Shown here: piece by piece, positions 1-64,000 of the stretch | Numbering within the stretch: the first letter of the stretch is position 1 | How the letters are laid out: each line of letters starts with the position of its first letter | Source: a virus | Length of the DNA stretch: 64,000 nucleotides | Virus record (IMG/VR): IMGVR_UViG_3300021541_000005 | Direction: 5' to 3' (one strand) | The notes under the pieces: generated by a model | Database searches by the model: none | Told to the model about the DNA's origin: nothing | Seen by the model: only the letters and a program-made list of their open reading frames with translations | Program-made: the position numbers and the translations under genes

Positions 1-125
1 ATCGTAATGATGTTATTCATAAAGATGATTCTAATAGAATGTTTCCTGATTTTAAAAAAATTGATGCTATTTTTAATAAATATGGGGCTTCTTTATTAGC
101 ATGTTATTTATCAGAGTTTGTTTAA
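1..125 (+). CDS. 3' end of the hypothetical protein seen complete at 42022-42540
   Basis: Identical to 42416-42540. Confidence 0.8.
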   Translation, partial: RNDVIHKDDSNRMFPDFKKIDAIFNKYGASLLACYLSEFV

Positions 126-133
126 TTTTTTTT

Positions 134-205
134 AGTCCTATGGTGTAATGGCAATCATGGTGGGTTTTGGTCCCGCTGACTCAGGTTCGACTCCTGATAG
201 GACTA
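134..205 (+). tRNA. tRNA-Gln(UUG), archaeal type, no encoded CCA
   Basis: Acceptor AGTCCTA/TAGGACT with A1-U72, anticodon stem GTGGG/CCCGC with loop TT-TTG-GT, T arm TCAGG-TTCGACT-CCTGA, discriminator A. Confidence 0.93.
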
Positions 206-219
206 TACAACTTTTTTTG

Positions 220-303
220 GGTAGAATAGTCAAGTGGTCAAAGACGATGTGCTTAGGACTCATTCCTTTAGTAGGTCCGCAGGTTCAAATCCTGCTTCTA
301 CCA
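220..303 (+). tRNA. tRNA-Leu(UAG), long variable arm, no encoded CCA
   Basis: Acceptor GGTAGAA/TTCTACC, D arm GTC...GAC, anticodon loop CT-TAG-GA (one T-T mismatch in stem), variable arm CCT-TTAGT-AGG, T arm GCAGG-TTCAAAT-CCTGC, discriminator A. Confidence 0.9.
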
Positions 304-600
304 TTAACAATAATTTTTTGTGTTCACAAATAGGGCATGCTCCTTGCTTCTTTAAACTTTTTTTAACGGAAAACCTTCAAAAAAGCAAAATAACACTGGA
401 TGTTGTTGTTGAGGAAAATATTTTGTTTTCTGTGATTAACTGGTTTTCCATGCTTATTTTTTATTTTTGTTTAAGATTTATTTTTTTATTCGGGTAACTG
501 TTCATTTGGAAAAATTAAAACCCCGTATTTTCATTTTTCGTGTTTAATATTTTTTTAAAAAACTGTAATAATGTTCAAAAAATACCCTTAAAAAAGCAGG

Positions 601-630
601 TTTTATTTTTATGAGAGTGTATAATGAAGA
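601..630 (+). promoter_or_regulatory. 30-bp element also present at 33258-33287; candidate late promoter or regulator site
   Basis: ttttatttttatgagagtgtataatgaaga is identical at both intergenic sites, each upstream of a virion or packaging gene block. Confidence 0.5.
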
Positions 631-809
631 AAGATATTTTTTTCTTCAAAATTTTGAACATATAGGAAAAAAGAGTATTAACATTTTTTTTCTAAAAAAC
701 ACGAGTATACATAGTTAAATTTTAAAATTGGTATGGTACGACTTCTATACTCATAAAAAAAATTTAATACTCTATAATTTCTTCTTAATAAACTAATTTT
801 AACCCAAAA

Positions 810-1859
810 ATGGAGGTATTAACTATTCAAATAAAAAACATGGCTGTGAAAAGTGATGATCAGTTCTTATTCACTGCTCCCGTAATGATACCAGACAAAC
901 CAGATTGTGATTATGAAAGGGGAGAGGGAACATTCACAGCAGAAGAAATACGATTCTTTAAAGAATCATTTCAGGATTATCAAATCATTGATAAGAATCA
1001 TCAAGTATTCAAGGAGTTAGGGAGTGCTAAAAGCATTAAAGACCAAATGGTTGGAGACCCTGTAAATAGTTTCATCCTCGATGAAGAAACTACTTACAAA
1101 CTCGTTAATGGTGGTACAGAAACTTATCCTGCGGGTACTTGGATGTTAACTTCAGATGTAACAGATCCAACTACACAACAAGAAATTGAAGATGGTATAT
1201 TAACTGGTTATAGTCTATCAGTGCATCGTGAAGATATTGGACGATTAATCAAGAAATACATGGCTACTAAAGCTAGTGGTGGTCAGTTAATTCATGATAT
1301 ACCAAATCCTAATGCAATCACTGTGAGCATTGTAAAAAAACCTTGTCAAAGTGGATCTAAACAATGTAAATTAAATGGAAGTGATGTTATGGGTGATGAC
1401 AAAAAGACACTTGATAAAATCAGAGAAGCTCTTGGTATGGATAACCCAGGATATGCTACTAAATCTGATTTGGATGCATTAGCTAAAGAAATTAAAGAGG
1501 AAAATGCTGCGGCTATGAAGTCAGCAGCTGAAGAAATGGGCACTACTATAAGTGATGCTATTAAAGAGGCTTTTAGTGAAGTTGGTGCTATTAAATCTAA
1601 AAAAGAACCTGATAATGACGATGATGATAAGGGTGGTTCTGGTGACAATAAACCAGCAGATACTGATGGTAATGACTCAAAACCAAACCCTGATGATGAC
1701 GACGATGAGGAACTTAAGAAAAAATCTAAAAAACCTAAAAAAGATGGTTCTAAACAAGGAAAAGTACATAATGGAGCAACTAAATCCAATAATACTGAAG
1801 ATTTAGACACTTATGCGTTCCTTGGAAGAAACCCAGATGGTACAAGTAAAAATATTTAA
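810..1859 (+). CDS. Prohead maturation protease (XkdF-like) with C-terminal acidic scaffold region; start may be 840
   Basis: TAPVMIPDKPD, EEI, GTWML and G-LTGYS motifs typical of XkdF-like proteases; directly upstream of the major capsid gene; low-complexity D/K tail. Confidence 0.8.
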   Translation: MEVLTIQIKNMAVKSDDQFLFTAPVMIPDKPDCDYERGEGTFTAEEIRFFKESFQDYQIIDKNHQVFKELGSAKSIKDQMVGDPVNSFILDEETTYKLVNGGTETYPAGTWMLTSDVTDPTTQQEIEDGILTGYSLSVHREDIGRLIKKYMATKASGGQLIHDIPNPNAITVSIVKKPCQSGSKQCKLNGSDVMGDDKKTLDKIREALGMDNPGYATKSDLDALAKEIKEENAAAMKSAAEEMGTTISDAIKEAFSEVGAIKSKKEPDNDDDDKGGSGDNKPADTDGNDSKPNPDDDDDEELKKKSKKPKKDGSKQGKVHNGATKSNNTEDLDTYAFLGRNPDGTSKNI

Positions 1860-1901
1860 TTTTTATTCAAATTAATCAAAAAAAGTGATAGGTGATTAGT
1901 A

Positions 1902-2969
1902 ATGGTGAATATGAATAATGTGCTCACTAAAGTTGTAGCTGCTGCCGGAAAAGATGGTGCTATGAAAGAAGATGAGACAATGTACGATGCAATGTTTGCA
2001 AACGCTGGTATATTGGATAGAAAACAATATAACACTTTTGTACGTGAAATGCAAATCAACAGCGTTATTCTTAACGATGCAGCATTCAAAAGAATGACAA
2101 GAGAATCTGAAGTAACTTCAGGTGCTAGAATCGAAGGAAGAGTATTGCAAGACGGACGTTTAAAAGAAAGTAGAACAACCAAAAGCGACTTAAAAGAAGC
2201 TAAAATCGGTTTTGGTTCTGCTGAATTAAACGCTAAAAAATTAAAAGCAAAAACTTCCATTCTTGATGATGATCTTGATGACAACATCGAAGGAACACAA
2301 TTTGAATCTACCCTACAATCCATGATGGGTGCAGCAATGGGTGAAGACTTAGCTGCTATTGCTGTATTCGGGGACACTGATTTAGATTATGATGAAGAAC
2401 TTTTGTTCCATACTTTCGATGGATGGGTTAAACAAGCAACTACTACTTTAAAATCAAGTGAATTAGGTTCTACTAATGCAGAAAAAGCATTTAATGTTCA
2501 TGAAGATACTATTGAAGCTTTATTTGATGCATTAATTGCAGCGGTACCTGCAAGAGTAAGACAATCAAATCTTATGAATAGATTTAATATTTATGTTCCT
2601 TTTGAAGTTGAAGATGCTTATAGGAATCTTTTAAAATCACGTAATACTGCACTTGGGGACAGTATGCAAGTCGGTGATGCTCCTTTAAAATACAAACGTT
2701 GGAATGTTAAATATGCTCCAGAATTGGATGCTGAAGATTGTAAAGCATTAGATAACACTGCAACATGTCTTGGAGGATTCCCAGACTTAATGAGATGGGG
2801 TGTTTACAAAGACATCAGCATGGAAATGGAACGTAAAGCTGGTGATGAACAAACTAACTTCTGGTATCGTATGAAAGGAGATGCTGGACTTGAAGTATTC
2901 AGCAGCTTAATTGTTGGAAAATTAACCTTAGAGGAGTTAGCTGAAATCCAAGATGAAGCCAAAGCATAG
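1902..2969 (+). CDS. Major capsid protein (HK97 fold)
   Basis: 355 aa after the protease; LNAKKL-AK...I-DD-L-DNIEG and MGEDL...FGD motifs; C-terminal sheet pattern; GGTGA RBS. Confidence 0.88.
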   Translation: MVNMNNVLTKVVAAAGKDGAMKEDETMYDAMFANAGILDRKQYNTFVREMQINSVILNDAAFKRMTRESEVTSGARIEGRVLQDGRLKESRTTKSDLKEAKIGFGSAELNAKKLKAKTSILDDDLDDNIEGTQFESTLQSMMGAAMGEDLAAIAVFGDTDLDYDEELLFHTFDGWVKQATTTLKSSELGSTNAEKAFNVHEDTIEALFDALIAAVPARVRQSNLMNRFNIYVPFEVEDAYRNLLKSRNTALGDSMQVGDAPLKYKRWNVKYAPELDAEDCKALDNTATCLGGFPDLMRWGVYKDISMEMERKAGDEQTNFWYRMKGDAGLEVFSSLIVGKLTLEELAEIQDEAKA

Positions 2970-2978
2970 GTGGTATTT

Positions 2979-3395
2979 ATGGCTTTAGAATCTTGGAATG
3001 ATTTAACTCTTACAGAGAAACGTAAAATCCGCAAGGGTTTTATACGTAATCCTCATAAAGCTTATGAGAGATTACGTGCTCAAGCTGAAGGAGAGACTCC
3101 AGACCCTACACCTACTCCTGATCCAGAACCTGAATTTACTCCTGTAGTTTATGCTTTCACTTCTTATAGTGATGCTGAAAAAACTACTGAATGGGGTACT
3201 GGAACTGTAGAAACAACTGGTGTAGAATCTAATGGATATACTGAGGTTGAAGTGAAAACTAACTCTGTTGATGGTTTCGTTGGTAATAAGTATTATATTA
3301 TTTCTTCTGCTAAGACTGATGGAACTGTTTATGAGTTATTCACTGATGCTGGTACTACTTCAGCGGAGATTTTTGTAACTATTACTGCAAACTAA
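2979..3395 (+). CDS. Putative head decoration or fibre protein with Pro/Thr linker and beta-rich C-terminal domain
   Basis: Follows the capsid gene; TPDPTPTPDPEPE linker; GGTGGT RBS before ATG 2979. Confidence 0.5.
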   Translation: MALESWNDLTLTEKRKIRKGFIRNPHKAYERLRAQAEGETPDPTPTPDPEPEFTPVVYAFTSYSDAEKTTEWGTGTVETTGVESNGYTEVEVKTNSVDGFVGNKYYIISSAKTDGTVYELFTDAGTTSAEIFVTITAN

Positions 3396-3411
3396 AAGAG
3401 ATGGTGATTTT

Positions 3412-3840
3412 ATGTTTTGTACTGTAGATGAAGTAATAGATTTTACTGGTTTGAAACCAAAGCATTTAAATTTATCAACAGATGATGAAAGCAAATTGGA
3501 GGATATTGTCGAGAATTGGATTAAACAATCCACTTCTTTAATTAAAGACTACTGTAATAATGACTTCAAAAAGTATGGTGAAAATATACCAGAAGCAGTG
3601 CAAAATGTATGCATCAGATTAACCGGCAATATGGTTGCATTAGCCACAGCCAGAAGGGATACACCAATAACACAGGTCAATGATTGGCAAGTAAACATTG
3701 TAAACATGCGTGTATTCAGCAATGACCTTAAAGACGACCTTGCACCATATGTAATAGACAAATCCCGTAAATCAGATAAAATAGAATTCTTTGCAATAAC
3801 AGGAGAGGATGATGGTAAAAGTTATCATAAACGTAGATGA
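3412..3840 (+). CDS. Head-tail adaptor (gp6/gp15-like)
   Basis: MFCTVDEV N-terminus, S-LI--YC and IPEAV--VC motifs; position after capsid genes. Confidence 0.72.
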   Translation: MFCTVDEVIDFTGLKPKHLNLSTDDESKLEDIVENWIKQSTSLIKDYCNNDFKKYGENIPEAVQNVCIRLTGNMVALATARRDTPITQVNDWQVNIVNMRVFSNDLKDDLAPYVIDKSRKSDKIEFFAITGEDDGKSYHKRR

Positions 3841-4270
3841 TTCACAATACCAGCGTATTAGTGATAAACTACCACAAATCAAACAAAGAGGATTAAAATT
3901 AACAGGTCAAGACATGTTAAGAAACCTAGGTTTGAATAGTCCTGTTGATCATGGATTACTCAGACAATGGTTCTTTGCTAGTACCTCACCTGAACAGATA
4001 GAAATCCGAACTCCAGCAAAATATGCTATTTTTCCAAATGATGGGACAGGAATCTACAACGGTGGAAGTGTAATAAAACCTAAAAAAGGGAAAGCATTAG
4101 CCTTCAAACCAGGTAAAAAATGGAAAGGTCCTGTAAACAAAGATGGATATGCCTTCCTAAAATATAGTAAAGGTCAAAAAGGCCAACATTTCGTTGAAAA
4201 AAGCATTAAACAAACTCAAGGAAAAATACAGGAGATATTTATAAAATCAGTAAATGAAGTGATACAATGA
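3809..4270 (+). CDS. Neck or tail completion protein (HK97 gp10-like)
   Basis: SPVDHGLLR, AKYAIFPNDGTG and KGQHFVEKSI motifs. Confidence 0.75.
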   Translation: MMVKVIINVDDSQYQRISDKLPQIKQRGLKLTGQDMLRNLGLNSPVDHGLLRQWFFASTSPEQIEIRTPAKYAIFPNDGTGIYNGGSVIKPKKGKALAFKPGKKWKGPVNKDGYAFLKYSKGQKGQHFVEKSIKQTQGKIQEIFIKSVNEVIQ

Positions 4271-4806
4271 ACATAATCACAGGCTTCGAAGCAGTTAGCC
4301 AAATCATAAAAGAATGCATAACATCAGAAAACACTCCAGAAGGAATGTTAAATGATGTGCTTTCAGTAATAACTGTTGCCAATAATGAGGAAGGTATTGA
4401 TGAACCAGCTATATGGATTCGTCAACATCCAACAATACCCTATGATAATGCGAAAACAAGATTATCACGTGATATTGATTTAATTACTACTTTTGAATTT
4501 GTATGTATTGAATATGATCCTGACCCTGAAATTGCTGAGTTAAAAGGTCAAAACCTTGCAAGCCGTGCATGTTTAGCAGTCATGAAAAACTTACAACATA
4601 TACAAAAAGAGTATGGGGTACGTGTTATAAACAATATCTATTTTGTAGCCTTCTATCCTGTTGGAGAAATTGAGATTAGAGGTAAACGTGAAAAAGTACC
4701 TGCTACTAGCATTGTTATAAGCGTAAAACATAATATTGACTGGTTAAACTGTTGTAAACGAAAAAATAACGAAAATAATAATGATGATAATGATGATGGT
4801 GATTAA
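4267..4806 (+). CDS. Putative tail terminator
   Basis: Size and position directly before the tail tube gene; ATGA overlap. Confidence 0.55.
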   Translation: MNIITGFEAVSQIIKECITSENTPEGMLNDVLSVITVANNEEGIDEPAIWIRQHPTIPYDNAKTRLSRDIDLITTFEFVCIEYDPDPEIAELKGQNLASRACLAVMKNLQHIQKEYGVRVINNIYFVAFYPVGEIEIRGKREKVPATSIVISVKHNIDWLNCCKRKNNENNNDDNDDGD

Positions 4807-4808
4807 AA

Positions 4809-5840
4809 ATGAGTTGTAGAGTATTTGGTTTAGAACCAGAAGCTGCCTATGGTGAGGAAGTAGACAAAGATGATTTTCACTTACTTTTTGACCATGATGT
4901 AGACAGCATGGATTTTAAACTCAATGACGAACCGGTAACCAAAAGTTTCGGTTCAAGAATGAATCAAAAAGCAAGAGCTGGAGTAATCAAACCAACAGGT
5001 AGTATAGAAACTTCAGCAAACCTCCAAATATTAGGAGCTTACTTTTACGGATTCTTAGATAATTATAAGTTCACAGCAGGCCAAAATGGTAAAAACACCC
5101 ATGAGTTCTGGGGTGGTGAATCTAAATTATTAAAAAGTTTCAGAGGAAAAGCAGTTAACGACGATTTAATTTTCTACTTAATGGGTTTAATCGTCGATTC
5201 AATGAAACTCGAAGTATCTTCAGAAGACATGACTCTTGGAACTGACTTCATTTATAAAACAGAATTCTCTCAAATTTTAGCCGGTGAAAACGATTACGAA
5301 AGAGCCGAAGAACTAGAAGATGATTTATTCATAATGTTTTACGATGTCATGTTAAAACTCAATGGTAATGACCCTGCCGGCGTGCAGACAAGTTTTACCT
5401 TCGAAGGAAGTAACAATCATGACGTTGACAAAACAATAGGCTTTGGTTACAGACATCCACAGGGACAAGCAAAAGCAGGAAAAAGAGAAAACAGTATCAG
5501 CATTGTAACTACACTTACTCAAGAAACTGTAAGAGCAATATTAGATGCAAGATACGGTGATGTAGACCTTCTTGAACCTGCAAAATGTAAAATATTACAG
5601 GTCCCATTACAAATTGATGTTGAATTATGTGAATATCCTGGCCTTGGATTAACTATTTTATTCCCTAAATGTACTCTCTTAGCTGAATTCGACAGTAGTG
5701 GTATTGATGATGTGGAAGCAACATTAAATATGGCTACATTAGGTTCTGAAGAGGTTACATTAGCCGATGGAACTACTAAGAAAACAGATATGTATGTTAA
5801 ATTAGTCAATAAACAACCTAAGATAGCTCCCAGCATCTGA
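4809..5840 (+). CDS. Major tail (tube) protein
   Basis: 343 aa; N-terminal FG---E--YG motif; two-domain tube pattern; sits before chaperone and tape measure genes. Confidence 0.78.
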   Translation: MSCRVFGLEPEAAYGEEVDKDDFHLLFDHDVDSMDFKLNDEPVTKSFGSRMNQKARAGVIKPTGSIETSANLQILGAYFYGFLDNYKFTAGQNGKNTHEFWGGESKLLKSFRGKAVNDDLIFYLMGLIVDSMKLEVSSEDMTLGTDFIYKTEFSQILAGENDYERAEELEDDLFIMFYDVMLKLNGNDPAGVQTSFTFEGSNNHDVDKTIGFGYRHPQGQAKAGKRENSISIVTTLTQETVRAILDARYGDVDLLEPAKCKILQVPLQIDVELCEYPGLGLTILFPKCTLLAEFDSSGIDDVEATLNMATLGSEEVTLADGTTKKTDMYVKLVNKQPKIAPSI

Positions 5841-6090
5841 GGTGAATCCTGAAACTATTGATGATTTAGCAATAAGCGTAACTGATGGAACAAATCCTGT
5901 AAGTCAAGTTGAAGTTGCAATAGGAGAAATCACAGGCACTACTGGTAGTCAAGGTGGATGTACCTTGCATGATGTTCCTGTAGGCACGGTTACTGTAACA
6001 GCAACTAAAACCGGTTACGTAACTTACAGTCAGGAAGTAACAATTACTTCTAGCACTGAAACTTTAGATATTACTTTAGAGCCTCAATAA
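5830..6090 (+). CDS. Ig-like (carboxypeptidase-regulatory/PEGA-like) domain, probably a +1 frameshift extension of the tail tube protein
   Basis: VTDGT-PV--V-V-IG---GTT---G---L--VP-G--TVTATKTGY pattern; +1 frame opens only after TAG at 5824-5826; CCC-A at 5829-5832; no clear independent RBS. Confidence 0.65.
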   Translation, partial: PASEVNPETIDDLAISVTDGTNPVSQVEVAIGEITGTTGSQGGCTLHDVPVGTVTVTATKTGYVTYSQEVTITSSTETLDITLEPQ

Positions 6091-6157
6091 ACCTATTATA
6101 ATATTTTTTTTTTAGAATGAGGCTAAAAACTTTTATTATTTTTCAAAATTATAAAGA

Positions 6158-6601
6158 ATGGAGGCATTTAAAATGGCAATATTAAAAAAATCACAAATTT
6201 TACAAGGTATCAACGACCCTAAAAAAATACGCATTGAAGCATTAGATGGTGAACTCTGGTTAAGACCATTATCTAATTCAGAGTTAGATGAACTTGATAA
6301 AATCGAAGCTAAAGGAATGGAATCCTACGAAACCAATAGTAAATCTCGTGGTAGAATACAAGGGGAAACCGTTGCCAAAGGAAAAATAAACGTTCATTTA
6401 GCAACTGTTAATGGTGCAAAAGCACGTGATCGTAAAATAGAAATGAGTCTTGACAATCCTAAAAATGCGGATGATCCATGGACTGAAGAGGACATTGGAA
6501 AATTACCGCGTGATGCAGTAAATGAAATCGTTGATGCAATTAATGAATTATCTGGCCTTGAGGTTACAAAAGGAGATATAGATAAATTTCCTGAAGAGTG
6601 A
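6158..6601 (+). CDS. Tail assembly chaperone (start probably ATG 6173)
   Basis: Lies between tube and tape measure genes; LRPLSNSELDEL motif; GGAGG RBS at 6160. Confidence 0.72.
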   Translation: MEAFKMAILKKSQILQGINDPKKIRIEALDGELWLRPLSNSELDELDKIEAKGMESYETNSKSRGRIQGETVAKGKINVHLATVNGAKARDRKIEMSLDNPKNADDPWTEEDIGKLPRDAVNEIVDAINELSGLEVTKGDIDKFPEE

Positions 6602-6743
6602 TGAAGGGCAAGACATAATCTGGTTAGATTACTGCGGATACCATTTATGTGAACGTAGCAGTGATTTAACTTACATTCAATCTTATTTTATTAGTAAAGG
6701 GCGTGCTGAATTACATAAAAAAATGAATGAAGTAAAAAAATAA
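6588..6743 (+). CDS. Tail assembly chaperone frameshift extension (GT-like), 51 codons with no own start
   Basis: Open +1 frame FLKSDEGQDIIWLDYCGYHLCERSSDLTYIQSYFISKGRAELHKK fills the gap before the tape measure gene; opens only after TAG at 6579-6581. Confidence 0.7.
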   Translation, partial: FLKSDEGQDIIWLDYCGYHLCERSSDLTYIQSYFISKGRAELHKKMNEVKK

Positions 6744-6758
6744 AGGGCGGTTTTAATA

Positions 6759-9700
6759 ATGGTTTCTGAAAATATTGTTAAAATTATATTAAAAATGGAA
6801 GACCAAGCCACCCAAATGGCTCAAAAAGCAGATCAAGCTATTAGTAAATTAGGTAATACAGCACAAACCTCAAATCAAAAAGCATCACAATCTGCACAAC
6901 AGTTGACTCAAAAATATGAAAGTACTAATGATAGTATTAGGCGAGTGGGTCAGGCTGTTGAAAAAGTTGGTCAAAATGGTGCTAAATCATTTAATAATAT
7001 GGGTGAGGCTACTCAAAAAGCTGTTATTAACTTTAATAGGTTAGATGAACAGTCCCAAAATGTTATTCGCCATATGGGTAATTTAGATGATGAAAGTAGA
7101 CAAACATTCCTTGGAATGTATAGTTATGCTCAGGATGCTATATCTAAATTTGATGCTTTACAAAATGAAACTAGAACTTGGGGCACAACTTTTGATTATA
7201 CTAGAAGTAAAATGCAGCTAATGGGTACTAATGTTGACTCATTAAAAGGTAAAATACAAGTTGTAGGTTCCAGTATTACAACTCATTTAGGTAATAAATG
7301 GGATACTATCAAATCAAAAGTAACTGTTTTTGGAAATTATATCACAAGCCATTTGTCTAGTGCATTATCTACTGTTAGAAGTAAAATTCAAAGTTTAGGT
7401 GATGCTTTTACTGGTATTGGTGGGGTAATCTCAACAGTATTTGGTGGGATTGGTTTAAAAGCAATGACAGATATGACAATAGGCGCATCAATTAACAGAG
7501 ATAGGATTAAATCATTATCTTTTGCAATGTTGGGTTATGGAGAGTCATTTGAATCTTTTAGCAAAGGAATATGGAAACAAATGGACTCTATGACAAATGC
7601 TAGTTTAGTGTCTTTGGATCAATTATCTCAAGCAGCATCTGTTGTAAAAATGAGCACTAATGCATCAAAAGAACAAATGAAAGAATTATTGCCTGTATTA
7701 AATGATATAGGTCAAAGAGCCATATTGATGGGTAAATCTGGTGATGAGGCCATGGGACTTATGCAGGCAGCAGGTAAAGGTCTCAACGGCGAATTTGAAA
7801 TGCTCAGAGAAAACTTTGGTATCACAAAAGAAAAACTTGAAAATGCCGGATGGAATGGTAGTGCAGAAGATATTGATGGTTATACTCAAGCATTAAAAAA
7901 GTGTTTAGCAGAAAGTGGTGACGTCAATGGTATGATGGATACTACTTCTGGGAAAATTACACGATTACAGAAAATGTGGAATGTTTCAGCTAGAAGTTTA
8001 GGTGATCAATTTAAACCAGCTCTAGATCAAGCACTAAATTCTCTACTCAAATTTCTTGATGCAGATAATAATGGAGAAATAGATAAACAGGCTCAAGGAT
8101 GGGTTCAATGTGCTGTCGGTGCTATGACAGCAGCAAGTGCTTTTGCAACATTAGCTCCATCAATCGCTCCAGCGTTACAAGTAATGGATATGTTTTTCAG
8201 TAAAGGTAGGGCAGTATTAACATTTTTAGGTTTACTTGAAGCTGAGGAGGGTGCTTTAACAGCTTCTACTTTAGCGAATACTATAGCTGAGAAAGCAAAT
8301 GCTATTGCAAAAGCAGCAAAAGGCGTTACAACAGCTGAGTTAACTGCTGAAGAGGTGGCTCTTGGTGCTGCTGAAGCAGGTTTAACTGCTGAAGAAATTG
8401 CTGCTGCGGCTGCCCATGCAGGAAGTGCTGTTGCTATGACTGCTGAAGGTGCTGCTGCTGTAACTGCTGCTGGTGGAACAACTACTTTAACTGGTGCTTT
8501 ATGGGGAATGACTACTGCATTATTGTCTAACCCTATTACATGGATTGTTGTAGCATTAGTTGCTTTGGCTGTTGCTGTTTATGAAGTAGGTAAAGCATTT
8601 GGATGGTGGAAAGATATTCCAACATTACTTGCAGCGGTTTGGTCAGGAATACAAAGGATGTGGAATGCATTTATTAATCATCCTGATGTTAAAGCAGTGA
8701 TTGGAGTTTTAGTTACTGCTTGGAATAGTCTTGTTTCTGCTATAGGATGGGTAATAAGTAAAGTTGAAGAGTTCTTTGGTATTCATATTAATGGGGAATT
8801 TGATGTTGTTCATGCTATTATCGAAGGAATTGGCGTTGCATGGCAAGTAATAACTATGCCTATCCGTACTGTAATTAGCATTATACAATTTTTAATACCT
8901 GTGTTTCAATCTGTTGCTTCAGCAGTGCAGACTGCTCAAAGTAAATTTGGTGCTTTCGGAGGATTTTTAGCTACTATGGCCTCTCCAATAATCTTTGTAT
9001 GGGAATTATTAAGAAAAATTGTATGTATATTGCTCGGTTGTAGTCCAGGTATTGTTCCAGCATTACAAAGAACTTGGGAAGTATTTCAGGAAGTATTCAA
9101 TGCTATTGCAGGATTTATTGGTGGTATTATTTCACCTATTGTGGAATCTATTAGGCCTTTAATTGATATTTTTGTGGAAATAGTAACGTATCTTGTTGAA
9201 ATGTTTATGCCTGCATGGGATTTACTCAGTAATATATTATTGGTAATCTGGAATGCAGTATCTCAGCTTATTAATATTTTCCAGGCATTTCTTAGTGGTC
9301 AAATTACTTTACCTCAAATGTTGAATATGATCTGGAATTTGATTTTGACTGCATATATGACAATTTTAACAATGATTATTAATTTTGTCTTCCAATGGGC
9401 AGGTCAAATTGTAAGTGCAGCAATTAATGCTGCTTCAGGTTTTGTTAATGGTATTATTACTTATATTAGTGGTTTACCTGGCAGATTCTTTAGTTATTTG
9501 GCTCAAACTACTAGTAATATTATTAATGCTGGTGCTCAATGGGTTAATACTGCTAGGCAAAAAGCTAGTGAAATGGTTAACAGTGCTTCAACTACTGTAC
9601 AACAATTACCCGGTAAAATTTATACGGAGTTTACTAAGGTTCCTGATCGTATACGTGAAGCTATACCTCAGGCTATAGCTGCTGCATTAAACTTTGGTAA

Positions 9701-11480
9701 AGAAATTATTAATGGTGTACTCAACGCTATGGGTATACATTCACCAGGTATTATTCAAAATAGTATTACTGATGAATTCAAGAACTCTGTTCAAAAGATT
9801 AAGGATGCTATTAAGCCGGCTGGTGAGTATGCAAGGCAAGTTGGTGCAGAGATAGTTGATAAATTTGGTGAACCGAAATTATCATTGGATACTGATGATT
9901 TAATGCCTTATTATGATTTGGATGAAAATCCGTTAGAAAATGTTGATTTAGCCAGTATGGATTTATCTAGTGTGTCTGGTGGTTTGGATTCTGCAATGGG
10001 TATGACTGATGATACTAATGTTATGATTGGTGAATCTTATGATGCATTAGCAACAATGATGATGACTACTTTGCAGAATATGGTTTTACAGGATCAATTT
10101 GCTTATGGTCAAATTCAGTCTAATGATTTAGCTACTTTCCAGAATATTAGTACTGGTTTGAACTTGAATTTGTTGTCTATGAGTAATAATCTTCGTACTC
10201 AGTTAAATCTTATGTTATTAACTCATCGTACTGCTATGACTAGTGCTACTAATACTACTCGTCAGCAATTGGCGTTAATGTTGAATGAAACAATGAAAGT
10301 CACCAGTGAGATGAGGTCTGCATGGGCGGTAATGGCAGACAGTATAATAAGTGCTGCTGCAAGGATTAAAAATGAAGCTACTGCTTACTTTGACCAGTTA
10401 TCTTCTACGATTGGTACTTTTTACAGGAAATTGCAGAATCCATCACAGTGGGCTGGTGGTGATTCTACTGGATCACCTTCTACTATAAGGCGTGTTGGTC
10501 GTGACCCTGCGGTTATGACTCGTATCACTCGTGGTGTGGCTAATAGTTTAAGACGTGATAATCAATTGCCTTACACTATTACTGCGGTTAAAGCGATGGA
10601 TAATGGATTGGTTAGTCCTGTAACCTTGGAGTATATGGATAAAACTGCATCTGATAATTTAAATCTTATTGATTTGATTCAACGTGGTGCCTGTCCTAAT
10701 TGTTTTGCTGGTGGATGGGATGCTGTTGCAGATCCAAACATTGCTTATATTAAGCAGACTGCTCGTGAGTGGCAAATGAAAGGGCCTGCTGTGCATACTG
10801 GTGTTGGTGATATTGACACTGGTTTATCTTTCCGTGTTAAAGACTTTGAAGGTGGAACACCGCATATTAGTTGGGAATCCTTTGTTAGGATTGCTACGGC
10901 GATTGCTAGTGCAATACCTTATGAATTGTACTACAATAGTGATGCTCATGGCTCTTGGCAAAATGCTATTGCTGCGGGTTCATGGAATTGTTATGATGGT
11001 GCTTCTGCAATGGTGGCTCTTGCAAATACCTGTGGTTATGGTGGTTATGTTGATTGTGGTTTGAATTGGGGTGGTTTTGGTCATTGTGCTGCTATTATTA
11101 ATGGTTATACTTTCGATACAACTGCTTTAAGGCAACGTGGTGGTTGGACTGCTGGTCCATGCAGTTATAGTCATCCGGCACCATCTGCTGGAGGTCCAAT
11201 TAATGTTCATATTCCTGGAGGCAGATCTGCTCCACGTACACATTCCAATCCATTAGAAGGATTATTTGACAATAATAATTCTAGGGGTAATGTTGAAGAG
11301 GTTAAATTAACATTAGAACATAAAGTGGATGTTACTGTTGATGGTAATGTTGAAAATATTGGTACTGATGCATTAATCAAAGAATTAACTGAGTCAGTCA
11401 CTGATAAAAGATTGATTGACCGTATTGCTGATGCATTAATTAAAAGGGATAAACGTATAGCTCGTATGGGAGGTGCATAA
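6759..11480 (+). CDS. Tail tape measure protein with C-terminal transglutaminase-like (Cys-His-Asp) peptidase domain
   Basis: 1573 aa; tape-measure N-domain, Ala-rich and Trp-periodic amphipathic repeats; WNCYDG, GHCAA and FDTT motifs near the C-terminus. Confidence 0.92.
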   Translation: MVSENIVKIILKMEDQATQMAQKADQAISKLGNTAQTSNQKASQSAQQLTQKYESTNDSIRRVGQAVEKVGQNGAKSFNNMGEATQKAVINFNRLDEQSQNVIRHMGNLDDESRQTFLGMYSYAQDAISKFDALQNETRTWGTTFDYTRSKMQLMGTNVDSLKGKIQVVGSSITTHLGNKWDTIKSKVTVFGNYITSHLSSALSTVRSKIQSLGDAFTGIGGVISTVFGGIGLKAMTDMTIGASINRDRIKSLSFAMLGYGESFESFSKGIWKQMDSMTNASLVSLDQLSQAASVVKMSTNASKEQMKELLPVLNDIGQRAILMGKSGDEAMGLMQAAGKGLNGEFEMLRENFGITKEKLENAGWNGSAEDIDGYTQALKKCLAESGDVNGMMDTTSGKITRLQKMWNVSARSLGDQFKPALDQALNSLLKFLDADNNGEIDKQAQGWVQCAVGAMTAASAFATLAPSIAPALQVMDMFFSKGRAVLTFLGLLEAEEGALTASTLANTIAEKANAIAKAAKGVTTAELTAEEVALGAAEAGLTAEEIAAAAAHAGSAVAMTAEGAAAVTAAGGTTTLTGALWGMTTALLSNPITWIVVALVALAVAVYEVGKAFGWWKDIPTLLAAVWSGIQRMWNAFINHPDVKAVIGVLVTAWNSLVSAIGWVISKVEEFFGIHINGEFDVVHAIIEGIGVAWQVITMPIRTVISIIQFLIPVFQSVASAVQTAQSKFGAFGGFLATMASPIIFVWELLRKIVCILLGCSPGIVPALQRTWEVFQEVFNAIAGFIGGIISPIVESIRPLIDIFVEIVTYLVEMFMPAWDLLSNILLVIWNAVSQLINIFQAFLSGQITLPQMLNMIWNLILTAYMTILTMIINFVFQWAGQIVSAAINAASGFVNGIITYISGLPGRFFSYLAQTTSNIINAGAQWVNTARQKASEMVNSASTTVQQLPGKIYTEFTKVPDRIREAIPQAIAAALNFGKEIINGVLNAMGIHSPGIIQNSITDEFKNSVQKIKDAIKPAGEYARQVGAEIVDKFGEPKLSLDTDDLMPYYDLDENPLENVDLASMDLSSVSGGLDSAMGMTDDTNVMIGESYDALATMMMTTLQNMVLQDQFAYGQIQSNDLATFQNISTGLNLNLLSMSNNLRTQLNLMLLTHRTAMTSATNTTRQQLALMLNETMKVTSEMRSAWAVMADSIISAAARIKNEATAYFDQLSSTIGTFYRKLQNPSQWAGGDSTGSPSTIRRVGRDPAVMTRITRGVANSLRRDNQLPYTITAVKAMDNGLVSPVTLEYMDKTASDNLNLIDLIQRGACPNCFAGGWDAVADPNIAYIKQTAREWQMKGPAVHTGVGDIDTGLSFRVKDFEGGTPHISWESFVRIATAIASAIPYELYYNSDAHGSWQNAIAAGSWNCYDGASAMVALANTCGYGGYVDCGLNWGGFGHCAAIINGYTFDTTALRQRGGWTAGPCSYSHPAPSAGGPINVHIPGGRSAPRTHSNPLEGLFDNNNSRGNVEEVKLTLEHKVDVTVDGNVENIGTDALIKELTESVTDKRLIDRIADALIKRDKRIARMGGA

Positions 11481-11483
11481 ATA

Positions 11484-12263
11484 ATGGAGAAAATAAGTGT
11501 TAACCCTGGTAGATGCCGTGTTCATGGTAATATTATAGGTTACAAATATGGTTATTTGGAAACTGATATTGGTTTTCAAAGCCATAAATGTGAAGTGGCA
11601 TTGAATCCCACACAATCAAAAGGATATGAGGATTTTGATGTCTATTCTTTTGCTTTAACAAAAAATTCGAACTTAGTTAATAAGTTTAATGATAGTATTG
11701 CTTACTGTAGTGAAACAGATATTGATGCTATAGGTGGTTTTCTTTATGTTTGTGAGCATTTTGATAGTACATTTGATCCAATAGAATCTATTGCGAATAT
11801 TCAAAATTTCACTAATGGTTATAAATTGGTGGTGAAAAATGATTATCTAGTTAATGGGGTGGACAATACCTCTCCATTTTACCTTTTAATCCATCAAAAC
11901 GGTACAGGTGTAGCCATACCATCTGGTACAACAAGGATATTGTTCAGTACTACTTATGAAGCCTCACAACATATCAGTAGCATTAAAGTAGGCTTTGTTT
12001 ATTTCGATAAAAACCATAATTATATTTCCAGTAAAGAAATAACTGATATTGCAAATGTCGCAACGGGCAATCGTGGACGTTGTAATGTACAAACAACTAA
12101 CATACCATCCAATGCTAAATATGTGAGTGTTGAATTCCATTTCAAAAATGGTGTAGGACAATACACAAATACCTCTGGAATATTGAAAAACGATTACTTT
12201 AGTATGGAATTAAACTGTTTACTCTTTAACCAAACTTATGGAGGTTTTGTTAAAAATGGCTAG
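11484..12263 (+). CDS. Minor tail protein, possibly with a carbohydrate-binding jelly-roll domain
   Basis: Position after tape measure; GFVYFDKNHNYIS...IPSNAKYVSVEF motif resembles CBM-like domains. Confidence 0.45.
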   Translation: MEKISVNPGRCRVHGNIIGYKYGYLETDIGFQSHKCEVALNPTQSKGYEDFDVYSFALTKNSNLVNKFNDSIAYCSETDIDAIGGFLYVCEHFDSTFDPIESIANIQNFTNGYKLVVKNDYLVNGVDNTSPFYLLIHQNGTGVAIPSGTTRILFSTTYEASQHISSIKVGFVYFDKNHNYISSKEITDIANVATGNRGRCNVQTTNIPSNAKYVSVEFHFKNGVGQYTNTSGILKNDYFSMELNCLLFNQTYGGFVKNG

Positions 12264-15078
12264 AGTAACATTATATCCAGTATGGGAAAATAACACTGGA
12301 ATGCGTAATGTTAATGGTAATACTGGTATCTATCGTGAGATGGAGGATATTCAGGGATTACATGATACAACCATTTATGGGCATTGGGGTAATGAAGACC
12401 CTGGAGCAGGTTATATGTATGCCGTCGCTTCGGTTAATGGTGGTAAATTTAAGCCTTCACAGATTGAAGTCACTAATTTCCATGTACTCGATAATATACC
12501 AGCTAATGCTCGTATTAAAAGCATTCAGGTTGAGTATGAGTATGCGAAATTTGCGTATCCTAATATGGGTCATGGATCATTCGGCCAACCTGTGATTAGC
12601 ATACCTACATTAGGTTTGTTTGCACCGGGTAATGCTCCACCTAAAGATGTTCTCACAGCATATAATGTTAAATTTGATGATTTAAAATTTACCGCAGAGG
12701 ATTTGGCGGATGTCAAGGTTACTTTTGATTTACCAATGAACACGTCAGCGAATCCTGCTTATGTGAAAATGAACTATCTTAGATTAAATATTGAATATAT
12801 AGTCCCGAATTATGTTCCACAGGTTAGTTTCGGTTTGAATAGTATTGAGTATGGGATGGAAGCTCCTGTTACGGTTGAAGTAATTGATACTAATAATGCT
12901 ATATCTGTTGCTGATGTGGATTGTACTGTAATAGTCACTCCTGGATTAAGGCTTGTGGATGGTAGTGTTAATTGCAGTGGAACATTTGACCCTGCTAATC
13001 ATGTATGGCATGCAAAAACCAATAATGGTAAAGCAACATTAACATTTAAGGTCACACCTGCGGATCCGAGTGTTCAAGGTTTGAATAATGTTAATGCTTA
13101 TGTTTTCATGGATTCATCAACTATTCATTCATCTGTAGAATCATTGTATATTACACCGCAAAAAGCTTATCTTTTGGAATGCAGTGTATCTGAAAATGCT
13201 ATAAAACAAAGTCTAAACAGTAGGCATTATACATTATTCACTTTAACAGTGCAGAATAATGCCCGTACACCTTTAGACGTTCATTTAGATTTTGATAAAC
13301 TGGAATATGAAGGCACCCTTGAAGGTTATGATGAAGATACAAAAACTTTAACAATCACTGAATGGGATGGAAATAATTATTTCGATGTTCAATTAAGGGT
13401 GTATAGTACTGTTTTAGAGGATGCTCAAATCATATGTTACAGTTCAGCATGGACTGGAGTAACAAAGATAAAAGTGAATGTAAATGAAGAGTTTGACTAT
13501 GAAGAGTATTATACAGAGTTAAATGCACCATTATTTACTTTAGAAAATATGCAAGGTACAAACGGTCAAGAATATGTTTTCGGCTGTCTTTGTAGAGTTA
13601 CAGGAACAAATAATATCATTAAAGGCATGAAAAATGCACGTGCTTCTGTATTAAATAATGGGGAAAAATTCACATCTAAAGTGTCACAAATAGGTTCATG
13701 GCAGTTATTGGCTGTTAAATTTACTTATAATGAATCTAAAAAGTTGTCTTTCCGTTTTTATGGTAATTATATTGAGGTTGATCAGGGTAAAATTGAGTTT
13801 GGTAATCTTTTTGTGATTCATGCTGATTATTATTCAGGTTATGAATATCCTGCTTTGGCTTTTGAAGAGTTACATTCTCTTATTACAAATGAGGATTATA
13901 CTAATCTTTTATTAGAACCTCCAGAAAAGAATCCGTCAAGCAGACATTATTTTGATTTAATTGACTGGATGGGTTTGGAGGATAATCAATATTTGATACC
14001 TCATGGTTTGGAAGTTACTGGAGATATTTCTGCTGAAGAAACTATAGGCATTACATTAGGTTTTGGCCACAAAGGTATAGATGAATTTGACTTTATTTCC
14101 GATAGTTTAAACATTGATGAGAATACTCAAACATTCAAGTTCGGAGGTAAATTTGAAACCTTGGGTTTGAGTTTTACAGACATCTCCACTTTATTAAAAG
14201 ACATTGCTTTCTATCTACAAATTGATGACATGTATGATAATCAAACACCCATCAACGTTCAAATGAAAAACGTAAAAATAACCCTCTACTATAGCCTGAA
14301 CAGTGATTGCTGGGAATTCTTTATCAATGGTGTTTCATCAAAACACTACTTATTAGACCTTCAAGCAGATAGTGAAATACCAAGAGGTGCTAAATACGAT
14401 GTTAATAAATTCAAAGTTGACGGTGCTGATGGTGAATATCCAAACAGAATTAATCTCAAAGGAAACAAATTAAAAATAAAATTTGGGACCTGTGAATGTG
14501 GAACTATTGAAGACTTAACATATCTATTAGAACATGTTGTAGAATGGTTATATCCTGAAAGAGATAGTCTAGATAACCCTTTATTGAAAACAATAAGTTT
14601 CTTTTACGCTCCTGATGTAGGTTATGATTATTACATCGAAGATACAATGGATGCTGAAGCTGTAGACGGTGCTTATGAATGTGAAGTAGAACTAATTGTA
14701 CCTTCAGGACTGGCCCGCAATCTTCATGAAACAGAAAGTTCTGCAACAGGCCATACAGGCCACATGGGTAAAGTAAAACCAGTAATATTATTCTACATCT
14801 TAAGCCATGACAGTGAAATAATTGTAATTGAAAGCAAAACCGGTCAAAAATTAACAGTAACTGGAGAATTCATTGATAATTTACCATTAAACACATTGTT
14901 AAAACTTGACTGTGGAAATCGTAAACTTTACTACGAATCCTATGGTGAATGGTTTGATATAGATCCAAATTGCATTACACTAGACAGTGATTTCTTTACC
15001 TTAGCAGGTTATTTTGATTTTTCAACTAGTGTCAACTGCAAAATATCTGAAGTAAAATACTATGAATTAAAAGGGTGA
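12238..15078 (+). CDS. Enlarged distal tail (Dit-like) protein with adhesin-like N-terminal domains (DUF11-like); start probably 12256
   Basis: C-terminal about 250 aa resembles siphovirus Dit (ISFFYAPDVGYDYYI, VELIVPSGLA, LKLDCGNRKLY); internal VTPGLRLV...GTFDP-NHVW DUF11-like segment. Confidence 0.62.
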   Translation: MEVLLKMARVTLYPVWENNTGMRNVNGNTGIYREMEDIQGLHDTTIYGHWGNEDPGAGYMYAVASVNGGKFKPSQIEVTNFHVLDNIPANARIKSIQVEYEYAKFAYPNMGHGSFGQPVISIPTLGLFAPGNAPPKDVLTAYNVKFDDLKFTAEDLADVKVTFDLPMNTSANPAYVKMNYLRLNIEYIVPNYVPQVSFGLNSIEYGMEAPVTVEVIDTNNAISVADVDCTVIVTPGLRLVDGSVNCSGTFDPANHVWHAKTNNGKATLTFKVTPADPSVQGLNNVNAYVFMDSSTIHSSVESLYITPQKAYLLECSVSENAIKQSLNSRHYTLFTLTVQNNARTPLDVHLDFDKLEYEGTLEGYDEDTKTLTITEWDGNNYFDVQLRVYSTVLEDAQIICYSSAWTGVTKIKVNVNEEFDYEEYYTELNAPLFTLENMQGTNGQEYVFGCLCRVTGTNNIIKGMKNARASVLNNGEKFTSKVSQIGSWQLLAVKFTYNESKKLSFRFYGNYIEVDQGKIEFGNLFVIHADYYSGYEYPALAFEELHSLITNEDYTNLLLEPPEKNPSSRHYFDLIDWMGLEDNQYLIPHGLEVTGDISAEETIGITLGFGHKGIDEFDFISDSLNIDENTQTFKFGGKFETLGLSFTDISTLLKDIAFYLQIDDMYDNQTPINVQMKNVKITLYYSLNSDCWEFFINGVSSKHYLLDLQADSEIPRGAKYDVNKFKVDGADGEYPNRINLKGNKLKIKFGTCECGTIEDLTYLLEHVVEWLYPERDSLDNPLLKTISFFYAPDVGYDYYIEDTMDAEAVDGAYECEVELIVPSGLARNLHETESSATGHTGHMGKVKPVILFYILSHDSEIIVIESKTGQKLTVTGEFIDNLPLNTLLKLDCGNRKLYYESYGEWFDIDPNCITLDSDFFTLAGYFDFSTSVNCKISEVKYYELKG

Positions 15079-15082
15079 TTAG

Positions 15083-17599
15083 ATGATTGTAATTTTAGAT
15101 CATGATGAAAACATCCTTGAATTCATGGATGATGCAGATGCCAGTGTTGAAATCACAGACACTTACGGAGGATATAATTCTTTAGATTTAGATTGTGAAT
15201 TAACTGATGTAAAAAAAGACCAATACCTCTTTAAACAAGGAAACAAACTGTTGATAAATAATATTCTTTTTGTAATTAATACTGAGGTTGAAGTGGACTA
15301 TGTGGATAATTTAATACATTTAGAAGCTGAAGAACTGGTCTATGAGTTAAATAATTGTGAACCATTCTATATTAATGATCCAATTTTTAAACAATATGTT
15401 TCAGGAAAAACAATTAAAATATCTTTCAACATGTTAAACTTACTATTCAAAGGATTTTACACTGTTGATGCTACAGATTTAAATGAAATAAGCTATGATA
15501 AGAAGTATGTTACTGTACAGGGAACAATTACAAAGTATAATCTTCTTAAAGAGATTGAAACGGCCACAGGATTAATGTTTAAATACCATTATGCTTTAGA
15601 TGGAAATAAAGTCATTAAAAAGGTGAGTCTGCTTAAACCTGAAAACTATGGAGTAACACATTCACAGCTCCTGGAACGTGTAACTGTAGGTGAAAATACA
15701 AATAAACTGGAATATAGTAGTGATGAAACCAAAAACGCCCTTGGAATAATGCCTATTATCAAATCAGAAAACAATAGTAATGTTGATTATAATAAAATTT
15801 TACAACAATTTTATAATTTAGACATTAACAACGAAAGAATAATGCCTTATTATGTAAATTACAGTGTTTTAGAAGAAAACTTCCTAAGTGCTGCTAAAAC
15901 GCTACATGAAAAGATTACTACTTTTGGCATTATCCCAGATACTATTCCTATGATTTTTGATGATGATGAAATAATACCTGTAGGAATGAGCCAATTTGTC
16001 GATATGGCAACAAAATATTTGATAAACTCGGATGAAGTTATACATCTAATTATTGTAGAACCTCCAAGCATTACACATGGTGACCGCTTAAACTGTGTTT
16101 TTGAAGAAACAGAGATTAACAACTTAGCCTACACTGTCCAAGATTATATCGCAAAAACAGGTCATATTAACACTACTATTTCAACAGGCCATGGGCGATT
16201 AAGTTTCCAATGGTTAATCTACATATTTGCAGAATATTTAACTACAAAAAAGAAAGTAGTCTGTAAATCTGAAGATTATCCTAATTTAAATAAACTTCTA
16301 CCTTCTGAAGTACAATATAATGTACGTCGCATTGTTGACACTGATAATTATGAGTATATGCCTTACGTTTACACCCAAAATACCAGTGAATCAAATAACA
16401 TTCCGTATCAAACACCAATGAATCCATTACCTGGGAAAAACATGTATGACTTAAATAATTACATTAGTGAATCATATCCACAAATGGTCATAACAAAAAC
16501 AGCAGGTGTAGAAAACATCACTATAACAATATCTAAACAAAATATTAGTCAAAACACACCAGAATCTTTCGTAATAGGATTCCGTGATGTGAATCTAATA
16601 CAGGATGGTACGGATATTACAATAGATTTCAATAAACAGGAAATCGTTTTCATGAAATTCTTTGAATGGATTGAAGAAAAAGAAGTTGAAGTTACAGAAT
16701 CCATACCTGCCGATGATGTTATAACAGTCAATATGATGCCTTCCTGTGGTTGCTGCGGTTACCCAAAAACACCATACAAACGCTTCACGAAAACATGGAA
16801 AAATTACTGTCCAAACTGTAAAAAATCAGGTACTTTAACAGATAATCCTAAAGGCGTTTATGAAGGTGAAATAACTTGCAGTATGAAAAAAGGCGGATGT
16901 GACGCAGACTACTGCGGATACTGCGGCGGTGACAAATGGGGTGGTGGAAAATGTGCTAGAGTAAAATTAACTCCTGCTGAAGCAACCACCGAAGAAACAC
17001 GCACCGAAACGATACAGGAAGTACATCAAGAATATAAAGAAGTCACAGCTAATGATGACAATAACGGAGAGGATGAAACTAAAATAAGATTAAATCAAAT
17101 ACTAACAGAAAACTCAAAATTAGACTCATGGCATGGAGATATAAGTATAAAAATCGAAGGAGCAACATTAAAAAGTCTAAAATCAGATTCCGTTAAATTA
17201 TATGAATTAGCACCATTCCCTTATGTAAAAGAGAAAGGTGACATGTTTATTCATGCTCCTATAACCTCAGCAGATTTCTACTATACTCACATGACAAATG
17301 ACAATCCAAAATTAGAACCCTTTGAAACTTCAGAACAATCCATCGAGGAAGTTTTAATCGGCTGCTGGAAAAAATTAAATGGTTCTGGTGATAATACGAA
17401 TTGGTTAGAAAAATCAGAGGATATTGAAGTAGATTTAACTGAAGAAAACTTGGATTTAGAAGCTGGAGACTTTGTATATATCAAACTACCTGATAGTATG
17501 GTGTTCAAGGCACAAATTACAGAGAAAAAATATGATCCAAAAATCAAATCAGATTCCAAATTAAAAATTGGAAACGTTTCCAGGGAGGCAATTGTATGA
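15083..17599 (+). CDS. Baseplate hub (Tal-like) protein with inserted pseudomurein-binding-like repeats and a Cys-rich domain
   Basis: MIVILDHDENILEF N-terminus and L--GD-V-I-----V----I----YD C-terminus typical of Tal; PMBR-like segments at about 15860-16245; Cys cluster at about 16735-16970. Confidence 0.75.
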   Translation: MIVILDHDENILEFMDDADASVEITDTYGGYNSLDLDCELTDVKKDQYLFKQGNKLLINNILFVINTEVEVDYVDNLIHLEAEELVYELNNCEPFYINDPIFKQYVSGKTIKISFNMLNLLFKGFYTVDATDLNEISYDKKYVTVQGTITKYNLLKEIETATGLMFKYHYALDGNKVIKKVSLLKPENYGVTHSQLLERVTVGENTNKLEYSSDETKNALGIMPIIKSENNSNVDYNKILQQFYNLDINNERIMPYYVNYSVLEENFLSAAKTLHEKITTFGIIPDTIPMIFDDDEIIPVGMSQFVDMATKYLINSDEVIHLIIVEPPSITHGDRLNCVFEETEINNLAYTVQDYIAKTGHINTTISTGHGRLSFQWLIYIFAEYLTTKKKVVCKSEDYPNLNKLLPSEVQYNVRRIVDTDNYEYMPYVYTQNTSESNNIPYQTPMNPLPGKNMYDLNNYISESYPQMVITKTAGVENITITISKQNISQNTPESFVIGFRDVNLIQDGTDITIDFNKQEIVFMKFFEWIEEKEVEVTESIPADDVITVNMMPSCGCCGYPKTPYKRFTKTWKNYCPNCKKSGTLTDNPKGVYEGEITCSMKKGGCDADYCGYCGGDKWGGGKCARVKLTPAEATTEETRTETIQEVHQEYKEVTANDDNNGEDETKIRLNQILTENSKLDSWHGDISIKIEGATLKSLKSDSVKLYELAPFPYVKEKGDMFIHAPITSADFYYTHMTNDNPKLEPFETSEQSIEEVLIGCWKKLNGSGDNTNWLEKSEDIEVDLTEENLDLEAGDFVYIKLPDSMVFKAQITEKKYDPKIKSDSKLKIGNVSREAIV

Positions 17600-20500
17600 C
17601 TAAATTAACAAACGCTGAAAAAGATAAACTAGATAATACCTGCGGAAACCTAAGAGTAACAAAGTTAGGAACGCATGTAAAATCATTAGAAGACTTTGTG
17701 AACGAAGGAGCACTCGCTACAAGAGCAAATGATGTAACTTCTGCAATCAATGAATTATATGGGATGATTGCGAACAATGAATGTGCAGACATTCAAATTC
17801 CACCACCAGGATTCTTTACTCTTTTTGGTAATGATGAGGATGGTAAGTTATATGTGTATTATAATGATGAAGATCATCCGCCGGTATTCCGTCATGTGGA
17901 AGAGCCTGGGGAACTGGAAGGAACATTATACTTGTATATTGCAGATCCTGAAGGTGAAAATCATTTTGAAATGGAAATCGGCCATTATATTGCAGTAAAA
18001 CATCTGGATAATTATTACACAAAAGCAGAGATTGATGCAGGTTACGCCATAAAAAACCATGCAAGCACAGCTAATACCTATGGTCTTGGTTCAACTTCTA
18101 AATATGGGCATGTAAAAACAATAAATGGTTTAACTCAAGCAAGCCATGCAGATGGTCTTGCATTATCAGCATATCAAGGGAAAGTTTTGAAAACTGCTGT
18201 TGATGAAAAAGTAGTGACTGTTGAAAAGCAATCTTCAGCTGAACAGGGTTATGCTGCTACATATGTTGTAAAACAGAATGGGTCACAGGTTGGAGTTAAA
18301 ATTAATATTCCTAAAGACTTTCTTGTGAAATCTACTTCAGTTAAAACGTGTACTACTGCAAATCAACCTGTAAATGGGTATGAAGTCGGGGACATTTATA
18401 TTGATTGGGTTGTTAATTCAAAAGATAATACTGCAACAGATGAACATCTCTATTTGCGTGCAAAAGACATAGGATCTTATCCTCCCGATGAAGTCACATT
18501 AACAATTGAAAATAATCAATTTAAAATCAAAAATGGTGGTGTTGGTTCTACTCAGCTTGCTAAAGACAGTGTAATCACGGATAAAATCAAAGATTCTAAT
18601 GTCACTACTGCAAAAATTAAAGATGGAAATGTTACAACAGTAAAAATCAAAGATGATAATGTAACTACTCCAAAAATTAAAGATTCTAATATTACTACTG
18701 ATAAAATTGCTGATGGTGCAGTTACAAATGATAAAGTAACTTCAATTACTAAAAATAAGATAAGTGATTTTAGTCACGCTCATGGAAACTTACAAAACGA
18801 CGGTAAAGTAGGAACAAGTAATAATGAAAATAAAAATGTTGTAACTGATGGAAATGGAAAAATTACAACTGAAGCAAAACCAACAGTTCCAACAGCTAAC
18901 AGTACTGCTTCTAATATTAAGATGGATGGTACTCAAAGTGCAGGTTCATTATCTACTTTTGCTAAAGCCGACCATGTCCACCCAACTGACACTAGTAGAG
19001 CATCTACTGACGTTGCTACTCAGTCTGCTAATGGTTTAATGAGTAGTTCAGATAAAACCAAATTAGATGGTATTGCAACTGGGGAAAATAAAACAACTAT
19101 AGATTCTGCATTAAGCACAACTTCTACAAACCCTGTTCAAAATAAAGTCATCAAGGCAAAAATAGACACTTTAGCAACAAAAGAAGAAGTTGATGATATT
19201 ATAGCAGGAGATATTGATTTAACAGGATATGTTAAAGATACAGATTCAAGATTGGCTGATGATAGAATTCCCAAAGTTATTGAAATTGATGGTACAGTAA
19301 ATGAACCTTATGATTTGGATTTAGTATATGGCACTGGTTTCTACATTGGTAATCGTGGTGGAAACAAAACATCTTTACATACTCCAGATGATACTTATGG
19401 TTCAAGATATGTGTTACTTGTGCAGGCATTTGGTTTAAATACATATATTAAACAAGTGTTTACATTTCTTAACAATGGAAAAACTTATACAAGATTCAAA
19501 ACAACTGGAAACTGGAGTTCATGGACTGAAATAAGTTATAATGGACATACTCATCATGACACAGATATTGATTGGGAAGGTGTCGCATTAGCAAATCAAG
19601 TAAGTCCATTAGATATGGCGATGTTCGAAGAATTAAGTGCAAATCGTCTGGCATTCTTAAGTGGAGATAATATTATTTTTGAATATTCAACAGATGGAGG
19701 TAGTACATGGACAGAAGGATATAATGATGCCGATGGAAAAACAAAAAAATTAAAACTTGTTACTACATCAGAACGTTTCAGTGGAGGTAATGGTGCTACA
19801 AAATCTGTGAATAATCAAGCAAGAATCACATTAAAAGCAGGCGAAGCAAATGTAGCAAGTAAAATTTACATGTACACAAGAAAACTTATGATTTACTTCT
19901 CAACAGCAGGAAGTAGGGGCTGTAAATGTAAAGTAGAAACTTCAACATACGGTACTCCTAGTGCTTGGACAACTATAGGTACTTACAATATTGATGGATA
20001 TTCCGGATGGAATAGTATACCATTAGCACTCACACTGGGAGGATTTGCAAGTCAGACTAATGGTACAAGAATACAAAATATTAGACTTACATTTAGTTGT
20101 ACCACTATAGGCAATTATAATTTTGAAATACAAAAAATAAGACTATTTGGTGAGACATGTTGGACATCTCCATCCACTATGGCGACTAATGGACATATGT
20201 ATACTTTTGATGAAAATGGAGATGTTACATTCCCCGCAAAAATTATTAAATCTGGAGGAACATCCGCACAATTCTTAAAAGCTAATGGTGATATCGATTC
20301 AACCACCTATGTAAGTGGAGCAGGAACTGGATTAACCAAAGATGGGGTGAATTTAAAACATAGCAATTCTGTTACTGCTGATACAACAGGTAATTTTAAA
20401 AAGTTGACATATGATTCTCAAGGACATATAACTGGAACAGTAAATGTACAGGCATCTGATTTGCCAACCCATTCACATGGAGCATCTGATTTGCCGACAT

Positions 20501-21585
20501 CATCCACAAGTGCAAAGGGTATTGTAAAATTAGTGAATGACTTGACTACTGGTGGAACTGACAAAGCATTAACCGCAGAACAAGGAAAAGTATTAAATGT
20601 TGCTTTAGGTGGAAAAATTGATACTGCCGGTACAAGTATGGAAAAAGATGGTACTACATTGGGTGTTAAAAGTAGTGGAATTACCGCAACACAATTAGCA
20701 TCAAATGCAGTAACTACTGATAAAATTAATGTTAAAGCAGTTACTACTGCAAAAATAGATGATGGGGCAGTAACTGCAACACAATTAGAATCTACAGTAC
20801 AAAAAAAATCCTTTGTCAGTTTGATTACTTTAGGTACTTCTGAGGGTACAGATAATATTGATAACTTATATGCAGCATCCGACCAAGGAAGATATTATTG
20901 TAAAGCAGGAAATATTGGTAATTTAGGAGGAACACTTCCGCCAGGTTGGACAACGGCATCAAATAAACACATGTTATTGCTTGTATATAATAATAATAGT
21001 AGTAAAACCATCCAAGAAGCATTTCAGATTAGTGCCAGCACTAATACAACTCTAAAACGATTTTGGAGAATGTATACTGATTATCCAACTTCAGTTAAAT
21101 GGAGTGATTGGCAAGAAGTTTACACCGATAAAACCATTCCTTCTGCTTCAACAAGTACAGCAGGTATAACAAAATTAGTAAATGATTTAACTACTGGTGG
21201 AACAGATAAAGCATTAACCGCAGAACAAGGAAAATCTTTAAATAATAAGGTTATCGCAATTACCGATTACGATACATCATCTGTTACTACAATTAGGGAT
21301 TCTTTTGTAACAAGTGGATGGAGTGGAACTGTAAGATATTATGTTAAAAATGGTTGGTGTATTGTAACTTATGAGGGGTTACAGAAAACTTCAACAACAA
21401 GTTCATATGATGCTCTTATAAACAATATTGGGGTAAATAATGCTATGGGAAGTGATGTATTTGCAAATACTGATTTGAGTGTTTATATGCCGGTTATGGT
21501 GAAAGTTAATCAAAATGGTGTATTACTGGCGAGATGTGTAAAAGCGAATACTGCATTATATGGAAGTCTTATTTTCCCAATCTAA
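17596..21585 (+). CDS. Tail fibre or adhesin (receptor-binding protein)
   Basis: 1329 aa; VTT-KIKD 10-aa repeats, two ASTS--GI-KLVNDLTTGGTDKALTAEQGK fibre repeats, two knob-like domains ending WS-W. Confidence 0.85.
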   Translation: MTKLTNAEKDKLDNTCGNLRVTKLGTHVKSLEDFVNEGALATRANDVTSAINELYGMIANNECADIQIPPPGFFTLFGNDEDGKLYVYYNDEDHPPVFRHVEEPGELEGTLYLYIADPEGENHFEMEIGHYIAVKHLDNYYTKAEIDAGYAIKNHASTANTYGLGSTSKYGHVKTINGLTQASHADGLALSAYQGKVLKTAVDEKVVTVEKQSSAEQGYAATYVVKQNGSQVGVKINIPKDFLVKSTSVKTCTTANQPVNGYEVGDIYIDWVVNSKDNTATDEHLYLRAKDIGSYPPDEVTLTIENNQFKIKNGGVGSTQLAKDSVITDKIKDSNVTTAKIKDGNVTTVKIKDDNVTTPKIKDSNITTDKIADGAVTNDKVTSITKNKISDFSHAHGNLQNDGKVGTSNNENKNVVTDGNGKITTEAKPTVPTANSTASNIKMDGTQSAGSLSTFAKADHVHPTDTSRASTDVATQSANGLMSSSDKTKLDGIATGENKTTIDSALSTTSTNPVQNKVIKAKIDTLATKEEVDDIIAGDIDLTGYVKDTDSRLADDRIPKVIEIDGTVNEPYDLDLVYGTGFYIGNRGGNKTSLHTPDDTYGSRYVLLVQAFGLNTYIKQVFTFLNNGKTYTRFKTTGNWSSWTEISYNGHTHHDTDIDWEGVALANQVSPLDMAMFEELSANRLAFLSGDNIIFEYSTDGGSTWTEGYNDADGKTKKLKLVTTSERFSGGNGATKSVNNQARITLKAGEANVASKIYMYTRKLMIYFSTAGSRGCKCKVETSTYGTPSAWTTIGTYNIDGYSGWNSIPLALTLGGFASQTNGTRIQNIRLTFSCTTIGNYNFEIQKIRLFGETCWTSPSTMATNGHMYTFDENGDVTFPAKIIKSGGTSAQFLKANGDIDSTTYVSGAGTGLTKDGVNLKHSNSVTADTTGNFKKLTYDSQGHITGTVNVQASDLPTHSHGASDLPTSSTSAKGIVKLVNDLTTGGTDKALTAEQGKVLNVALGGKIDTAGTSMEKDGTTLGVKSSGITATQLASNAVTTDKINVKAVTTAKIDDGAVTATQLESTVQKKSFVSLITLGTSEGTDNIDNLYAASDQGRYYCKAGNIGNLGGTLPPGWTTASNKHMLLLVYNNNSSKTIQEAFQISASTNTTLKRFWRMYTDYPTSVKWSDWQEVYTDKTIPSASTSTAGITKLVNDLTTGGTDKALTAEQGKSLNNKVIAITDYDTSSVTTIRDSFVTSGWSGTVRYYVKNGWCIVTYEGLQKTSTTSSYDALINNIGVNNAMGSDVFANTDLSVYMPVMVKVNQNGVLLARCVKANTALYGSLIFPI
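18583..18732 (+). repeat. Five tandem 30-nt repeats encoding KIKDxNVTTx
   Basis: aaaatcaaagattctaatgtcactactgca and four variants. Confidence 0.85.
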
Positions 21586-21624
21586 TTAAATAGTATAAAA
21601 AAATTCTAAAGAGGGTGATAAAAA

Positions 21625-22185
21625 ATGCCGTGTGCTATAATAGGAAATATAAAAGGTGTCAAAGGAGACACTGGAGAAAAAGGAGAAAAAGGAGATAAAG
21701 GAGACAGAGGCGAACAAGGAATACAAGGACCAGCAGGCCAAAATGGAATTGACGGTACTACAGACACACCAACACAAGTACTCAGCAAATTAAAGAATGT
21801 TGATGGATCCAATAGTGGCTTAGATGCAGACTTACTGGATGGTCATGATTCATCTTATTTTGCGAAAGCAGATGACTTACCTAGCTTGATTGCTATAGAA
21901 GAACCATATATATTTAGTGCATTCAAAATTGCTAAATCTGGAAATACTGTTGTGTTAGTTGTTGAACCATGGGCTGTTAATAGCCCGGTGGTAAATAAAT
22001 ATGTTAGTACAAATGTGCACGTACCTCCTGGTTATGAACCATCTTTCCCTGTTTATATTGCTAATGTTTTGCCTAATGATGTTCGAATGCAGATTACTCG
22101 AAGTGGGGATATCCAATTTTGGAGATCTGAGGGTGCTGGAACAGAATTTTGTGGTACGGGTTCATGGTTAGTTCCTGGGGAGTAA
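21625..22185 (+). CDS. Short collagen-like tail fibre protein
   Basis: G-X-Y run GVKGDTGEKGEKGDKGDRGEQGIQGPAGQNGIDG, the SGLDADLLDG fibre motif and a beta-rich tip. Confidence 0.78.
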   Translation: MPCAIIGNIKGVKGDTGEKGEKGDKGDRGEQGIQGPAGQNGIDGTTDTPTQVLSKLKNVDGSNSGLDADLLDGHDSSYFAKADDLPSLIAIEEPYIFSAFKIAKSGNTVVLVVEPWAVNSPVVNKYVSTNVHVPPGYEPSFPVYIANVLPNDVRMQITRSGDIQFWRSEGAGTEFCGTGSWLVPGE

Positions 22186-22191
22186 AGAAAA

Positions 22192-22299
22192 ATGAAGAAA
22201 TCTGATCCTCATAAAGGTTGTTGTTATAGGCGAACTTGTAATAAAGACTTGAAAAAATGTTGCTATTTATATAAAAAGGTGAAAAAATGGGAATTTTAG
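22192..22299 (+). CDS. Small basic Cys-rich ORF (35 aa), not in the ORF track
   Basis: MKKSDPHKGCCYRRTCNKDLKKCCYLYKKVKKWEF fills the gap and overlaps the endolysin start; weak RBS. Confidence 0.35.
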   Translation: MKKSDPHKGCCYRRTCNKDLKKCCYLYKKVKKWEF

Positions 22300-23417
22300 A
22301 TTGGATAAAGAACATTTTAGGGAATAATAAAAAGAATGCTAGATTAATCACGAAAGATTTAATCAAAACGTATGGTGAAAAAGACCAGTTAGAAGTGGGC
22401 CTATATGAAGGAAACTCACCTTTACCTGGTAAAATGATTACTTTTAATGTGAATGGTATGGATTATTATCGTAAGACTGATGATGATGGTATTGCTAGGT
22501 TAAATATTAATTTGCCTCCTGGTGAATATACTCCTTTAATTAGTTTTAAGGATGATGATTATAATCTTGATACTGAATTTACAACCGTGATTGTACGTTC
22601 TAAAACACGTATGGAAGGCACTGATATTAATATGACTTATCGTGATGGTACAATGTATCAATGTGCTGTGTATGATGATTTTGGCCGTGTTCTTGGAGAT
22701 GTTGATTTAACAATCAATGGGGTTACTTATCATAGAACCGCTGATAATGAGGGTTTGTATAAGTTAAATATTAATTTGAATCCTGGAAATTATACTATTA
22801 CTGCTAAATATCTTGGAGATATGTTTCATTTGCCTTCAGAGATTAAAAATACTATCCATATTAATGAAGCCCCTAAAGTGGAGCCTAAGGTAGAGTCTAA
22901 AGTAGAGCAAAATTATACTCTTAATCCATATATTACTCAACAGGGATCAGGTAAGCTTGGTCAAGTATGTGGATATTCCTGCGGTCCGCATAGTTTGATG
23001 CAATGTATCTATAGGCTGACTGGTATTGAATTGTCTGAATCTACATTAATGAGTGTGTGTGGGACTACATCAGGAGGCACAGATCATCAGGGTTTGGCGA
23101 CAGGTTTAGCATGGTTTAACCGGCAATACGGGTACAACCTGAAAATGACTTGGAAAAACAAAAGTGAGTTGTCATGGGAAGAAATACAGCAAGCCATAAA
23201 TAATGGAGCATTATTCTTCCATTTGTTATATCGCAATCAATGGGGTCATTATGAGGTTGCACAAAACAGTAAAAGTCCTATGTCCATTTTGAACAGCCTT
23301 GGAAGTAGATGTGGCAATGGGTATTGTGGATATATTGAAAGTAGATCAAGAGCTACTCAACAATCCTACATAAATGGTATAAGTCAGAAAAGTGTTTGTA
23401 TAATTAGTAGAGGGTGA
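22287..23417 (+). CDS. Putative endolysin: two Ig-like adhesin domains plus a C39-like cysteine peptidase (PeiR-like pseudomurein endoisopeptidase candidate)
   Basis: Two ..RTxDxxG.A/Y.LNINL.PG.YT repeats; Q-x5-CGPHS nucleophile, WGHYEV His and ILNSL motifs; follows the tail genes. Confidence 0.8.
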   Translation: MGILDWIKNILGNNKKNARLITKDLIKTYGEKDQLEVGLYEGNSPLPGKMITFNVNGMDYYRKTDDDGIARLNINLPPGEYTPLISFKDDDYNLDTEFTTVIVRSKTRMEGTDINMTYRDGTMYQCAVYDDFGRVLGDVDLTINGVTYHRTADNEGLYKLNINLNPGNYTITAKYLGDMFHLPSEIKNTIHINEAPKVEPKVESKVEQNYTLNPYITQQGSGKLGQVCGYSCGPHSLMQCIYRLTGIELSESTLMSVCGTTSGGTDHQGLATGLAWFNRQYGYNLKMTWKNKSELSWEEIQQAINNGALFFHLLYRNQWGHYEVAQNSKSPMSILNSLGSRCGNGYCGYIESRSRATQQSYINGISQKSVCIISRG

Positions 23418-23611
23418 TTGAAATGGATGATATTGAAAGAACTAAATTAGAAGTGCAGTTACGTAATCAACAAAGAGTTTTAAATAAGAGGTATGCTGAA
23501 GAGGGTTTAACTGATGAGGTTTTGGATGAACAGATTAAATTAAATGAACTTCGGCATGAACATAATATTCCTGATGAGTCTAAGAAGGTTTATGGGGATT
23601 TTGTACAATAA
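23414..23611 (+). CDS. Small hypothetical protein coupled to the endolysin gene
   Basis: GTGA overlap with the endolysin stop; charged helical 62-65 aa ORF. Confidence 0.6.
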   Translation: MIEMDDIERTKLEVQLRNQQRVLNKRYAEEGLTDEVLDEQIKLNELRHEHNIPDESKKVYGDFVQ

Positions 23612-23825
23612 GTATCTTGTATTGTTTTAGGGCTCCGATGATGCAAAATGATTTTTGTTCATTTCATGTATGGTCTTATTAGTAGCAGAGAATGTGAATC
23701 ATGGGACCTTAAATCTACGTTAAAAATTTCGGATAATATATTTTGTGGGATGAATATTTTTTTGATTGTGGAGGAGTAGTTTTTTGGGTAAATAACCATT
23801 TTTTCCTCCTTTATTTTTTGGTTTT

Positions 23826-23868
23826 GGGCTAGGAACATTTATTATGATGTTCTTGGCCTATTTTTTTT
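23826..23868 (+). terminator. Stem-loop plus oligo-T terminator ending the late operon
   Basis: 13-bp stem GGGCTAGGAACAT/ATGTTCTTGGCCT (three G-U pairs) followed by ATTTTTTTT. Confidence 0.7.
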
Positions 23869-24064
23869 GTAATTTTAATAAATTTTATATATGTGATAAA
23901 TGTTATAATATTTTATATTAGGAATTTCATATTTTTTATATGGAGAGTATAGGAAGTATTGGTTATTTTAGTGTATAACTAAATGTTAGCCCCAAAAATA
24001 ACCAGTAAATATTACTCTTCAACTGCTCTCTCGCACAAAAGCAAAGTATATAAGAGTGATATAA

Positions 24065-25270
24065 ATGAAAAATATGAGACCTACAAATGAAATCCTAAAT
24101 GAAATATTCAGAGAACGTAACTCATCAATTAACACACAAAAATCATATGCAAGAAGTGTCAATCAATTCGAGTTATACTTCCAACAACATTTAGGAGAAA
24201 TATTAATCATTGCAGAAACAGAAGAAGATCAAGGAATACCCTGGAGAAAATCGACACTAAGACAATATCTAATAGAATTCAGAAGCTACCTATATGATAA
24301 ATACAAATCCAAGACAGCTAAATTATATCTTACATTAATAATATCTATTTTTAGGCATTTTGAATTTGTTATACCAAAATTACCACGTTTTAGTGAGGAC
24401 ATTGAAGTCATACCAATATTACCTGAAGACATTCCAGACAGGGAGATGCTTCAGAAATGTCTTGAAATAGCACCTAAGATTGTTGAAACATTCGCATTAT
24501 TCACTTCCAGTTCAGGAATGAGCAGGAGAGATGCATTGAATTTGAAAGTGAAAGATTATTTGGAAGCTACTAAAGAATATCATCATAGCAATAATGTTCA
24601 GGAAGCTATTAAAGAAATGAATTGGTCTAATGTTGATATTGTTCCTTGTTTTAGGGATTTAACACGTCAAAAAACGGGTTTACCATATTATACATTTTGC
24701 AGTCCAGAAGCTGCTAAAAGTTTGAACAATTATTTACTTAGTAGAAGAGTTTTAATCTATGCTGGTGATGGTGAGGTAATTGGATCAAGAGATGTCACGC
24801 CTGAAGATGATCTCTTTGATGTGTCATATCAATGGATAGGTGATTTGTTTGATGAAGTAAATCAAAAGTTGGGGCTCGGTAAAGCTGGTAGATATAACAG
24901 GTTTACTATTCATATGATGCGTCGTTATCATGCTACTCAGTTGCATGCTGCGGGAATGAGTGAAGATAAGATAAATCTATTGCAAGGTAGAACTCCGAAA
25001 AGTGTGATTCATGAGTCATATATTCGTGTAAAAGCAGAGGATTTGAAAGAAGAGTATATTCAAGCATTGCCATATATAGTGGTTACTGAGATTGATAAGG
25101 TGCGTACAAAGTTAGATGTTGTTACTGAAAAGAAAGAAGTGTTGGAAAATGAGAATATTGTTTTGAAAAATGAGTTATCTGATATTAAGTCTAGGCAGGA
25201 TAATCTTGAGAAATTAATCCTGGAAAATATTAGTGAGGAGCGTTTGGGTAAACTTAACAAACTAATATAA
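24065..25270 (+). CDS. int: Tyrosine recombinase (integrase)
   Basis: N-terminal SAM-like domain; SSGMSRRDALNL box I, RQKT lysine, HMMRRYHAT (HxxR), LQGR and ESY catalytic Tyr; C-terminal coiled coil. Confidence 0.9.
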   Translation: MKNMRPTNEILNEIFRERNSSINTQKSYARSVNQFELYFQQHLGEILIIAETEEDQGIPWRKSTLRQYLIEFRSYLYDKYKSKTAKLYLTLIISIFRHFEFVIPKLPRFSEDIEVIPILPEDIPDREMLQKCLEIAPKIVETFALFTSSSGMSRRDALNLKVKDYLEATKEYHHSNNVQEAIKEMNWSNVDIVPCFRDLTRQKTGLPYYTFCSPEAAKSLNNYLLSRRVLIYAGDGEVIGSRDVTPEDDLFDVSYQWIGDLFDEVNQKLGLGKAGRYNRFTIHMMRRYHATQLHAAGMSEDKINLLQGRTPKSVIHESYIRVKAEDLKEEYIQALPYIVVTEIDKVRTKLDVVTEKKEVLENENIVLKNELSDIKSRQDNLEKLILENISEERLGKLNKLI

Positions 25271-25349
25271 TATTATGTTTTTGTTGAACACTAATTTTCA
25301 AAACACATTGTGTTTCATTTTTTAGTGTTGAACAATAAACTATTATATT
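25264..25349. repeat. Nested imperfect palindrome just downstream of int
   Basis: AATATAATA..GTTTTTGTTGAACACTAA..AAACACA-T-TGTGTTT..TTAGTGTTGAACAATAAAC-TATTATATT. Confidence 0.8.
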
Positions 25350-25457
25350 GGTTATTTTATTAAACAAATGCTTGTTTAATCTTCTATTTAGTGAATAGAA
25401 ATATTTATAAACATTATCGAATAAAATAAATACTATACAAAAAAGGAGTATCATACC

Positions 25458-25946
25458 ATGGATAAGGATAAAAAAATAATATTACTACTCATCGCATTAC
25501 TAGTATGTGTATGTGTTATTGCTACAGTAAGTGCTTCAAAAGCTCCTGAAAGAATCTATGTAAATGAAAGTTATAATTTCACATACTATTCCTTTGATTC
25601 AGCACAAGGTAAAGCAAACTATTTTTCAGGTATAGATGCCTATGATGATGCATTTTATTTCCCTTATGAAGCGGAAAGTAAAATGATGGAGTTTAGTCCA
25701 ATGTTTAATCAAATGTTTATCGCTGGGAATCAGTATGAGTCCGGTGATGATGTAGATATAAATAATATACTTGGACAAAAAATAGGTGGATTGTCTAAAG
25801 ATAAAGGGACATTTGCTTTTAATGTGCCTGTAGATAAGAACTTCAGTTTCACTTGGACTGGAGGTCATCAGGTTGGTTTAAATGATGATGCAAAAGAGAT
25901 TAATGCAGTATATGATGCAGACGGTAAATTAATTTGGAAAAAATAA
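25458..25946 (+). CDS. Secreted or membrane-anchored protein in the lysogeny region
   Basis: Basic N-terminus, hydrophobic stretch and VSA cleavage-like motif; own TTTATAAA box at about 25404 and GGAG RBS. Confidence 0.75.
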   Translation: MDKDKKIILLLIALLVCVCVIATVSASKAPERIYVNESYNFTYYSFDSAQGKANYFSGIDAYDDAFYFPYEAESKMMEFSPMFNQMFIAGNQYESGDDVDINNILGQKIGGLSKDKGTFAFNVPVDKNFSFTWTGGHQVGLNDDAKEINAVYDADGKLIWKK

Positions 25947-26206
25947 GTAAATAATGTTTTTATTGTAATCGATATGTGGGGTCGTAGAAGTGGCAGCTTC
26001 TCACCCACATGAGGTTACATAAAAAATAGATCACCAGAGATGATGAGTATTTTTGTAACCTATTTTAATATTAGGAATAAAAACTATTTAAAACTAACTA
26101 TTGGTTATTTAAATAGTCCTCAGGGAGAGGTCGTACCATACCATACATTAGCGATAGCTATATTTAAAAATGGTGTTTCTACTTTTAAAAAAACAATAAA
26201 AAAAGA

Positions 26207-26368
26207 TTATTCTAATTTTTTGACAGTTATTGTTTCTGTTTTTGTATCAATAATCCATTCGAGGGTTTCACCTTTTTTCAAATCTAACATGTCTCTTGCA
26301 AATGCAGGTACTGTTGTTGTTAAAGAGCCCGCTACTGATTGTATTTTTGTTTTATATTTCAATTCCAT
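26207..26368 (-). CDS. AbrB/SpoVT/MazE-type DNA-binding protein (53 aa), putative repressor; missed by the ORF track
   Basis: MELKYKTKIQSVAGSLTTTVPAFARDMLDLKKGETLEWIIDTKTETITVKKLE matches the AbrB pattern (GSL-xx-VP--xR--L-L--G--LEW); AGGAGG RBS. Confidence 0.85.
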   Translation of the reverse strand: MELKYKTKIQSVAGSLTTTVPAFARDMLDLKKGETLEWIIDTKTETITVKKLE

Positions 26369-26444
26369 ACCTCCTAAGTATGTTTTTCTTTATATTAATA
26401 CATTAATATATCTTTTAACTAATATATATAATTATCTTTATAAT

Positions 26445-26472
26445 TTAGTATATAGAAATCTTTATATACTAA
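26445..26472. promoter_or_regulatory. Early-operon BRE/TATA (AGAAATC-TTTATATA) overlapped by a 10-bp perfect inverted repeat (operator candidate)
   Basis: TTAGTATATA-N8-TATATACTAA in the divergent intergenic region. Confidence 0.65.
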
Positions 26473-26558
26473 TAACTTAATAATTAATAATCAAGAGAAT
26501 TTACTTCAGAGTGGCAGCTCTGAAAATAAATTCTTAAAAAATCCAGAGATGATGAAAG

Positions 26559-26687
26559 ATGACAAAGTTTGATGAATATTTAAACAAAATAAAAGTTAAC
26601 CGTTCTGAGTTAACCCAAGAAGCTGTAGACACGCTCTACCTTGGATACGTCAAACTCCACGAACTCAAAGGAGTTGACCCAGAATGA
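26559..26687 (+). CDS. Small hypothetical protein (42 aa), first early gene
   Basis: MTKFDEYLNKIKVNRSELTQEAVDTLYLGYVKLHELKGVDPE; ATGA overlap with the next gene. Confidence 0.55.
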   Translation: MTKFDEYLNKIKVNRSELTQEAVDTLYLGYVKLHELKGVDPE

Positions 26688-27121
26688 ACAATAGCCTTTA
26701 TACAACAATCTCTCCAGAAATGGAATGCAGCCCAATATTATCTCCTGAAGAGGAGATAATGGATTATGCCTTAACCTTCATGGATGATGTAGATTCACGG
26801 GAAATATTCGATGACGAACCTATCCATAACGTAAGAAATTACGTTGCAAGTGTATTCCTTAAAGGATTAAACACACAAGTCAACAGTATAGAACTCCATG
26901 GCGAATGGGGGCTTGAAATACCTAAAAAAGACACTGAATTCATTAGTGAAATACTAAATTTAACAGGTATACAATATACTGTCAAAGATGCAAGGTTTCT
27001 TAATATCTGGGGTCATTGGACACATAAAAGCTTTGATTTAATAGTCATTGATGACAATAATTTCAGAGTACTAGCACGTAAACTACGTAATGAAATTGTA
27101 ATTGTGGGAGATGATCACTAA
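26684..27121 (+). CDS. Hypothetical protein
   Basis: Coupled ORF in the early operon. Confidence 0.7.
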   Translation: MNNSLYTTISPEMECSPILSPEEEIMDYALTFMDDVDSREIFDDEPIHNVRNYVASVFLKGLNTQVNSIELHGEWGLEIPKKDTEFISEILNLTGIQYTVKDARFLNIWGHWTHKSFDLIVIDDNNFRVLARKLRNEIVIVGDDH

Positions 27122-27393
27122 TGAACATCTTCCATAAAAAAATAAATCAGGCTAAATATCCATTAACTCCTGCTGAGCCTACTCATCGTGCTTGGACAAT
27201 ATATGATGAGTTAAAAGACTTATGGATTGGTAATAACGCAGCAATAGGATTATTAATAATCTCAATCTGCATTATCATACTATTATTCATGATGGGTTAT
27301 GCCTTTGCTAATGGACACTTACATGTCTTATCCACAGAATCCAATGTATATGAACACTTAGACCAGATTGTTTTATTCTATGGTGGTGTCTAA
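27121..27393 (+). CDS. Hypothetical membrane protein
   Basis: One long hydrophobic segment (AAIGLLIISICIIILLFMMGYAFA). Confidence 0.7.
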   Translation: MNIFHKKINQAKYPLTPAEPTHRAWTIYDELKDLWIGNNAAIGLLIISICIIILLFMMGYAFANGHLHVLSTESNVYEHLDQIVLFYGGV

Positions 27394-27397
27394 ATTG

Positions 27398-27532
27398 ATG
27401 AGTTATCGTGACAGGTACGTTGAATATCATTCTTTAGAATGGGATATATTCCACAGTCCATGTGGTGAATGTGAACACCTGGGCAACTGTAAACATTACA
27501 CTAGTGAAGGATGCCCAAATCAAGAGGAGTGA
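27398..27532 (+). CDS. Small Cys/His-rich protein (44 aa)
   Basis: MSYRDRYVEYHSLEWDIFHSPCGECEHLGNCKHYTSEGCPNQEE, CxxC-x5-C-x7-C; fills the gap before ERF. Confidence 0.6.
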   Translation: MSYRDRYVEYHSLEWDIFHSPCGECEHLGNCKHYTSEGCPNQEE

Positions 27533-27539
27533 TGATTTT

Positions 27540-28163
27540 ATGAGTATATATGATAAAATCGCTGATGTTCAAATGGAATTATTGGATGAGGAATTCAAAA
27601 CAAAAAGAGGATATCATGGGGAATATATGGGTTTGGAAGAGTTAACCTGTAAAATACTTCCTAAATGTTATAAACATGGTTTATTCTATTATTTCACTGC
27701 TAATGAAACTCATTTAATATTGAAAATCATTGACCGTGAAACTAAAGAAGCATTATCTCCAGCACCTCATGTCCGTTTACCAGAACTAAGCCGAGACATG
27801 AAAGTTGAAGGTGGGAATATTACTTATATGAAAAGGTATTTGTTAATGGATACTTTTCAGGTTATTGCTGAATCATTTGATCCTGATGACACAAAAGATG
27901 GTTTACCACCACAAAAGAATAATGATGCTAGCTCAGCACGTAAGAAAAACACTAAAAAAGAACCATCTGAAACAGTGAATGTGGATATTCCACAGTTATA
28001 TAAGGATGCTTTAAAAGAATTGCGTACTGTTAAAGGATTAAATGATTCTGAAATTACAGTTTCTGCTATCAGAAAACATATTTTCAAGAATGGTACGTTT
28101 AATCAAACGGAAAGAGATGAAATTGCAAGATATGTTAAAACTACTTGGAGGCTTTCAAAATGA
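27540..28163 (+). CDS. erf: ERF-family single-strand annealing recombinase
   Basis: MSIYDKIADVQ start with GAGGAGTGA RBS; Y--LEEL---ILP---KHGL and GGNITYMKRYLL-D-FQV motifs of ERF. Confidence 0.8.
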   Translation: MSIYDKIADVQMELLDEEFKTKRGYHGEYMGLEELTCKILPKCYKHGLFYYFTANETHLILKIIDRETKEALSPAPHVRLPELSRDMKVEGGNITYMKRYLLMDTFQVIAESFDPDDTKDGLPPQKNNDASSARKKNTKKEPSETVNVDIPQLYKDALKELRTVKGLNDSEITVSAIRKHIFKNGTFNQTERDEIARYVKTTWRLSK

Positions 28164-28477
28164 GTTCCTCCAATATTCATATTTTATCAGTAAGTCATTA
28201 TAGGTTTGGTTTATCTTTCCTGGTGCAAGGTGAAACAGGCGAATATACTGTGGATTGGAATATTTACAAAGGATGGATTTGTGACTGTCCGCATCATCTT
28301 TTCAGGCATGCTTACTGCAAGCATATTGCTGCATGTAAAAAGTATGTCCTGGAGCATGGTTTGTTATTGCATGATAAATTATGGTTTGATGATCCAAAAA
28401 GTGATATTGTTGTGAATGGTGAAAGTGCTACTAGTCATACTTTAGTTGAGGAGGCTGTAAAAAATGGTAGTTACTAG
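28160..28477 (+). CDS. SWIM zinc-finger protein
   Basis: WICDCPHHLFRHAYCKHI = CxC-xn-CKH; GGAGG RBS. Confidence 0.8.
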   Translation: MSSSNIHILSVSHYRFGLSFLVQGETGEYTVDWNIYKGWICDCPHHLFRHAYCKHIAACKKYVLEHGLLLHDKLWFDDPKSDIVVNGESATSHTLVEEAVKNGSY

Positions 28478-28823
28478 TGAAGATATTAAATCGGTTTATA
28501 ATCATTTCTTTAAATTCCAAGAAGCTTATAAAAATCTTTTAGGTAATGTTCTTAAAGAGTTACCTAAAACCCTTTTTTATAATATTAGGGACATTGAATA
28601 TGATGCTGCCTGTGATGGAACAATTTATATTAATTTTGAGAATTGGCAGCAAATGCCTTATGATTCATTAGATGAAGTTGTAGATATTTTCAAAGGTATT
28701 TTTGAGAATGGTCATGAAGCTATGTTTAATGATTATATTTGGTATGATATGGATCCTACTTTTAATGATGATGAATTTAGTATAGGTATTAGATTGTTAT
28801 CTTCTGTGAGGTGGGATGAATGA
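28464..28823 (+). CDS. Hypothetical protein
   Basis: Coupled ORF. Confidence 0.7.
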   Translation: MVVTSEDIKSVYNHFFKFQEAYKNLLGNVLKELPKTLFYNIRDIEYDAACDGTIYINFENWQQMPYDSLDEVVDIFKGIFENGHEAMFNDYIWYDMDPTFNDDEFSIGIRLLSSVRWDE

Positions 28824-29221
28824 GTAATAAAACTAAAGTTACTCTCACTTTGGATACTGATTTGGTGGATTTGGCTAAAATCAGTTATCCTAACTTTAGT
28901 GGTAGGATGAATGAGTTGTTGAGCATTGATTTGCATGCTGAAACGGAAGAGTCTAAGCTTATGAAGGAGATTGCGAAATTACATGATGAATTGGAGATTA
29001 AGGAAGATAAGTTATGTGATATTCGTAAGAAACGTTCTGCTTTGGAAGGTGAGGCTTCTAATATTAAGGAGGTTTTATCCTGGGCCAGGAACATTTATGA
29101 GCGTAAAGGCGTGTTGGGTTTGAATATGTTGGAGCGTGAGTGTAAAAAGAAGAAAGTTTCTTTTAGTAAGATTAAGAATATTTTGGAGCAGGAGGATGTT
29201 GCTTTTGTCAATTTTGCATAG
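28820..29221 (+). CDS. Ribbon-helix-helix DNA-binding protein with coiled coil
   Basis: KTKVTLTLDTDLVDLAK...NFSGRMNELL N-terminus followed by a heptad region. Confidence 0.7.
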   Translation: MSNKTKVTLTLDTDLVDLAKISYPNFSGRMNELLSIDLHAETEESKLMKEIAKLHDELEIKEDKLCDIRKKRSALEGEASNIKEVLSWARNIYERKGVLGLNMLERECKKKKVSFSKIKNILEQEDVAFVNFA

Positions 29222-29460
29222 TTGTATGTATAAGTATGTATTATGTGATATTGTTGCATTAAGAAACAGTGCAAGTGTTTCAAGTGTAACTCACGGGGCT
29301 CCCGTAAGTAGAGTATGTATTTATCTGTATTATACATACAAATACATACTTGACTTATTATTCGTTTTTTTAGAGAGAAAATTATTATTATTTATTATTT
29401 ATTTATTATTACTTTATCAAACAATGATAAAATATAACAATGTTAATATTTTAACCGGAA
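29222..29460. other. Candidate replication origin (ORB-like box, GTATGTAT repeats, central palindrome, AT-rich tract)
   Basis: GTTTCAAGTGTAAC at 29277-29290 (reverse GTTACACTTGAAAC); ACGGG-GCT-CCCGT at 29293-29305; three forward and two reverse GTATGTAT; AT-rich run at about 29380-29420. Confidence 0.55.
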
Positions 29461-29470
29461 GTGATTAAAA

Positions 29471-29746
29471 ATGATTTTAAACAAAAAAACAGAAAAATTA
29501 GGCAAATCCGAACCGATTTACCACATATTAACAGACGGTATGACTAAAAAATATACAGAATACCTGTTGAACATATGGGACATGAAAGGTCAAGACGATA
29601 CAATAGATCTAGCTCTCAGTAAAGAGATTCTATTTTTTGAAGATTCAATAGTCATAATCTCTAAAAAAGATTACGCTATGTTTATTAATTTAAATCATGT
29701 TTTAACTATTGACTTATGTATTAAACCAAAGACTCAGGTGTTGTAA
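29471..29746 (+). CDS. Hypothetical protein
   Basis: GTGAT RBS; first gene after the intergenic gap. Confidence 0.65.
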   Translation: MILNKKTEKLGKSEPIYHILTDGMTKKYTEYLLNIWDMKGQDDTIDLALSKEILFFEDSIVIISKKDYAMFINLNHVLTIDLCIKPKTQVL

Positions 29747-30013
29747 ATGTGTACGTTAGATGATTTCACAGAAAAAACATTCACAGACGGTGAATACACT
29801 GTCTGGGCAGAAAACATACAACAATTAAAAAAAGGAAACGTAATTTTCTTAACCACATCAGACAGGGAATATGACTGTATGTGTGGTTGTTTCATGAATG
29901 ATATTCCAAGATGTGCCCGTGTACAAGTGGAAATATTAAATGAAGAACCTGCTCAGGATGGCATTGTTTATGCATCAGCAAAGGTCCTGGAAGTTTTAGA
30001 AGTGGGGTATTAA
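29747..30013 (+). CDS. Hypothetical protein
   Basis: Abutting ORF. Confidence 0.65.
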   Translation: MCTLDDFTEKTFTDGEYTVWAENIQQLKKGNVIFLTTSDREYDCMCGCFMNDIPRCARVQVEILNEEPAQDGIVYASAKVLEVLEVGY

Positions 30014-30202
30014 ATGAAAAATAAAATTAGGTTCAAGTATATTTTTCAATGGAGATCTAATCCTTATGCTAACACGCCAATGACGGGCCATATGAATTAC
30101 TATCGTTGGTGTGAACGATTTGTGGATAGGCTACTTCCGAAACTTAAGAAAACAGATATGGTGAGGTTTAAAAAGAAGTTTCATAGAAAAGTGGGGTATT
30201 AA
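30014..30202 (+). CDS. Small basic hypothetical protein flanked by 15-bp direct repeats
   Basis: aagtggggtattaaa at 30000-30014 and 30189-30203. Confidence 0.55.
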   Translation: MKNKIRFKYIFQWRSNPYANTPMTGHMNYYRWCERFVDRLLPKLKKTDMVRFKKKFHRKVGY

Positions 30203-30204
30203 AG

Positions 30205-30324
30205 ATGGATGAAAATAATAATGGTGTGTATATTTTCCCAGATGCGGATGAATTCCTACGAGTCATGGCTGATTTGCAGGAAGAGTATAATAAAAATAAG
30301 GAGGATGATCCAGATGGAAAATGA
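30205..30324 (+). CDS. Small acidic hypothetical protein (39 aa)
   Basis: MDENNNGVYIFPDADEFLRVMADLQEEYNKNKEDDPDGK; better candidate than the tracked 30209 ORF. Confidence 0.45.
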   Translation: MDENNNGVYIFPDADEFLRVMADLQEEYNKNKEDDPDGK

Positions 30325-30414
30325 TTTTAATTGGTGTGTTCTTGGTGAGGGTTATTGCAATGAGTGTTTAGAATGTGTATTGCAATATCATGAAAATAAT
30401 GAGTGTGATGTGGA

Positions 30415-30609
30415 ATGAATGAATCTGATAAACGATTAGAAGAAATCAATAATTGGTTTGCTGAAAAAATAAGGGAAGCTGTTAGGCCCAGATGTCCTTT
30501 TTGTGGTGCAAAGCTTAGTAATTATTGGTTTTATGAACCTGTGTTTTTTAGATGTTTGCAGGAGTTTCAGATTTGTCCAGAATGTAAGAAAAAGGTGGTG
30601 AAATTATGA
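30415..30609 (+). CDS. Zinc-ribbon protein
   Basis: CPFCG...CPECK. Confidence 0.7.
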   Translation: MNESDKRLEEINNWFAEKIREAVRPRCPFCGAKLSNYWFYEPVFFRCLQEFQICPECKKKVVKL

Positions 30610-30776
30610 GTGATAAAACAGATGAATACATTGATGATTTTTTTCAAAAACAAAAGGAAGGAACAGCAACTATGGAGGATATTCCTGTTGTTAGAAAAAT
30701 GAATAATGATGAGGAGTTAACTGAAAAAGATTTAGTAAGTTATATTTTGATGTTAGGAATGGGGATTATAGAATGA
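30606..30776 (+). CDS. Small hypothetical protein (56 aa)
   Basis: ATGA overlaps at both ends; MSDKTDEYIDDFFQKQKEG... Confidence 0.6.
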   Translation: MSDKTDEYIDDFFQKQKEGTATMEDIPVVRKMNNDEELTEKDLVSYILMLGMGIIE

Positions 30777-30985
30777 ACAATGCTGAATTTAACAGACTGG
30801 AAAAAGTATTATCTGAGATTCTAAAAGAATTGCAGATACAGAACAAATTGAATGCATTATCATTACTAAATAAAATTATAAAAGATGCTCCAATAATGGT
30901 GGCAACGAATGAGAAAATGTATAATGATTTGATTAAAGGAATTGAAGAAACATTAAAAGGGTATGGGTTAAAGGAGATGAAATGA
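30773..30985 (+). CDS. Hypothetical protein
   Basis: Coupled ORF. Confidence 0.6.
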   Translation: MNNAEFNRLEKVLSEILKELQIQNKLNALSLLNKIIKDAPIMVATNEKMYNDLIKGIEETLKGYGLKEMK

Positions 30986-31228
30986 ATGACAAAGAAAATG
31001 ATTGAAAAATATGTAATACTAGATATGGCTGGAAATGTAGTTGATACTATTGAAGATATAAATGTAGAAGTAACCACTTTGCGTATTTATAATCGTGAAA
31101 CAAGTCATTCAATAGTAAAAATAGATACTGCCCTTGGTGAGTTGAATTTATTTATTGCAAAAGCTTGTATTGATGCTTGTAATGAATTTATTCCATTAGA
31201 ACCAGAAACTACTGAAGATGGTGATTAA
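30986..31228 (+). CDS. Hypothetical protein
   Basis: Coupled ORF. Confidence 0.6.
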   Translation: MTKKMIEKYVILDMAGNVVDTIEDINVEVTTLRIYNRETSHSIVKIDTALGELNLFIAKACIDACNEFIPLEPETTEDGD

Positions 31229-31469
31229 AATGTTAGAATTGTATGGGCGCTGTGGAAAAGATGTTGAAATAATTAGTTTTGATATTAAGACTATGGTTGT
31301 TATTGTGAAAGATAAAATGAATGATATCACTTACAAAGGAGTAGTAGATAGTTGTTATGTGAATGCTGATCAGCTGTATCGAAAGTTCAATGGTGATGTT
31401 GGTGATGTAGAGTATTCATTAAAAATTTCTTTGAGGGAGTATGTGGTGATAAAAAATGACGGCGATTAA
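31218..31469 (+). CDS. Hypothetical protein
   Basis: Coupled ORF. Confidence 0.6.
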   Translation: MVIKMLELYGRCGKDVEIISFDIKTMVVIVKDKMNDITYKGVVDSCYVNADQLYRKFNGDVGDVEYSLKISLREYVVIKNDGD

Positions 31470-31788
31470 ATTTAAAAAAGAATTTTTTAAACCTATTAAA
31501 AATGGAGTTAAAACTCAAACTTTAAGAAGGCGTAGATTGGATGTAGTTCCTGGTGACTTTGCAGTATGTGTTTTTGAGGATTGTCCTGAAAAAATATTCG
31601 TCACTATTACTGATGTGGGTTACAAAATGTGGAAAACACTAAATGTTGAAGATGCAAAGCTTGAAGGTTTTGGATCTTTACATGATTTGAAAATGTGTTT
31701 ATTACAAATCTATCCTAATATTCAGCCTTGGGATAGGTTTTATTTTTACCGTTTTGAAGTTGATGGTTTTACTGAAACAATGGAGTAA
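31456..31788 (+). CDS. ASCH-domain protein
   Basis: IKFKKEFFKPIKNGVKTQTLRR..GD and AKLEGF-SL--L motifs (GxKxxTxR signature). Confidence 0.85.
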   Translation: MTAIKFKKEFFKPIKNGVKTQTLRRRRLDVVPGDFAVCVFEDCPEKIFVTITDVGYKMWKTLNVEDAKLEGFGSLHDLKMCLLQIYPNIQPWDRFYFYRFEVDGFTETME

Positions 31789-31794
31789 ATTATA

Positions 31795-32046
31795 ATGTTC
31801 AAAGTCGTGAATGAATATTATATTCAAAATGAGGAGACTGGAGAGTATTTAGATTTGAAAAAGGCATGTGGGGTATTAAATGAGCAACAGATGTCTATTA
31901 ATCAAGTTAAAAAAGAGAATGAGCAGTTAAAACAAAGAGTAATGGAATTAGATGACCTAAAATGGATAAGAGAAAATACAGTATGGGAACAAATGCCAAC
32001 AAGGGCAAGAACATGTACAAAAACAAGTTTAAATGGTGATGAATGA
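31795..32046 (+). CDS. Hypothetical coiled-coil protein
   Basis: Coupled ORF. Confidence 0.6.
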   Translation: MFKVVNEYYIQNEETGEYLDLKKACGVLNEQQMSINQVKKENEQLKQRVMELDDLKWIRENTVWEQMPTRARTCTKTSLNGDE

Positions 32047-32286
32047 ATGACTAAAGAAAAGCGTTATGAGGCACATATTGGCTATAACCATGATTTTGTA
32101 AGAGATAATCGTACTGGGGTAGTACATGATATTTTTTCATGTGAAGAACTATTGAATAATTATAATGAAGAGAATAGGAAATTGAGTCGTGCATTAATGA
32201 GATTGTCTGAAAAGAATGTTCAATTGAAAAAAGAATTAGATCATCAAGAGAAATATGTGGAGCATGAAAGTTATGGGGTGTGTTGA
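32047..32286 (+). CDS. Hypothetical coiled-coil protein
   Basis: Coupled ORF; LLNNYNEEN--L resembles the previous ORF. Confidence 0.6.
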   Translation: MTKEKRYEAHIGYNHDFVRDNRTGVVHDIFSCEELLNNYNEENRKLSRALMRLSEKNVQLKKELDHQEKYVEHESYGVC

Positions 32287-32604
32287 ATGACTATAATGGA
32301 AGAGTTACTTGAACAAAACAGGAATAAAAACCTTGGAGAAAAAGCAGCAAAAGAAGCTTTAGATAAAGTATTTGGTTATACTATTACCCAGGAACAATTA
32401 AACCAACTACAACATTGTGCGGGTGAACTATTTAACATAGGAACACATTGCCAGCAAAAATGGGATAAAAGTATTTGTTCTGGAACTGCTGAAGCATGTG
32501 AAAGAGAGGGTGCATTTGAATTGTTAGATAAATTTTATAAAATGCATTACCGGTTAGTTAATGAGATTGCAGGTGATGTTAAAATTGATGGTGAGGTAGA
32601 ATGA
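32287..32604 (+). CDS. Hypothetical protein
   Basis: Coupled ORF. Confidence 0.6.
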   Translation: MTIMEELLEQNRNKNLGEKAAKEALDKVFGYTITQEQLNQLQHCAGELFNIGTHCQQKWDKSICSGTAEACEREGAFELLDKFYKMHYRLVNEIAGDVKIDGEVE

Positions 32605-32690
32605 CTCTAATTAGAATCCTTATGGTTGGCCTAGCAATACTTGTGATAATTTACATTGTTGAATATTTAATGAATATGGAGTTGCCCTAA
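32601..32690 (+). CDS. Small membrane peptide (29 aa)
   Basis: MTLIRILMVGLAILVIIYIVEYLMNMELP; GAGGT RBS and ATGA overlap. Confidence 0.45.
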   Translation: MTLIRILMVGLAILVIIYIVEYLMNMELP

Positions 32691-32692
32691 AA

Positions 32693-32974
32693 ATGTTATT
32701 TAAAAATATGAGATTTTATGATAAGCAAAGTGTATTGAATTCATGGAAAAGTAAAATACTAGAAAAAACATTAAATTTATTGGATGATGCTGGTATAAGT
32801 GTGCGGGTGACTGTTTTGAAAAGGTATATTGAATATCTACTTGAAGATACTCATTATGATCCGTACACTAATGTGTTTTATGAGCCTGTTAGTAGGTTTA
32901 AATTTAGTGCAGATATTTTTTCTACTATTGCTTTTGAGTATATTTGTGAGCATTTAGATGAGTTTAAAAAGTAA
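32693..32974 (+). CDS. Hypothetical protein
   Basis: Operon position. Confidence 0.6.
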   Translation: MLFKNMRFYDKQSVLNSWKSKILEKTLNLLDDAGISVRVTVLKRYIEYLLEDTHYDPYTNVFYEPVSRFKFSADIFSTIAFEYICEHLDEFKK

Positions 32975-32986
32975 AGGCAGGAATGA

Positions 32987-33253
32987 ATGGCAGTATGTAA
33001 AGCGTGTGGGAAAGAATTTACTAAAAAGTATAAAACTGAGAAATATTGTTGTGATGACTGTAGGGAAGTTGCTTTAAAGCAGCAATGGCGTAATGCTTCC
33101 CACAGGCATTATCACAAACATAAAAAAGAATGGGGTCCTATTAAACGTTATGGTGTAGGTACTGGTACTTTAGGTCCTCATGCTAATACTGATTTTAATT
33201 GTGAGAAAGAAACTATCAAACGTGAAATGGAACGTTTACGTTTGAAATCTTAA
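32987..33253 (+). CDS. Zinc-finger protein (CxxC...YC-xx-C)
   Basis: CKACGKEF...KYCCDDCR followed by a basic helix. Confidence 0.7.
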   Translation: MAVCKACGKEFTKKYKTEKYCCDDCREVALKQQWRNASHRHYHKHKKEWGPIKRYGVGTGTLGPHANTDFNCEKETIKREMERLRLKS

Positions 33254-33257
33254 TTTT

Positions 33258-33287
33258 TTTTATTTTTATGAGAGTGTATAATGAAGA
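33258..33287 (+). promoter_or_regulatory. Second copy of the 30-bp element at 601-630
   Basis: Identical 30-mer. Confidence 0.5.
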
Positions 33288-33293
33288 TGAAAA

Positions 33294-33452
33294 ATGTGTA
33301 ATCATGACAAATATAAAAATTTTAAATCCATGGAAATTTATTGCAGAGAATGCAAAGAACACGATGCGTTATATGATCATGTCCATGATGAAGTTTTCTG
33401 CCGTCATTGTGGGAAGGTCTTACGCATGAATTATTTCTGGTTAAATTTTTAA
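33294..33452 (+). CDS. TFIIB-type zinc-ribbon mini-protein (start 33294 or 33330); not in the ORF track
   Basis: MEIYCRECKEHDALYDHVHDEVFCRHCGKVL = CxxC-x15-CxxCG-V, like the TFB N-terminal ribbon. Confidence 0.6.
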   Translation: MCNHDKYKNFKSMEIYCRECKEHDALYDHVHDEVFCRHCGKVLRMNYFWLNF

Positions 33453-33656
33453 AAGTAAAAAAACAAAAAAACTTGACGTTTTTTTTAAGTCAAATATGTT
33501 TACACGTTAACAAGCTTTGTCGGTTATAAAAGTAGTTTAGACAGCCATAATAGAATCATAAAAAAAATTTTGCTCCCATATTGAATTAAATTAAAAAATT
33601 TCTATTTGATTGTGATTTATACACATTTTCATCTTTTTTTCATAAACTTAAGTTGT

Positions 33657-33763
33657 GGAGATGTTTAAAAAGAAGACATTTATTTTTTCAGGTCATTGTG
33701 TTACATTTTGATGTGATGTTTATAATTCTTTCATCATTGAGGGTTTGAATCCCTTCATCTCCA
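33657..33763 (+). ncRNA. tRNA-like element (acceptor stem plus T arm, atypical interior)
   Basis: GGAGATG/CATCTCC-A and GAGGG-TTTGAAT-CCCTT; possible D-like arm TAAA/TTTA; no canonical anticodon arm. Confidence 0.4.
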
Positions 33764-33804
33764 ATCCCAAAAAAGGAAAAAATGATTTTTTTAGGTGATT
33801 TAGA

Positions 33805-34146
33805 ATGAGTGATACAAATTATATTGGAAATGGAAGTTCTATTTTTAAAACGATAGGATTATTGATTGCAGGATACACTACTCCATGGTTAATAAAAATA
33901 CTATTATTGTATTGTGGTATTGATTTAACGGGACAAGCAACTGAAATAATGCAAGGTCTAGGAGTAATCATAGGAATTATTCTATCATATGTAGATATGA
34001 AGTACACAAACAACTTCTTTAAAAAAAATCAAATCACAATCGAAGACTACATAACCTATGGAATAAAACACTTTGGCCTACAACCAATATCTGTAGAAAG
34101 TGCTTGTGAAGACTGCAAATGTGGTGATAACGATGACATCACCTAA
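33805..34146 (+). CDS. Two-TM membrane protein, holin candidate
   Basis: Two hydrophobic helices; GGTGA RBS. Confidence 0.6.
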   Translation: MSDTNYIGNGSSIFKTIGLLIAGYTTPWLIKILLLYCGIDLTGQATEIMQGLGVIIGIILSYVDMKYTNNFFKKNQITIEDYITYGIKHFGLQPISVESACEDCKCGDNDDIT

Positions 34147-34477
34147 ACTCACAGAAAAAATACCATACCGAAAAACAATATGGATAAAAAACTTCGCAAA
34201 AACAGTCACAACAACAACCCTAGTCAGCAGCGGAATCGGATTAATCATAACAGGCCTAAACACACGCATGACTAATCAAGGATTCAGCGACGTAGAACTA
34301 CAACTAGGAGTACTAAGCATCATAATAGCAATAATAATCGTACTAATAATAGACCGTTGGGCAGAGCAAAAAAAGAAAGAAGAACTAGAAACAATCGATA
34401 AAACAATAAACGAAAAAGCCGAAGAAATAGCAGAAGAACTAGTGCTAAAACACTTAAACGAACTAGAAAAGGGATAA
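34133..34477 (+). CDS. Two-TM membrane protein with charged C-terminal tail, holin or antiholin candidate
   Basis: GGTGA RBS before ATG 34133; two TM segments; charged coiled-coil tail. Confidence 0.6.
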   Translation: MTSPKLTEKIPYRKTIWIKNFAKTVTTTTLVSSGIGLIITGLNTRMTNQGFSDVELQLGVLSIIIAIIIVLIIDRWAEQKKKEELETIDKTINEKAEEIAEELVLKHLNELEKG

Positions 34478-34480
34478 CTC

Positions 34481-35194
34481 ATGGCAATAACAGAATGGTC
34501 GGAAAACATACACGAACTGCAAGAAGGCGAAGTATTAAGGGAATGGTGCTATTTAGAACCTTTTATGTGGTTTAATGGAAGTTTAAGAGATTATTCTAAA
34601 TTATTAGATTATGCATTTAAAAAACAATATGCAGAAGATATGCCGAAGAGATGCAGACCCTATGAGGATTTCTTAGAAAATCATCCTATTAATTTTCATA
34701 AGGATGATATTAAGAAAAATAAGCCTCCTAGCGAAATTCAGTTGCAACACTGGTCAAATGGTTCTAATTGTAAAGCTACTATTAAACACACGTGGGCTGA
34801 ACGTAGAATTTCTTTTAGAAAAGCAGTAGCACATGAAGCTACACTAGCTGCTGCTGCGGAGTATGTTGATTTTATCCCGACCATGATTAAAGGAGTAAAA
34901 GAAGGTTTTAACAATGCTACACAAATTGCTAAAACTGAAAAAATGGAGGGGAAGTTCACATCTGCTAAGGCAGAATCAAATTCAAAAGCTAAAAGCATGG
35001 AGATAAATAGCTTCCGTACTTTAGCTGGTTTTGATGATGCTCCTAAAAAACAAGAAGTTTCTATGGATGCTAAAGTGGATGCTGAAGCTGAAGTGAAAAC
35101 TGATTTTCAAAGGGACATGGATGAATTCCAGGAAAAAATATTATCCGGAAAACTCTCTGAAAGAATAAACCAAAAATTAGCCAAAGAAGACTAG
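34481..35194 (+). CDS. Putative terminase small subunit
   Basis: Directly upstream of terL; helix-turn-helix-like segment with W--R motif. Confidence 0.55.
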   Translation: MAITEWSENIHELQEGEVLREWCYLEPFMWFNGSLRDYSKLLDYAFKKQYAEDMPKRCRPYEDFLENHPINFHKDDIKKNKPPSEIQLQHWSNGSNCKATIKHTWAERRISFRKAVAHEATLAAAAEYVDFIPTMIKGVKEGFNNATQIAKTEKMEGKFTSAKAESNSKAKSMEINSFRTLAGFDDAPKKQEVSMDAKVDAEAEVKTDFQRDMDEFQEKILSGKLSERINQKLAKED

Positions 35195-35198
35195 AGCA

Positions 35199-36668
35199 AT
35201 GGAACCCTTAACTATTGATGAATTCGCACAATTAGTAAGCAGAGGAGCTTGGAAACCATTCATACACTTATTACTAGTGGTTAAGCTATTACATTATGTA
35301 ATAGAAGGTCGCATATCACGTTTAATGGTATTCATGCCTCCAAGACATGGTAAATCTGAGCTAATAAGTTACTATTTTTTAACATGGTTCCTAGGGTGTT
35401 TTCCTGATAAACAGGTAATACTCACTACTCATAGCGCTAATTTCAGTCGTAAATGGGGTCGTAGAGTACGTAACCTTCTAGAATACATAGGAAAAGATGC
35501 ATTTGAAGTTCCTATAGTACTGGCTGAAGACAGTAAAGCTGCTCATACCTGGAACATTAAAGACCATAAAGGCGGTCTTGTCACAGCAGGTGTTGGTGGA
35601 TCTATTCTGGGTGAGGGTGCAAATGGTTTCATCATAGATGATCCAACTAAAGGTTTCAAAAAAGCAAGAAGTAAAACACATCAAAAAGAACTAAACGATT
35701 GGTGGTTTACAGAAGCTAAAACCCGTTTAAATGCAGATATTGAAGGTGGAAGTAAACCATGGGTAATAGGAATATGGCAAAGACTTAACATAGACGATTT
35801 AGCCGGTCAAATATTATACAAAAAAGAAGGAGACAAACGTGTACCAAATGAACCTCACATAACCTATCAAGAGGCTATGAGAATAATAGAGGAAGAAAAC
35901 GAGGATGTACCTTATGGAACATGGGTAATCTTAAACTTACCTGCTATAGCTGAAGAAAATGACCCGTTAGGAAGAGCTCCTGGAGAGCCATTATGGCCAG
36001 AACAAAAACCATTAGAAGAACTCCAACACATTAAAACTGAAATGGGTAGTTTCAGATTCAACGCAGTATATCAAGGAAACCCACGTGAACCTGAAGGTAA
36101 TGTATTTTTCCGTAAATGGTTTCGTAACAGTAAAATGTCACCTAAAGAAATGGATAAGCTCATTGTTAAATTACCTACATTACGATACTGGGATCTTGGA
36201 GCTTCAGGTGAGGATGGAGATCCAACAGCAGCCCTGTACACTGCATGGGATGGTGAATATATGTACATGAGAAAACTCTTACATAAAGGATTAACCCCAT
36301 TACAGGTTGAAAAATACTTCCTAGACACTACTCTACGTGATGGTAAAAGTACACGTGTTAAAATAGAGCAAGAACCTGGTGCATCACCTAAAGTTTTAAT
36401 CAATAACTTAGCACGTAGAAAAGAATTCAAAGGTTATAGTATAAGGCCGGATAGAGTAAGGGATTATGGTGATAAATTAACACGTAGTTTTGACTTGCAG
36501 GCATTAGCAGAGGCTGATAAAGTACGTATTTCAGAAGATATTTTTGACATGGTGGTTGATGAATTAGTTGAATTCACTGGTGAGGAAGGAGGCCAGGACA
36601 ATATCACAGATGTAGCAACTGGTTCTGCCCGCCATTGGAAGCGTAGACGAGCTAAAATACACGCATAA
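35199..36668 (+). CDS. terL: Terminase large subunit
   Basis: Walker A MPPRHGKS, Walker B FIIDD, YQG-P, nuclease WDLG..D and DNITDV. Confidence 0.95.
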   Translation: MEPLTIDEFAQLVSRGAWKPFIHLLLVVKLLHYVIEGRISRLMVFMPPRHGKSELISYYFLTWFLGCFPDKQVILTTHSANFSRKWGRRVRNLLEYIGKDAFEVPIVLAEDSKAAHTWNIKDHKGGLVTAGVGGSILGEGANGFIIDDPTKGFKKARSKTHQKELNDWWFTEAKTRLNADIEGGSKPWVIGIWQRLNIDDLAGQILYKKEGDKRVPNEPHITYQEAMRIIEEENEDVPYGTWVILNLPAIAEENDPLGRAPGEPLWPEQKPLEELQHIKTEMGSFRFNAVYQGNPREPEGNVFFRKWFRNSKMSPKEMDKLIVKLPTLRYWDLGASGEDGDPTAALYTAWDGEYMYMRKLLHKGLTPLQVEKYFLDTTLRDGKSTRVKIEQEPGASPKVLINNLARRKEFKGYSIRPDRVRDYGDKLTRSFDLQALAEADKVRISEDIFDMVVDELVEFTGEEGGQDNITDVATGSARHWKRRRAKIHA

Positions 36669-36695
36669 TTAATTTAAATAGGAGATGAATAAACG

Positions 36696-38303
36696 ATGGT
36701 TAAATCAGAATCATGGATAGTAACAGTAGACGAAACTACTGGTGACGTTAAAGATGTTATAAGCGAAATTGAAATGGGCAAATATGCTATAAAAGCAGAT
36801 GTTGACCCTACTACGGGGAGTAAACAAACACCTAGTGATCATTATGCTCATGGAATAACAGTTATTGACCCGAAATATAATCCTTATAATTTAATTGAAT
36901 TATTAGATTTGTATAGTTATCATGCTGATTGTGTTGATGCTGTTGCAACAGACGCCAGTGGTGTAGATTATACATTGAAACCTATTGAAGGAAAAGATGA
37001 AGTTGAAAGTGAGAAAATAAGATTCACAGAAATATTAGATAATAGTAAACCTTCAATTAATATTCACATTCACCGTATGATTTATGACCGTAGAAGCATA
37101 GGCTATGGTGCAATGGAAGTAATAAGAGAATCCACTAGTAAATCACCTATAACACGTTTAAAACACATACCATCACACACATTACGCCGTCATACAGACA
37201 TGAAAAGAGTATTATACACAGATGACACAGGAAAAAAAGTCTGGTATGTGCTATATGGTAAAAATTACGATGATGATGGAAATCCAGTTGATGTTCATAT
37301 GAAGACAGGTGAATTCCATCCATATAATAGTTTAAGCATGGAAGAAAAAGCTAATGAATTATTATGGACTATGGAGTATGCTCCAGGAACAAATTATTAT
37401 GGTAGACCACCAATTATAGCTACATTACCATCCATACAATCTGATTTAGCTGCGGTACGTTATAATACTACTTTTTTCCAGAATTATGGTATGCCAGCAT
37501 TCGCAGTCACAGTAACTGGAGATTTCCAAGATTACGAGGAAGAGAAATATATAAAAGACGATGATGGACGTGAAATTCTCAATCCCGATTATGATGAAAA
37601 ACAAACTTTAAGATACCAAATATCACAGCAAGTAAAAGAAGTAATACGCAATCCACATTCAGCTATTTGTATTACAGTACCATCTGAAGGAGTAGACGGA
37701 GATGTAGAAATTAAAATCACTCAATTAAGTGTTGACGTTAAAGAAGGCTCTTTCAGAATGATGAAAAAAGACATACGTGATGAAGTAATACACGCTCACC
37801 AGGTTGACCCTTCACGTTTAGGTATTTTTGACAGTGGCAATTTAAATGGTACTAATTCTGAAGTCACTAAAGCATCCTATAAGTATGGTACTATTGCACC
37901 AATTAAAACTGAAGTTGAATCTATGATAAATCAGATAGCAGCTGAATTAAAAGTGACTAGTTGGAAATTTGTTATTAATGATGTGGATCCAATTGACCAT
38001 AGCCCACGTAAAGATTTAGCTGATTTTTTATTTGCACGTGGTGCAATGACTATTATGGATCTGATTAATAATTTTGGTGATGAATTCGGTTTGGCTGTTG
38101 ATGACCCAAATGACCCTTATTTGAACAGTAGATTCATTAATAATATCCCGTTGGAGCAAGTTTTCAATCAATCAGAACAGAATAGTTACTTGGAAGAAAA
38201 GAGTATTTTGAAGGCTTTGGATGGTAATCTCTGGCAAGACTCTGAAGAGGATGATGATTTTTTAGGAGTTAACAATGACACAGGAATTGGAGAAACAGAT
38301 TAA
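36696..38303 (+). CDS. Portal protein
   Basis: Follows terL; YYGRPP, FFQNYGMP and AHQVDP-RLG motifs of HK97/PBSX-type portals. Confidence 0.92.
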   Translation: MVKSESWIVTVDETTGDVKDVISEIEMGKYAIKADVDPTTGSKQTPSDHYAHGITVIDPKYNPYNLIELLDLYSYHADCVDAVATDASGVDYTLKPIEGKDEVESEKIRFTEILDNSKPSINIHIHRMIYDRRSIGYGAMEVIRESTSKSPITRLKHIPSHTLRRHTDMKRVLYTDDTGKKVWYVLYGKNYDDDGNPVDVHMKTGEFHPYNSLSMEEKANELLWTMEYAPGTNYYGRPPIIATLPSIQSDLAAVRYNTTFFQNYGMPAFAVTVTGDFQDYEEEKYIKDDDGREILNPDYDEKQTLRYQISQQVKEVIRNPHSAICITVPSEGVDGDVEIKITQLSVDVKEGSFRMMKKDIRDEVIHAHQVDPSRLGIFDSGNLNGTNSEVTKASYKYGTIAPIKTEVESMINQIAAELKVTSWKFVINDVDPIDHSPRKDLADFLFARGAMTIMDLINNFGDEFGLAVDDPNDPYLNSRFINNIPLEQVFNQSEQNSYLEEKSILKALDGNLWQDSEEDDDFLGVNNDTGIGETD

Positions 38304-41300
38304 ACATATTAATAATAGTTTATTTGCTGCTAAAATGGAAAATATCATACAATACATGTATGAAGAGGAATTAAAAACAAGTGTAGCTGGAATATTCCAT
38401 AGTATCCGTACAGAAATACTCAAGAATCTTGAAGAGTATTACGGTGATGTGCTGTTTAATGCACACATGGATTTAATATTAGCACCCATACATGAGCATC
38501 ACAAACAATACTATGACACCATAATGAAATACAAGCTCAAAGAGCATAGAAAAGGACGTGTTCAAGGAAAAAGATTAATTGCACGTGCTAAACAGTACGC
38601 CAAACAATACAGTAAAGCTTATTATGGTGGTGCTGTTAAAGAGGACACGATTAATGTTCCTATGAATAGCATAATCAAGAAAGATGAATTATTTGCTACT
38701 TCAGACTACAGTGCTGAACAAATGCGTGACAAGACATTTGTTGCAAGTGAAAACACCTTAGCACGTGTAGATAAAGATATTAACGGCATAATCACAGATG
38801 GCTACCGTGATGGATGGGGTATAAACGATGTAGCTAACAAGATAGAAACCCGTTTCAACCAGCTAGAAACATGGGAAGCACGACGCATAGCAAGAACCGA
38901 AATACACGGGTCACATATGCAAGGAGTAATGAACTCATATGAAGACATGGGCGTAGAATACTTACAATGGGGAGCAGCACATGACAACCGTACACGTGAC
39001 ACACATGCAGCATTAGACGGTGAAATCATACCCTGGAACGGTGTTTTCAGTAATGGTTTAAGGTATCCTGGAGATACAAATGGTCCGATTAGTGAGTGGA
39101 TTAATTGTCGTTGTGGTGTTTTACCGTGGTTTTGTCCTCCTGGTATGATGGTGCCTGTGGGTATGTCTAATTTTAGGGAGTCTGATTTATTACCTTTAGG
39201 AACATTAGGAACCGGTGGAGACTTATTAACACAATTCCAAGATGAAGTCTCAGCAATACCAAAACAATCATCATCTTTTGACTTAGACATTATTAATCCT
39301 AAATTAATTGATTCTAAATTCTCAATACCTAATGAAGATTTATCAGAATTTGGAATAACTGAAAAAGGAATGGAAACAATTCAAAGATATACTAAACGTA
39401 GAATTGGCTCTGATATAGAATATGGTGTAGTATTCAATGAGAAAAACGGTAAATTCTTATCTAAAGAATTTAAAGGAGCTAGTAATGATATAGTATTAAC
39501 CAAACCAAATGGAAAATATAGTACAATACACTACCATACTGATGAGGGTTTTAGACCTACATCTTCAGGAGATTTCTTTGAATTCTTAAACTCAAAAAAT
39601 GAACGTGTAGGAATAAATATCTCAAGAAAAGAATCATGGTTCATAAAAAATGAAGGCAAATTAACTTCTAAAGAAATTAATAAAATAACTGTAGATATTG
39701 ATAGATTAGAACAAAAACAATTAAAAAAGTTAACCGATGAATATCGTAAGTCATCACTTAAAATTAATAAGATTAAAGACCCTGTTAAAAGACAATCCGC
39801 TCAAAAAGAATTTGAAAAATATGTTGCAAATGAATTCTTAGACAAACATAATAAAGAATTAGGTGATGCAATACTTGAATATACATCAAATATCAAAGGA
39901 TTAAAAGTAAAAAGAGTAATGCATACAGAAATAAATCCAAAATCTATTAAAACAATAAGTAAAAAAGAATTAAAAGTAGATAAAAGAAGTTTTGAAGAGT
40001 TAACTGGTGTTAAAAGACATTCAACACCAATTAATAATAAAGACTATAATAAATATGCTTTGACATCGGTTGAAGAAAAAACATTAGCAAAATTAGAAGC
40101 TGAAAAAGATTCATTAGGTATGATAGAAAAACGTAGTTATAAGGAATTGGCAGATAGAAAAGAATTCAACTCATTATGGAATAAAATATTACGTGAAGGA
40201 GGAAATCCTAATGATGTAATGGAGCTATCTGGGGGAGAGGGTGTAAGATATGAAAAATTAATGAAAAAATTCAAAGATTGGACTCCAAAAGGCGACATTG
40301 AAATAAAACCAATACAAATTAACAAAAAAACTATTTTTAAAGATAAAGATGCATTCAAATTAACATCTGAAGAAAAACAAGCATACAAAAAACTTAAAAA
40401 GAACAAAGGTAGCTTGTCAACGGATGAAAAAGAATACTACTCTCAATTATCAACTAAATTACAACTCCATCAAAAACATCAAGAATTGATTGGAAACGGT
40501 TTGAGTGAAACTAAATCTAAAACATATGTTGAATTGTATTCTCGATATCGAAAACAATGGAATTTACCTGAATTATCCCTTGATTTAAAATTCACTACAC
40601 AACAAAAATCATTTATTTCATATGATTATTATAAGAATGCTACAGAATTTAAACTTACTAAAAAAGAAGCAGATAAATTATATGAATTAGAGAAAAAACA
40701 ATTATACGGACGAAAATTAACTTCAAATGAATTAAAAACAATGGATGAATTACATAATCAACAAAGATTCATTTACTTGAATAATATTAATCAAACAGAA
40801 AAAGGTTTAGATTATGATGCTACTATTGAGTTTAAAAAATTATATAAATCATTAAAAACAAAACTTAAATTAGATAAAAGTGTTTTAGAGCAACCTTTAA
40901 CAGGGTATGAATCTAAAATTTCTTTAGATAAAAATCCTAAGAATTTAAAAACATTTAAAGGCACTAATGAGGAAGGTTTACTCCCGAATGGTGAATCCTT
41001 AGAAAAGTATTTCACTAAAGATGCACGTGAAATGACCATACGTGAACAAAAAGTAGCGGATAGATGGTTGGGTTCGGATTATAAAGCATTCACTAACTTT
41101 GAAGTGGATTGTGGGCGTGATGTTAAGAAATTCGAGAAATGGATTTATGACATGGCCAAAGCATACAAAGAAGACAATTCATTAAAATATTATCAGTATT
41201 ATTATGATGAAATAACCAGGAGAACAGGTAGAATATCAAAATCTGAAGCTAAAAAATTAGCAGAATCTATTGCTCATGATGTGCCTGTTTTAGATGATAT

Positions 41301-41700
41301 ATTAAATAATCAATTGAAAGAAGGTATGACATTATGGCGTGTACAAGAGAATCATAATTTAAGTTCCACCACGATTGGTGAGGTTATGGATTTCCCTAAT
41401 TTCAGATCTACAGCTATTTCCAAAGAAGGGGCATTATGGTTCAGTAAAACTAACGCTAAAGAGATGAATTATTTAATTGAAATTGAGGCTCCAGCAGGTA
41501 CTAAAGGAGCATATTTAGCTCCAATAAAACAAGGAGAAATAATAAATCCAACATCTCCTTTCGTAGGAGAGAAATATGCGAATGAAATGGAATTTTTATT
41601 AAAAAAATCTAAAGTAGAGTTGGTTAAATTCGAGGATAAAACTGTTAAAGGTGCTAATGGTGAAAAATTAAAACATATACTGTTAAGAATAGTGGGATGA
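38275..41700 (+). CDS. MuF (SPP1 gp7-like) head protein fused to a JAB-like domain, helical repeats and a C-terminal VIP2-type ADP-ribosyltransferase
   Basis: RRIARTE, D-RTR-TH---DG and INCRC MuF motifs; E...HYH-x8-S-xx-D; ART triad LWR, FRSTA and EME. Confidence 0.88.
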   Translation: MTQELEKQIKHINNSLFAAKMENIIQYMYEEELKTSVAGIFHSIRTEILKNLEEYYGDVLFNAHMDLILAPIHEHHKQYYDTIMKYKLKEHRKGRVQGKRLIARAKQYAKQYSKAYYGGAVKEDTINVPMNSIIKKDELFATSDYSAEQMRDKTFVASENTLARVDKDINGIITDGYRDGWGINDVANKIETRFNQLETWEARRIARTEIHGSHMQGVMNSYEDMGVEYLQWGAAHDNRTRDTHAALDGEIIPWNGVFSNGLRYPGDTNGPISEWINCRCGVLPWFCPPGMMVPVGMSNFRESDLLPLGTLGTGGDLLTQFQDEVSAIPKQSSSFDLDIINPKLIDSKFSIPNEDLSEFGITEKGMETIQRYTKRRIGSDIEYGVVFNEKNGKFLSKEFKGASNDIVLTKPNGKYSTIHYHTDEGFRPTSSGDFFEFLNSKNERVGINISRKESWFIKNEGKLTSKEINKITVDIDRLEQKQLKKLTDEYRKSSLKINKIKDPVKRQSAQKEFEKYVANEFLDKHNKELGDAILEYTSNIKGLKVKRVMHTEINPKSIKTISKKELKVDKRSFEELTGVKRHSTPINNKDYNKYALTSVEEKTLAKLEAEKDSLGMIEKRSYKELADRKEFNSLWNKILREGGNPNDVMELSGGEGVRYEKLMKKFKDWTPKGDIEIKPIQINKKTIFKDKDAFKLTSEEKQAYKKLKKNKGSLSTDEKEYYSQLSTKLQLHQKHQELIGNGLSETKSKTYVELYSRYRKQWNLPELSLDLKFTTQQKSFISYDYYKNATEFKLTKKEADKLYELEKKQLYGRKLTSNELKTMDELHNQQRFIYLNNINQTEKGLDYDATIEFKKLYKSLKTKLKLDKSVLEQPLTGYESKISLDKNPKNLKTFKGTNEEGLLPNGESLEKYFTKDAREMTIREQKVADRWLGSDYKAFTNFEVDCGRDVKKFEKWIYDMAKAYKEDNSLKYYQYYYDEITRRTGRISKSEAKKLAESIAHDVPVLDDILNNQLKEGMTLWRVQENHNLSSTTIGEVMDFPNFRSTAISKEGALWFSKTNAKEMNYLIEIEAPAGTKGAYLAPIKQGEIINPTSPFVGEKYANEMEFLLKKSKVELVKFEDKTVKGANGEKLKHILLRIVG

Positions 41701-41704
41701 TAAA

Positions 41705-42025
41705 ATGAAAAGAGCAGAAATTATTAATATAAACTATTTGATTGATCATGCTGAAGATATTATAAATAACACTACTGTTCTATTTCCTCAATGGTTGTGG
41801 CGTAGATCCAAATGTTCTGATGATGGTGAGCAGTTGCAGGATATTTGGGATCGTATGTATCAAAAACATCAAAGAGAAAGTGGCAATTGGTATATTTTCG
41901 GTAGAGGTGATCCTTGGATTAACCCTGGTGAAACATGGGACGAAGCTCAAGACCGCATAGTCAGAGAATATTGTGAAGCCACTGGCCACTGGGATTTATT
42001 CATATGGAAAGAGGTGAAAGAATGA
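41705..42025 (+). CDS. Small Trp-rich protein, candidate immunity protein
   Basis: Starts 4 nt after the MuF-ART stop; function inferred from position only. Confidence 0.55.
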   Translation: MKRAEIININYLIDHAEDIINNTTVLFPQWLWRRSKCSDDGEQLQDIWDRMYQKHQRESGNWYIFGRGDPWINPGETWDEAQDRIVREYCEATGHWDLFIWKEVKE

Positions 42026-42540
42026 AAGTACTTCAATTTGATTCACATTTCATCAATGATCATATGGATGAATTAGTTCATTTGGAAGACTATGTACCAG
42101 AAATATTATTTAGTTATTATGATAAGCAAAATGAACGTGATAGATTCTTAAAATCTAAAAATTTATTAGAAACTATACATAAGATAGATCAATTATTGGA
42201 TGAAAAATGTAAACTTTCAAAAAATCCAATTATGATAAGGAATAGTATTATCATTGAATGGTTAGATTGTCATCCTGAATTTGAAGGAATAATAGCTGGG
42301 GAATTCTGGGAAAAGTATCAAATGATGAAAAATAATAATGATTTTATTGAGTTTATTGATCTTTTATCTCAATTCAAATTTGCTTCTGAAGAACAAATTA
42401 TAGCAAAATATGAATATCGTAATGATGTTATTCATAAAGATGATTCTAATAGAATGTTTCCTGATTTTAAAAAAATTGATGCTATTTTTAATAAATATGG
42501 GGCTTCTTTATTAGCATGTTATTTATCAGAGTTTGTTTAA
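42022..42540 (+). CDS. Hypothetical protein, second candidate immunity or orphan gene
   Basis: GAGGTGA RBS before ATG 42022; ATGA overlap. Confidence 0.55.
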   Translation: MKVLQFDSHFINDHMDELVHLEDYVPEILFSYYDKQNERDRFLKSKNLLETIHKIDQLLDEKCKLSKNPIMIRNSIIIEWLDCHPEFEGIIAGEFWEKYQMMKNNNDFIEFIDLLSQFKFASEEQIIAKYEYRNDVIHKDDSNRMFPDFKKIDAIFNKYGASLLACYLSEFV

Positions 42541-42548
42541 TTTTTTTT

Positions 42549-42620
42549 AGTCCTATGGTGTAATGGCAATCATGGTGGGTTTTGGTCCCGCTGACTCAGG
42601 TTCGACTCCTGATAGGACTA
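42549..42620 (+). tRNA. tRNA-Gln(UUG), copy of 134-205
   Basis: Identical sequence. Confidence 0.93.
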
Positions 42621-42634
42621 TACAACTTTTTTTG

Positions 42635-42718
42635 GGTAGAATAGTCAAGTGGTCAAAGACGATGTGCTTAGGACTCATTCCTTTAGTAGGTCCGCAGGTT
42701 CAAATCCTGCTTCTACCA
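42635..42718 (+). tRNA. tRNA-Leu(UAG), copy of 220-303
   Basis: Identical sequence. Confidence 0.9.
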
Positions 42719-43224
42719 TTAACAATAATTTTTTGTGTTCACAAATAGGGCATGCTCCTTGCTTCTTTAAACTTTTTTTAACGGAAAACCTTCAAAAAAG
42801 CAAAATAACACTGGATGTTGTTGTTGAGGAAAATATTTTGTTTTCTGTGATTAACTGGTTTTCCATGCTTATTTTTTATTTTTGTTTAAGATTTATTTTT
42901 TTATTCGGGTAACTGTTCATTTGGAAAAATTAAAACCCCGTATTTTCATTTTTCGTGTTTAATATTTTTTTAAAAAACTGTAATAATGTTCAAAAAATAC
43001 CCTTAAAAAAGCAGGTTTTATTTTTATGAGAGTGTATAATGAAGAAAGATATTTTTTTCTTCAAAATTTTGAACATATAGGAAAAAAGAGTATTAACATT
43101 TTTTTTCTAAAAAACACGAGTATACATAGTTAAATTTTAAAATTGGTATGGTACGACTTCTATACTCATAAAAAAAATTTAATACTCTATAATTTCTTCT
43201 TAATAAACTAATTTTAACCCAAAA

Positions 43225-44274
43225 ATGGAGGTATTAACTATTCAAATAAAAAACATGGCTGTGAAAAGTGATGATCAGTTCTTATTCACTGCTCCCGTAA
43301 TGATACCAGACAAACCAGATTGTGATTATGAAAGGGGAGAGGGAACATTCACAGCAGAAGAAATACGATTCTTTAAAGAATCATTTCAGGATTATCAAAT
43401 CATTGATAAGAATCATCAAGTATTCAAGGAGTTAGGGAGTGCTAAAAGCATTAAAGACCAAATGGTTGGAGACCCTGTAAATAGTTTCATCCTCGATGAA
43501 GAAACTACTTACAAACTCGTTAATGGTGGTACAGAAACTTATCCTGCGGGTACTTGGATGTTAACTTCAGATGTAACAGATCCAACTACACAACAAGAAA
43601 TTGAAGATGGTATATTAACTGGTTATAGTCTATCAGTGCATCGTGAAGATATTGGACGATTAATCAAGAAATACATGGCTACTAAAGCTAGTGGTGGTCA
43701 GTTAATTCATGATATACCAAATCCTAATGCAATCACTGTGAGCATTGTAAAAAAACCTTGTCAAAGTGGATCTAAACAATGTAAATTAAATGGAAGTGAT
43801 GTTATGGGTGATGACAAAAAGACACTTGATAAAATCAGAGAAGCTCTTGGTATGGATAACCCAGGATATGCTACTAAATCTGATTTGGATGCATTAGCTA
43901 AAGAAATTAAAGAGGAAAATGCTGCGGCTATGAAGTCAGCAGCTGAAGAAATGGGCACTACTATAAGTGATGCTATTAAAGAGGCTTTTAGTGAAGTTGG
44001 TGCTATTAAATCTAAAAAAGAACCTGATAATGACGATGATGATAAGGGTGGTTCTGGTGACAATAAACCAGCAGATACTGATGGTAATGACTCAAAACCA
44101 AACCCTGATGATGACGACGATGAGGAACTTAAGAAAAAATCTAAAAAACCTAAAAAAGATGGTTCTAAACAAGGAAAAGTACATAATGGAGCAACTAAAT
44201 CCAATAATACTGAAGATTTAGACACTTATGCGTTCCTTGGAAGAAACCCAGATGGTACAAGTAAAAATATTTAA
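43225..44274 (+). CDS. Prohead protease/scaffold (copy)
   Basis: Identical to 810-1859. Confidence 0.8.
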   Translation: MEVLTIQIKNMAVKSDDQFLFTAPVMIPDKPDCDYERGEGTFTAEEIRFFKESFQDYQIIDKNHQVFKELGSAKSIKDQMVGDPVNSFILDEETTYKLVNGGTETYPAGTWMLTSDVTDPTTQQEIEDGILTGYSLSVHREDIGRLIKKYMATKASGGQLIHDIPNPNAITVSIVKKPCQSGSKQCKLNGSDVMGDDKKTLDKIREALGMDNPGYATKSDLDALAKEIKEENAAAMKSAAEEMGTTISDAIKEAFSEVGAIKSKKEPDNDDDDKGGSGDNKPADTDGNDSKPNPDDDDDEELKKKSKKPKKDGSKQGKVHNGATKSNNTEDLDTYAFLGRNPDGTSKNI

Positions 44275-44316
44275 TTTTTATTCAAATTAATCAAAAAAAG
44301 TGATAGGTGATTAGTA

Positions 44317-45384
44317 ATGGTGAATATGAATAATGTGCTCACTAAAGTTGTAGCTGCTGCCGGAAAAGATGGTGCTATGAAAGAAGATGAGACAATGTAC
44401 GATGCAATGTTTGCAAACGCTGGTATATTGGATAGAAAACAATATAACACTTTTGTACGTGAAATGCAAATCAACAGCGTTATTCTTAACGATGCAGCAT
44501 TCAAAAGAATGACAAGAGAATCTGAAGTAACTTCAGGTGCTAGAATCGAAGGAAGAGTATTGCAAGACGGACGTTTAAAAGAAAGTAGAACAACCAAAAG
44601 CGACTTAAAAGAAGCTAAAATCGGTTTTGGTTCTGCTGAATTAAACGCTAAAAAATTAAAAGCAAAAACTTCCATTCTTGATGATGATCTTGATGACAAC
44701 ATCGAAGGAACACAATTTGAATCTACCCTACAATCCATGATGGGTGCAGCAATGGGTGAAGACTTAGCTGCTATTGCTGTATTCGGGGACACTGATTTAG
44801 ATTATGATGAAGAACTTTTGTTCCATACTTTCGATGGATGGGTTAAACAAGCAACTACTACTTTAAAATCAAGTGAATTAGGTTCTACTAATGCAGAAAA
44901 AGCATTTAATGTTCATGAAGATACTATTGAAGCTTTATTTGATGCATTAATTGCAGCGGTACCTGCAAGAGTAAGACAATCAAATCTTATGAATAGATTT
45001 AATATTTATGTTCCTTTTGAAGTTGAAGATGCTTATAGGAATCTTTTAAAATCACGTAATACTGCACTTGGGGACAGTATGCAAGTCGGTGATGCTCCTT
45101 TAAAATACAAACGTTGGAATGTTAAATATGCTCCAGAATTGGATGCTGAAGATTGTAAAGCATTAGATAACACTGCAACATGTCTTGGAGGATTCCCAGA
45201 CTTAATGAGATGGGGTGTTTACAAAGACATCAGCATGGAAATGGAACGTAAAGCTGGTGATGAACAAACTAACTTCTGGTATCGTATGAAAGGAGATGCT
45301 GGACTTGAAGTATTCAGCAGCTTAATTGTTGGAAAATTAACCTTAGAGGAGTTAGCTGAAATCCAAGATGAAGCCAAAGCATAG
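44317..45384 (+). CDS. Major capsid protein (copy)
   Basis: Identical to 1902-2969. Confidence 0.88.
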   Translation: MVNMNNVLTKVVAAAGKDGAMKEDETMYDAMFANAGILDRKQYNTFVREMQINSVILNDAAFKRMTRESEVTSGARIEGRVLQDGRLKESRTTKSDLKEAKIGFGSAELNAKKLKAKTSILDDDLDDNIEGTQFESTLQSMMGAAMGEDLAAIAVFGDTDLDYDEELLFHTFDGWVKQATTTLKSSELGSTNAEKAFNVHEDTIEALFDALIAAVPARVRQSNLMNRFNIYVPFEVEDAYRNLLKSRNTALGDSMQVGDAPLKYKRWNVKYAPELDAEDCKALDNTATCLGGFPDLMRWGVYKDISMEMERKAGDEQTNFWYRMKGDAGLEVFSSLIVGKLTLEELAEIQDEAKA

Positions 45385-45393
45385 GTGGTATTT

Positions 45394-45810
45394 ATGGCTT
45401 TAGAATCTTGGAATGATTTAACTCTTACAGAGAAACGTAAAATCCGCAAGGGTTTTATACGTAATCCTCATAAAGCTTATGAGAGATTACGTGCTCAAGC
45501 TGAAGGAGAGACTCCAGACCCTACACCTACTCCTGATCCAGAACCTGAATTTACTCCTGTAGTTTATGCTTTCACTTCTTATAGTGATGCTGAAAAAACT
45601 ACTGAATGGGGTACTGGAACTGTAGAAACAACTGGTGTAGAATCTAATGGATATACTGAGGTTGAAGTGAAAACTAACTCTGTTGATGGTTTCGTTGGTA
45701 ATAAGTATTATATTATTTCTTCTGCTAAGACTGATGGAACTGTTTATGAGTTATTCACTGATGCTGGTACTACTTCAGCGGAGATTTTTGTAACTATTAC
45801 TGCAAACTAA
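45394..45810 (+). CDS. Putative head decoration protein (copy)
   Basis: Identical to 2979-3395. Confidence 0.5.
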   Translation: MALESWNDLTLTEKRKIRKGFIRNPHKAYERLRAQAEGETPDPTPTPDPEPEFTPVVYAFTSYSDAEKTTEWGTGTVETTGVESNGYTEVEVKTNSVDGFVGNKYYIISSAKTDGTVYELFTDAGTTSAEIFVTITAN

Positions 45811-45826
45811 AAGAGATGGTGATTTT

Positions 45827-46255
45827 ATGTTTTGTACTGTAGATGAAGTAATAGATTTTACTGGTTTGAAACCAAAGCATTTAAATTTATCAACAGATGA
45901 TGAAAGCAAATTGGAGGATATTGTCGAGAATTGGATTAAACAATCCACTTCTTTAATTAAAGACTACTGTAATAATGACTTCAAAAAGTATGGTGAAAAT
46001 ATACCAGAAGCAGTGCAAAATGTATGCATCAGATTAACCGGCAATATGGTTGCATTAGCCACAGCCAGAAGGGATACACCAATAACACAGGTCAATGATT
46101 GGCAAGTAAACATTGTAAACATGCGTGTATTCAGCAATGACCTTAAAGACGACCTTGCACCATATGTAATAGACAAATCCCGTAAATCAGATAAAATAGA
46201 ATTCTTTGCAATAACAGGAGAGGATGATGGTAAAAGTTATCATAAACGTAGATGA
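45827..46255 (+). CDS. Head-tail adaptor (copy)
   Basis: Identical to 3412-3840. Confidence 0.72.
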   Translation: MFCTVDEVIDFTGLKPKHLNLSTDDESKLEDIVENWIKQSTSLIKDYCNNDFKKYGENIPEAVQNVCIRLTGNMVALATARRDTPITQVNDWQVNIVNMRVFSNDLKDDLAPYVIDKSRKSDKIEFFAITGEDDGKSYHKRR

Positions 46256-46685
46256 TTCACAATACCAGCGTATTAGTGATAAACTACCACAAATCAAACA
46301 AAGAGGATTAAAATTAACAGGTCAAGACATGTTAAGAAACCTAGGTTTGAATAGTCCTGTTGATCATGGATTACTCAGACAATGGTTCTTTGCTAGTACC
46401 TCACCTGAACAGATAGAAATCCGAACTCCAGCAAAATATGCTATTTTTCCAAATGATGGGACAGGAATCTACAACGGTGGAAGTGTAATAAAACCTAAAA
46501 AAGGGAAAGCATTAGCCTTCAAACCAGGTAAAAAATGGAAAGGTCCTGTAAACAAAGATGGATATGCCTTCCTAAAATATAGTAAAGGTCAAAAAGGCCA
46601 ACATTTCGTTGAAAAAAGCATTAAACAAACTCAAGGAAAAATACAGGAGATATTTATAAAATCAGTAAATGAAGTGATACAATGA
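46224..46685 (+). CDS. HK97 gp10-like protein (copy)
   Basis: Identical to 3809-4270. Confidence 0.75.
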   Translation: MMVKVIINVDDSQYQRISDKLPQIKQRGLKLTGQDMLRNLGLNSPVDHGLLRQWFFASTSPEQIEIRTPAKYAIFPNDGTGIYNGGSVIKPKKGKALAFKPGKKWKGPVNKDGYAFLKYSKGQKGQHFVEKSIKQTQGKIQEIFIKSVNEVIQ

Positions 46686-47221
46686 ACATAATCACAGGCT
46701 TCGAAGCAGTTAGCCAAATCATAAAAGAATGCATAACATCAGAAAACACTCCAGAAGGAATGTTAAATGATGTGCTTTCAGTAATAACTGTTGCCAATAA
46801 TGAGGAAGGTATTGATGAACCAGCTATATGGATTCGTCAACATCCAACAATACCCTATGATAATGCGAAAACAAGATTATCACGTGATATTGATTTAATT
46901 ACTACTTTTGAATTTGTATGTATTGAATATGATCCTGACCCTGAAATTGCTGAGTTAAAAGGTCAAAACCTTGCAAGCCGTGCATGTTTAGCAGTCATGA
47001 AAAACTTACAACATATACAAAAAGAGTATGGGGTACGTGTTATAAACAATATCTATTTTGTAGCCTTCTATCCTGTTGGAGAAATTGAGATTAGAGGTAA
47101 ACGTGAAAAAGTACCTGCTACTAGCATTGTTATAAGCGTAAAACATAATATTGACTGGTTAAACTGTTGTAAACGAAAAAATAACGAAAATAATAATGAT
47201 GATAATGATGATGGTGATTAA
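46682..47221 (+). CDS. Putative tail terminator (copy)
   Basis: Identical to 4267-4806. Confidence 0.55.
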   Translation: MNIITGFEAVSQIIKECITSENTPEGMLNDVLSVITVANNEEGIDEPAIWIRQHPTIPYDNAKTRLSRDIDLITTFEFVCIEYDPDPEIAELKGQNLASRACLAVMKNLQHIQKEYGVRVINNIYFVAFYPVGEIEIRGKREKVPATSIVISVKHNIDWLNCCKRKNNENNNDDNDDGD

Positions 47222-47223
47222 AA

Positions 47224-48255
47224 ATGAGTTGTAGAGTATTTGGTTTAGAACCAGAAGCTGCCTATGGTGAGGAAGTAGACAAAGATGATTTTCACTTACT
47301 TTTTGACCATGATGTAGACAGCATGGATTTTAAACTCAATGACGAACCGGTAACCAAAAGTTTCGGTTCAAGAATGAATCAAAAAGCAAGAGCTGGAGTA
47401 ATCAAACCAACAGGTAGTATAGAAACTTCAGCAAACCTCCAAATATTAGGAGCTTACTTTTACGGATTCTTAGATAATTATAAGTTCACAGCAGGCCAAA
47501 ATGGTAAAAACACCCATGAGTTCTGGGGTGGTGAATCTAAATTATTAAAAAGTTTCAGAGGAAAAGCAGTTAACGACGATTTAATTTTCTACTTAATGGG
47601 TTTAATCGTCGATTCAATGAAACTCGAAGTATCTTCAGAAGACATGACTCTTGGAACTGACTTCATTTATAAAACAGAATTCTCTCAAATTTTAGCCGGT
47701 GAAAACGATTACGAAAGAGCCGAAGAACTAGAAGATGATTTATTCATAATGTTTTACGATGTCATGTTAAAACTCAATGGTAATGACCCTGCCGGCGTGC
47801 AGACAAGTTTTACCTTCGAAGGAAGTAACAATCATGACGTTGACAAAACAATAGGCTTTGGTTACAGACATCCACAGGGACAAGCAAAAGCAGGAAAAAG
47901 AGAAAACAGTATCAGCATTGTAACTACACTTACTCAAGAAACTGTAAGAGCAATATTAGATGCAAGATACGGTGATGTAGACCTTCTTGAACCTGCAAAA
48001 TGTAAAATATTACAGGTCCCATTACAAATTGATGTTGAATTATGTGAATATCCTGGCCTTGGATTAACTATTTTATTCCCTAAATGTACTCTCTTAGCTG
48101 AATTCGACAGTAGTGGTATTGATGATGTGGAAGCAACATTAAATATGGCTACATTAGGTTCTGAAGAGGTTACATTAGCCGATGGAACTACTAAGAAAAC
48201 AGATATGTATGTTAAATTAGTCAATAAACAACCTAAGATAGCTCCCAGCATCTGA
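47224..48255 (+). CDS. Major tail protein (copy)
   Basis: Identical to 4809-5840. Confidence 0.78.
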   Translation: MSCRVFGLEPEAAYGEEVDKDDFHLLFDHDVDSMDFKLNDEPVTKSFGSRMNQKARAGVIKPTGSIETSANLQILGAYFYGFLDNYKFTAGQNGKNTHEFWGGESKLLKSFRGKAVNDDLIFYLMGLIVDSMKLEVSSEDMTLGTDFIYKTEFSQILAGENDYERAEELEDDLFIMFYDVMLKLNGNDPAGVQTSFTFEGSNNHDVDKTIGFGYRHPQGQAKAGKRENSISIVTTLTQETVRAILDARYGDVDLLEPAKCKILQVPLQIDVELCEYPGLGLTILFPKCTLLAEFDSSGIDDVEATLNMATLGSEEVTLADGTTKKTDMYVKLVNKQPKIAPSI

Positions 48256-48505
48256 GGTGAATCCTGAAACTATTGATGATTTAGCAATAAGCGTAACTGA
48301 TGGAACAAATCCTGTAAGTCAAGTTGAAGTTGCAATAGGAGAAATCACAGGCACTACTGGTAGTCAAGGTGGATGTACCTTGCATGATGTTCCTGTAGGC
48401 ACGGTTACTGTAACAGCAACTAAAACCGGTTACGTAACTTACAGTCAGGAAGTAACAATTACTTCTAGCACTGAAACTTTAGATATTACTTTAGAGCCTC
48501 AATAA
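48245..48505 (+). CDS. Ig-like tail tube extension (copy)
   Basis: Identical to 5830-6090. Confidence 0.65.
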   Translation, partial: PASEVNPETIDDLAISVTDGTNPVSQVEVAIGEITGTTGSQGGCTLHDVPVGTVTVTATKTGYVTYSQEVTITSSTETLDITLEPQ

Positions 48506-48572
48506 ACCTATTATAATATTTTTTTTTTAGAATGAGGCTAAAAACTTTTATTATTTTTCAAAATTATAAAGA

Positions 48573-49016
48573 ATGGAGGCATTTAAAATGGCAATATTAA
48601 AAAAATCACAAATTTTACAAGGTATCAACGACCCTAAAAAAATACGCATTGAAGCATTAGATGGTGAACTCTGGTTAAGACCATTATCTAATTCAGAGTT
48701 AGATGAACTTGATAAAATCGAAGCTAAAGGAATGGAATCCTACGAAACCAATAGTAAATCTCGTGGTAGAATACAAGGGGAAACCGTTGCCAAAGGAAAA
48801 ATAAACGTTCATTTAGCAACTGTTAATGGTGCAAAAGCACGTGATCGTAAAATAGAAATGAGTCTTGACAATCCTAAAAATGCGGATGATCCATGGACTG
48901 AAGAGGACATTGGAAAATTACCGCGTGATGCAGTAAATGAAATCGTTGATGCAATTAATGAATTATCTGGCCTTGAGGTTACAAAAGGAGATATAGATAA
49001 ATTTCCTGAAGAGTGA
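48573..49016 (+). CDS. Tail assembly chaperone (copy)
   Basis: Identical to 6158-6601. Confidence 0.72.
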   Translation: MEAFKMAILKKSQILQGINDPKKIRIEALDGELWLRPLSNSELDELDKIEAKGMESYETNSKSRGRIQGETVAKGKINVHLATVNGAKARDRKIEMSLDNPKNADDPWTEEDIGKLPRDAVNEIVDAINELSGLEVTKGDIDKFPEE

Positions 49017-49158
49017 TGAAGGGCAAGACATAATCTGGTTAGATTACTGCGGATACCATTTATGTGAACGTAGCAGTGATTTAACTTACATTCAATCTTA
49101 TTTTATTAGTAAAGGGCGTGCTGAATTACATAAAAAAATGAATGAAGTAAAAAAATAA
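49003..49158 (+). CDS. Chaperone frameshift extension (copy)
   Basis: Identical to 6588-6743. Confidence 0.7.
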   Translation, partial: FLKSDEGQDIIWLDYCGYHLCERSSDLTYIQSYFISKGRAELHKKMNEVKK

Positions 49159-49173
49159 AGGGCGGTTTTAATA

Positions 49174-52100
49174 ATGGTTTCTGAAAATATTGTTAAAATT
49201 ATATTAAAAATGGAAGACCAAGCCACCCAAATGGCTCAAAAAGCAGATCAAGCTATTAGTAAATTAGGTAATACAGCACAAACCTCAAATCAAAAAGCAT
49301 CACAATCTGCACAACAGTTGACTCAAAAATATGAAAGTACTAATGATAGTATTAGGCGAGTGGGTCAGGCTGTTGAAAAAGTTGGTCAAAATGGTGCTAA
49401 ATCATTTAATAATATGGGTGAGGCTACTCAAAAAGCTGTTATTAACTTTAATAGGTTAGATGAACAGTCCCAAAATGTTATTCGCCATATGGGTAATTTA
49501 GATGATGAAAGTAGACAAACATTCCTTGGAATGTATAGTTATGCTCAGGATGCTATATCTAAATTTGATGCTTTACAAAATGAAACTAGAACTTGGGGCA
49601 CAACTTTTGATTATACTAGAAGTAAAATGCAGCTAATGGGTACTAATGTTGACTCATTAAAAGGTAAAATACAAGTTGTAGGTTCCAGTATTACAACTCA
49701 TTTAGGTAATAAATGGGATACTATCAAATCAAAAGTAACTGTTTTTGGAAATTATATCACAAGCCATTTGTCTAGTGCATTATCTACTGTTAGAAGTAAA
49801 ATTCAAAGTTTAGGTGATGCTTTTACTGGTATTGGTGGGGTAATCTCAACAGTATTTGGTGGGATTGGTTTAAAAGCAATGACAGATATGACAATAGGCG
49901 CATCAATTAACAGAGATAGGATTAAATCATTATCTTTTGCAATGTTGGGTTATGGAGAGTCATTTGAATCTTTTAGCAAAGGAATATGGAAACAAATGGA
50001 CTCTATGACAAATGCTAGTTTAGTGTCTTTGGATCAATTATCTCAAGCAGCATCTGTTGTAAAAATGAGCACTAATGCATCAAAAGAACAAATGAAAGAA
50101 TTATTGCCTGTATTAAATGATATAGGTCAAAGAGCCATATTGATGGGTAAATCTGGTGATGAGGCCATGGGACTTATGCAGGCAGCAGGTAAAGGTCTCA
50201 ACGGCGAATTTGAAATGCTCAGAGAAAACTTTGGTATCACAAAAGAAAAACTTGAAAATGCCGGATGGAATGGTAGTGCAGAAGATATTGATGGTTATAC
50301 TCAAGCATTAAAAAAGTGTTTAGCAGAAAGTGGTGACGTCAATGGTATGATGGATACTACTTCTGGGAAAATTACACGATTACAGAAAATGTGGAATGTT
50401 TCAGCTAGAAGTTTAGGTGATCAATTTAAACCAGCTCTAGATCAAGCACTAAATTCTCTACTCAAATTTCTTGATGCAGATAATAATGGAGAAATAGATA
50501 AACAGGCTCAAGGATGGGTTCAATGTGCTGTCGGTGCTATGACAGCAGCAAGTGCTTTTGCAACATTAGCTCCATCAATCGCTCCAGCGTTACAAGTAAT
50601 GGATATGTTTTTCAGTAAAGGTAGGGCAGTATTAACATTTTTAGGTTTACTTGAAGCTGAGGAGGGTGCTTTAACAGCTTCTACTTTAGCGAATACTATA
50701 GCTGAGAAAGCAAATGCTATTGCAAAAGCAGCAAAAGGCGTTACAACAGCTGAGTTAACTGCTGAAGAGGTGGCTCTTGGTGCTGCTGAAGCAGGTTTAA
50801 CTGCTGAAGAAATTGCTGCTGCGGCTGCCCATGCAGGAAGTGCTGTTGCTATGACTGCTGAAGGTGCTGCTGCTGTAACTGCTGCTGGTGGAACAACTAC
50901 TTTAACTGGTGCTTTATGGGGAATGACTACTGCATTATTGTCTAACCCTATTACATGGATTGTTGTAGCATTAGTTGCTTTGGCTGTTGCTGTTTATGAA
51001 GTAGGTAAAGCATTTGGATGGTGGAAAGATATTCCAACATTACTTGCAGCGGTTTGGTCAGGAATACAAAGGATGTGGAATGCATTTATTAATCATCCTG
51101 ATGTTAAAGCAGTGATTGGAGTTTTAGTTACTGCTTGGAATAGTCTTGTTTCTGCTATAGGATGGGTAATAAGTAAAGTTGAAGAGTTCTTTGGTATTCA
51201 TATTAATGGGGAATTTGATGTTGTTCATGCTATTATCGAAGGAATTGGCGTTGCATGGCAAGTAATAACTATGCCTATCCGTACTGTAATTAGCATTATA
51301 CAATTTTTAATACCTGTGTTTCAATCTGTTGCTTCAGCAGTGCAGACTGCTCAAAGTAAATTTGGTGCTTTCGGAGGATTTTTAGCTACTATGGCCTCTC
51401 CAATAATCTTTGTATGGGAATTATTAAGAAAAATTGTATGTATATTGCTCGGTTGTAGTCCAGGTATTGTTCCAGCATTACAAAGAACTTGGGAAGTATT
51501 TCAGGAAGTATTCAATGCTATTGCAGGATTTATTGGTGGTATTATTTCACCTATTGTGGAATCTATTAGGCCTTTAATTGATATTTTTGTGGAAATAGTA
51601 ACGTATCTTGTTGAAATGTTTATGCCTGCATGGGATTTACTCAGTAATATATTATTGGTAATCTGGAATGCAGTATCTCAGCTTATTAATATTTTCCAGG
51701 CATTTCTTAGTGGTCAAATTACTTTACCTCAAATGTTGAATATGATCTGGAATTTGATTTTGACTGCATATATGACAATTTTAACAATGATTATTAATTT
51801 TGTCTTCCAATGGGCAGGTCAAATTGTAAGTGCAGCAATTAATGCTGCTTCAGGTTTTGTTAATGGTATTATTACTTATATTAGTGGTTTACCTGGCAGA
51901 TTCTTTAGTTATTTGGCTCAAACTACTAGTAATATTATTAATGCTGGTGCTCAATGGGTTAATACTGCTAGGCAAAAAGCTAGTGAAATGGTTAACAGTG
52001 CTTCAACTACTGTACAACAATTACCCGGTAAAATTTATACGGAGTTTACTAAGGTTCCTGATCGTATACGTGAAGCTATACCTCAGGCTATAGCTGCTGC

Positions 52101-53895
52101 ATTAAACTTTGGTAAAGAAATTATTAATGGTGTACTCAACGCTATGGGTATACATTCACCAGGTATTATTCAAAATAGTATTACTGATGAATTCAAGAAC
52201 TCTGTTCAAAAGATTAAGGATGCTATTAAGCCGGCTGGTGAGTATGCAAGGCAAGTTGGTGCAGAGATAGTTGATAAATTTGGTGAACCGAAATTATCAT
52301 TGGATACTGATGATTTAATGCCTTATTATGATTTGGATGAAAATCCGTTAGAAAATGTTGATTTAGCCAGTATGGATTTATCTAGTGTGTCTGGTGGTTT
52401 GGATTCTGCAATGGGTATGACTGATGATACTAATGTTATGATTGGTGAATCTTATGATGCATTAGCAACAATGATGATGACTACTTTGCAGAATATGGTT
52501 TTACAGGATCAATTTGCTTATGGTCAAATTCAGTCTAATGATTTAGCTACTTTCCAGAATATTAGTACTGGTTTGAACTTGAATTTGTTGTCTATGAGTA
52601 ATAATCTTCGTACTCAGTTAAATCTTATGTTATTAACTCATCGTACTGCTATGACTAGTGCTACTAATACTACTCGTCAGCAATTGGCGTTAATGTTGAA
52701 TGAAACAATGAAAGTCACCAGTGAGATGAGGTCTGCATGGGCGGTAATGGCAGACAGTATAATAAGTGCTGCTGCAAGGATTAAAAATGAAGCTACTGCT
52801 TACTTTGACCAGTTATCTTCTACGATTGGTACTTTTTACAGGAAATTGCAGAATCCATCACAGTGGGCTGGTGGTGATTCTACTGGATCACCTTCTACTA
52901 TAAGGCGTGTTGGTCGTGACCCTGCGGTTATGACTCGTATCACTCGTGGTGTGGCTAATAGTTTAAGACGTGATAATCAATTGCCTTACACTATTACTGC
53001 GGTTAAAGCGATGGATAATGGATTGGTTAGTCCTGTAACCTTGGAGTATATGGATAAAACTGCATCTGATAATTTAAATCTTATTGATTTGATTCAACGT
53101 GGTGCCTGTCCTAATTGTTTTGCTGGTGGATGGGATGCTGTTGCAGATCCAAACATTGCTTATATTAAGCAGACTGCTCGTGAGTGGCAAATGAAAGGGC
53201 CTGCTGTGCATACTGGTGTTGGTGATATTGACACTGGTTTATCTTTCCGTGTTAAAGACTTTGAAGGTGGAACACCGCATATTAGTTGGGAATCCTTTGT
53301 TAGGATTGCTACGGCGATTGCTAGTGCAATACCTTATGAATTGTACTACAATAGTGATGCTCATGGCTCTTGGCAAAATGCTATTGCTGCGGGTTCATGG
53401 AATTGTTATGATGGTGCTTCTGCAATGGTGGCTCTTGCAAATACCTGTGGTTATGGTGGTTATGTTGATTGTGGTTTGAATTGGGGTGGTTTTGGTCATT
53501 GTGCTGCTATTATTAATGGTTATACTTTCGATACAACTGCTTTAAGGCAACGTGGTGGTTGGACTGCTGGTCCATGCAGTTATAGTCATCCGGCACCATC
53601 TGCTGGAGGTCCAATTAATGTTCATATTCCTGGAGGCAGATCTGCTCCACGTACACATTCCAATCCATTAGAAGGATTATTTGACAATAATAATTCTAGG
53701 GGTAATGTTGAAGAGGTTAAATTAACATTAGAACATAAAGTGGATGTTACTGTTGATGGTAATGTTGAAAATATTGGTACTGATGCATTAATCAAAGAAT
53801 TAACTGAGTCAGTCACTGATAAAAGATTGATTGACCGTATTGCTGATGCATTAATTAAAAGGGATAAACGTATAGCTCGTATGGGAGGTGCATAA
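49174..53895 (+). CDS. Tape measure protein with transglutaminase-like domain (copy)
   Basis: Identical to 6759-11480. Confidence 0.92.
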   Translation: MVSENIVKIILKMEDQATQMAQKADQAISKLGNTAQTSNQKASQSAQQLTQKYESTNDSIRRVGQAVEKVGQNGAKSFNNMGEATQKAVINFNRLDEQSQNVIRHMGNLDDESRQTFLGMYSYAQDAISKFDALQNETRTWGTTFDYTRSKMQLMGTNVDSLKGKIQVVGSSITTHLGNKWDTIKSKVTVFGNYITSHLSSALSTVRSKIQSLGDAFTGIGGVISTVFGGIGLKAMTDMTIGASINRDRIKSLSFAMLGYGESFESFSKGIWKQMDSMTNASLVSLDQLSQAASVVKMSTNASKEQMKELLPVLNDIGQRAILMGKSGDEAMGLMQAAGKGLNGEFEMLRENFGITKEKLENAGWNGSAEDIDGYTQALKKCLAESGDVNGMMDTTSGKITRLQKMWNVSARSLGDQFKPALDQALNSLLKFLDADNNGEIDKQAQGWVQCAVGAMTAASAFATLAPSIAPALQVMDMFFSKGRAVLTFLGLLEAEEGALTASTLANTIAEKANAIAKAAKGVTTAELTAEEVALGAAEAGLTAEEIAAAAAHAGSAVAMTAEGAAAVTAAGGTTTLTGALWGMTTALLSNPITWIVVALVALAVAVYEVGKAFGWWKDIPTLLAAVWSGIQRMWNAFINHPDVKAVIGVLVTAWNSLVSAIGWVISKVEEFFGIHINGEFDVVHAIIEGIGVAWQVITMPIRTVISIIQFLIPVFQSVASAVQTAQSKFGAFGGFLATMASPIIFVWELLRKIVCILLGCSPGIVPALQRTWEVFQEVFNAIAGFIGGIISPIVESIRPLIDIFVEIVTYLVEMFMPAWDLLSNILLVIWNAVSQLINIFQAFLSGQITLPQMLNMIWNLILTAYMTILTMIINFVFQWAGQIVSAAINAASGFVNGIITYISGLPGRFFSYLAQTTSNIINAGAQWVNTARQKASEMVNSASTTVQQLPGKIYTEFTKVPDRIREAIPQAIAAALNFGKEIINGVLNAMGIHSPGIIQNSITDEFKNSVQKIKDAIKPAGEYARQVGAEIVDKFGEPKLSLDTDDLMPYYDLDENPLENVDLASMDLSSVSGGLDSAMGMTDDTNVMIGESYDALATMMMTTLQNMVLQDQFAYGQIQSNDLATFQNISTGLNLNLLSMSNNLRTQLNLMLLTHRTAMTSATNTTRQQLALMLNETMKVTSEMRSAWAVMADSIISAAARIKNEATAYFDQLSSTIGTFYRKLQNPSQWAGGDSTGSPSTIRRVGRDPAVMTRITRGVANSLRRDNQLPYTITAVKAMDNGLVSPVTLEYMDKTASDNLNLIDLIQRGACPNCFAGGWDAVADPNIAYIKQTAREWQMKGPAVHTGVGDIDTGLSFRVKDFEGGTPHISWESFVRIATAIASAIPYELYYNSDAHGSWQNAIAAGSWNCYDGASAMVALANTCGYGGYVDCGLNWGGFGHCAAIINGYTFDTTALRQRGGWTAGPCSYSHPAPSAGGPINVHIPGGRSAPRTHSNPLEGLFDNNNSRGNVEEVKLTLEHKVDVTVDGNVENIGTDALIKELTESVTDKRLIDRIADALIKRDKRIARMGGA

Positions 53896-53898
53896 ATA

Positions 53899-54678
53899 AT
53901 GGAGAAAATAAGTGTTAACCCTGGTAGATGCCGTGTTCATGGTAATATTATAGGTTACAAATATGGTTATTTGGAAACTGATATTGGTTTTCAAAGCCAT
54001 AAATGTGAAGTGGCATTGAATCCCACACAATCAAAAGGATATGAGGATTTTGATGTCTATTCTTTTGCTTTAACAAAAAATTCGAACTTAGTTAATAAGT
54101 TTAATGATAGTATTGCTTACTGTAGTGAAACAGATATTGATGCTATAGGTGGTTTTCTTTATGTTTGTGAGCATTTTGATAGTACATTTGATCCAATAGA
54201 ATCTATTGCGAATATTCAAAATTTCACTAATGGTTATAAATTGGTGGTGAAAAATGATTATCTAGTTAATGGGGTGGACAATACCTCTCCATTTTACCTT
54301 TTAATCCATCAAAACGGTACAGGTGTAGCCATACCATCTGGTACAACAAGGATATTGTTCAGTACTACTTATGAAGCCTCACAACATATCAGTAGCATTA
54401 AAGTAGGCTTTGTTTATTTCGATAAAAACCATAATTATATTTCCAGTAAAGAAATAACTGATATTGCAAATGTCGCAACGGGCAATCGTGGACGTTGTAA
54501 TGTACAAACAACTAACATACCATCCAATGCTAAATATGTGAGTGTTGAATTCCATTTCAAAAATGGTGTAGGACAATACACAAATACCTCTGGAATATTG
54601 AAAAACGATTACTTTAGTATGGAATTAAACTGTTTACTCTTTAACCAAACTTATGGAGGTTTTGTTAAAAATGGCTAG
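53899..54678 (+). CDS. Minor tail protein (copy)
   Basis: Identical to 11484-12263. Confidence 0.45.
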   Translation: MEKISVNPGRCRVHGNIIGYKYGYLETDIGFQSHKCEVALNPTQSKGYEDFDVYSFALTKNSNLVNKFNDSIAYCSETDIDAIGGFLYVCEHFDSTFDPIESIANIQNFTNGYKLVVKNDYLVNGVDNTSPFYLLIHQNGTGVAIPSGTTRILFSTTYEASQHISSIKVGFVYFDKNHNYISSKEITDIANVATGNRGRCNVQTTNIPSNAKYVSVEFHFKNGVGQYTNTSGILKNDYFSMELNCLLFNQTYGGFVKNG

Positions 54679-57493
54679 AGTAACATTATATCCAGTATGG
54701 GAAAATAACACTGGAATGCGTAATGTTAATGGTAATACTGGTATCTATCGTGAGATGGAGGATATTCAGGGATTACATGATACAACCATTTATGGGCATT
54801 GGGGTAATGAAGACCCTGGAGCAGGTTATATGTATGCCGTCGCTTCGGTTAATGGTGGTAAATTTAAGCCTTCACAGATTGAAGTCACTAATTTCCATGT
54901 ACTCGATAATATACCAGCTAATGCTCGTATTAAAAGCATTCAGGTTGAGTATGAGTATGCGAAATTTGCGTATCCTAATATGGGTCATGGATCATTCGGC
55001 CAACCTGTGATTAGCATACCTACATTAGGTTTGTTTGCACCGGGTAATGCTCCACCTAAAGATGTTCTCACAGCATATAATGTTAAATTTGATGATTTAA
55101 AATTTACCGCAGAGGATTTGGCGGATGTCAAGGTTACTTTTGATTTACCAATGAACACGTCAGCGAATCCTGCTTATGTGAAAATGAACTATCTTAGATT
55201 AAATATTGAATATATAGTCCCGAATTATGTTCCACAGGTTAGTTTCGGTTTGAATAGTATTGAGTATGGGATGGAAGCTCCTGTTACGGTTGAAGTAATT
55301 GATACTAATAATGCTATATCTGTTGCTGATGTGGATTGTACTGTAATAGTCACTCCTGGATTAAGGCTTGTGGATGGTAGTGTTAATTGCAGTGGAACAT
55401 TTGACCCTGCTAATCATGTATGGCATGCAAAAACCAATAATGGTAAAGCAACATTAACATTTAAGGTCACACCTGCGGATCCGAGTGTTCAAGGTTTGAA
55501 TAATGTTAATGCTTATGTTTTCATGGATTCATCAACTATTCATTCATCTGTAGAATCATTGTATATTACACCGCAAAAAGCTTATCTTTTGGAATGCAGT
55601 GTATCTGAAAATGCTATAAAACAAAGTCTAAACAGTAGGCATTATACATTATTCACTTTAACAGTGCAGAATAATGCCCGTACACCTTTAGACGTTCATT
55701 TAGATTTTGATAAACTGGAATATGAAGGCACCCTTGAAGGTTATGATGAAGATACAAAAACTTTAACAATCACTGAATGGGATGGAAATAATTATTTCGA
55801 TGTTCAATTAAGGGTGTATAGTACTGTTTTAGAGGATGCTCAAATCATATGTTACAGTTCAGCATGGACTGGAGTAACAAAGATAAAAGTGAATGTAAAT
55901 GAAGAGTTTGACTATGAAGAGTATTATACAGAGTTAAATGCACCATTATTTACTTTAGAAAATATGCAAGGTACAAACGGTCAAGAATATGTTTTCGGCT
56001 GTCTTTGTAGAGTTACAGGAACAAATAATATCATTAAAGGCATGAAAAATGCACGTGCTTCTGTATTAAATAATGGGGAAAAATTCACATCTAAAGTGTC
56101 ACAAATAGGTTCATGGCAGTTATTGGCTGTTAAATTTACTTATAATGAATCTAAAAAGTTGTCTTTCCGTTTTTATGGTAATTATATTGAGGTTGATCAG
56201 GGTAAAATTGAGTTTGGTAATCTTTTTGTGATTCATGCTGATTATTATTCAGGTTATGAATATCCTGCTTTGGCTTTTGAAGAGTTACATTCTCTTATTA
56301 CAAATGAGGATTATACTAATCTTTTATTAGAACCTCCAGAAAAGAATCCGTCAAGCAGACATTATTTTGATTTAATTGACTGGATGGGTTTGGAGGATAA
56401 TCAATATTTGATACCTCATGGTTTGGAAGTTACTGGAGATATTTCTGCTGAAGAAACTATAGGCATTACATTAGGTTTTGGCCACAAAGGTATAGATGAA
56501 TTTGACTTTATTTCCGATAGTTTAAACATTGATGAGAATACTCAAACATTCAAGTTCGGAGGTAAATTTGAAACCTTGGGTTTGAGTTTTACAGACATCT
56601 CCACTTTATTAAAAGACATTGCTTTCTATCTACAAATTGATGACATGTATGATAATCAAACACCCATCAACGTTCAAATGAAAAACGTAAAAATAACCCT
56701 CTACTATAGCCTGAACAGTGATTGCTGGGAATTCTTTATCAATGGTGTTTCATCAAAACACTACTTATTAGACCTTCAAGCAGATAGTGAAATACCAAGA
56801 GGTGCTAAATACGATGTTAATAAATTCAAAGTTGACGGTGCTGATGGTGAATATCCAAACAGAATTAATCTCAAAGGAAACAAATTAAAAATAAAATTTG
56901 GGACCTGTGAATGTGGAACTATTGAAGACTTAACATATCTATTAGAACATGTTGTAGAATGGTTATATCCTGAAAGAGATAGTCTAGATAACCCTTTATT
57001 GAAAACAATAAGTTTCTTTTACGCTCCTGATGTAGGTTATGATTATTACATCGAAGATACAATGGATGCTGAAGCTGTAGACGGTGCTTATGAATGTGAA
57101 GTAGAACTAATTGTACCTTCAGGACTGGCCCGCAATCTTCATGAAACAGAAAGTTCTGCAACAGGCCATACAGGCCACATGGGTAAAGTAAAACCAGTAA
57201 TATTATTCTACATCTTAAGCCATGACAGTGAAATAATTGTAATTGAAAGCAAAACCGGTCAAAAATTAACAGTAACTGGAGAATTCATTGATAATTTACC
57301 ATTAAACACATTGTTAAAACTTGACTGTGGAAATCGTAAACTTTACTACGAATCCTATGGTGAATGGTTTGATATAGATCCAAATTGCATTACACTAGAC
57401 AGTGATTTCTTTACCTTAGCAGGTTATTTTGATTTTTCAACTAGTGTCAACTGCAAAATATCTGAAGTAAAATACTATGAATTAAAAGGGTGA
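54653..57493 (+). CDS. Enlarged Dit-like protein (copy)
   Basis: Identical to 12238-15078. Confidence 0.62.
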   Translation: MEVLLKMARVTLYPVWENNTGMRNVNGNTGIYREMEDIQGLHDTTIYGHWGNEDPGAGYMYAVASVNGGKFKPSQIEVTNFHVLDNIPANARIKSIQVEYEYAKFAYPNMGHGSFGQPVISIPTLGLFAPGNAPPKDVLTAYNVKFDDLKFTAEDLADVKVTFDLPMNTSANPAYVKMNYLRLNIEYIVPNYVPQVSFGLNSIEYGMEAPVTVEVIDTNNAISVADVDCTVIVTPGLRLVDGSVNCSGTFDPANHVWHAKTNNGKATLTFKVTPADPSVQGLNNVNAYVFMDSSTIHSSVESLYITPQKAYLLECSVSENAIKQSLNSRHYTLFTLTVQNNARTPLDVHLDFDKLEYEGTLEGYDEDTKTLTITEWDGNNYFDVQLRVYSTVLEDAQIICYSSAWTGVTKIKVNVNEEFDYEEYYTELNAPLFTLENMQGTNGQEYVFGCLCRVTGTNNIIKGMKNARASVLNNGEKFTSKVSQIGSWQLLAVKFTYNESKKLSFRFYGNYIEVDQGKIEFGNLFVIHADYYSGYEYPALAFEELHSLITNEDYTNLLLEPPEKNPSSRHYFDLIDWMGLEDNQYLIPHGLEVTGDISAEETIGITLGFGHKGIDEFDFISDSLNIDENTQTFKFGGKFETLGLSFTDISTLLKDIAFYLQIDDMYDNQTPINVQMKNVKITLYYSLNSDCWEFFINGVSSKHYLLDLQADSEIPRGAKYDVNKFKVDGADGEYPNRINLKGNKLKIKFGTCECGTIEDLTYLLEHVVEWLYPERDSLDNPLLKTISFFYAPDVGYDYYIEDTMDAEAVDGAYECEVELIVPSGLARNLHETESSATGHTGHMGKVKPVILFYILSHDSEIIVIESKTGQKLTVTGEFIDNLPLNTLLKLDCGNRKLYYESYGEWFDIDPNCITLDSDFFTLAGYFDFSTSVNCKISEVKYYELKG

Positions 57494-57497
57494 TTAG

Positions 57498-60014
57498 ATG
57501 ATTGTAATTTTAGATCATGATGAAAACATCCTTGAATTCATGGATGATGCAGATGCCAGTGTTGAAATCACAGACACTTACGGAGGATATAATTCTTTAG
57601 ATTTAGATTGTGAATTAACTGATGTAAAAAAAGACCAATACCTCTTTAAACAAGGAAACAAACTGTTGATAAATAATATTCTTTTTGTAATTAATACTGA
57701 GGTTGAAGTGGACTATGTGGATAATTTAATACATTTAGAAGCTGAAGAACTGGTCTATGAGTTAAATAATTGTGAACCATTCTATATTAATGATCCAATT
57801 TTTAAACAATATGTTTCAGGAAAAACAATTAAAATATCTTTCAACATGTTAAACTTACTATTCAAAGGATTTTACACTGTTGATGCTACAGATTTAAATG
57901 AAATAAGCTATGATAAGAAGTATGTTACTGTACAGGGAACAATTACAAAGTATAATCTTCTTAAAGAGATTGAAACGGCCACAGGATTAATGTTTAAATA
58001 CCATTATGCTTTAGATGGAAATAAAGTCATTAAAAAGGTGAGTCTGCTTAAACCTGAAAACTATGGAGTAACACATTCACAGCTCCTGGAACGTGTAACT
58101 GTAGGTGAAAATACAAATAAACTGGAATATAGTAGTGATGAAACCAAAAACGCCCTTGGAATAATGCCTATTATCAAATCAGAAAACAATAGTAATGTTG
58201 ATTATAATAAAATTTTACAACAATTTTATAATTTAGACATTAACAACGAAAGAATAATGCCTTATTATGTAAATTACAGTGTTTTAGAAGAAAACTTCCT
58301 AAGTGCTGCTAAAACGCTACATGAAAAGATTACTACTTTTGGCATTATCCCAGATACTATTCCTATGATTTTTGATGATGATGAAATAATACCTGTAGGA
58401 ATGAGCCAATTTGTCGATATGGCAACAAAATATTTGATAAACTCGGATGAAGTTATACATCTAATTATTGTAGAACCTCCAAGCATTACACATGGTGACC
58501 GCTTAAACTGTGTTTTTGAAGAAACAGAGATTAACAACTTAGCCTACACTGTCCAAGATTATATCGCAAAAACAGGTCATATTAACACTACTATTTCAAC
58601 AGGCCATGGGCGATTAAGTTTCCAATGGTTAATCTACATATTTGCAGAATATTTAACTACAAAAAAGAAAGTAGTCTGTAAATCTGAAGATTATCCTAAT
58701 TTAAATAAACTTCTACCTTCTGAAGTACAATATAATGTACGTCGCATTGTTGACACTGATAATTATGAGTATATGCCTTACGTTTACACCCAAAATACCA
58801 GTGAATCAAATAACATTCCGTATCAAACACCAATGAATCCATTACCTGGGAAAAACATGTATGACTTAAATAATTACATTAGTGAATCATATCCACAAAT
58901 GGTCATAACAAAAACAGCAGGTGTAGAAAACATCACTATAACAATATCTAAACAAAATATTAGTCAAAACACACCAGAATCTTTCGTAATAGGATTCCGT
59001 GATGTGAATCTAATACAGGATGGTACGGATATTACAATAGATTTCAATAAACAGGAAATCGTTTTCATGAAATTCTTTGAATGGATTGAAGAAAAAGAAG
59101 TTGAAGTTACAGAATCCATACCTGCCGATGATGTTATAACAGTCAATATGATGCCTTCCTGTGGTTGCTGCGGTTACCCAAAAACACCATACAAACGCTT
59201 CACGAAAACATGGAAAAATTACTGTCCAAACTGTAAAAAATCAGGTACTTTAACAGATAATCCTAAAGGCGTTTATGAAGGTGAAATAACTTGCAGTATG
59301 AAAAAAGGCGGATGTGACGCAGACTACTGCGGATACTGCGGCGGTGACAAATGGGGTGGTGGAAAATGTGCTAGAGTAAAATTAACTCCTGCTGAAGCAA
59401 CCACCGAAGAAACACGCACCGAAACGATACAGGAAGTACATCAAGAATATAAAGAAGTCACAGCTAATGATGACAATAACGGAGAGGATGAAACTAAAAT
59501 AAGATTAAATCAAATACTAACAGAAAACTCAAAATTAGACTCATGGCATGGAGATATAAGTATAAAAATCGAAGGAGCAACATTAAAAAGTCTAAAATCA
59601 GATTCCGTTAAATTATATGAATTAGCACCATTCCCTTATGTAAAAGAGAAAGGTGACATGTTTATTCATGCTCCTATAACCTCAGCAGATTTCTACTATA
59701 CTCACATGACAAATGACAATCCAAAATTAGAACCCTTTGAAACTTCAGAACAATCCATCGAGGAAGTTTTAATCGGCTGCTGGAAAAAATTAAATGGTTC
59801 TGGTGATAATACGAATTGGTTAGAAAAATCAGAGGATATTGAAGTAGATTTAACTGAAGAAAACTTGGATTTAGAAGCTGGAGACTTTGTATATATCAAA
59901 CTACCTGATAGTATGGTGTTCAAGGCACAAATTACAGAGAAAAAATATGATCCAAAAATCAAATCAGATTCCAAATTAAAAATTGGAAACGTTTCCAGGG
60001 AGGCAATTGTATGA
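57498..60014 (+). CDS. Tal-like baseplate hub with PMBR-like and Cys-rich inserts (copy)
   Basis: Identical to 15083-17599. Confidence 0.75.
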   Translation: MIVILDHDENILEFMDDADASVEITDTYGGYNSLDLDCELTDVKKDQYLFKQGNKLLINNILFVINTEVEVDYVDNLIHLEAEELVYELNNCEPFYINDPIFKQYVSGKTIKISFNMLNLLFKGFYTVDATDLNEISYDKKYVTVQGTITKYNLLKEIETATGLMFKYHYALDGNKVIKKVSLLKPENYGVTHSQLLERVTVGENTNKLEYSSDETKNALGIMPIIKSENNSNVDYNKILQQFYNLDINNERIMPYYVNYSVLEENFLSAAKTLHEKITTFGIIPDTIPMIFDDDEIIPVGMSQFVDMATKYLINSDEVIHLIIVEPPSITHGDRLNCVFEETEINNLAYTVQDYIAKTGHINTTISTGHGRLSFQWLIYIFAEYLTTKKKVVCKSEDYPNLNKLLPSEVQYNVRRIVDTDNYEYMPYVYTQNTSESNNIPYQTPMNPLPGKNMYDLNNYISESYPQMVITKTAGVENITITISKQNISQNTPESFVIGFRDVNLIQDGTDITIDFNKQEIVFMKFFEWIEEKEVEVTESIPADDVITVNMMPSCGCCGYPKTPYKRFTKTWKNYCPNCKKSGTLTDNPKGVYEGEITCSMKKGGCDADYCGYCGGDKWGGGKCARVKLTPAEATTEETRTETIQEVHQEYKEVTANDDNNGEDETKIRLNQILTENSKLDSWHGDISIKIEGATLKSLKSDSVKLYELAPFPYVKEKGDMFIHAPITSADFYYTHMTNDNPKLEPFETSEQSIEEVLIGCWKKLNGSGDNTNWLEKSEDIEVDLTEENLDLEAGDFVYIKLPDSMVFKAQITEKKYDPKIKSDSKLKIGNVSREAIV

Positions 60015-63000
60015 CTAAATTAACAAACGCTGAAAAAGATAAACTAGATAATACCTGCGGAAACCTAAGAGTAACAAAGTTAGGAACGCATGTAAAATCA
60101 TTAGAAGACTTTGTGAACGAAGGAGCACTCGCTACAAGAGCAAATGATGTAACTTCTGCAATCAATGAATTATATGGGATGATTGCGAACAATGAATGTG
60201 CAGACATTCAAATTCCACCACCAGGATTCTTTACTCTTTTTGGTAATGATGAGGATGGTAAGTTATATGTGTATTATAATGATGAAGATCATCCGCCGGT
60301 ATTCCGTCATGTGGAAGAGCCTGGGGAACTGGAAGGAACATTATACTTGTATATTGCAGATCCTGAAGGTGAAAATCATTTTGAAATGGAAATCGGCCAT
60401 TATATTGCAGTAAAACATCTGGATAATTATTACACAAAAGCAGAGATTGATGCAGGTTACGCCATAAAAAACCATGCAAGCACAGCTAATACCTATGGTC
60501 TTGGTTCAACTTCTAAATATGGGCATGTAAAAACAATAAATGGTTTAACTCAAGCAAGCCATGCAGATGGTCTTGCATTATCAGCATATCAAGGGAAAGT
60601 TTTGAAAACTGCTGTTGATGAAAAAGTAGTGACTGTTGAAAAGCAATCTTCAGCTGAACAGGGTTATGCTGCTACATATGTTGTAAAACAGAATGGGTCA
60701 CAGGTTGGAGTTAAAATTAATATTCCTAAAGACTTTCTTGTGAAATCTACTTCAGTTAAAACGTGTACTACTGCAAATCAACCTGTAAATGGGTATGAAG
60801 TCGGGGACATTTATATTGATTGGGTTGTTAATTCAAAAGATAATACTGCAACAGATGAACATCTCTATTTGCGTGCAAAAGACATAGGATCTTATCCTCC
60901 CGATGAAGTCACATTAACAATTGAAAATAATCAATTTAAAATCAAAAATGGTGGTGTTGGTTCTACTCAGCTTGCTAAAGACAGTGTAATCACGGATAAA
61001 ATCAAAGATTCTAATGTCACTACTGCAAAAATTAAAGATGGAAATGTTACAACAGTAAAAATCAAAGATGATAATGTAACTACTCCAAAAATTAAAGATT
61101 CTAATATTACTACTGATAAAATTGCTGATGGTGCAGTTACAAATGATAAAGTAACTTCAATTACTAAAAATAAGATAAGTGATTTTAGTCACGCTCATGG
61201 AAACTTACAAAACGACGGTAAAGTAGGAACAAGTAATAATGAAAATAAAAATGTTGTAACTGATGGAAATGGAAAAATTACAACTGAAGCAAAACCAACA
61301 GTTCCAACAGCTAACAGTACTGCTTCTAATATTAAGATGGATGGTACTCAAAGTGCAGGTTCATTATCTACTTTTGCTAAAGCCGACCATGTCCACCCAA
61401 CTGACACTAGTAGAGCATCTACTGACGTTGCTACTCAGTCTGCTAATGGTTTAATGAGTAGTTCAGATAAAACCAAATTAGATGGTATTGCAACTGGGGA
61501 AAATAAAACAACTATAGATTCTGCATTAAGCACAACTTCTACAAACCCTGTTCAAAATAAAGTCATCAAGGCAAAAATAGACACTTTAGCAACAAAAGAA
61601 GAAGTTGATGATATTATAGCAGGAGATATTGATTTAACAGGATATGTTAAAGATACAGATTCAAGATTGGCTGATGATAGAATTCCCAAAGTTATTGAAA
61701 TTGATGGTACAGTAAATGAACCTTATGATTTGGATTTAGTATATGGCACTGGTTTCTACATTGGTAATCGTGGTGGAAACAAAACATCTTTACATACTCC
61801 AGATGATACTTATGGTTCAAGATATGTGTTACTTGTGCAGGCATTTGGTTTAAATACATATATTAAACAAGTGTTTACATTTCTTAACAATGGAAAAACT
61901 TATACAAGATTCAAAACAACTGGAAACTGGAGTTCATGGACTGAAATAAGTTATAATGGACATACTCATCATGACACAGATATTGATTGGGAAGGTGTCG
62001 CATTAGCAAATCAAGTAAGTCCATTAGATATGGCGATGTTCGAAGAATTAAGTGCAAATCGTCTGGCATTCTTAAGTGGAGATAATATTATTTTTGAATA
62101 TTCAACAGATGGAGGTAGTACATGGACAGAAGGATATAATGATGCCGATGGAAAAACAAAAAAATTAAAACTTGTTACTACATCAGAACGTTTCAGTGGA
62201 GGTAATGGTGCTACAAAATCTGTGAATAATCAAGCAAGAATCACATTAAAAGCAGGCGAAGCAAATGTAGCAAGTAAAATTTACATGTACACAAGAAAAC
62301 TTATGATTTACTTCTCAACAGCAGGAAGTAGGGGCTGTAAATGTAAAGTAGAAACTTCAACATACGGTACTCCTAGTGCTTGGACAACTATAGGTACTTA
62401 CAATATTGATGGATATTCCGGATGGAATAGTATACCATTAGCACTCACACTGGGAGGATTTGCAAGTCAGACTAATGGTACAAGAATACAAAATATTAGA
62501 CTTACATTTAGTTGTACCACTATAGGCAATTATAATTTTGAAATACAAAAAATAAGACTATTTGGTGAGACATGTTGGACATCTCCATCCACTATGGCGA
62601 CTAATGGACATATGTATACTTTTGATGAAAATGGAGATGTTACATTCCCCGCAAAAATTATTAAATCTGGAGGAACATCCGCACAATTCTTAAAAGCTAA
62701 TGGTGATATCGATTCAACCACCTATGTAAGTGGAGCAGGAACTGGATTAACCAAAGATGGGGTGAATTTAAAACATAGCAATTCTGTTACTGCTGATACA
62801 ACAGGTAATTTTAAAAAGTTGACATATGATTCTCAAGGACATATAACTGGAACAGTAAATGTACAGGCATCTGATTTGCCAACCCATTCACATGGAGCAT
62901 CTGATTTGCCGACATCATCCACAAGTGCAAAGGGTATTGTAAAATTAGTGAATGACTTGACTACTGGTGGAACTGACAAAGCATTAACCGCAGAACAAGG

Positions 63001-64000
63001 AAAAGTATTAAATGTTGCTTTAGGTGGAAAAATTGATACTGCCGGTACAAGTATGGAAAAAGATGGTACTACATTGGGTGTTAAAAGTAGTGGAATTACC
63101 GCAACACAATTAGCATCAAATGCAGTAACTACTGATAAAATTAATGTTAAAGCAGTTACTACTGCAAAAATAGATGATGGGGCAGTAACTGCAACACAAT
63201 TAGAATCTACAGTACAAAAAAAATCCTTTGTCAGTTTGATTACTTTAGGTACTTCTGAGGGTACAGATAATATTGATAACTTATATGCAGCATCCGACCA
63301 AGGAAGATATTATTGTAAAGCAGGAAATATTGGTAATTTAGGAGGAACACTTCCGCCAGGTTGGACAACGGCATCAAATAAACACATGTTATTGCTTGTA
63401 TATAATAATAATAGTAGTAAAACCATCCAAGAAGCATTTCAGATTAGTGCCAGCACTAATACAACTCTAAAACGATTTTGGAGAATGTATACTGATTATC
63501 CAACTTCAGTTAAATGGAGTGATTGGCAAGAAGTTTACACCGATAAAACCATTCCTTCTGCTTCAACAAGTACAGCAGGTATAACAAAATTAGTAAATGA
63601 TTTAACTACTGGTGGAACAGATAAAGCATTAACCGCAGAACAAGGAAAATCTTTAAATAATAAGGTTATCGCAATTACCGATTACGATACATCATCTGTT
63701 ACTACAATTAGGGATTCTTTTGTAACAAGTGGATGGAGTGGAACTGTAAGATATTATGTTAAAAATGGTTGGTGTATTGTAACTTATGAGGGGTTACAGA
63801 AAACTTCAACAACAAGTTCATATGATGCTCTTATAAACAATATTGGGGTAAATAATGCTATGGGAAGTGATGTATTTGCAAATACTGATTTGAGTGTTTA
63901 TATGCCGGTTATGGTGAAAGTTAATCAAAATGGTGTATTACTGGCGAGATGTGTAAAAGCGAATACTGCATTATATGGAAGTCTTATTTTCCCAATCTAA
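60011..64000 (+). CDS. Tail fibre or adhesin (copy)
   Basis: Identical to 17596-21585. Confidence 0.85.
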   Translation: MTKLTNAEKDKLDNTCGNLRVTKLGTHVKSLEDFVNEGALATRANDVTSAINELYGMIANNECADIQIPPPGFFTLFGNDEDGKLYVYYNDEDHPPVFRHVEEPGELEGTLYLYIADPEGENHFEMEIGHYIAVKHLDNYYTKAEIDAGYAIKNHASTANTYGLGSTSKYGHVKTINGLTQASHADGLALSAYQGKVLKTAVDEKVVTVEKQSSAEQGYAATYVVKQNGSQVGVKINIPKDFLVKSTSVKTCTTANQPVNGYEVGDIYIDWVVNSKDNTATDEHLYLRAKDIGSYPPDEVTLTIENNQFKIKNGGVGSTQLAKDSVITDKIKDSNVTTAKIKDGNVTTVKIKDDNVTTPKIKDSNITTDKIADGAVTNDKVTSITKNKISDFSHAHGNLQNDGKVGTSNNENKNVVTDGNGKITTEAKPTVPTANSTASNIKMDGTQSAGSLSTFAKADHVHPTDTSRASTDVATQSANGLMSSSDKTKLDGIATGENKTTIDSALSTTSTNPVQNKVIKAKIDTLATKEEVDDIIAGDIDLTGYVKDTDSRLADDRIPKVIEIDGTVNEPYDLDLVYGTGFYIGNRGGNKTSLHTPDDTYGSRYVLLVQAFGLNTYIKQVFTFLNNGKTYTRFKTTGNWSSWTEISYNGHTHHDTDIDWEGVALANQVSPLDMAMFEELSANRLAFLSGDNIIFEYSTDGGSTWTEGYNDADGKTKKLKLVTTSERFSGGNGATKSVNNQARITLKAGEANVASKIYMYTRKLMIYFSTAGSRGCKCKVETSTYGTPSAWTTIGTYNIDGYSGWNSIPLALTLGGFASQTNGTRIQNIRLTFSCTTIGNYNFEIQKIRLFGETCWTSPSTMATNGHMYTFDENGDVTFPAKIIKSGGTSAQFLKANGDIDSTTYVSGAGTGLTKDGVNLKHSNSVTADTTGNFKKLTYDSQGHITGTVNVQASDLPTHSHGASDLPTSSTSAKGIVKLVNDLTTGGTDKALTAEQGKVLNVALGGKIDTAGTSMEKDGTTLGVKSSGITATQLASNAVTTDKINVKAVTTAKIDDGAVTATQLESTVQKKSFVSLITLGTSEGTDNIDNLYAASDQGRYYCKAGNIGNLGGTLPPGWTTASNKHMLLLVYNNNSSKTIQEAFQISASTNTTLKRFWRMYTDYPTSVKWSDWQEVYTDKTIPSASTSTAGITKLVNDLTTGGTDKALTAEQGKSLNNKVIAITDYDTSSVTTIRDSFVTSGWSGTVRYYVKNGWCIVTYEGLQKTSTTSSYDALINNIGVNNAMGSDVFANTDLSVYMPVMVKVNQNGVLLARCVKANTALYGSLIFPI

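Follow-up and report, generated by a model that had tools for sequence, protein, structure and literature searches.

The tail tape measure protein (TMP) of a temperate Methanobrevibacter siphovirus carries, near its C-terminus, a module with an intact Cys-His-Asp triad and a predicted transglutaminase/papain-like fold. We consider it fairly likely that this module is a cysteine peptidase that is delivered to open the host pseudomurein at entry. By analogy with many bacteriophages, the virus probably arrives with its own means of opening the wall. No published description of the domain was found in the literature searched. The paper on MSTV1, another carrier of the domain, labels the protein just as a tape measure (PMC11375127), and a review from 2024 on how archaeal viruses enter and leave their hosts treats pseudomurein for egress only (PMC10791045). 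The literature that could be searched does not deal with how viruses of methanogens with pseudomurein walls cross the wall at entry.

The window, meaning the whole 64,000-nucleotide stretch of DNA that was analyzed, consists of a circular genome of 42,415 bp wrapped on itself. Positions 1-21585 equal 42416-64000 with 0 mismatches, and as the genome wraps at 42,415 bp, an identical copy of the TMP gene recurs at 49174-53895. The gene and its surroundings are laid out as follows:

6158..6601, + strand: tail assembly chaperone, directly upstream of the TMP gene (phrog_344, E 2e-7)
6759..11480, + strand: TMP gene, 1573 aa, P0002 (ORF list, PHROGs, 6v8i)
8514..9395, + strand: hydrophobic, membrane-span-like TMP segments at residues ~586-615, 697-723, 743-762, and 860-879 (Kyte-Doolittle, 19-residue window, mean >1.8)
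12238..15078, + strand: Dit-like distal tail protein, encoded downstream of the TMP gene (weak match to phrog_202 Dit, E 9e-4; same position as the distal tail protein of vir075)

The original prediction had called the protein a tape measure, and this identity is confirmed for the product of 6759-11480. The ORF matches TMP families 1272 (E 1.6e-36), 58, 5493, and others among the PHROGs, and phrog_38386 with 815 bits. A search of the PDB with the TMP profile retrieved the solved TMP of phage 80alpha (6v8i, E 9e-19), and the gene lies between the chaperone and the Dit-like gene. No match to the 3' end of the TMP gene was obtained when a phage collection was searched with megablast.

Translation of 10680-11170 (+ strand) shows CPNC, WNCYDGA, WGGFGHCAA, and YTFDTT in one frame, the last 3 within a module that spans approximately residues 1316-1470 of the TMP. 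The triad codons had been placed at 10989 (Cys), 11082 (His), and 11115 (Asp); all 3 are found there, in the frame of the 1573-aa ORF. The following features were delimited in and around the module:

10692..10703, + strand: CPNC motif immediately before the module (seen in the window and its close relatives only; clade-specific)
10704..10865, + strand: N-terminal subdomain of the module, residues ~1316-1369, with AGGW, IK.T...W, and FKV.DF (alignments A1-A4; AF2 model)
10866..11168, + strand: predicted transglutaminase-fold catalytic core, residues ~1370-1470 (AF2 model, Foldseek, VIA, weak match to Pfam Transglut_core)
10920..10931, + strand: Y-x-x-Y motif (YELYYN), with invariant Tyr1391 (alignments)
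10986..10991, + strand: Asn1410-Cys1411, with the predicted nucleophile Cys (codon TGT, 10989-10991; 131/131 representatives; AF2 model)
11082..11084, + strand: His1442 (CAT), predicted general base (131/131 representatives; AF2 model)
11115..11117, + strand: Asp1453 (GAT), predicted third triad residue (131/131 representatives; AF2 model)
11169..11477, + strand: C-terminal tail that follows the module, ~103 aa, with a conserved basic helix and Gly-x at its end (16 aligned TMP C-termini)

Homologs were collected by searching 1.84 billion proteins exhaustively with phmmer, and clustering at 50% identity reduced them to 131 representatives. Tyr1391, Asn1410, Cys1411, His1442, and Asp1453 are the sole invariant columns of their alignment, kept by all 131 at a mean column identity of 9%, so conservation of the triad is beyond chance. 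Loss of the triad from homologous tape measures had been named beforehand as an outcome that would count against the prediction; instead, every representative retains it, as do the TMPs of MSTV1, Drs3, PhiF3, vir075, and vir249, all of which contain the domain. Within the N-terminal subdomain, W21, I32, V61, and F64 are near-invariant in alignments A1-A4. The CPNC motif, which had been described as preceding the module, is indeed present there, but it is not conserved among homologs. As homologs without it exist, it was ruled out as a metal or disulfide site typical of the family. Similarly, the statement that the tape measure ends in a peptidase needs to be qualified: the domain is near the C-terminus, and almost always so in the 1,300- to 2,400-aa proteins found by the exhaustive protein search, but approximately 100 residues still follow it.

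Each named carrier is a virus or provirus whose host belongs to the pseudomurein-walled Methanobacteriales; the absence of the domain from other hosts is based on the named matches and a taxonomy-free protein search, with the "phylum" genome sample being approximately the same as the "order" sample and holding no outgroup. The domain was detected in 27 of the 301 Methanobacteriales genomes searched, while a contig search with alignment A1 and a strict pattern returned 4 related loci. One of 10 divergent matches could be named by its cluster, as Methanobacterium paludis. Separately, a 3-kb contig with the domain was binned with a Bacteroidales MAG. The TMP of psiM2 gave no match, and the domain is therefore not needed by every virus of these hosts.

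An AlphaFold2 (AF2) model of the domain reached a pLDDT of 85.6, with values above 90 in the core that drop under 50 at domain residue 172 and beyond; it supersedes an earlier AF2 model built from 15 sequences (pLDDT 68). In the model, the Cys sits at the N-terminal end of helix 112-125, the His is on strand 141-148, and the Asp is where the following strand ends; the N-terminal subdomain is modeled as a single helix with a small beta sheet. All top matches from Foldseek and VIA are transglutaminase-fold enzymes. The best solved matches in VIA were TglA (Z 9.3), LapG (8.9), PeiW (8.8; rmsd 2.4 over 98 residues), and PeiP (8.0), along with CPR-C4 (7.1). Foldseek assigned probabilities of approximately 1 to 4xz7, 3isr, and PeiP and of 0.97 to PeiW, with E >0.01 for both PeiW and PeiP. 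Together with the order of the triad residues, these results support the transglutaminase-like Cys-His-Asp module of the original prediction.

The fold alone does not identify the substrate, because the structural matches include the protein-cleaving LapG and CPR-C4. LapG (4fgo), TglA (9crn), and CPR-C4 (7pjo) are bacterial transglutaminase-like cysteine proteases that share the core fold and rank as equal-best structural matches (Z 7.1-9.3), but none is matched at the sequence level, and their substrates are proteins or peptides rather than cell-wall cross-bridges. The prominence of such protein-cutting enzymes would fit a self-processing or assembly protease, which trims the TMP (for example, its tail of approximately 100 residues) or another tail protein and has no role at the wall. 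The tail with its basic helix and Gly-x, which follows the module in all homologs in the alignment of 16 TMP C-termini, points in the same direction, and processing of TMPs is known from bacteriophages, where lambda gpH is trimmed. Nevertheless, we regard this function as unlikely: outside TMPs, sequence comparison leads first to wall-associated proteins with pseudomurein-binding repeats (PMBR) and to the Pei enzymes, not to LapG-type proteases; the named carriers are confined to pseudomurein-walled hosts; and the virus already encodes a separate head protease of another type.

The wall-active relatives were found by profile comparison. A whole-length TMP profile (A1) is dominated by coiled-coil matches when searched against the PDB, and the domain-only alignment A2 was therefore used for the domain. 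With this profile, PeiP (E 0.0043) and PeiW (E 0.01) were the only matches among 177,635 PDB sequences, at approximately 20 bits, while phmmer with the single domain found nothing in the PDB beyond a chance-level glucanase match. PeiW (from prophage psiM100) and PeiP (from phage psiM2) belong to MEROPS family C71 (PF12386; PDB 8jx4, 8z4f), which is characterized by cutting the epsilon-Ala-Lys isopeptide bond of pseudomurein. Hhalign of the domain against 4 C71 domains gave 79% (E 1.6e-5), in an alignment that covers the Cys and His only; the C71 set was limited to 4 sequences because a PeiP-based scan of IMG/VR yielded only near-identical psiM2-like loci. Like the TMP domain, PeiW and PeiP are products of viruses that infect pseudomurein-walled methanogens, have a transglutaminase fold with Cys-His-Asp order and a GH on a strand, and carry YxxYYN approximately 20 residues before NCxD. 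Asn1410-Cys1411 aligns with their NCTD motif and His1442 with their YGH motif, while the counterpart of YELYYN is YKFYYN in Peptidase_C71 and YSFYYN in host proteins that combine PMBR with Transglut_core. In contrast, His and Asp are 11 residues apart in the TMP domain versus approximately 24 in C71. PeiW and PeiP are also soluble endolysins of approximately 300 aa with N-terminal PMBR and a role in egress, whereas the TMP domain is part of a virion structural protein.

The proposed relation to peptidase C71 thus shows as a weak, remote likeness to PeiW and PeiP in profile, hhalign, and fold, but not as membership: the PF12386 model gave no match to the domain at E <=10, with PeiP as positive control scoring 318 bits, and assignment to Peptidase_C71 was dropped. 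The domain also stays below the gathering cut-off of Pfam Transglut_core (PF01841), at 17.2-17.4 bits versus 23 (E 0.006), although this model matches 11 of 13 homologs at E <=1 (best 4.1e-5). From these profile results, we read the domain as a family of its own, specific to TMPs, within the transglutaminase-like superfamily. No PMBR (PF09373) were found in the TMP; certain Pei-like proteins of M. smithii likewise lack them (PMC2989375).

Judged by sequence comparison, the closest relatives outside TMPs are host proteins with PMBR and Transglut_core domains (PF09373 and PF01841), which score above PeiW and PeiP. Core-only matches of approximately 40-48 bits were present in 278 of the 301 Methanobacteriales genomes, most of them spanning only profile positions ~71-162 and thus lacking the N-terminal subdomain. 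Among 6 host matches sampled, 5 had PMBR and Transglut_core and 1 had Transglut_core only; one of the 6 passes the cut-offs of both PF01841 and PF12386. Hhalign of the domain against the PMBR and Transglut_core protein that passes the C71 cut-off gave 95.9% (E 5.8e-9). Host proteins of this type share 31-34% identity with the TMP domain over approximately 110 residues that include all triad residues, and Asp1453 aligns with the Asp of one host protein, L040 (YTFDTT versus YTADAT). They are postulated to cross-link or recycle pseudomurein, and they differ from the TMP domain in being host-encoded, in their fusion to PMBR or to Ig-like domains, and in lacking TMP context.

These relatives raise the question of chemistry. 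Methanobacteriales transglutaminase-like proteins have been postulated to cross-link pseudomurein (PMC10117817), and the fold of the domain is also matched by true transglutaminases (4xz7, factor XIII, and TG2/3 in Foldseek and VIA), as would be expected of a transamidase that, after ejection, covalently tethers the TMP or the tail tip to stem peptides of pseudomurein, or that cross-links tail proteins. However, PeiW and PeiP, the characterized phage members of the superfamily in these hosts, are hydrolases (PMC2989375), cross-linking would leave the barrier to DNA entry in place, and an acyl-donor or acceptor partner is not evident, making this activity distinctly improbable. We infer a hydrolytic rather than a transamidating chemistry, with pseudomurein as the substrate and as the site of the bond that is cut; the wall-degrading nature of the domain is suggested by its sequence relatives, both PeiW/PeiP and the host PMBR proteins. 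It is also conceivable, at a low probability, that the domain represents a distinct family of pseudomurein-active enzymes derived from the wall-remodeling PMBR-transglutaminases of the host, with a chemistry or bond that may differ from that of PeiW and PeiP (e.g., cleavage of a gamma-Glu-Ala or Lys-Glu cross-link, or a covalent but transient acyl-enzyme bond by which the TMP, once ejected, is anchored to the wall). If true, no virus of a walled archaeon would have had an entry enzyme defined before this one, and it would also represent a new class of reagents that lyse methanogens.

A second candidate lytic enzyme is encoded further downstream:

22287..23417, + strand: candidate endolysin with Ig-like domains and a C-terminal Cys-peptidase region (PeiR/C39-like), between the fiber genes and the integrase (Big_3_5; endolysin PHROGs 6007 and 1519; Peptidase_C39_2)

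The match of this protein to Peptidase_C39_2 is below the cut-off (E 0.007), and its weak support leaves some room for the TMP module to act in egress, as a second endolysin activity lysing the cell from within. Yet a module in a 1573-aa structural protein locked inside the tail is unlikely to serve as a soluble lysin, and MSTV1 carries a separate Pei endolysin in addition to the TMP domain; 2 enzymes in one virus fit 2 different jobs. A domain without any function is contradicted by the triad that is invariant in 131/131, which excludes decay of the module. We therefore find either of these possibilities, egress or absence of function, very improbable. Lysis at egress would instead be carried out by the PeiR-like candidate at 22287-23417.

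The TMP of long-tailed viruses occupies the inside of the tail tube, its C-terminus lying at the tip, and it is the first to be expelled on infection. For the entry function that we favor, the module would be carried straight into the pseudomurein sacculus, where it would cut the cross-bridge locally, at a peptide or isopeptide bond. Through the hole opened in this way, the hydrophobic middle of the TMP could reach the membrane, and the DNA would follow. Such a role, including presence in the virion and wall hydrolysis, is proposed by analogy with the TMPs of bacteriophage T5 (Pb2), mycobacteriophage TM4, and Staphylococcus aureus phage phiIPLA35, which contain wall-degrading domains that presumably reach the wall through the tail tip as the genome is ejected (PMC6116005). 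Those murein hydrolases have different folds (metallopeptidase, Rpf or lysozyme-like, and muramidase) and act on bacterial peptidoglycan, whereas the domain described here would be a transglutaminase-fold cysteine peptidase of an archaeal virus whose host has a pseudomurein wall.

Given these TMP lysins of bacteriophages, the idea is expected by analogy and is interesting more than surprising. The domain ties viral enzymes to a large, uncharacterized set of host PMBR-transglutaminases that are thought to build or recycle pseudomurein, and it could extend the few known methanogen-lytic enzymes, which are of interest for mitigation of rumen methane. It provides a concrete, expressible candidate for wall entry with a clear negative control, Cys1411Ala, and cultivable carriers are available in MSTV1 with M. 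smithii and Drs3 with M. formicicum.

The 1573-aa product of the ORF at 6759-11480 (+) is a tape measure protein (TMP). It matched many TMP families among the PHROGs, including phrog_1272 (E 1.6e-36) and phrog_58 (1.2e-28), and scored 815 bits against phrog_38386, an unannotated family that is cited for the TMP in the public record of virus vir249. A profile of the protein and its relatives matched the solved TMP of phage 80alpha (6v8i) at E 9e-19, and several hydrophobic segments were found in its middle part. Genes 5' of the TMP gene encode a head protease, a major capsid-like protein, adaptor and neck proteins, a tail tube protein, and a tail assembly chaperone, while those 3' of it encode a Dit-like protein and large tail proteins, as well as fibre proteins that contain collagen and fibre repeats; a candidate endolysin and an integrase are also encoded there. 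The features discussed here are:

4809-5840, tail tube protein ORF
5842-6090 as listed (frame open from 5827), +1-frame ORF following the tail tube ORF
6759-11480 (+), TMP
22287-23417, candidate endolysin, 376 aa
24065-25270, integrase
38275-41700, minor head protein, 1141 aa

The genome of 42,415 bp (GC 33.8%) is wrapped on itself in the window: positions 1-21585 are identical to 42416-64000 (0 mismatches), so that all features of this region are present twice, and the TMP gene recurs at 49174-53895. Based on this wrap and the integrase gene, the virus looks temperate, and its genome complete and either circular or circularly permuted.

Towards its C-terminus, the TMP contains a cysteine-peptidase-like module (residues ~1316-1470). 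As originally noted, the motifs CPNC, WNCYDGA, WGGFGHCAA, and YTFDTT share the frame of the TMP ORF in the translation of 10680-11170 (+), and the codons of the proposed triad are correctly placed (Cys1411 at 10989-10991, His1442 at 11082-11084, and Asp1453 at 11115-11117). An exhaustive phmmer search with the 181-residue module against 1.84 billion cluster representatives (E up to 0.001) matched 208 proteins, nearly all of which were 1300-2400 aa long and carried the module 100-250 residues before the C-terminus; short ones may be fragments. When 131 of these representatives were aligned, columns had a mean identity of 9%, and only Tyr1391, Asn1410, and the 3 triad residues, whose conservation in homologous TMPs had been at issue, were invariant. 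Chance cannot explain this pattern, which argues for a catalytic function. CPNC does precede the other motifs, as had been noted, but it varies among homologs and was ruled out as a conserved element of the module.

An AlphaFold2 model of the module, built from a 90-row alignment, had a mean pLDDT of 85.6, with a core above 90. In this model, Cys1411 is located at the N-terminus of a helix, and His1442 and Asp1453 on 2 successive strands, a predicted layout that is the transglutaminase/papain arrangement. The top ranks of a Foldseek search against the PDB were a transglutaminase (4xz7), a putative cysteine protease (3isr), and the pseudomurein endoisopeptidases PeiP (8z4f) and PeiW (8jx4), with probabilities of ~1 and E-values of only 0.004-0.04. 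VIA-align, run on 48,161 chains, effectively tied TglA (Z 9.3), LapG (8.9), PeiW (8.8; rmsd 2.4 Å, 98/148 residues), and PeiP (8.0), followed almost exclusively by other transglutaminase-fold proteins. As modeled, the module can be securely assigned to the transglutaminase fold. A substrate cannot be read from the fold by itself, and the module could alternatively be a self-processing or assembly protease.

In a Pfam search, the module stayed below threshold for Transglut_core (17 bits, cut-off 23) and gave no match to the Peptidase_C71 model, against which PeiP scored 318 bits in the same run. A profile of the module alone, made from 13 IMG/VR loci, matched exactly 2 of all PDB sequences, PeiP (E 0.0043) and PeiW (E 0.01), over an alignment spanning YxFYYN, NCxD, and GH. 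Against 4 C71 catalytic domains (PeiP, PeiW, PhiF1, and the MSTV1 Pei), hhalign gave a probability of 79% (E 1.6e-5).

The same profile found 2 tiers of matches in 301 Methanobacteriales genomes. In the first, prophage TMPs of 27 genomes matched at full length (E 1e-30 to 1e-77); most of their frames spanned 1200-1770 aa, and a few fell below or above this range. In the second, 278 of the 301 genomes each had several matches that were confined to the core and scored ~40-48 bits. Six host proteins were sampled from this tier (loci L037-L042; genomes G019, G004, G088, G142, G055, and G007): 5 combined pseudomurein-binding repeats (PMBR) with Transglut_core, 1 had Transglut_core alone, and 1 of the 6 passed the Peptidase_C71 cut-off. 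Host genomes encode several paralogs each of such PMBR and Transglut_core proteins. The 359-aa host protein of L040 exceeded both the Transglut_core and Peptidase_C71 cut-offs and bridges these families. It shares 31-34% identity with the TMP module over ~110 residues, including all 3 triad residues (hhalign 95.9%, E 5.8e-9; BLASTP E 4e-7). Together, the Pfam, profile, and hhalign results and the 2 tiers indicate that the module is probably a separate, TMP-specific family within the transglutaminase-like superfamily, whose nearest relatives are wall-associated host proteins, with Pei endolysins more distant.

Using tblastn, the C-terminal 426 residues of the TMP matched TMPs of 5 different viruses, each with a host from the Methanobacteriales: Methanobrevibacter smithii tailed virus 1 (MSTV1), M. 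gottschalkii virus vir075, vir249, Methanobacterium virus PhiF3, and Drs3. Close relatives carried the names Methanobrevibacter millerae or Methanobrevibacter sp., from the ruminant gut. With tblastn, the module had no match in the TMP of psiM2 (14685-18245, 1186 aa); it is thus common, not universal, among viruses of pseudomurein-walled hosts. A TMP fragment with the module and an intact triad was also present on PWRF01000004.1, a 3070-bp contig (GC 39.6%) from a sediment MAG labeled "Bacteroidales bacterium". This reflects either mis-binning or a non-methanogen carrier; the contig is too short for host assignment. In Drs3 (MH674343.1), a PMBR protein is encoded at 12450-12819, in the tail module downstream of the TMP, which points to direct binding of pseudomurein by Drs3 virions.

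Siphovirus TMPs are ejected into the envelope, and those of T5, TM4, and phiIPLA35 carry murein-cleaving domains (PMC6116005), while a role in pseudomurein cross-linking or recycling has been postulated for host transglutaminases (PMC10117817). Combined with the anatomy of this TMP, this background makes a virion-borne pseudomurein peptidase the best reading of the module, with its location in virions, hydrolysis as its chemistry, and the bond it targets all being putative. Such a peptidase would open the wall locally at entry. A rival reading is that of a true transamidase, which would tether the tail to the wall. Another is that the module acts at egress; under the entry reading, egress would be served by another, separate enzyme. 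MSTV1 encodes a Pei endolysin in addition to the TMP module. In the virus studied here, the candidate endolysin combines Ig-like domains with a C-terminal region containing GYSCGPHS...WGHYEV, and showed weak matches to endolysin PHROGs and Peptidase_C39_2 (E 0.007, below cut-off). It may tentatively be considered PeiR-like, resembling the PeiR-type enzymes reported for viruses of animal-gut methanogens.

Lysins on TMPs and Pei-type enzymes are already known kinds. A full-text literature search for tape measure with pseudomurein, endoisopeptidase, or transglutaminase, with most subscription journals outside its scope, found no paper describing the module. In the MSTV1 paper and a gut archaeal virome paper, Pei endolysins alone are mentioned, and a 2024 review on how archaeal viruses enter and leave their hosts covers pseudomurein under egress only. 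A TMP-borne module of the transglutaminase fold in an archaeal virus, putatively aimed at pseudomurein, appears to be undescribed.

Two further observations concern other virion proteins. PHROG profile 35581 is matched by the tail tube protein at positions 1-342 and, in its C-terminal part (positions 378-427), by the product of the +1-frame ORF that follows. These matches hint at a programmed frameshift of +1 (or -2) near GCT_CCC_AGC_ATC_TGA, which would give a fraction of tube subunits an Ig-like domain. In the minor head protein, residues 168-282 form a Mu F-like domain, and the ~850 residues beyond it showed only a weak match to DUF4329.

Follow-up and report, generated by a model that had tools for sequence, protein, structure and literature searches.

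Can a virus of a methanogenic archaeon carry a toxin-like enzyme fused to one of its own head proteins and encode, right beside it, the protein that keeps this enzyme silent? The locus that raises this question lies in a 64,000-nt stretch of viral DNA (hereafter the window), obtained by reading a circular record of 42,415 bp beyond its full length, positions 1-21585 and 42416-64000 agreeing with 0 mismatches. The virus is a tailed virus of rumen Methanobrevibacter, and the methanogen host named in a preliminary description of the sequence is borne out by relatives in MAGs of Methanobrevibacter from animal guts, on contigs as long as 171 kb; relatives also occur inside contigs that reach 220 kb. 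The ORF at 24065-25270 resembles an integrase but, at 24.8 against a Pfam cut-off of 27, is sub-threshold.

The gene order places the fusion within the head module. Following the gene for the terminase large subunit (35199-36668; PHROG 38, E 1.8e-62), the portal gene (36696-38303, plus strand; PHROG 12, E 2e-21) stands directly 5' of the MuF-ART gene (38275-41700, plus strand), the start of which shares 29 nt with the portal ORF, and protease and capsid genes lie on the 3' side. The encoded protein, P0001, has 1141 aa and combines a MuF head domain, a JAB-like module, a Lys-rich helical linker and a C-terminal ART. Its first 300 residues (38275-39174, plus strand) form the conserved N-terminal carrier, a MuF (SPP1 gp7 / Mu F) head-morphogenesis domain that matches Pfam Phage_Mu_F (PF04233) over aa 168-282 (E 2.9e-13) as well as PHROG head-morphogenesis and minor-head families, and that is 36% identical to its counterpart in Methanobacterium virus Drs3; the MuF N-terminus proposed earlier for a 1141-aa protein behind the portal is thus confirmed. 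The internal module (39262-39690, plus strand; aa about 330-470) is JAB/JAMM-like by its motif E...HxHx8SxxD, with HYH at 39529-39537, and its family assignment is tentative, as a weak Pfam match to DUF4329 (E 9e-5) stays below the cut-off. Only part of the MuF-ART family has such a module, and other MuF proteins, for instance P0067, have a homologue of it as their C-terminal module; the HxHx8SxxD motif is kept in the aligned P0013 and P0039. The Lys-rich, mostly helical linker (aa about 560-879; 39952-40911, plus strand) is kept among family members with the same ART, with 29-63% identity to related loci by tblastn.

The last part of P0001 (aa 880-1141 as modelled, core from about aa 905; 40912-41697, plus strand) is, by profile and predicted fold, a VIP2/C3-clade ADP-ribosyltransferase of putative activity. 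Scanned alone, the domain gives a PF03496 (ADPrib_exo_Tox) match that spans profile positions 18-181 of 196 and, at 35 bits (E 1.2e-8), exceeds the cut-off of 23.4; this match appears only for the isolated domain and is unlisted when the whole 1141-aa protein is scanned. The catalytic codons computed for R1022 (41338-41340, in LWR), S1045 (41407-41409, in FRSTA), E1104 (41584-41586) and E1106 (41590-41592, in E1104-M-E1106) fall where the preliminary description had read an R-S-E triad. Because all four residues are invariant in a first alignment, whose 14 homologues are as little as 33% identical overall, the matches to the R-S-ExE motif are not due to chance; in a 40-sequence alignment, R1022 and E1106 (R143, E227) are invariant, and S1045 and E1104 (S166, E225) reach at least 90%. 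The modelled domain, which had been expected near aa 900-1141, has the ART fold of the PF03496 R-S-E clade with these residues in it, its STA aligns with the STS of CDTa, and the nearest structures in a fold search are all protein-modifying R-S-E enzymes. Compared with its PF03496 relatives VIP2, iota Ia, CDTa, C3 and Certhrax, the P0001 ART is only 14-22% identical, has an additional long helical insertion (aa about 950-1010) that is absent from C3 and VIP2, and is joined to a capsid protein, with no binary toxin, B-component or secretion signal. Arginine-specific transferases, among them iota, VIP2 and Bxa, characteristically have an aromatic residue in the loop before an ExE motif. In P0001, the aromatic Y1101 sits in this loop, and the ExE type makes arginine specificity a candidate property. 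T4 Alt is likewise an R-S-E clade ART, which is packaged in the head, injected with the DNA and modifies host proteins on arginine. The likeness to P0001 rests on the common Pfam clade, and T4 Alt, unlike P0001, has no MuF fusion and no adjacent inhibitor gene.

Does this domain behave as an exchangeable toxin module? The computed comparison of 146 MuF homologues finds this ART type in 66, while the others carry different PF03496 ART types or unrelated ends. Exchange is most evident in P0045, P0046 and P0047, whose N-termini are 93-94% identical to that of P0001 and whose C-termini differ: carriers this similar end in a diverged ART, in an ART of type 2 or in a region that is no ART, and both other ART types pass PF03496. 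Some relatives have two ARTs (P0033, P0034, P0037), and in L002/L017 two C-terminal modules are followed by both matching small ORFs. The variable ends anticipated for MuF homologues in related viruses are therefore found, and the polymorphic-toxin reading of Methanobrevibacter MuF proteins holds at the level of sequence. The C-terminal domain of this ART type is conserved, with 39-86% identity across 43 clusters, so that much of the family resembles a stable virion enzyme and less a fast-changing toxin.

Two small coupled ORFs had been described behind the ART, and both are present on the plus strand, at 41705-42025 and 42004-42540. The first, which begins 4 nt after the ART stop, encodes P0002 (106 aa), a candidate ART immunity protein whose family is not represented in Pfam and matches no solved PDB fold. 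In the window as well as in L001, L007, L008, L009, L010 and L018, this ART type has a homologue of P0002 directly on its 3' side, and small ORFs unrelated to it follow the type 2 ART (L004) and the non-ART end (L006). The linkage extends to 301 genomes of the host family, where all 7 of 7 full-length ARTs (at least 71% identity) have a P0002 homologue within 6 nt. Measured as identity to the window proteins, ART and P0002 diverge together (Spearman 0.96, n=7) and MuF N-terminus and P0002 do not (0.07). The co-variation as a whole draws on about 20 loci, which come from related viruses and are non-independent. Finally, orphan modules, consisting of the last 27-41 aa of the ART and an intact P0002 homologue, occur in L005, L014, L015 and L016.

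In structure prediction, the modelled ART-P0002 complex reaches an ipSAE of 0.86 versus 0.00 for the best control; 58 of 80 solved complexes attained the mark, as did 2 of 110 mismatched pairs, calibration counts that hold only roughly, since custom alignments were fed to the complex prediction. Contacts agree between runs to at least 87%, partner pLDDT is at least 89, and as P0002 lacks a solved-fold match, the score is unlikely to stem from a memorised structure. The predicted contacts on the ART (S1045, 1056-1062, 1085-1096 and Y1101) comprise the STS serine and the loops flanking ExE, and P0002 is thereby predicted to cover the active site. Sequence linkage and model together make P0002 a strong candidate for the cognate ART inhibitor.

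The position of the third cassette gene, P0003, is less clear-cut. Its ORF (42022-42540, plus strand) encodes 172 aa from ATG 42022, or 178 aa from ATG 42004; the former is probably the true start, because a GAGGTGA ribosome-binding site lies upstream, the ATG overlaps the P0002 stop as ATGA, and homologues begin at an equivalent MK[VL]L. Although the ORF spans the circular join (42415/42416), it is no artefact of it, as the frame runs through unbroken and homologues from L001 and L018 cover its full length. Only 22 relatives were found. P0003 adjoins P0002-like genes in L001, L011, L012, L013, L014, L015 and L018, always on their 3' side except in L014, where it lies 5' of the ART remnant. 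An Apea-like HEPN identity, suggested by an Atlas feature score of 0.94, was rejected, given that RNDVIH is unconserved among homologues and 0 of 13 family members have a Pfam match.

The preliminary description counted both small ORFs as candidate immunity genes; this stands for P0002, which is strongly tied to the ART, and only partly for P0003, an optional add-on, judging by its distribution, whose links to the ART are weaker and indirect. Could both nonetheless be non-enzymatic immunity proteins, with P0003 binding either this ART or, as polyimmunity, the non-cognate ARTs of competing viruses? The gene is translationally coupled to P0002 through the ATGA, its family stands next to P0002-like genes in 8 loci, orphan modules included, and its N-terminal half (residues 9-114) shares homology with a family of ART-associated proteins about 90 aa long (hhalign 98.6%, E 6e-16); one protein of that family is encoded right beside free-standing PF03496 ART genes arranged in tandem. 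Bxa, moreover, has two immunity proteins and a third small ORF (PMC11699363). Against these links stand the small number of relatives, the lack of any Pfam or PDB match, a poor Atlas model (pLDDT 0.43) and a patchy distribution: the majority of cassettes with this ART type (L007-L010) yielded no P0003, nor did L003 or L005. P0003 may be a second ART-binding protein, and a double immunity appears possible, if on balance doubtful.

The closest known system is Bxa, a MuF-ART of the Bacteroides stercoris prophage PhiBxa. Neighbouring genes supply immunity proteins that neutralise it, and one of these, Bsi, has been modelled in the ART active site (PMC11699363). As in the Bxa/Bsi/BAH system, an N-terminal MuF domain and a C-terminal ART form one protein encoded in the head module of a gut provirus (a putative one here), small ORFs follow directly 3', one non-enzymatic protein is modelled in the ART active site, and homologous MuF N-termini bear other toxin domains. 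Unlike Bxa, the present system has an archaeal host, and P0002 is without detectable sequence or fold likeness to anything solved; no ARH-type hydrolase was found, P0002, P0003 and 20 scanned non-structural ORFs of the virus giving no ARH or macrodomain Pfam match. P0001 is also longer, with its internal JAB-like module and a 300-aa helical linker. Under a rival, Bxa-like reading, the fusion is not chiefly an effector for injection: lysis of the host by the provirus would set it free to act beyond the producing cell, on neighbouring microbes or the gut epithelium, with P0002 shielding only the producer until then. Bxa itself acts on epithelial cells and needs its immunity proteins (PMC11699363), the place of the relatives on long contigs and in gut Methanobrevibacter MAGs would make them proviruses of gut archaea, and the sub-threshold integrase-like gene points the same way. 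However, the sequence suggests no uptake or translocation domain for other cells, a MuF protein beside the portal fits capsid loading, and the orphan inhibitors in host genomes are best explained by an enzyme that reaches the cytoplasm of other Methanobrevibacter cells, which leaves an outside role unlikely.

A wider comparison favours an archaeal variant of systems described for bacteria. Among the MuF toxins of temperate phages surveyed by Jamet et al. 2017 (PMC5576092), which include the E. faecalis EFV toxin, 14% are ARTs, and the present locus has the same conserved MuF carrier, variable C-terminal toxins, small downstream ORF and, putatively, provirus context. Of the features by which a MuF toxin is recognised, those found here are a MuF protein beside the portal, swapped C-termini and a type-specific small ORF. 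Whereas that survey covers bacterial phages and genomes only, the word 'archaea' being absent from its text, swapping, cognate small ORFs and orphan remnants are found here in Methanobrevibacter viruses. Like the polyvalent proteins of phages and conjugative elements (PMC5512222) and MuF-Alt/VIP2 fusions (PMC9503650), P0001 may unite several effector domains in one putatively virion-associated polypeptide, here MuF, a firmly identified ART and a tentative module of JAB-like or peptidase-like type, with injection alongside the DNA as a proposal; the relatives with two ARTs, and L002/L017 with an ART and another module, do fit this pattern. Polyvalent proteins have not been described with cognate immunity genes; in the present viruses, by contrast, every C-terminal module is accompanied by a small ORF of its own. 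The preliminary description knew of no characterised archaeal example, and the searched literature agrees; yet polyvalent proteins do occur in archaeal elements (Iyer et al. 2017, PMC5512222), albeit with few examples and nearly all large ones bacterial according to the same authors (Iyer 2017 PMC5512222; Iyer 2022 PMC9503650), and ARTs are annotated in haloarchaeal viruses (PMC8651126).

Two further readings concern what the proteins do. P0002 might be indispensable to the ART without inhibiting it, serving for example as a chaperone in folding or packaging, as an activating cofactor or as a subunit that selects the target, and this need would explain their co-inheritance; strict adjacency, co-divergence and a confident interface all speak for partnership and leave the direction of the effect undefined. 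Yet intact homologues persist beside dead ART remnants and in loci devoid of MuF (L014, L015, L016, L005), a pattern typical of protective immunity genes and hard to fit to a clientless chaperone or cofactor, and the predicted contacts over the STS serine and ExE loops have the geometry of occlusion; a partner role is accordingly distinctly unlikely. That the ART-fold domain is instead an NAD(P)+ glycohydrolase, or acts on a nucleic acid or small molecule, is very improbable: polymorphic toxin systems do include ART-fold NADases such as Tne5 (PMC13285283), the acceptor cannot be read from fold and motif alone, and the helical insertion is unlike C3 and VIP2, but the nearest structures all modify proteins, and ExE with Y1101 has the established pattern of arginine-specific transferases.

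The data are compatible with a model, which we regard as probable, in which the locus is an archaeal member of the MuF polymorphic-toxin and polyvalent head-protein systems, with P0002 silencing the ART and delivery by the virion as a proposal. Specifically, the MuF N-terminus would be produced beside the portal as a minor head protein, carrying with it the JAB-like module, the helical linker and the ART. In the producing cell, be it an induced lysogen or a cell late in infection, P0002 would bind across the NAD/substrate cleft and silence the enzyme. A few copies of the fusion are then probably packed into the capsid and probably enter the next Methanobrevibacter cell together with the DNA, as analogy with SPP1 gp7, T4 Alt and bacterial MuF toxins suggests, and the delivered enzyme might, by the same analogy, modify host proteins. 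To our knowledge, delivery of a MuF protein into archaeal cells has never been demonstrated. The ART and the P0002 gene would in turn constitute one recombination cassette that moves between virus lineages independently of the MuF N-terminus and leaves orphan inhibitor copies behind. As such, the locus would represent an archaeal counterpart of a phage toxin-immunity system that has so far been studied only in bacteria.

P0001, the 1141-residue protein encoded at 38275-41700 on the + strand, carries a Pfam MuF domain at residues 168-282 (E 2.9e-13), and PHROG head-morphogenesis families match it over residues 45-293. When its last 241 residues are scanned alone, they score 35 bits for PF03496 (ADPrib_exo_Tox, the Pfam family of VIP2, C3 and iota ADP-ribosyltransferases, ARTs), where the curated cut-off is 23.4; the match needs the domain on its own and is not listed when the whole protein is scanned against Pfam. 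R1022, S1045, E1104 and E1106 do not vary across 14 aligned homologues, which reach down to 33% identity, and a 40-sequence alignment again leaves R1022 and E1106 invariant, with S1045 and E1104 kept in at least 90%. The preliminary description had read the gene as a MuF N-terminus joined to an ART end with an R-S-E triad at these codons, and the Pfam, PHROG and PF03496 matches bear this out together with the conserved residues. The C-terminal domain is very likely a functional R-S-ExE ART, and an ExE enzyme would be expected to modify arginine. A PDB sequence search with the ART returned marginal matches only (Lmo0066, E 0.09), and a search of the phage collection matched P0001 in its MuF N-terminus only, best in Methanobacterium virus Drs3 (36%).

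The same protein holds further modules. Residues ~330-470 (39262-39690) contain an E...HxHx8SxxD motif that is JAB/JAMM-like, one residue over the JAMM spacing, and that is conserved in the homologues P0013 and P0039. Homologues of this module stand at the C-terminus of other MuF proteins (e.g. P0067). The internal module matches only DUF4329 in Pfam, below threshold, and is patchily distributed, with some carriers of the window's ART type having it and others lacking it, as expected for a polyvalent protein. A Lys-rich helical linker (residues ~560-880) travels with the ART. In the MuF homologues P0033, P0034 and P0037, the window-type ART is followed by a tandem second ART, a weak, far C-terminal match of 8-11 bits to the same ART HMM, with the motifs YRYG, TSTS and HEHEF in P0034.

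The 64-kb window reads round a circular record of 42,415 bp, and bases 1-21585 are identical to 42416-64000; because the latter segment repeats the start exactly, findings reported there duplicate those at 1-21585. Every long ORF is on the + strand. The MuF-ART gene follows those for the terminase large subunit (35199-36668, +) and the portal (36696-38303, +) and is itself followed by two small ORFs, past which, across the circular join, lie a protease/scaffold-like gene (810-1859, +) and then a capsid-type structural gene (1902-2969, +). At 24065-25270, an integrase-like ORF matches archaeal phage integrase with 24.8 bits, short of the cut-off (27); the virus also encodes an ERF-family single-strand annealing protein (27462-28163, E 8e-9) and an ASCH-domain protein (31456-31788, E 3.5e-10). 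Past the tail genes, a collagen-like repeat protein (21625-22185) and a protein with Ig-like domains (Big_3_5; 22287-23417) probably belong to fibres or adhesins. The virus has Methanobrevibacter as its host. NCBI labels relatives of P0001 'phage minor head protein [Methanobrevibacter sp.]', and Methanobrevibacter metagenome-assembled genomes from goat, roe deer and rumen samples hold nine related loci. The nearest genome compared, G001, contains 33% of the window's 31-mers and a gene for a 78% identical homologue of P0001; it and its family served as the comparison genomes.

Among the homologues of P0001, it is the end of the protein that changes. The MuF N-terminus retrieves 213 proteins at E <=0.001; a family HMM places the window-type ART in 66 of the 146 MuF homologues examined, and clustering of the last 200 residues sorts the other end modules of the remainder into about a dozen groups. 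Specifically, the first 300 residues of P0045, P0046 and P0047 are 93-94% identical to those of P0001, and their C-termini are an ART only 39% identical, a non-ART module and a second ART type, respectively, both ARTs passing PF03496 when scanned alone. This comparison of MuF C-termini, which the preliminary description had proposed, reveals near-identical N-termini with different ends, and polymorphic toxins are defined by just such a carrier that stays constant while its C-termini are exchanged. Within the window's own type, the enzyme is stable: a search with the ART region recovers 43 clusters, nearly all MuF-positive, whose ARTs are 39-86% identical. Two names for alternative ends, 'GNAT-like' (motif YRRCGFEP) and 'zinc-peptidase-like' (HExxH; P0030 and P0041), found no Pfam confirmation, and both are kept as non-ART modules.

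The first small ORF, encoding the 106-residue P0002 (41705-42025, +), follows the ART rather than the carrier. We compared the genes directly downstream in the genomic context of ten homologues, with L018 added later. A P0002 homologue, 37-77% identical, abuts the window-type ART in the window and in L001, L007, L008, L009, L010 and L018; in L003, a diverged ART is followed by a correspondingly diverged P0002 relative (~30% identical), and the small ORFs after a type 2 ART (L004) and a non-ART end (L006) are unrelated to P0002. The MuF protein of L002 (L002:7992-12998) and L017 (G272:C86), 1370 residues long, has a diverged ART and beyond it one more module at the C-terminus, and its gene is followed by three small ORFs (82, 105 and 105 residues). 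The first matches the partner of the non-ART module (L006 type) and the second the partner of the diverged ART (L003 type), which makes one small gene per effector. Across seven related loci, identity of P0002 to the window protein tracks that of the ART (Spearman 0.96) and not that of the MuF N-terminus (Spearman 0.07), figures that describe a pattern rather than an independent test since the loci are related. Among 301 host-family genomes, P0002 is matched in 13 and the ART in 18, and a P0002 homologue lies within 6 nt after all seven full-length ARTs that are at least 71% identical. By these sequence comparisons, P0002 belongs with the ART, not with MuF. We consider it quite likely, as a prediction, that it is the cognate binding partner of the ART, and it is a rather likely candidate for an inhibitor of the enzyme. 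In the predicted complex, loop 59-74 and residues 24-38 of P0002 would lie over S1045, residues 1056-1062 and 1085-1096, and Y1101 of the ART. A separate small-protein family supplies the second gene after MuF in L004 (8147-8407), L006 (8200-8463) and L008 (9161-9637, where it is duplicated inside one ORF); it is indifferent to the C-terminal type, following ART type 2, a non-ART end and the window-type ART, and is probably not an immunity gene.

A partner that follows its ART could also be a helper of that enzyme, and here the orphan modules are informative. In L005, L014, L015 and L016, an ART remnant comprising the last 27-41 residues, which begins near residues 1100-1107 beside the conserved ExE motif, is directly followed by an intact P0002 homologue. 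In L005, the module is preceded by a MuF gene whose product ends differently and by that protein's own 143-residue ORF, and no MuF match was found in the retrieved stretches of L014 (G095), L015 (G115) and L016 (G297). L014 (G095:C17:31000-39500) has the look of an island of orphan immunity genes within a Methanobrevibacter genome: positions 4790-7073, without a MuF gene, hold three copies of an 87-91-residue family (L006_8200 type), a P0003 homologue, a 40-residue ART remnant and a P0002 homologue. Toxin 3' ends that are displaced while their immunity genes stay are the classic mark left by cassette replacement at CDI, Rhs and other polymorphic toxin loci, as Zhang et al. reportedly described in 2012. 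The orphan modules argue that P0002 is retained because it protects, not because it assists its own ART.

The second small ORF, encoding the 178-residue P0003 (42004-42540, +), is less tightly bound to the cassette. Its likely start is the ATG at 42022, preceded by GAGGTGA and overlapping the P0002 stop as ATGA, and an exhaustive HMMER search turned up no more than 22 relatives. Homologues adjoin P0002-like genes in L001, L011, L012, L013, L015 and L018, and in the L014 island one lies upstream of the ART remnant; none was found in L003, L005 and L007-L010, loci with the window's ART type or a close relative. Given this patchy presence, P0003 is linked to the cassette but dispensable. Of the two immunity genes suggested earlier, P0002 co-varies with the ART as expected, but P0003 does not hold to it. 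Three relationships fell away: an Apea-like HEPN assignment of P0003 (Atlas feature search, 0.94), as its Rx4H motif (RNDVIH) is not conserved and the 13 members have no Pfam match; paralogy of P0002 and P0003, whose N-termini are alike by eye (hhalign probability 0.7%); and kinship of P0002 with the ~90-residue family A5 (hhalign 0.5%). Residues 9-114 of P0003 are homologous to a ~90-residue protein family (hhalign 98.6%, E 6e-16), one member of which, P0218, runs into the start of a PF03496 ART gene that stands alone. Its contig holds a tandem array of three such ART genes interleaved with small ORFs (89, 81, 49 and 83 residues), the 89-residue one being homologous to the N-terminal half of P0003. 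This homology to a family of ART neighbours makes P0003 a tentative candidate for a second protein that binds ARTs, whether cognate or non-cognate. P0003 is no ADP-ribosylhydrolase. Downstream of the P0003 homologue in L011, outside any head module, positions 5659-6605 hold an ORF with weak likeness to ParE toxins and a truncated gene for a PF03496 ART beside a 1016-residue Big-domain protein.

To our knowledge, work on MuF-borne toxins and their immunity genes has been confined to bacteria (Apk2, Bxa, EFV). There, MuF-ART fusions with immunity genes are established for EFV and Bxa (PMC5576092, PMC11699363); in archaea, polyvalent proteins of archaeal elements have been noted (PMC5512222) and two haloarchaeal viruses have annotated ARTs (PMC8651126). 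The MSTV1 paper (PMC11375127) mentions neither MuF nor ADP-ribosylation, and our literature search found no paper that describes a cassette of MuF toxin and immunity gene for a virus of archaea, in keeping with the earlier statement that no archaeal example has been characterised. Unlike Bxa, whose immunity has an enzymatic arm, the Methanobrevibacter virus system lacks one, as no ADP-ribosylhydrolase or macrodomain gene was found among the 22 ORFs scanned, namely those of P0002 and P0003 and 20 non-structural ones. The comparative case for the cassette is unusually complete, and it brings a putative new inhibitor family, that of P0002. By analogy with MuF/gp7 and T4 Alt (PMC5576092, PMC5512222), it is plausible, at about even odds in our view, that virions would carry the fusion and deliver it along with their DNA.

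The findings bring the logic of bacterial MuF toxin-immunity systems to viruses of Methanobrevibacter, with unusually clear comparative evidence. These archaea dominate methane production in rumen and gut, and we know of almost no virus-host mechanisms in them. A ~260-residue ART domain and a 106-residue protein without known fold form a concrete enzyme-inhibitor candidate pair and offer a route to the archaeal proteins that a virus would modify at the start of infection. More speculatively, and on balance doubtfully, Methanobrevibacter viruses may run a complete toxin-immunity economy of their own, in which interchangeable cassettes of several ART types and other modules, borne by the capsid MuF protein, are injected into rumen and gut methanogens and the new-fold P0002 family, together with the family of the P0003 N-terminal domain, decides virus by virus whether a lysogen survives. 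If so, orphan inhibitor islands in host chromosomes would be acquired protection, and virion-delivered ADP-ribosylation would help to determine strain-level competition and superinfection among the gut's main methane producers. If incoming virions are countered by the orphan inhibitor genes of host genomes, archaea would have in them an antiviral or exclusion factor of a new type.

What the first reader, a model, noticed from the sequence alone, without database searches (positions are those of the whole stretch)
39410..39640. JAB/JAMM-like metallo-isopeptidase motif inside the MuF toxin
Seen: IEYGVVF...IHYHTDEGFRPTSSGD gives E...H-x-H-x8-S-x2-D (HYH at 39529-39537, Asp at 39571-39573), one residue longer than the canonical JAMM spacing. 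Established: JAMM enzymes cleave ubiquitin-like conjugates, including archaeal SAMPs, and ubiquitin-like conjugation is part of some antiviral systems (CBASS Cap2/Cap3, Bil). Inference: the virion protein carries two effector domains, and the JAB-like one could remove ubiquitin-like tags as counter-defence or process the ART off the head protein.
Basis: partly seen in the sequence, partly recalled or inferred. Interest (0 to 1): 0.7.

Follow-up and report, generated by a model that had tools for sequence, protein, structure and literature searches.

The report
JAB zinc-enzyme domain in viral MuF protein
A head protein of a virus of gut methanogens (Methanobrevibacter) carries a real, apparently active JAB/MPN-type zinc-hydrolase domain between its capsid anchor and an ADP-ribosyltransferase toxin; the domain is the usual cargo of such head proteins in these viruses, so it is probably an injected effector in its own right, and its target is still unknown.

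Summary
Gene 38275-41700 (+) encodes a 1141-aa MuF protein with E382, H419-Y-H421, S430 and D433 at the stated coordinates. About 60 homologues all keep HxH-x6-8-S-x2-D. Those residues are the invariant columns of a 21-sequence alignment whose members are 19-86% identical to the window domain.

An AlphaFold model of residues 340-550 (pLDDT 94.7) matches JAB/MPN structures almost exclusively: PfJAMM1 Z 7.0, then Rpn11 homologue, AMSH, Cap3 and RadC. Among viral models it matches 'minor capsid proteins' and the NCLDV and Xanthomonas-phage proteins that Zhang et al. 2012 called Tox-JAB-2. So the fold is JAB, in a clade that Pfam, PHROGs and NCBIfam do not cover.

The functional reading is only partly supported. 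Most relatives are MuF+JAB alone (450-580 aa), in terminase-portal-MuF modules of Methanobacteriaceae viruses. JAB is therefore not there mainly to cut off the ART. Nothing links it to ubiquitin-like tags.

The best reading is a virion-delivered, Tox-JAB-like hydrolase effector in a polyvalent MuF toxin.

New here: a related stand-alone family, with Asp replaced by Asn, fills Methanobrevibacter chromosomes. A conserved acidic micro-ORF follows the MuF-JAB genes.

The scan had already noted MuF-JAB fusions on other DNA, and this same gene from another window.

The parts
38275..41700 (+). Whole gene: 1141-aa polyvalent minor head protein, MuF - JAB - three helical repeats - ART
   Evidence: ORF list and translation. 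It sits directly after the large terminase (35199-36668) and the portal (36696-38303).
38776..39120 (+). MuF (SPP1 gp7-like) capsid and portal anchor domain, residues 168-282
   Evidence: Pfam PF04233, E 2.9e-13, 51 bits, above the cut-off. TIGR01641, E 3.4e-13. PHROG head-morphogenesis families.
39337..39921 (+). JAB/MPN-fold metallohydrolase domain, residues about 355-549
   Evidence: AF2 model pLDDT 94.7, pTM 0.89. VIA matches: PfJAMM1 Z 7.0 / 3.1 A / 108 residues, Rpn11 homologue 6.3, AMSH 6.2, Cap3 5.7, RadC 5.5. DUF4329 below threshold, E 1.9e-4. Stand-alone homologues end right after the last strand.
39418..39420 (+). E382, predicted general base (the JAMM Glu), just before the first core strand
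   Evidence: At least 90% conserved. It lies immediately before strand 44-48 of the model.
39529..39537 (+). H419-Y-H421, predicted zinc ligands at the end of a beta-strand
   Evidence: Invariant columns. They are at the end of strand 76-81 of the model.
39562..39573 (+). S430-S-G-D433: Ser and the third zinc ligand Asp, at the start of the following helix
   Evidence: Invariant in viral members. Helix 92-100 of the model starts here. Asp is replaced by Asn in the cellular paralogue clade.
39631..39639 (+). E453-S-W455, a family-specific conserved motif in the beta-hairpin after the Asp helix
   Evidence: W455 is invariant and E453 at least 90% conserved. Its role is unknown.
39667..39885 (+). 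Long helical hairpin inserted in the JAB fold, residues 465-537; the chain then returns as the last beta-strand
   Evidence: Model helices 126-159 and 164-198, then strand 204-210. Shared with viral structural relatives that align over 190-230 columns.
40036..40887 (+). Three tandem three-helix repeats of about 100 aa, each opening with [YF]xLTxxE, separated by disordered linkers
   Evidence: AF2 model of residues 551-905: three helix triplets with pLDDT 80-95 and linkers below 50. No PDB match. No Pfam or PHROG match.
41164..41646 (+). C-terminal ADP-ribosyltransferase (exoenzyme/VIP2-type), residues 964-1124
   Evidence: PF03496, E 1.2e-8, 35 bits against a cut-off of 23.4. Weak hit to the Vis ART structure 4xzj.
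41705..42025 (+). 106-aa ORF directly downstream: candidate immunity or partner gene, no known family
   Evidence: No Pfam or PHROG match. Present in all three loci that carry the identical gene. No homologue behind the other MuF-JAB-X genes examined.
42004..42540 (+). 178-aa ORF. Its N-terminal half of about 100 aa is related to the small gene that follows MuF-JAB-X genes with other C-terminal ends
   Evidence: BLASTP: 53% identical to L077_175; 25% to L077_108 (E 5.7e-4), which links on to L076_113 (E 4e-6).

Best explanation
Residues about 355-549 form a catalytically intact JAB/MPN+ zinc hydrolase. It belongs to a divergent clade that no curated library covers, and its nearest described relative is Tox-JAB-2/DUF4329. 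In head-tailed viruses of Methanobacteriaceae this domain is the standard cargo fused to, or encoded just behind, the MuF minor head protein. This Methanobrevibacter virus lineage has added three helical repeats and an ART behind it, which makes a polyvalent MuF toxin.

Proposed mechanism. Shown: the MuF part is encoded in the terminase-portal-MuF block. Inferred from SPP1 gp7 and Mu F, and from the MuF-toxin model of Jamet 2017 and Iyer 2017: MuF anchors a few copies at the portal inside the capsid, and the protein leaves with the DNA at infection. Inferred from motif and fold: once in the host cell the JAB module, with Zn held by H419, H421 and D433 and water activated by E382, hydrolyses a host substrate. 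A peptide or isopeptide bond is the most likely substrate. It acts independently of the ART.

In the producing cell the domain is probably held in check by a small partner protein, because a conserved acidic micro-ORF or a small gene follows MuF-JAB genes. The substrate is not known.
For: Motif at the stated coordinates. E, HxH, S and D are the most conserved columns in alignments with members 19-86% identical to the window domain, and about 60 members keep them.

The AF2 model has pLDDT 94.7, and the motif residues sit where JAMM ligands sit: Glu before a core strand, HxH at a strand end, S..D at a helix start. The top five of 48,161 PDB representatives are all JAB/MPN. Of Foldseek's top chains, 46 reach Z of at least 5, nearly all JAB/MPN. 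The Foldseek PDB hits are weak but dominated by JAB. In BFVD, hits at E 1e-8 to 1e-4 go to 'minor capsid proteins' and to FV3 3R, IIV3 229L, ASFV F317L and Xop411 p25, which is the Tox-JAB-2 range named in PMC3482391. DUF4329 scores E 1.9e-4. The ESM Atlas nearest named clusters are Prok-JAB, DUF4329 and Toxin-JAB1.

MuF+JAB-only architecture in at least 24 proteins, inside terminase-portal-MuF modules of siphovirus- and myovirus-type contigs. A stand-alone JAB gene lies right behind a short MuF gene. The micro-ORF MSNS..ELDD[ST]xFE overlaps the stop of MuF-JAB genes in four independent loci. The host is a methanogen: named Methanobrevibacter cluster members, and genome G001, which has MCR beta, carries a 78% identical copy. 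MuF-ART fusions and MuF-delivered effectors are established concepts (PMC5576092, PMC5512222, PMC9503650).
Against: No activity, metal content or packaging was measured. Structural Z scores are middling (7.0 at best), in the range the tool warns can be a common arrangement; the fold call rests on the agreement of ranking, motif placement and conservation. The DUF4329 hit is below Pfam's gathering score, and only 2 of 21 members show it. Ejection of MuF cargo has not been demonstrated for any archaeal virus. The partner-protein idea rests on gene order and a short shared motif only. In this window the JAB is internal, and no micro-ORF of that type follows it.
Confidence: 0.6

Rival explanations
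1. First reader, version 1: the JAB is a virion-delivered isopeptidase that strips ubiquitin-like tags (SAMP/Urm1-like conjugates, or Bil- or Cap2-type conjugates) as counter-defence.
For: The best PDB match is P. furiosus JAMM1, free and bound to SAMP2 (Z 7.0, 3.1 A, 108 residues). Cap3 (Z 5.7) and BubCD (Z 5.8) are also among the neighbours. The host is an archaeon, a group with SAMP-type modifiers (own knowledge).
Against: The Z values are tied within about 1 with RadC, Prp8 MPN and others. No Ubl, E1 or E2 gene was seen beside any member. The nearest sequence and viral-structure relatives are the Tox-JAB-2 set, said by its describers to lack the Ubl-tail groove residues.
Confidence: 0.15
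2. First reader, version 2: the JAB is a cis-acting processing protease that frees the cargo (ART, or itself) from the MuF anchor.
For: Peptidases in polyvalent proteins have been proposed to release domains (PMC5512222). Disordered linkers flank the helical repeats. A conserved ILREGG-NP stretch in the long forms recalls a Ubl-like tail.
Against: At least 24 relatives have no domain behind the JAB, so releasing an ART cannot be the family's function. The REGG stretch is absent from the shorter MuF-JAB-ART and MuF-JAB-X forms. Known JAMM enzymes cleave isopeptide or Ubl-tail bonds, not ordinary linkers (own knowledge).
Confidence: 0.12
3. The JAB targets the pseudomurein wall. It would be a metallo-isopeptidase that cuts the epsilon- or gamma-linked peptide bridges of Methanobacteriales cell walls, helping genome entry; the cellular paralogues would be wall-remodelling or wall-binding proteins.
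For: In the phylum sample the family was found only in family f1 (61 of 314 genomes, 0 of 15 in the other families). Many cellular paralogues start with a hydrophobic, signal-like segment. Internal head proteins with wall-cutting domains are known in phages, for example T7 gp16 (own knowledge), and PMC5512222 discusses virion-borne wall enzymes.
Against: The same fold with the same hairpin occurs in uncultured phage minor capsid proteins and in NCLDV proteins whose hosts have no pseudomurein. The cellular clade has lost the Asp ligand. No wall-binding repeat is fused. The signal peptides were judged by eye only.
Confidence: 0.1
4. The JAB acts on nucleic acids or nucleotides, as proposed (not shown) for RadC and the Tox-JAB clades.
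For: Most members have an HNH[PT]...PS..D signature, like RadC. RadC 2qlc scores Z 5.5. Zhang 2012 and Iyer 2017 argue for a nuclease-like role for these clades.
Against: No JAB domain has been shown to cleave nucleic acid in the papers read. No DNA- or RNA-binding domain is fused next to it. No RadC Pfam hit, even at E 0.1.
Confidence: 0.1
5. Chance motif in a non-enzymatic spacer of the MuF protein.
For: The bare regular expression occurs in 0.7% of shuffles. No curated family passes its threshold.
Against: Invariant motif residues across about 60 homologues, a confident model, and structural neighbours that are only JAB.
Confidence: 0.02

Closest known systems
Tox-JAB-2 / DUF4329 (Pfam PF14220), the JAB toxin domain of polymorphic toxins (Zhang et al. 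2012, PMC3482391)
   Same: E, HxH, S, D signature. It is the only Pfam family hit at E 0.1 or better whose matched stretch covers the motif region (E 1.9e-4). The structural relatives in BFVD are the viruses listed for Tox-JAB-2: iridoviruses, other NCLDVs and Xanthomonas OP1-type phage. It is used as a delivered toxin or effector module.
   Different: Below Pfam's gathering score (21.8 against 28.6 bits), and seen in only 2 of 21 members. The middle residue is N or Y, not S or T. It is fused to MuF rather than to RHS, T6SS or T7SS carriers. It is in archaeal viruses. It has a long helical hairpin that the 116-position Pfam model does not cover.
JAMM/MPN+ isopeptidases (PfJAMM1 5ld9/5lda, AfJAMM 1r5x/1oi0, Rpn11, CSN5, AMSH, CBASS Cap3 9ild)
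   Same: Fold. The Glu, HxH, Ser and Asp sit on the same secondary-structure elements. These are the best PDB matches.
   Different: 7-15% identity. Spacing x8 (x6-8 in the family) rather than x7. No Pfam JAB or Prok-JAB hit. No Ubl partner or conjugation genes nearby. The helical hairpin insert. Isopeptidase activity untested.
RadC-like JAB domains (PF04002; PDB 2qlc), also found in polyvalent proteins of phages and plasmids (Iyer et al. 2017, PMC5512222)
   Same: HNHP...PS..D-type signature in most family members. It occurs in virion-delivered multidomain proteins. Z 5.5.
   Different: No RadC Pfam hit at E 0.1. Different spacing. Extra hairpin.
MuF polymorphic toxins and polyvalent proteins of temperate phages (Jamet et al. 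2017, PMC5576092; Iyer et al. 2017)
   Same: An N-terminal MuF after the portal gene, C-terminal enzymatic cargo including ART, small downstream genes, and a temperate element (integrase-like gene; prophage copies in genomes).
   Different: JAB is not mentioned at all in the main text of Jamet 2017 (0 occurrences). Here there are two enzyme modules in one chain. The host is an archaeon, whereas the described MuF toxins are from bacteria.

Membership tests
JAB/MPN+ (JAMM) metalloenzyme superfamily | MPN fold (a central beta-sheet flanked by helices) | tested here: met
   AF2 model pLDDT 94.7. The top five of 48,161 PDB representatives are all JAB/MPN, best Z 7.0, rmsd 3.1 A, 108 of 129 residues. 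46 chains reach Z of at least 5, nearly all JAB/MPN. The Z values are moderate.
JAB/MPN+ (JAMM) metalloenzyme superfamily | E-x(n)-H-x-H-x(7)-S-x(2)-D motif, conserved | tested here: met
   E382, H419, H421, S430 and D433 are present and are invariant or at least 90% conserved. Spacing is x8 here and x6-8 across the family.
JAB/MPN+ (JAMM) metalloenzyme superfamily | Zinc binding and hydrolytic activity | not testable with these tools
   Needs protein.
JAMM deubiquitinase / de-SAMPylase subgroup | A groove for the Ubl C-terminal tail, and an associated Ubl or conjugation genes | tested here: inconclusive
   No Ubl, E1 or E2 gene in any neighbourhood read. The groove itself could not be examined.
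Tox-JAB-2 / DUF4329 (PF14220) | Score above the Pfam gathering threshold | tested here: not met
   21.8 bits against a cut-off of 28.6. Only 2 of 21 members hit at E 0.1 or better.
Tox-JAB-2 / DUF4329 (PF14220) | E, H[ST]H, S, D signature, and relatives in NCLDVs and Xanthomonas phages | tested here: inconclusive
   The signature is present, but with N or Y between the two His. BFVD structural hits to FV3 3R, IIV3 229L, ASFV F317L and Xop411 p25 at E 1e-4 to 4e-2.
RadC (PF04002) | Pfam match, and the HNHPSG-x4-PS-x2-D signature | tested here: inconclusive
   No Pfam hit at E 0.1. A similar signature with other spacing. 2qlc scores Z 5.5.
MuF polymorphic toxin / polyvalent virion protein | N-terminal MuF domain encoded after the portal gene | tested here: met
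   PF04233, E 2.9e-13. The portal, PF04860, lies directly upstream.
MuF polymorphic toxin / polyvalent virion protein | C-terminal toxin or effector domain shared with other toxin systems | tested here: met
   ART, PF03496, E 1.2e-8. The C-terminal part varies among relatives while MuF-JAB stays: lengths of 703, 791, 873 and about 1140 aa, with unrelated sequence after the JAB in the 873-aa form; PF03496 is found in the 703-aa and the 1141-aa forms.
MuF polymorphic toxin / polyvalent virion protein | A cognate immunity gene downstream | tested here: inconclusive
   Two small ORFs follow (41705-42025 and 42004-42540). One is related to genes behind other MuF-JAB-X genes. No protective function was tested.
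MuF polymorphic toxin / polyvalent virion protein | Packaged in the virion and ejected into the host | not testable with these tools
   Inferred from MuF biology only.

The most novel reading that the evidence does not exclude
The domain founds a Methanobacteriaceae-centred branch of JAB enzymes with a substrate peculiar to these archaea. The substrate would be either the isopeptide bridges of pseudomurein or SAMP-type conjugates. The virus delivers the active (Asp) form from its capsid, and the host has domesticated and multiplied an Asp-to-Asn form (up to 6 copies per genome, many with signal-like N-termini and their own 70-aa partner) as decoy, inhibitor or wall-binding proteins in an arms race with these viruses.
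Probability: 0.12. Interest if true: 0.8.

Novelty: new variant of a known kind. Interest (0 to 1): 0.5.

Why it matters
MuF-carried toxins are described for bacterial temperate phages. Here the same delivery logic appears in viruses of the main human and ruminant gut methanogens, and JAB is the default cargo. No Tox-JAB-like domain has a demonstrated substrate in the papers I could read. The window protein offers a compact domain with a confident model and clear point-mutant controls (E382, H419, H421, D433). It also comes with a natural Asp-to-Asn paralogue series in the host. If the target proves to be a Ubl conjugate or pseudomurein, that would reveal a new step in archaeal virus entry or counter-defence. 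If the domain is a toxin held by a micro-protein, it adds an effector-inhibitor pair to the very small toolkit for Methanobrevibacter.

Tried and rejected
- PDB sequence searches found no JAB entry: the whole protein gave 0 hits, and profiles A2 and A3 gave only a weak ART hit and noise.
- INPHARED phages: megablast and three tblastn searches with JAB parts of three family members found nothing. One of my queries was out of frame and was corrected.
- PHROGs has no family for the JAB part, the repeats or the downstream ORFs. NCBIfam has only MuF.
- Foldseek against the PDB gave nothing at E 0.001 or better. VIA was needed.
- Host domain check: MCR alpha C-terminal domain was not found in G001, which first suggested a non-methanogen. 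MCR beta at E 5.5e-130 and no sigma-70 above the cut-off settled it as a methanogenic archaeon. The archaeal amoA search was uninformative because the controls did not ring.
- I considered a Ubl-like tail, ILREGG-NP, behind the JAB as a cis-cleavage site. It is conserved only in the ~1120-1144-aa forms and absent from the 703- and 873-aa forms, so it cannot explain the family.
- I looked in the window for the 70-aa partner motif of the cellular paralogues. There was none.
- Middle region 551-905: no PDB fold match.
- Literature: no paper found on MuF toxins in methanogen viruses, nor on a tested Tox-JAB-2 activity.
- The careful tree did not finish, so the quick IQ-TREE tree was used.
Full report
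WHAT IS THERE

The window is a 42,415-bp circular virus genome written past its end: bases 1-21,585 equal 42,416-64,000 with no mismatch, and GC is 34%. The gene in question, 38275-41700 (+), follows the large terminase (35199-36668) and the portal (36696-38303, PF04860) and encodes 1141 residues.

Its N-terminus is a MuF/SPP1-gp7 domain (PF04233, residues 168-282, E 2.9e-13; TIGR01641). Its C-terminus is an ADP-ribosyltransferase (PF03496, E 1.2e-8 when residues 901-1141 are scanned alone).

E382 is at 39418-39420, H419-Y-H421 at 39529-39537, S430 at 39562-39564 and D433 at 39571-39573. That gives E...HxH-x8-S-x2-D.

IS IT MORE THAN CHANCE?

The bare pattern occurs in 0.7% of shuffles of this protein. 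Conservation is the stronger argument.

- An exhaustive phmmer search of 1.84 billion representatives with residues 340-550 found 19 real relatives. The other four hits are low-complexity repeats.
- A profile search added 28 more.
- In a 21-sequence alignment with members 19-86% identical to the window domain, the only invariant columns are G401, H419, H421, S430, D433 and W455. E382, G384, G392 and E453 are at least 90% conserved.
- Every real member keeps HxH-x6-8-S-x2-D, mostly as HNH[TP]...[PF]S..D.

The 'one residue too long' spacing is therefore ordinary variation within this family.

FOLD

AlphaFold2 on residues 340-550 with that alignment gave pLDDT 94.7 and pTM 0.89. The motif residues sit as in JAMM enzymes: Glu just before a core strand, HxH at the end of a strand, and S..D at the start of the next helix. 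A beta-hairpin carrying the family's E-x-W follows. Then comes a long helical hairpin (residues 465-537), and a last strand returns to the sheet. Stand-alone homologues end right after that strand, which fixes the domain boundary near residue 549.

- Against 48,161 PDB representatives, the five best matches are all JAB/MPN: PfJAMM1 Z 7.0 (3.1 A, 108 residues), Sst2 6.0, Cap3 5.7, RadC 5.5 and Rpn11 5.3.
- A second look at Foldseek's list gave 46 chains with Z of at least 5, nearly all JAB/MPN.
- Foldseek E-values against the PDB are weak, 0.05 at best, but dominated by JAB.
- Against predicted viral structures the matches are significant, E 1e-8 to 1e-4. They are 'minor capsid proteins' of uncultured Siphoviridae and Myoviridae (480-630 aa), small uncharacterised phage proteins, and NCLDV proteins: FV3 3R, IIV3 229L, pithovirus and algal-virus proteins, ASFV F317L, and Xanthomonas phage Xop411 p25.

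That viral set is the host range Zhang et al. 2012 gave for Tox-JAB-2, which they equate with Pfam DUF4329 (PMC3482391). DUF4329 is also the only Pfam family that touches the motif region, though below threshold (E 1.9e-4, 21.8 against 28.6 bits). The ESM Atlas nearest named clusters are Prok-JAB, DUF4329 and Toxin-JAB1 (leads only).

No PHROG, NCBIfam or PDB sequence covers the domain. I conclude that the fold is JAB/MPN+ with an intact catalytic set, in a clade no curated library covers, nearest to Tox-JAB-2.

HOST

- Cluster members of close homologues are named Methanobrevibacter sp..
- The nearest held genome, G001, shares 33% of the window's sampled 31-mers and carries a 78% identical copy of the protein.
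- G001 has MCR beta (E 5.5e-130) and no sigma-70 above the cut-off.

So this is a temperate Methanobrevibacter virus. An integrase-like gene lies at 24065-25270.

WHAT THE RELATIVES SAY ABOUT FUNCTION

Most relatives are 450-580-aa proteins made of MuF plus this domain and nothing else. They sit in terminase-portal-MuF-protease/scaffold-capsid blocks of both siphovirus-like and sheath-bearing contigs. Several of those contigs also carry a TFIIB-type zinc-ribbon gene. In L005 the JAB is a separate 254-aa gene that overlaps the end of a 206-aa MuF gene. The lineage of the window keeps MuF-JAB and varies what follows. The forms are 703 aa with an ART, 791 aa, 873 aa with unrelated sequence after the JAB, and about 1120-1144 aa with three helical repeats and the ART.

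Hence JAB is the constant cargo and the ART is an add-on. No Ubl, E1 or E2 gene lies beside any member I read.

SMALL PARTNER GENES

A conserved acidic micro-ORF, MSNS[ND]..[VI]ELDD[ST]xFE.LD, 24-33 aa long, overlaps the stop codon of the MuF-JAB (or JAB) gene in four independent loci: L005, L010, L011 and L016. L012 has a different acidic micro-ORF.

In the window's lineage, a domain of about 100 aa with a [FW][LV][DE]..P[EQ]F..II motif follows the gene in loci whose C-terminal parts differ. It is the N-terminal half of 42004-42540 here. BLAST links the copies in L077 and L076; L075_114 shares only the motif.

This fits the 'effector plus keeper' logic of MuF toxins, but I could not test binding.

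A FAMILY IN THE HOST CHROMOSOMES (NEW HERE)

The domain profile hits 61 of 329 genomes of the phylum. All are in G001's family, including 51 of 103 species of its genus, with up to 6 copies per genome. Most hits are stand-alone ORFs of 200-290 aa.

- In 48 of 55 sampled, the Asp ligand is Asn (HNHP-x5-PS-x2-N), while Glu, both His and Ser are kept. All 58 viral or prophage copies keep Asp.
- In a quick maximum-likelihood tree the Asn forms make one clade (SH-aLRT 93), sister to or nested among viral branches.
- Many start with a hydrophobic, signal-like segment, and are followed by a conserved 70-73-aa ORF, which is fused to the JAB-like protein in one case.
- One copy sits in conserved synteny between a KH-domain protein and topoisomerase VI B/A, so it is chromosomal and not prophage.

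What these proteins do is open.

MECHANISM AND ODDS

I commit to this reading. The protein is a virion-delivered, Tox-JAB-like zinc hydrolase. MuF anchors it at the portal. It is ejected with the DNA and acts on a host substrate, most likely a peptide or isopeptide bond, independently of the ART. The producer cell probably masks it with a small partner. Confidence is 0.6 overall, and about 0.9 for 'real, intact JAB-fold enzyme'.

Rivals:
- Ubl/SAMP deconjugation, 0.15. The top PDB match is the SAMP2-cleaving JAMM1, but its Z is tied with others and there is no context support.
- Cis-processing, 0.12.
- Pseudomurein isopeptidase for entry, 0.1. Supported by the family's restriction to Methanobacteriaceae in my sample and by the signal-like paralogues. 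Weakened by structural relatives in phages and NCLDVs.
- Nucleic-acid or nucleotide hydrolase as proposed for RadC and Tox-JAB, 0.1.
- Chance motif, 0.02.

COMPARISON AND NOVELTY

The kind is known: MuF polymorphic toxins and polyvalent proteins (Jamet 2017; Iyer 2017), MuF-ART fusions (Iyer 2022), and JAB toxin domains (Zhang 2012). What differs is the following.

- JAB is not mentioned in the main text of Jamet 2017 (0 occurrences).
- This clade is in no curated library.
- The host is an archaeon.
- The chain carries two enzymes.
- The host has an expanded Asp-to-Asn paralogue family.

Earlier notes of this scan describe MuF-JAB fusions with tiny partner ORFs in other genomes, and a follow-up on this same gene from another window reached a similar verdict. 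I used these as leads only, and I checked the micro-ORF idea on my own loci.

Noticed in passing
L025:7944-8678 (-), L028:7932-8582 and 9000-9617 (-), L030:7911-8558 (-), and about 50 more loci, L019-L074: A multi-copy chromosomal family of stand-alone JAB-like proteins (200-290 aa) in Methanobrevibacter: 51 of 103 species, up to 6 copies per genome. The zinc-ligand Asp is replaced by Asn in 48 of 55 sampled. They form one clade, and many have signal-like N-termini. One copy lies in conserved synteny between a KH protein and topoisomerase VI.
   Followed up: partly
L025:7730-7951 (-), L030:7690-7908 (-), L029:8949-9161 (-); fused at the C-terminus of L029:7734-8564: A conserved 70-73-aa ORF directly follows the cellular JAB-like genes (motif [DN]P..[LV][ST]G..R[LV]..[FL]) and is fused to the JAB-like protein in one case. 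This is a two-gene module of unknown function.
   Followed up: partly
L005:6345-6434, L010:11451-11555, L011:8614-8715, L016:2162-2239, L012:11872-12000: An acidic micro-ORF, MSNS[ND]..[VI]ELDD[ST]xFE.LD (24-33 aa), overlaps the stop codon of MuF-JAB or JAB genes in four independent viral or prophage loci. L012 has a different acidic 42-aa ORF. It is a candidate inhibitor or immunity peptide.
   Followed up: partly
window 42004-42540 (+); L077:6160-6486 and 7707-8234; L076:6438-6779; L075:6636-6980: A domain of about 100 aa with a [FW][LV][DE]..P[EQ]F..II motif follows the MuF-JAB-X gene in loci with different C-terminal parts X. BLAST links the window, L077 and L076 copies; L075 shares only the motif. 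It goes with the constant MuF-JAB part, or is simply a head-module gene. Its N-terminus (LQFDSHF) faintly resembles the micro-ORF core (ELDDSxF).
   Followed up: partly
window 40036-40887 (+): Three tandem three-helix repeats of about 100 aa, each starting [YF]xLTxxE, lie between JAB and ART, separated by disordered linkers. No Pfam, PHROG or PDB match.
   Followed up: partly
L005:5023-5643 and 5594-6358: The MuF (206 aa) and JAB (254 aa) reading frames overlap by 50 nt, where relatives have one fused gene. It may be a true split, a programmed frameshift or an assembly error. Separately, 791-aa forms in Methanobrevibacter MAGs begin just before the JAB and lack MuF.
   Followed up: no
L005:123-383, L010:5188-5418, L011:2603-2851: A small TFIIB-type zinc-ribbon gene (PF08271) recurs upstream of the terminase in three of the viral contigs that carry MuF-JAB.
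   Followed up: no
window 133-206 and 220-303 (+): The virus encodes tRNA-Gln(UUG) and tRNA-Leu(UAG) side by side.
   Followed up: no
L030:4007-4708 (-) in genome G001: An ORF with a canonical-looking JAMM motif (HSHP-x6-PS-x2-D, x7 spacing; 233 aa) lies 3 kb from one of the Asn-type paralogues. The family profile does not hit it, so the viral clade is not a recent copy of this gene.
   Followed up: no
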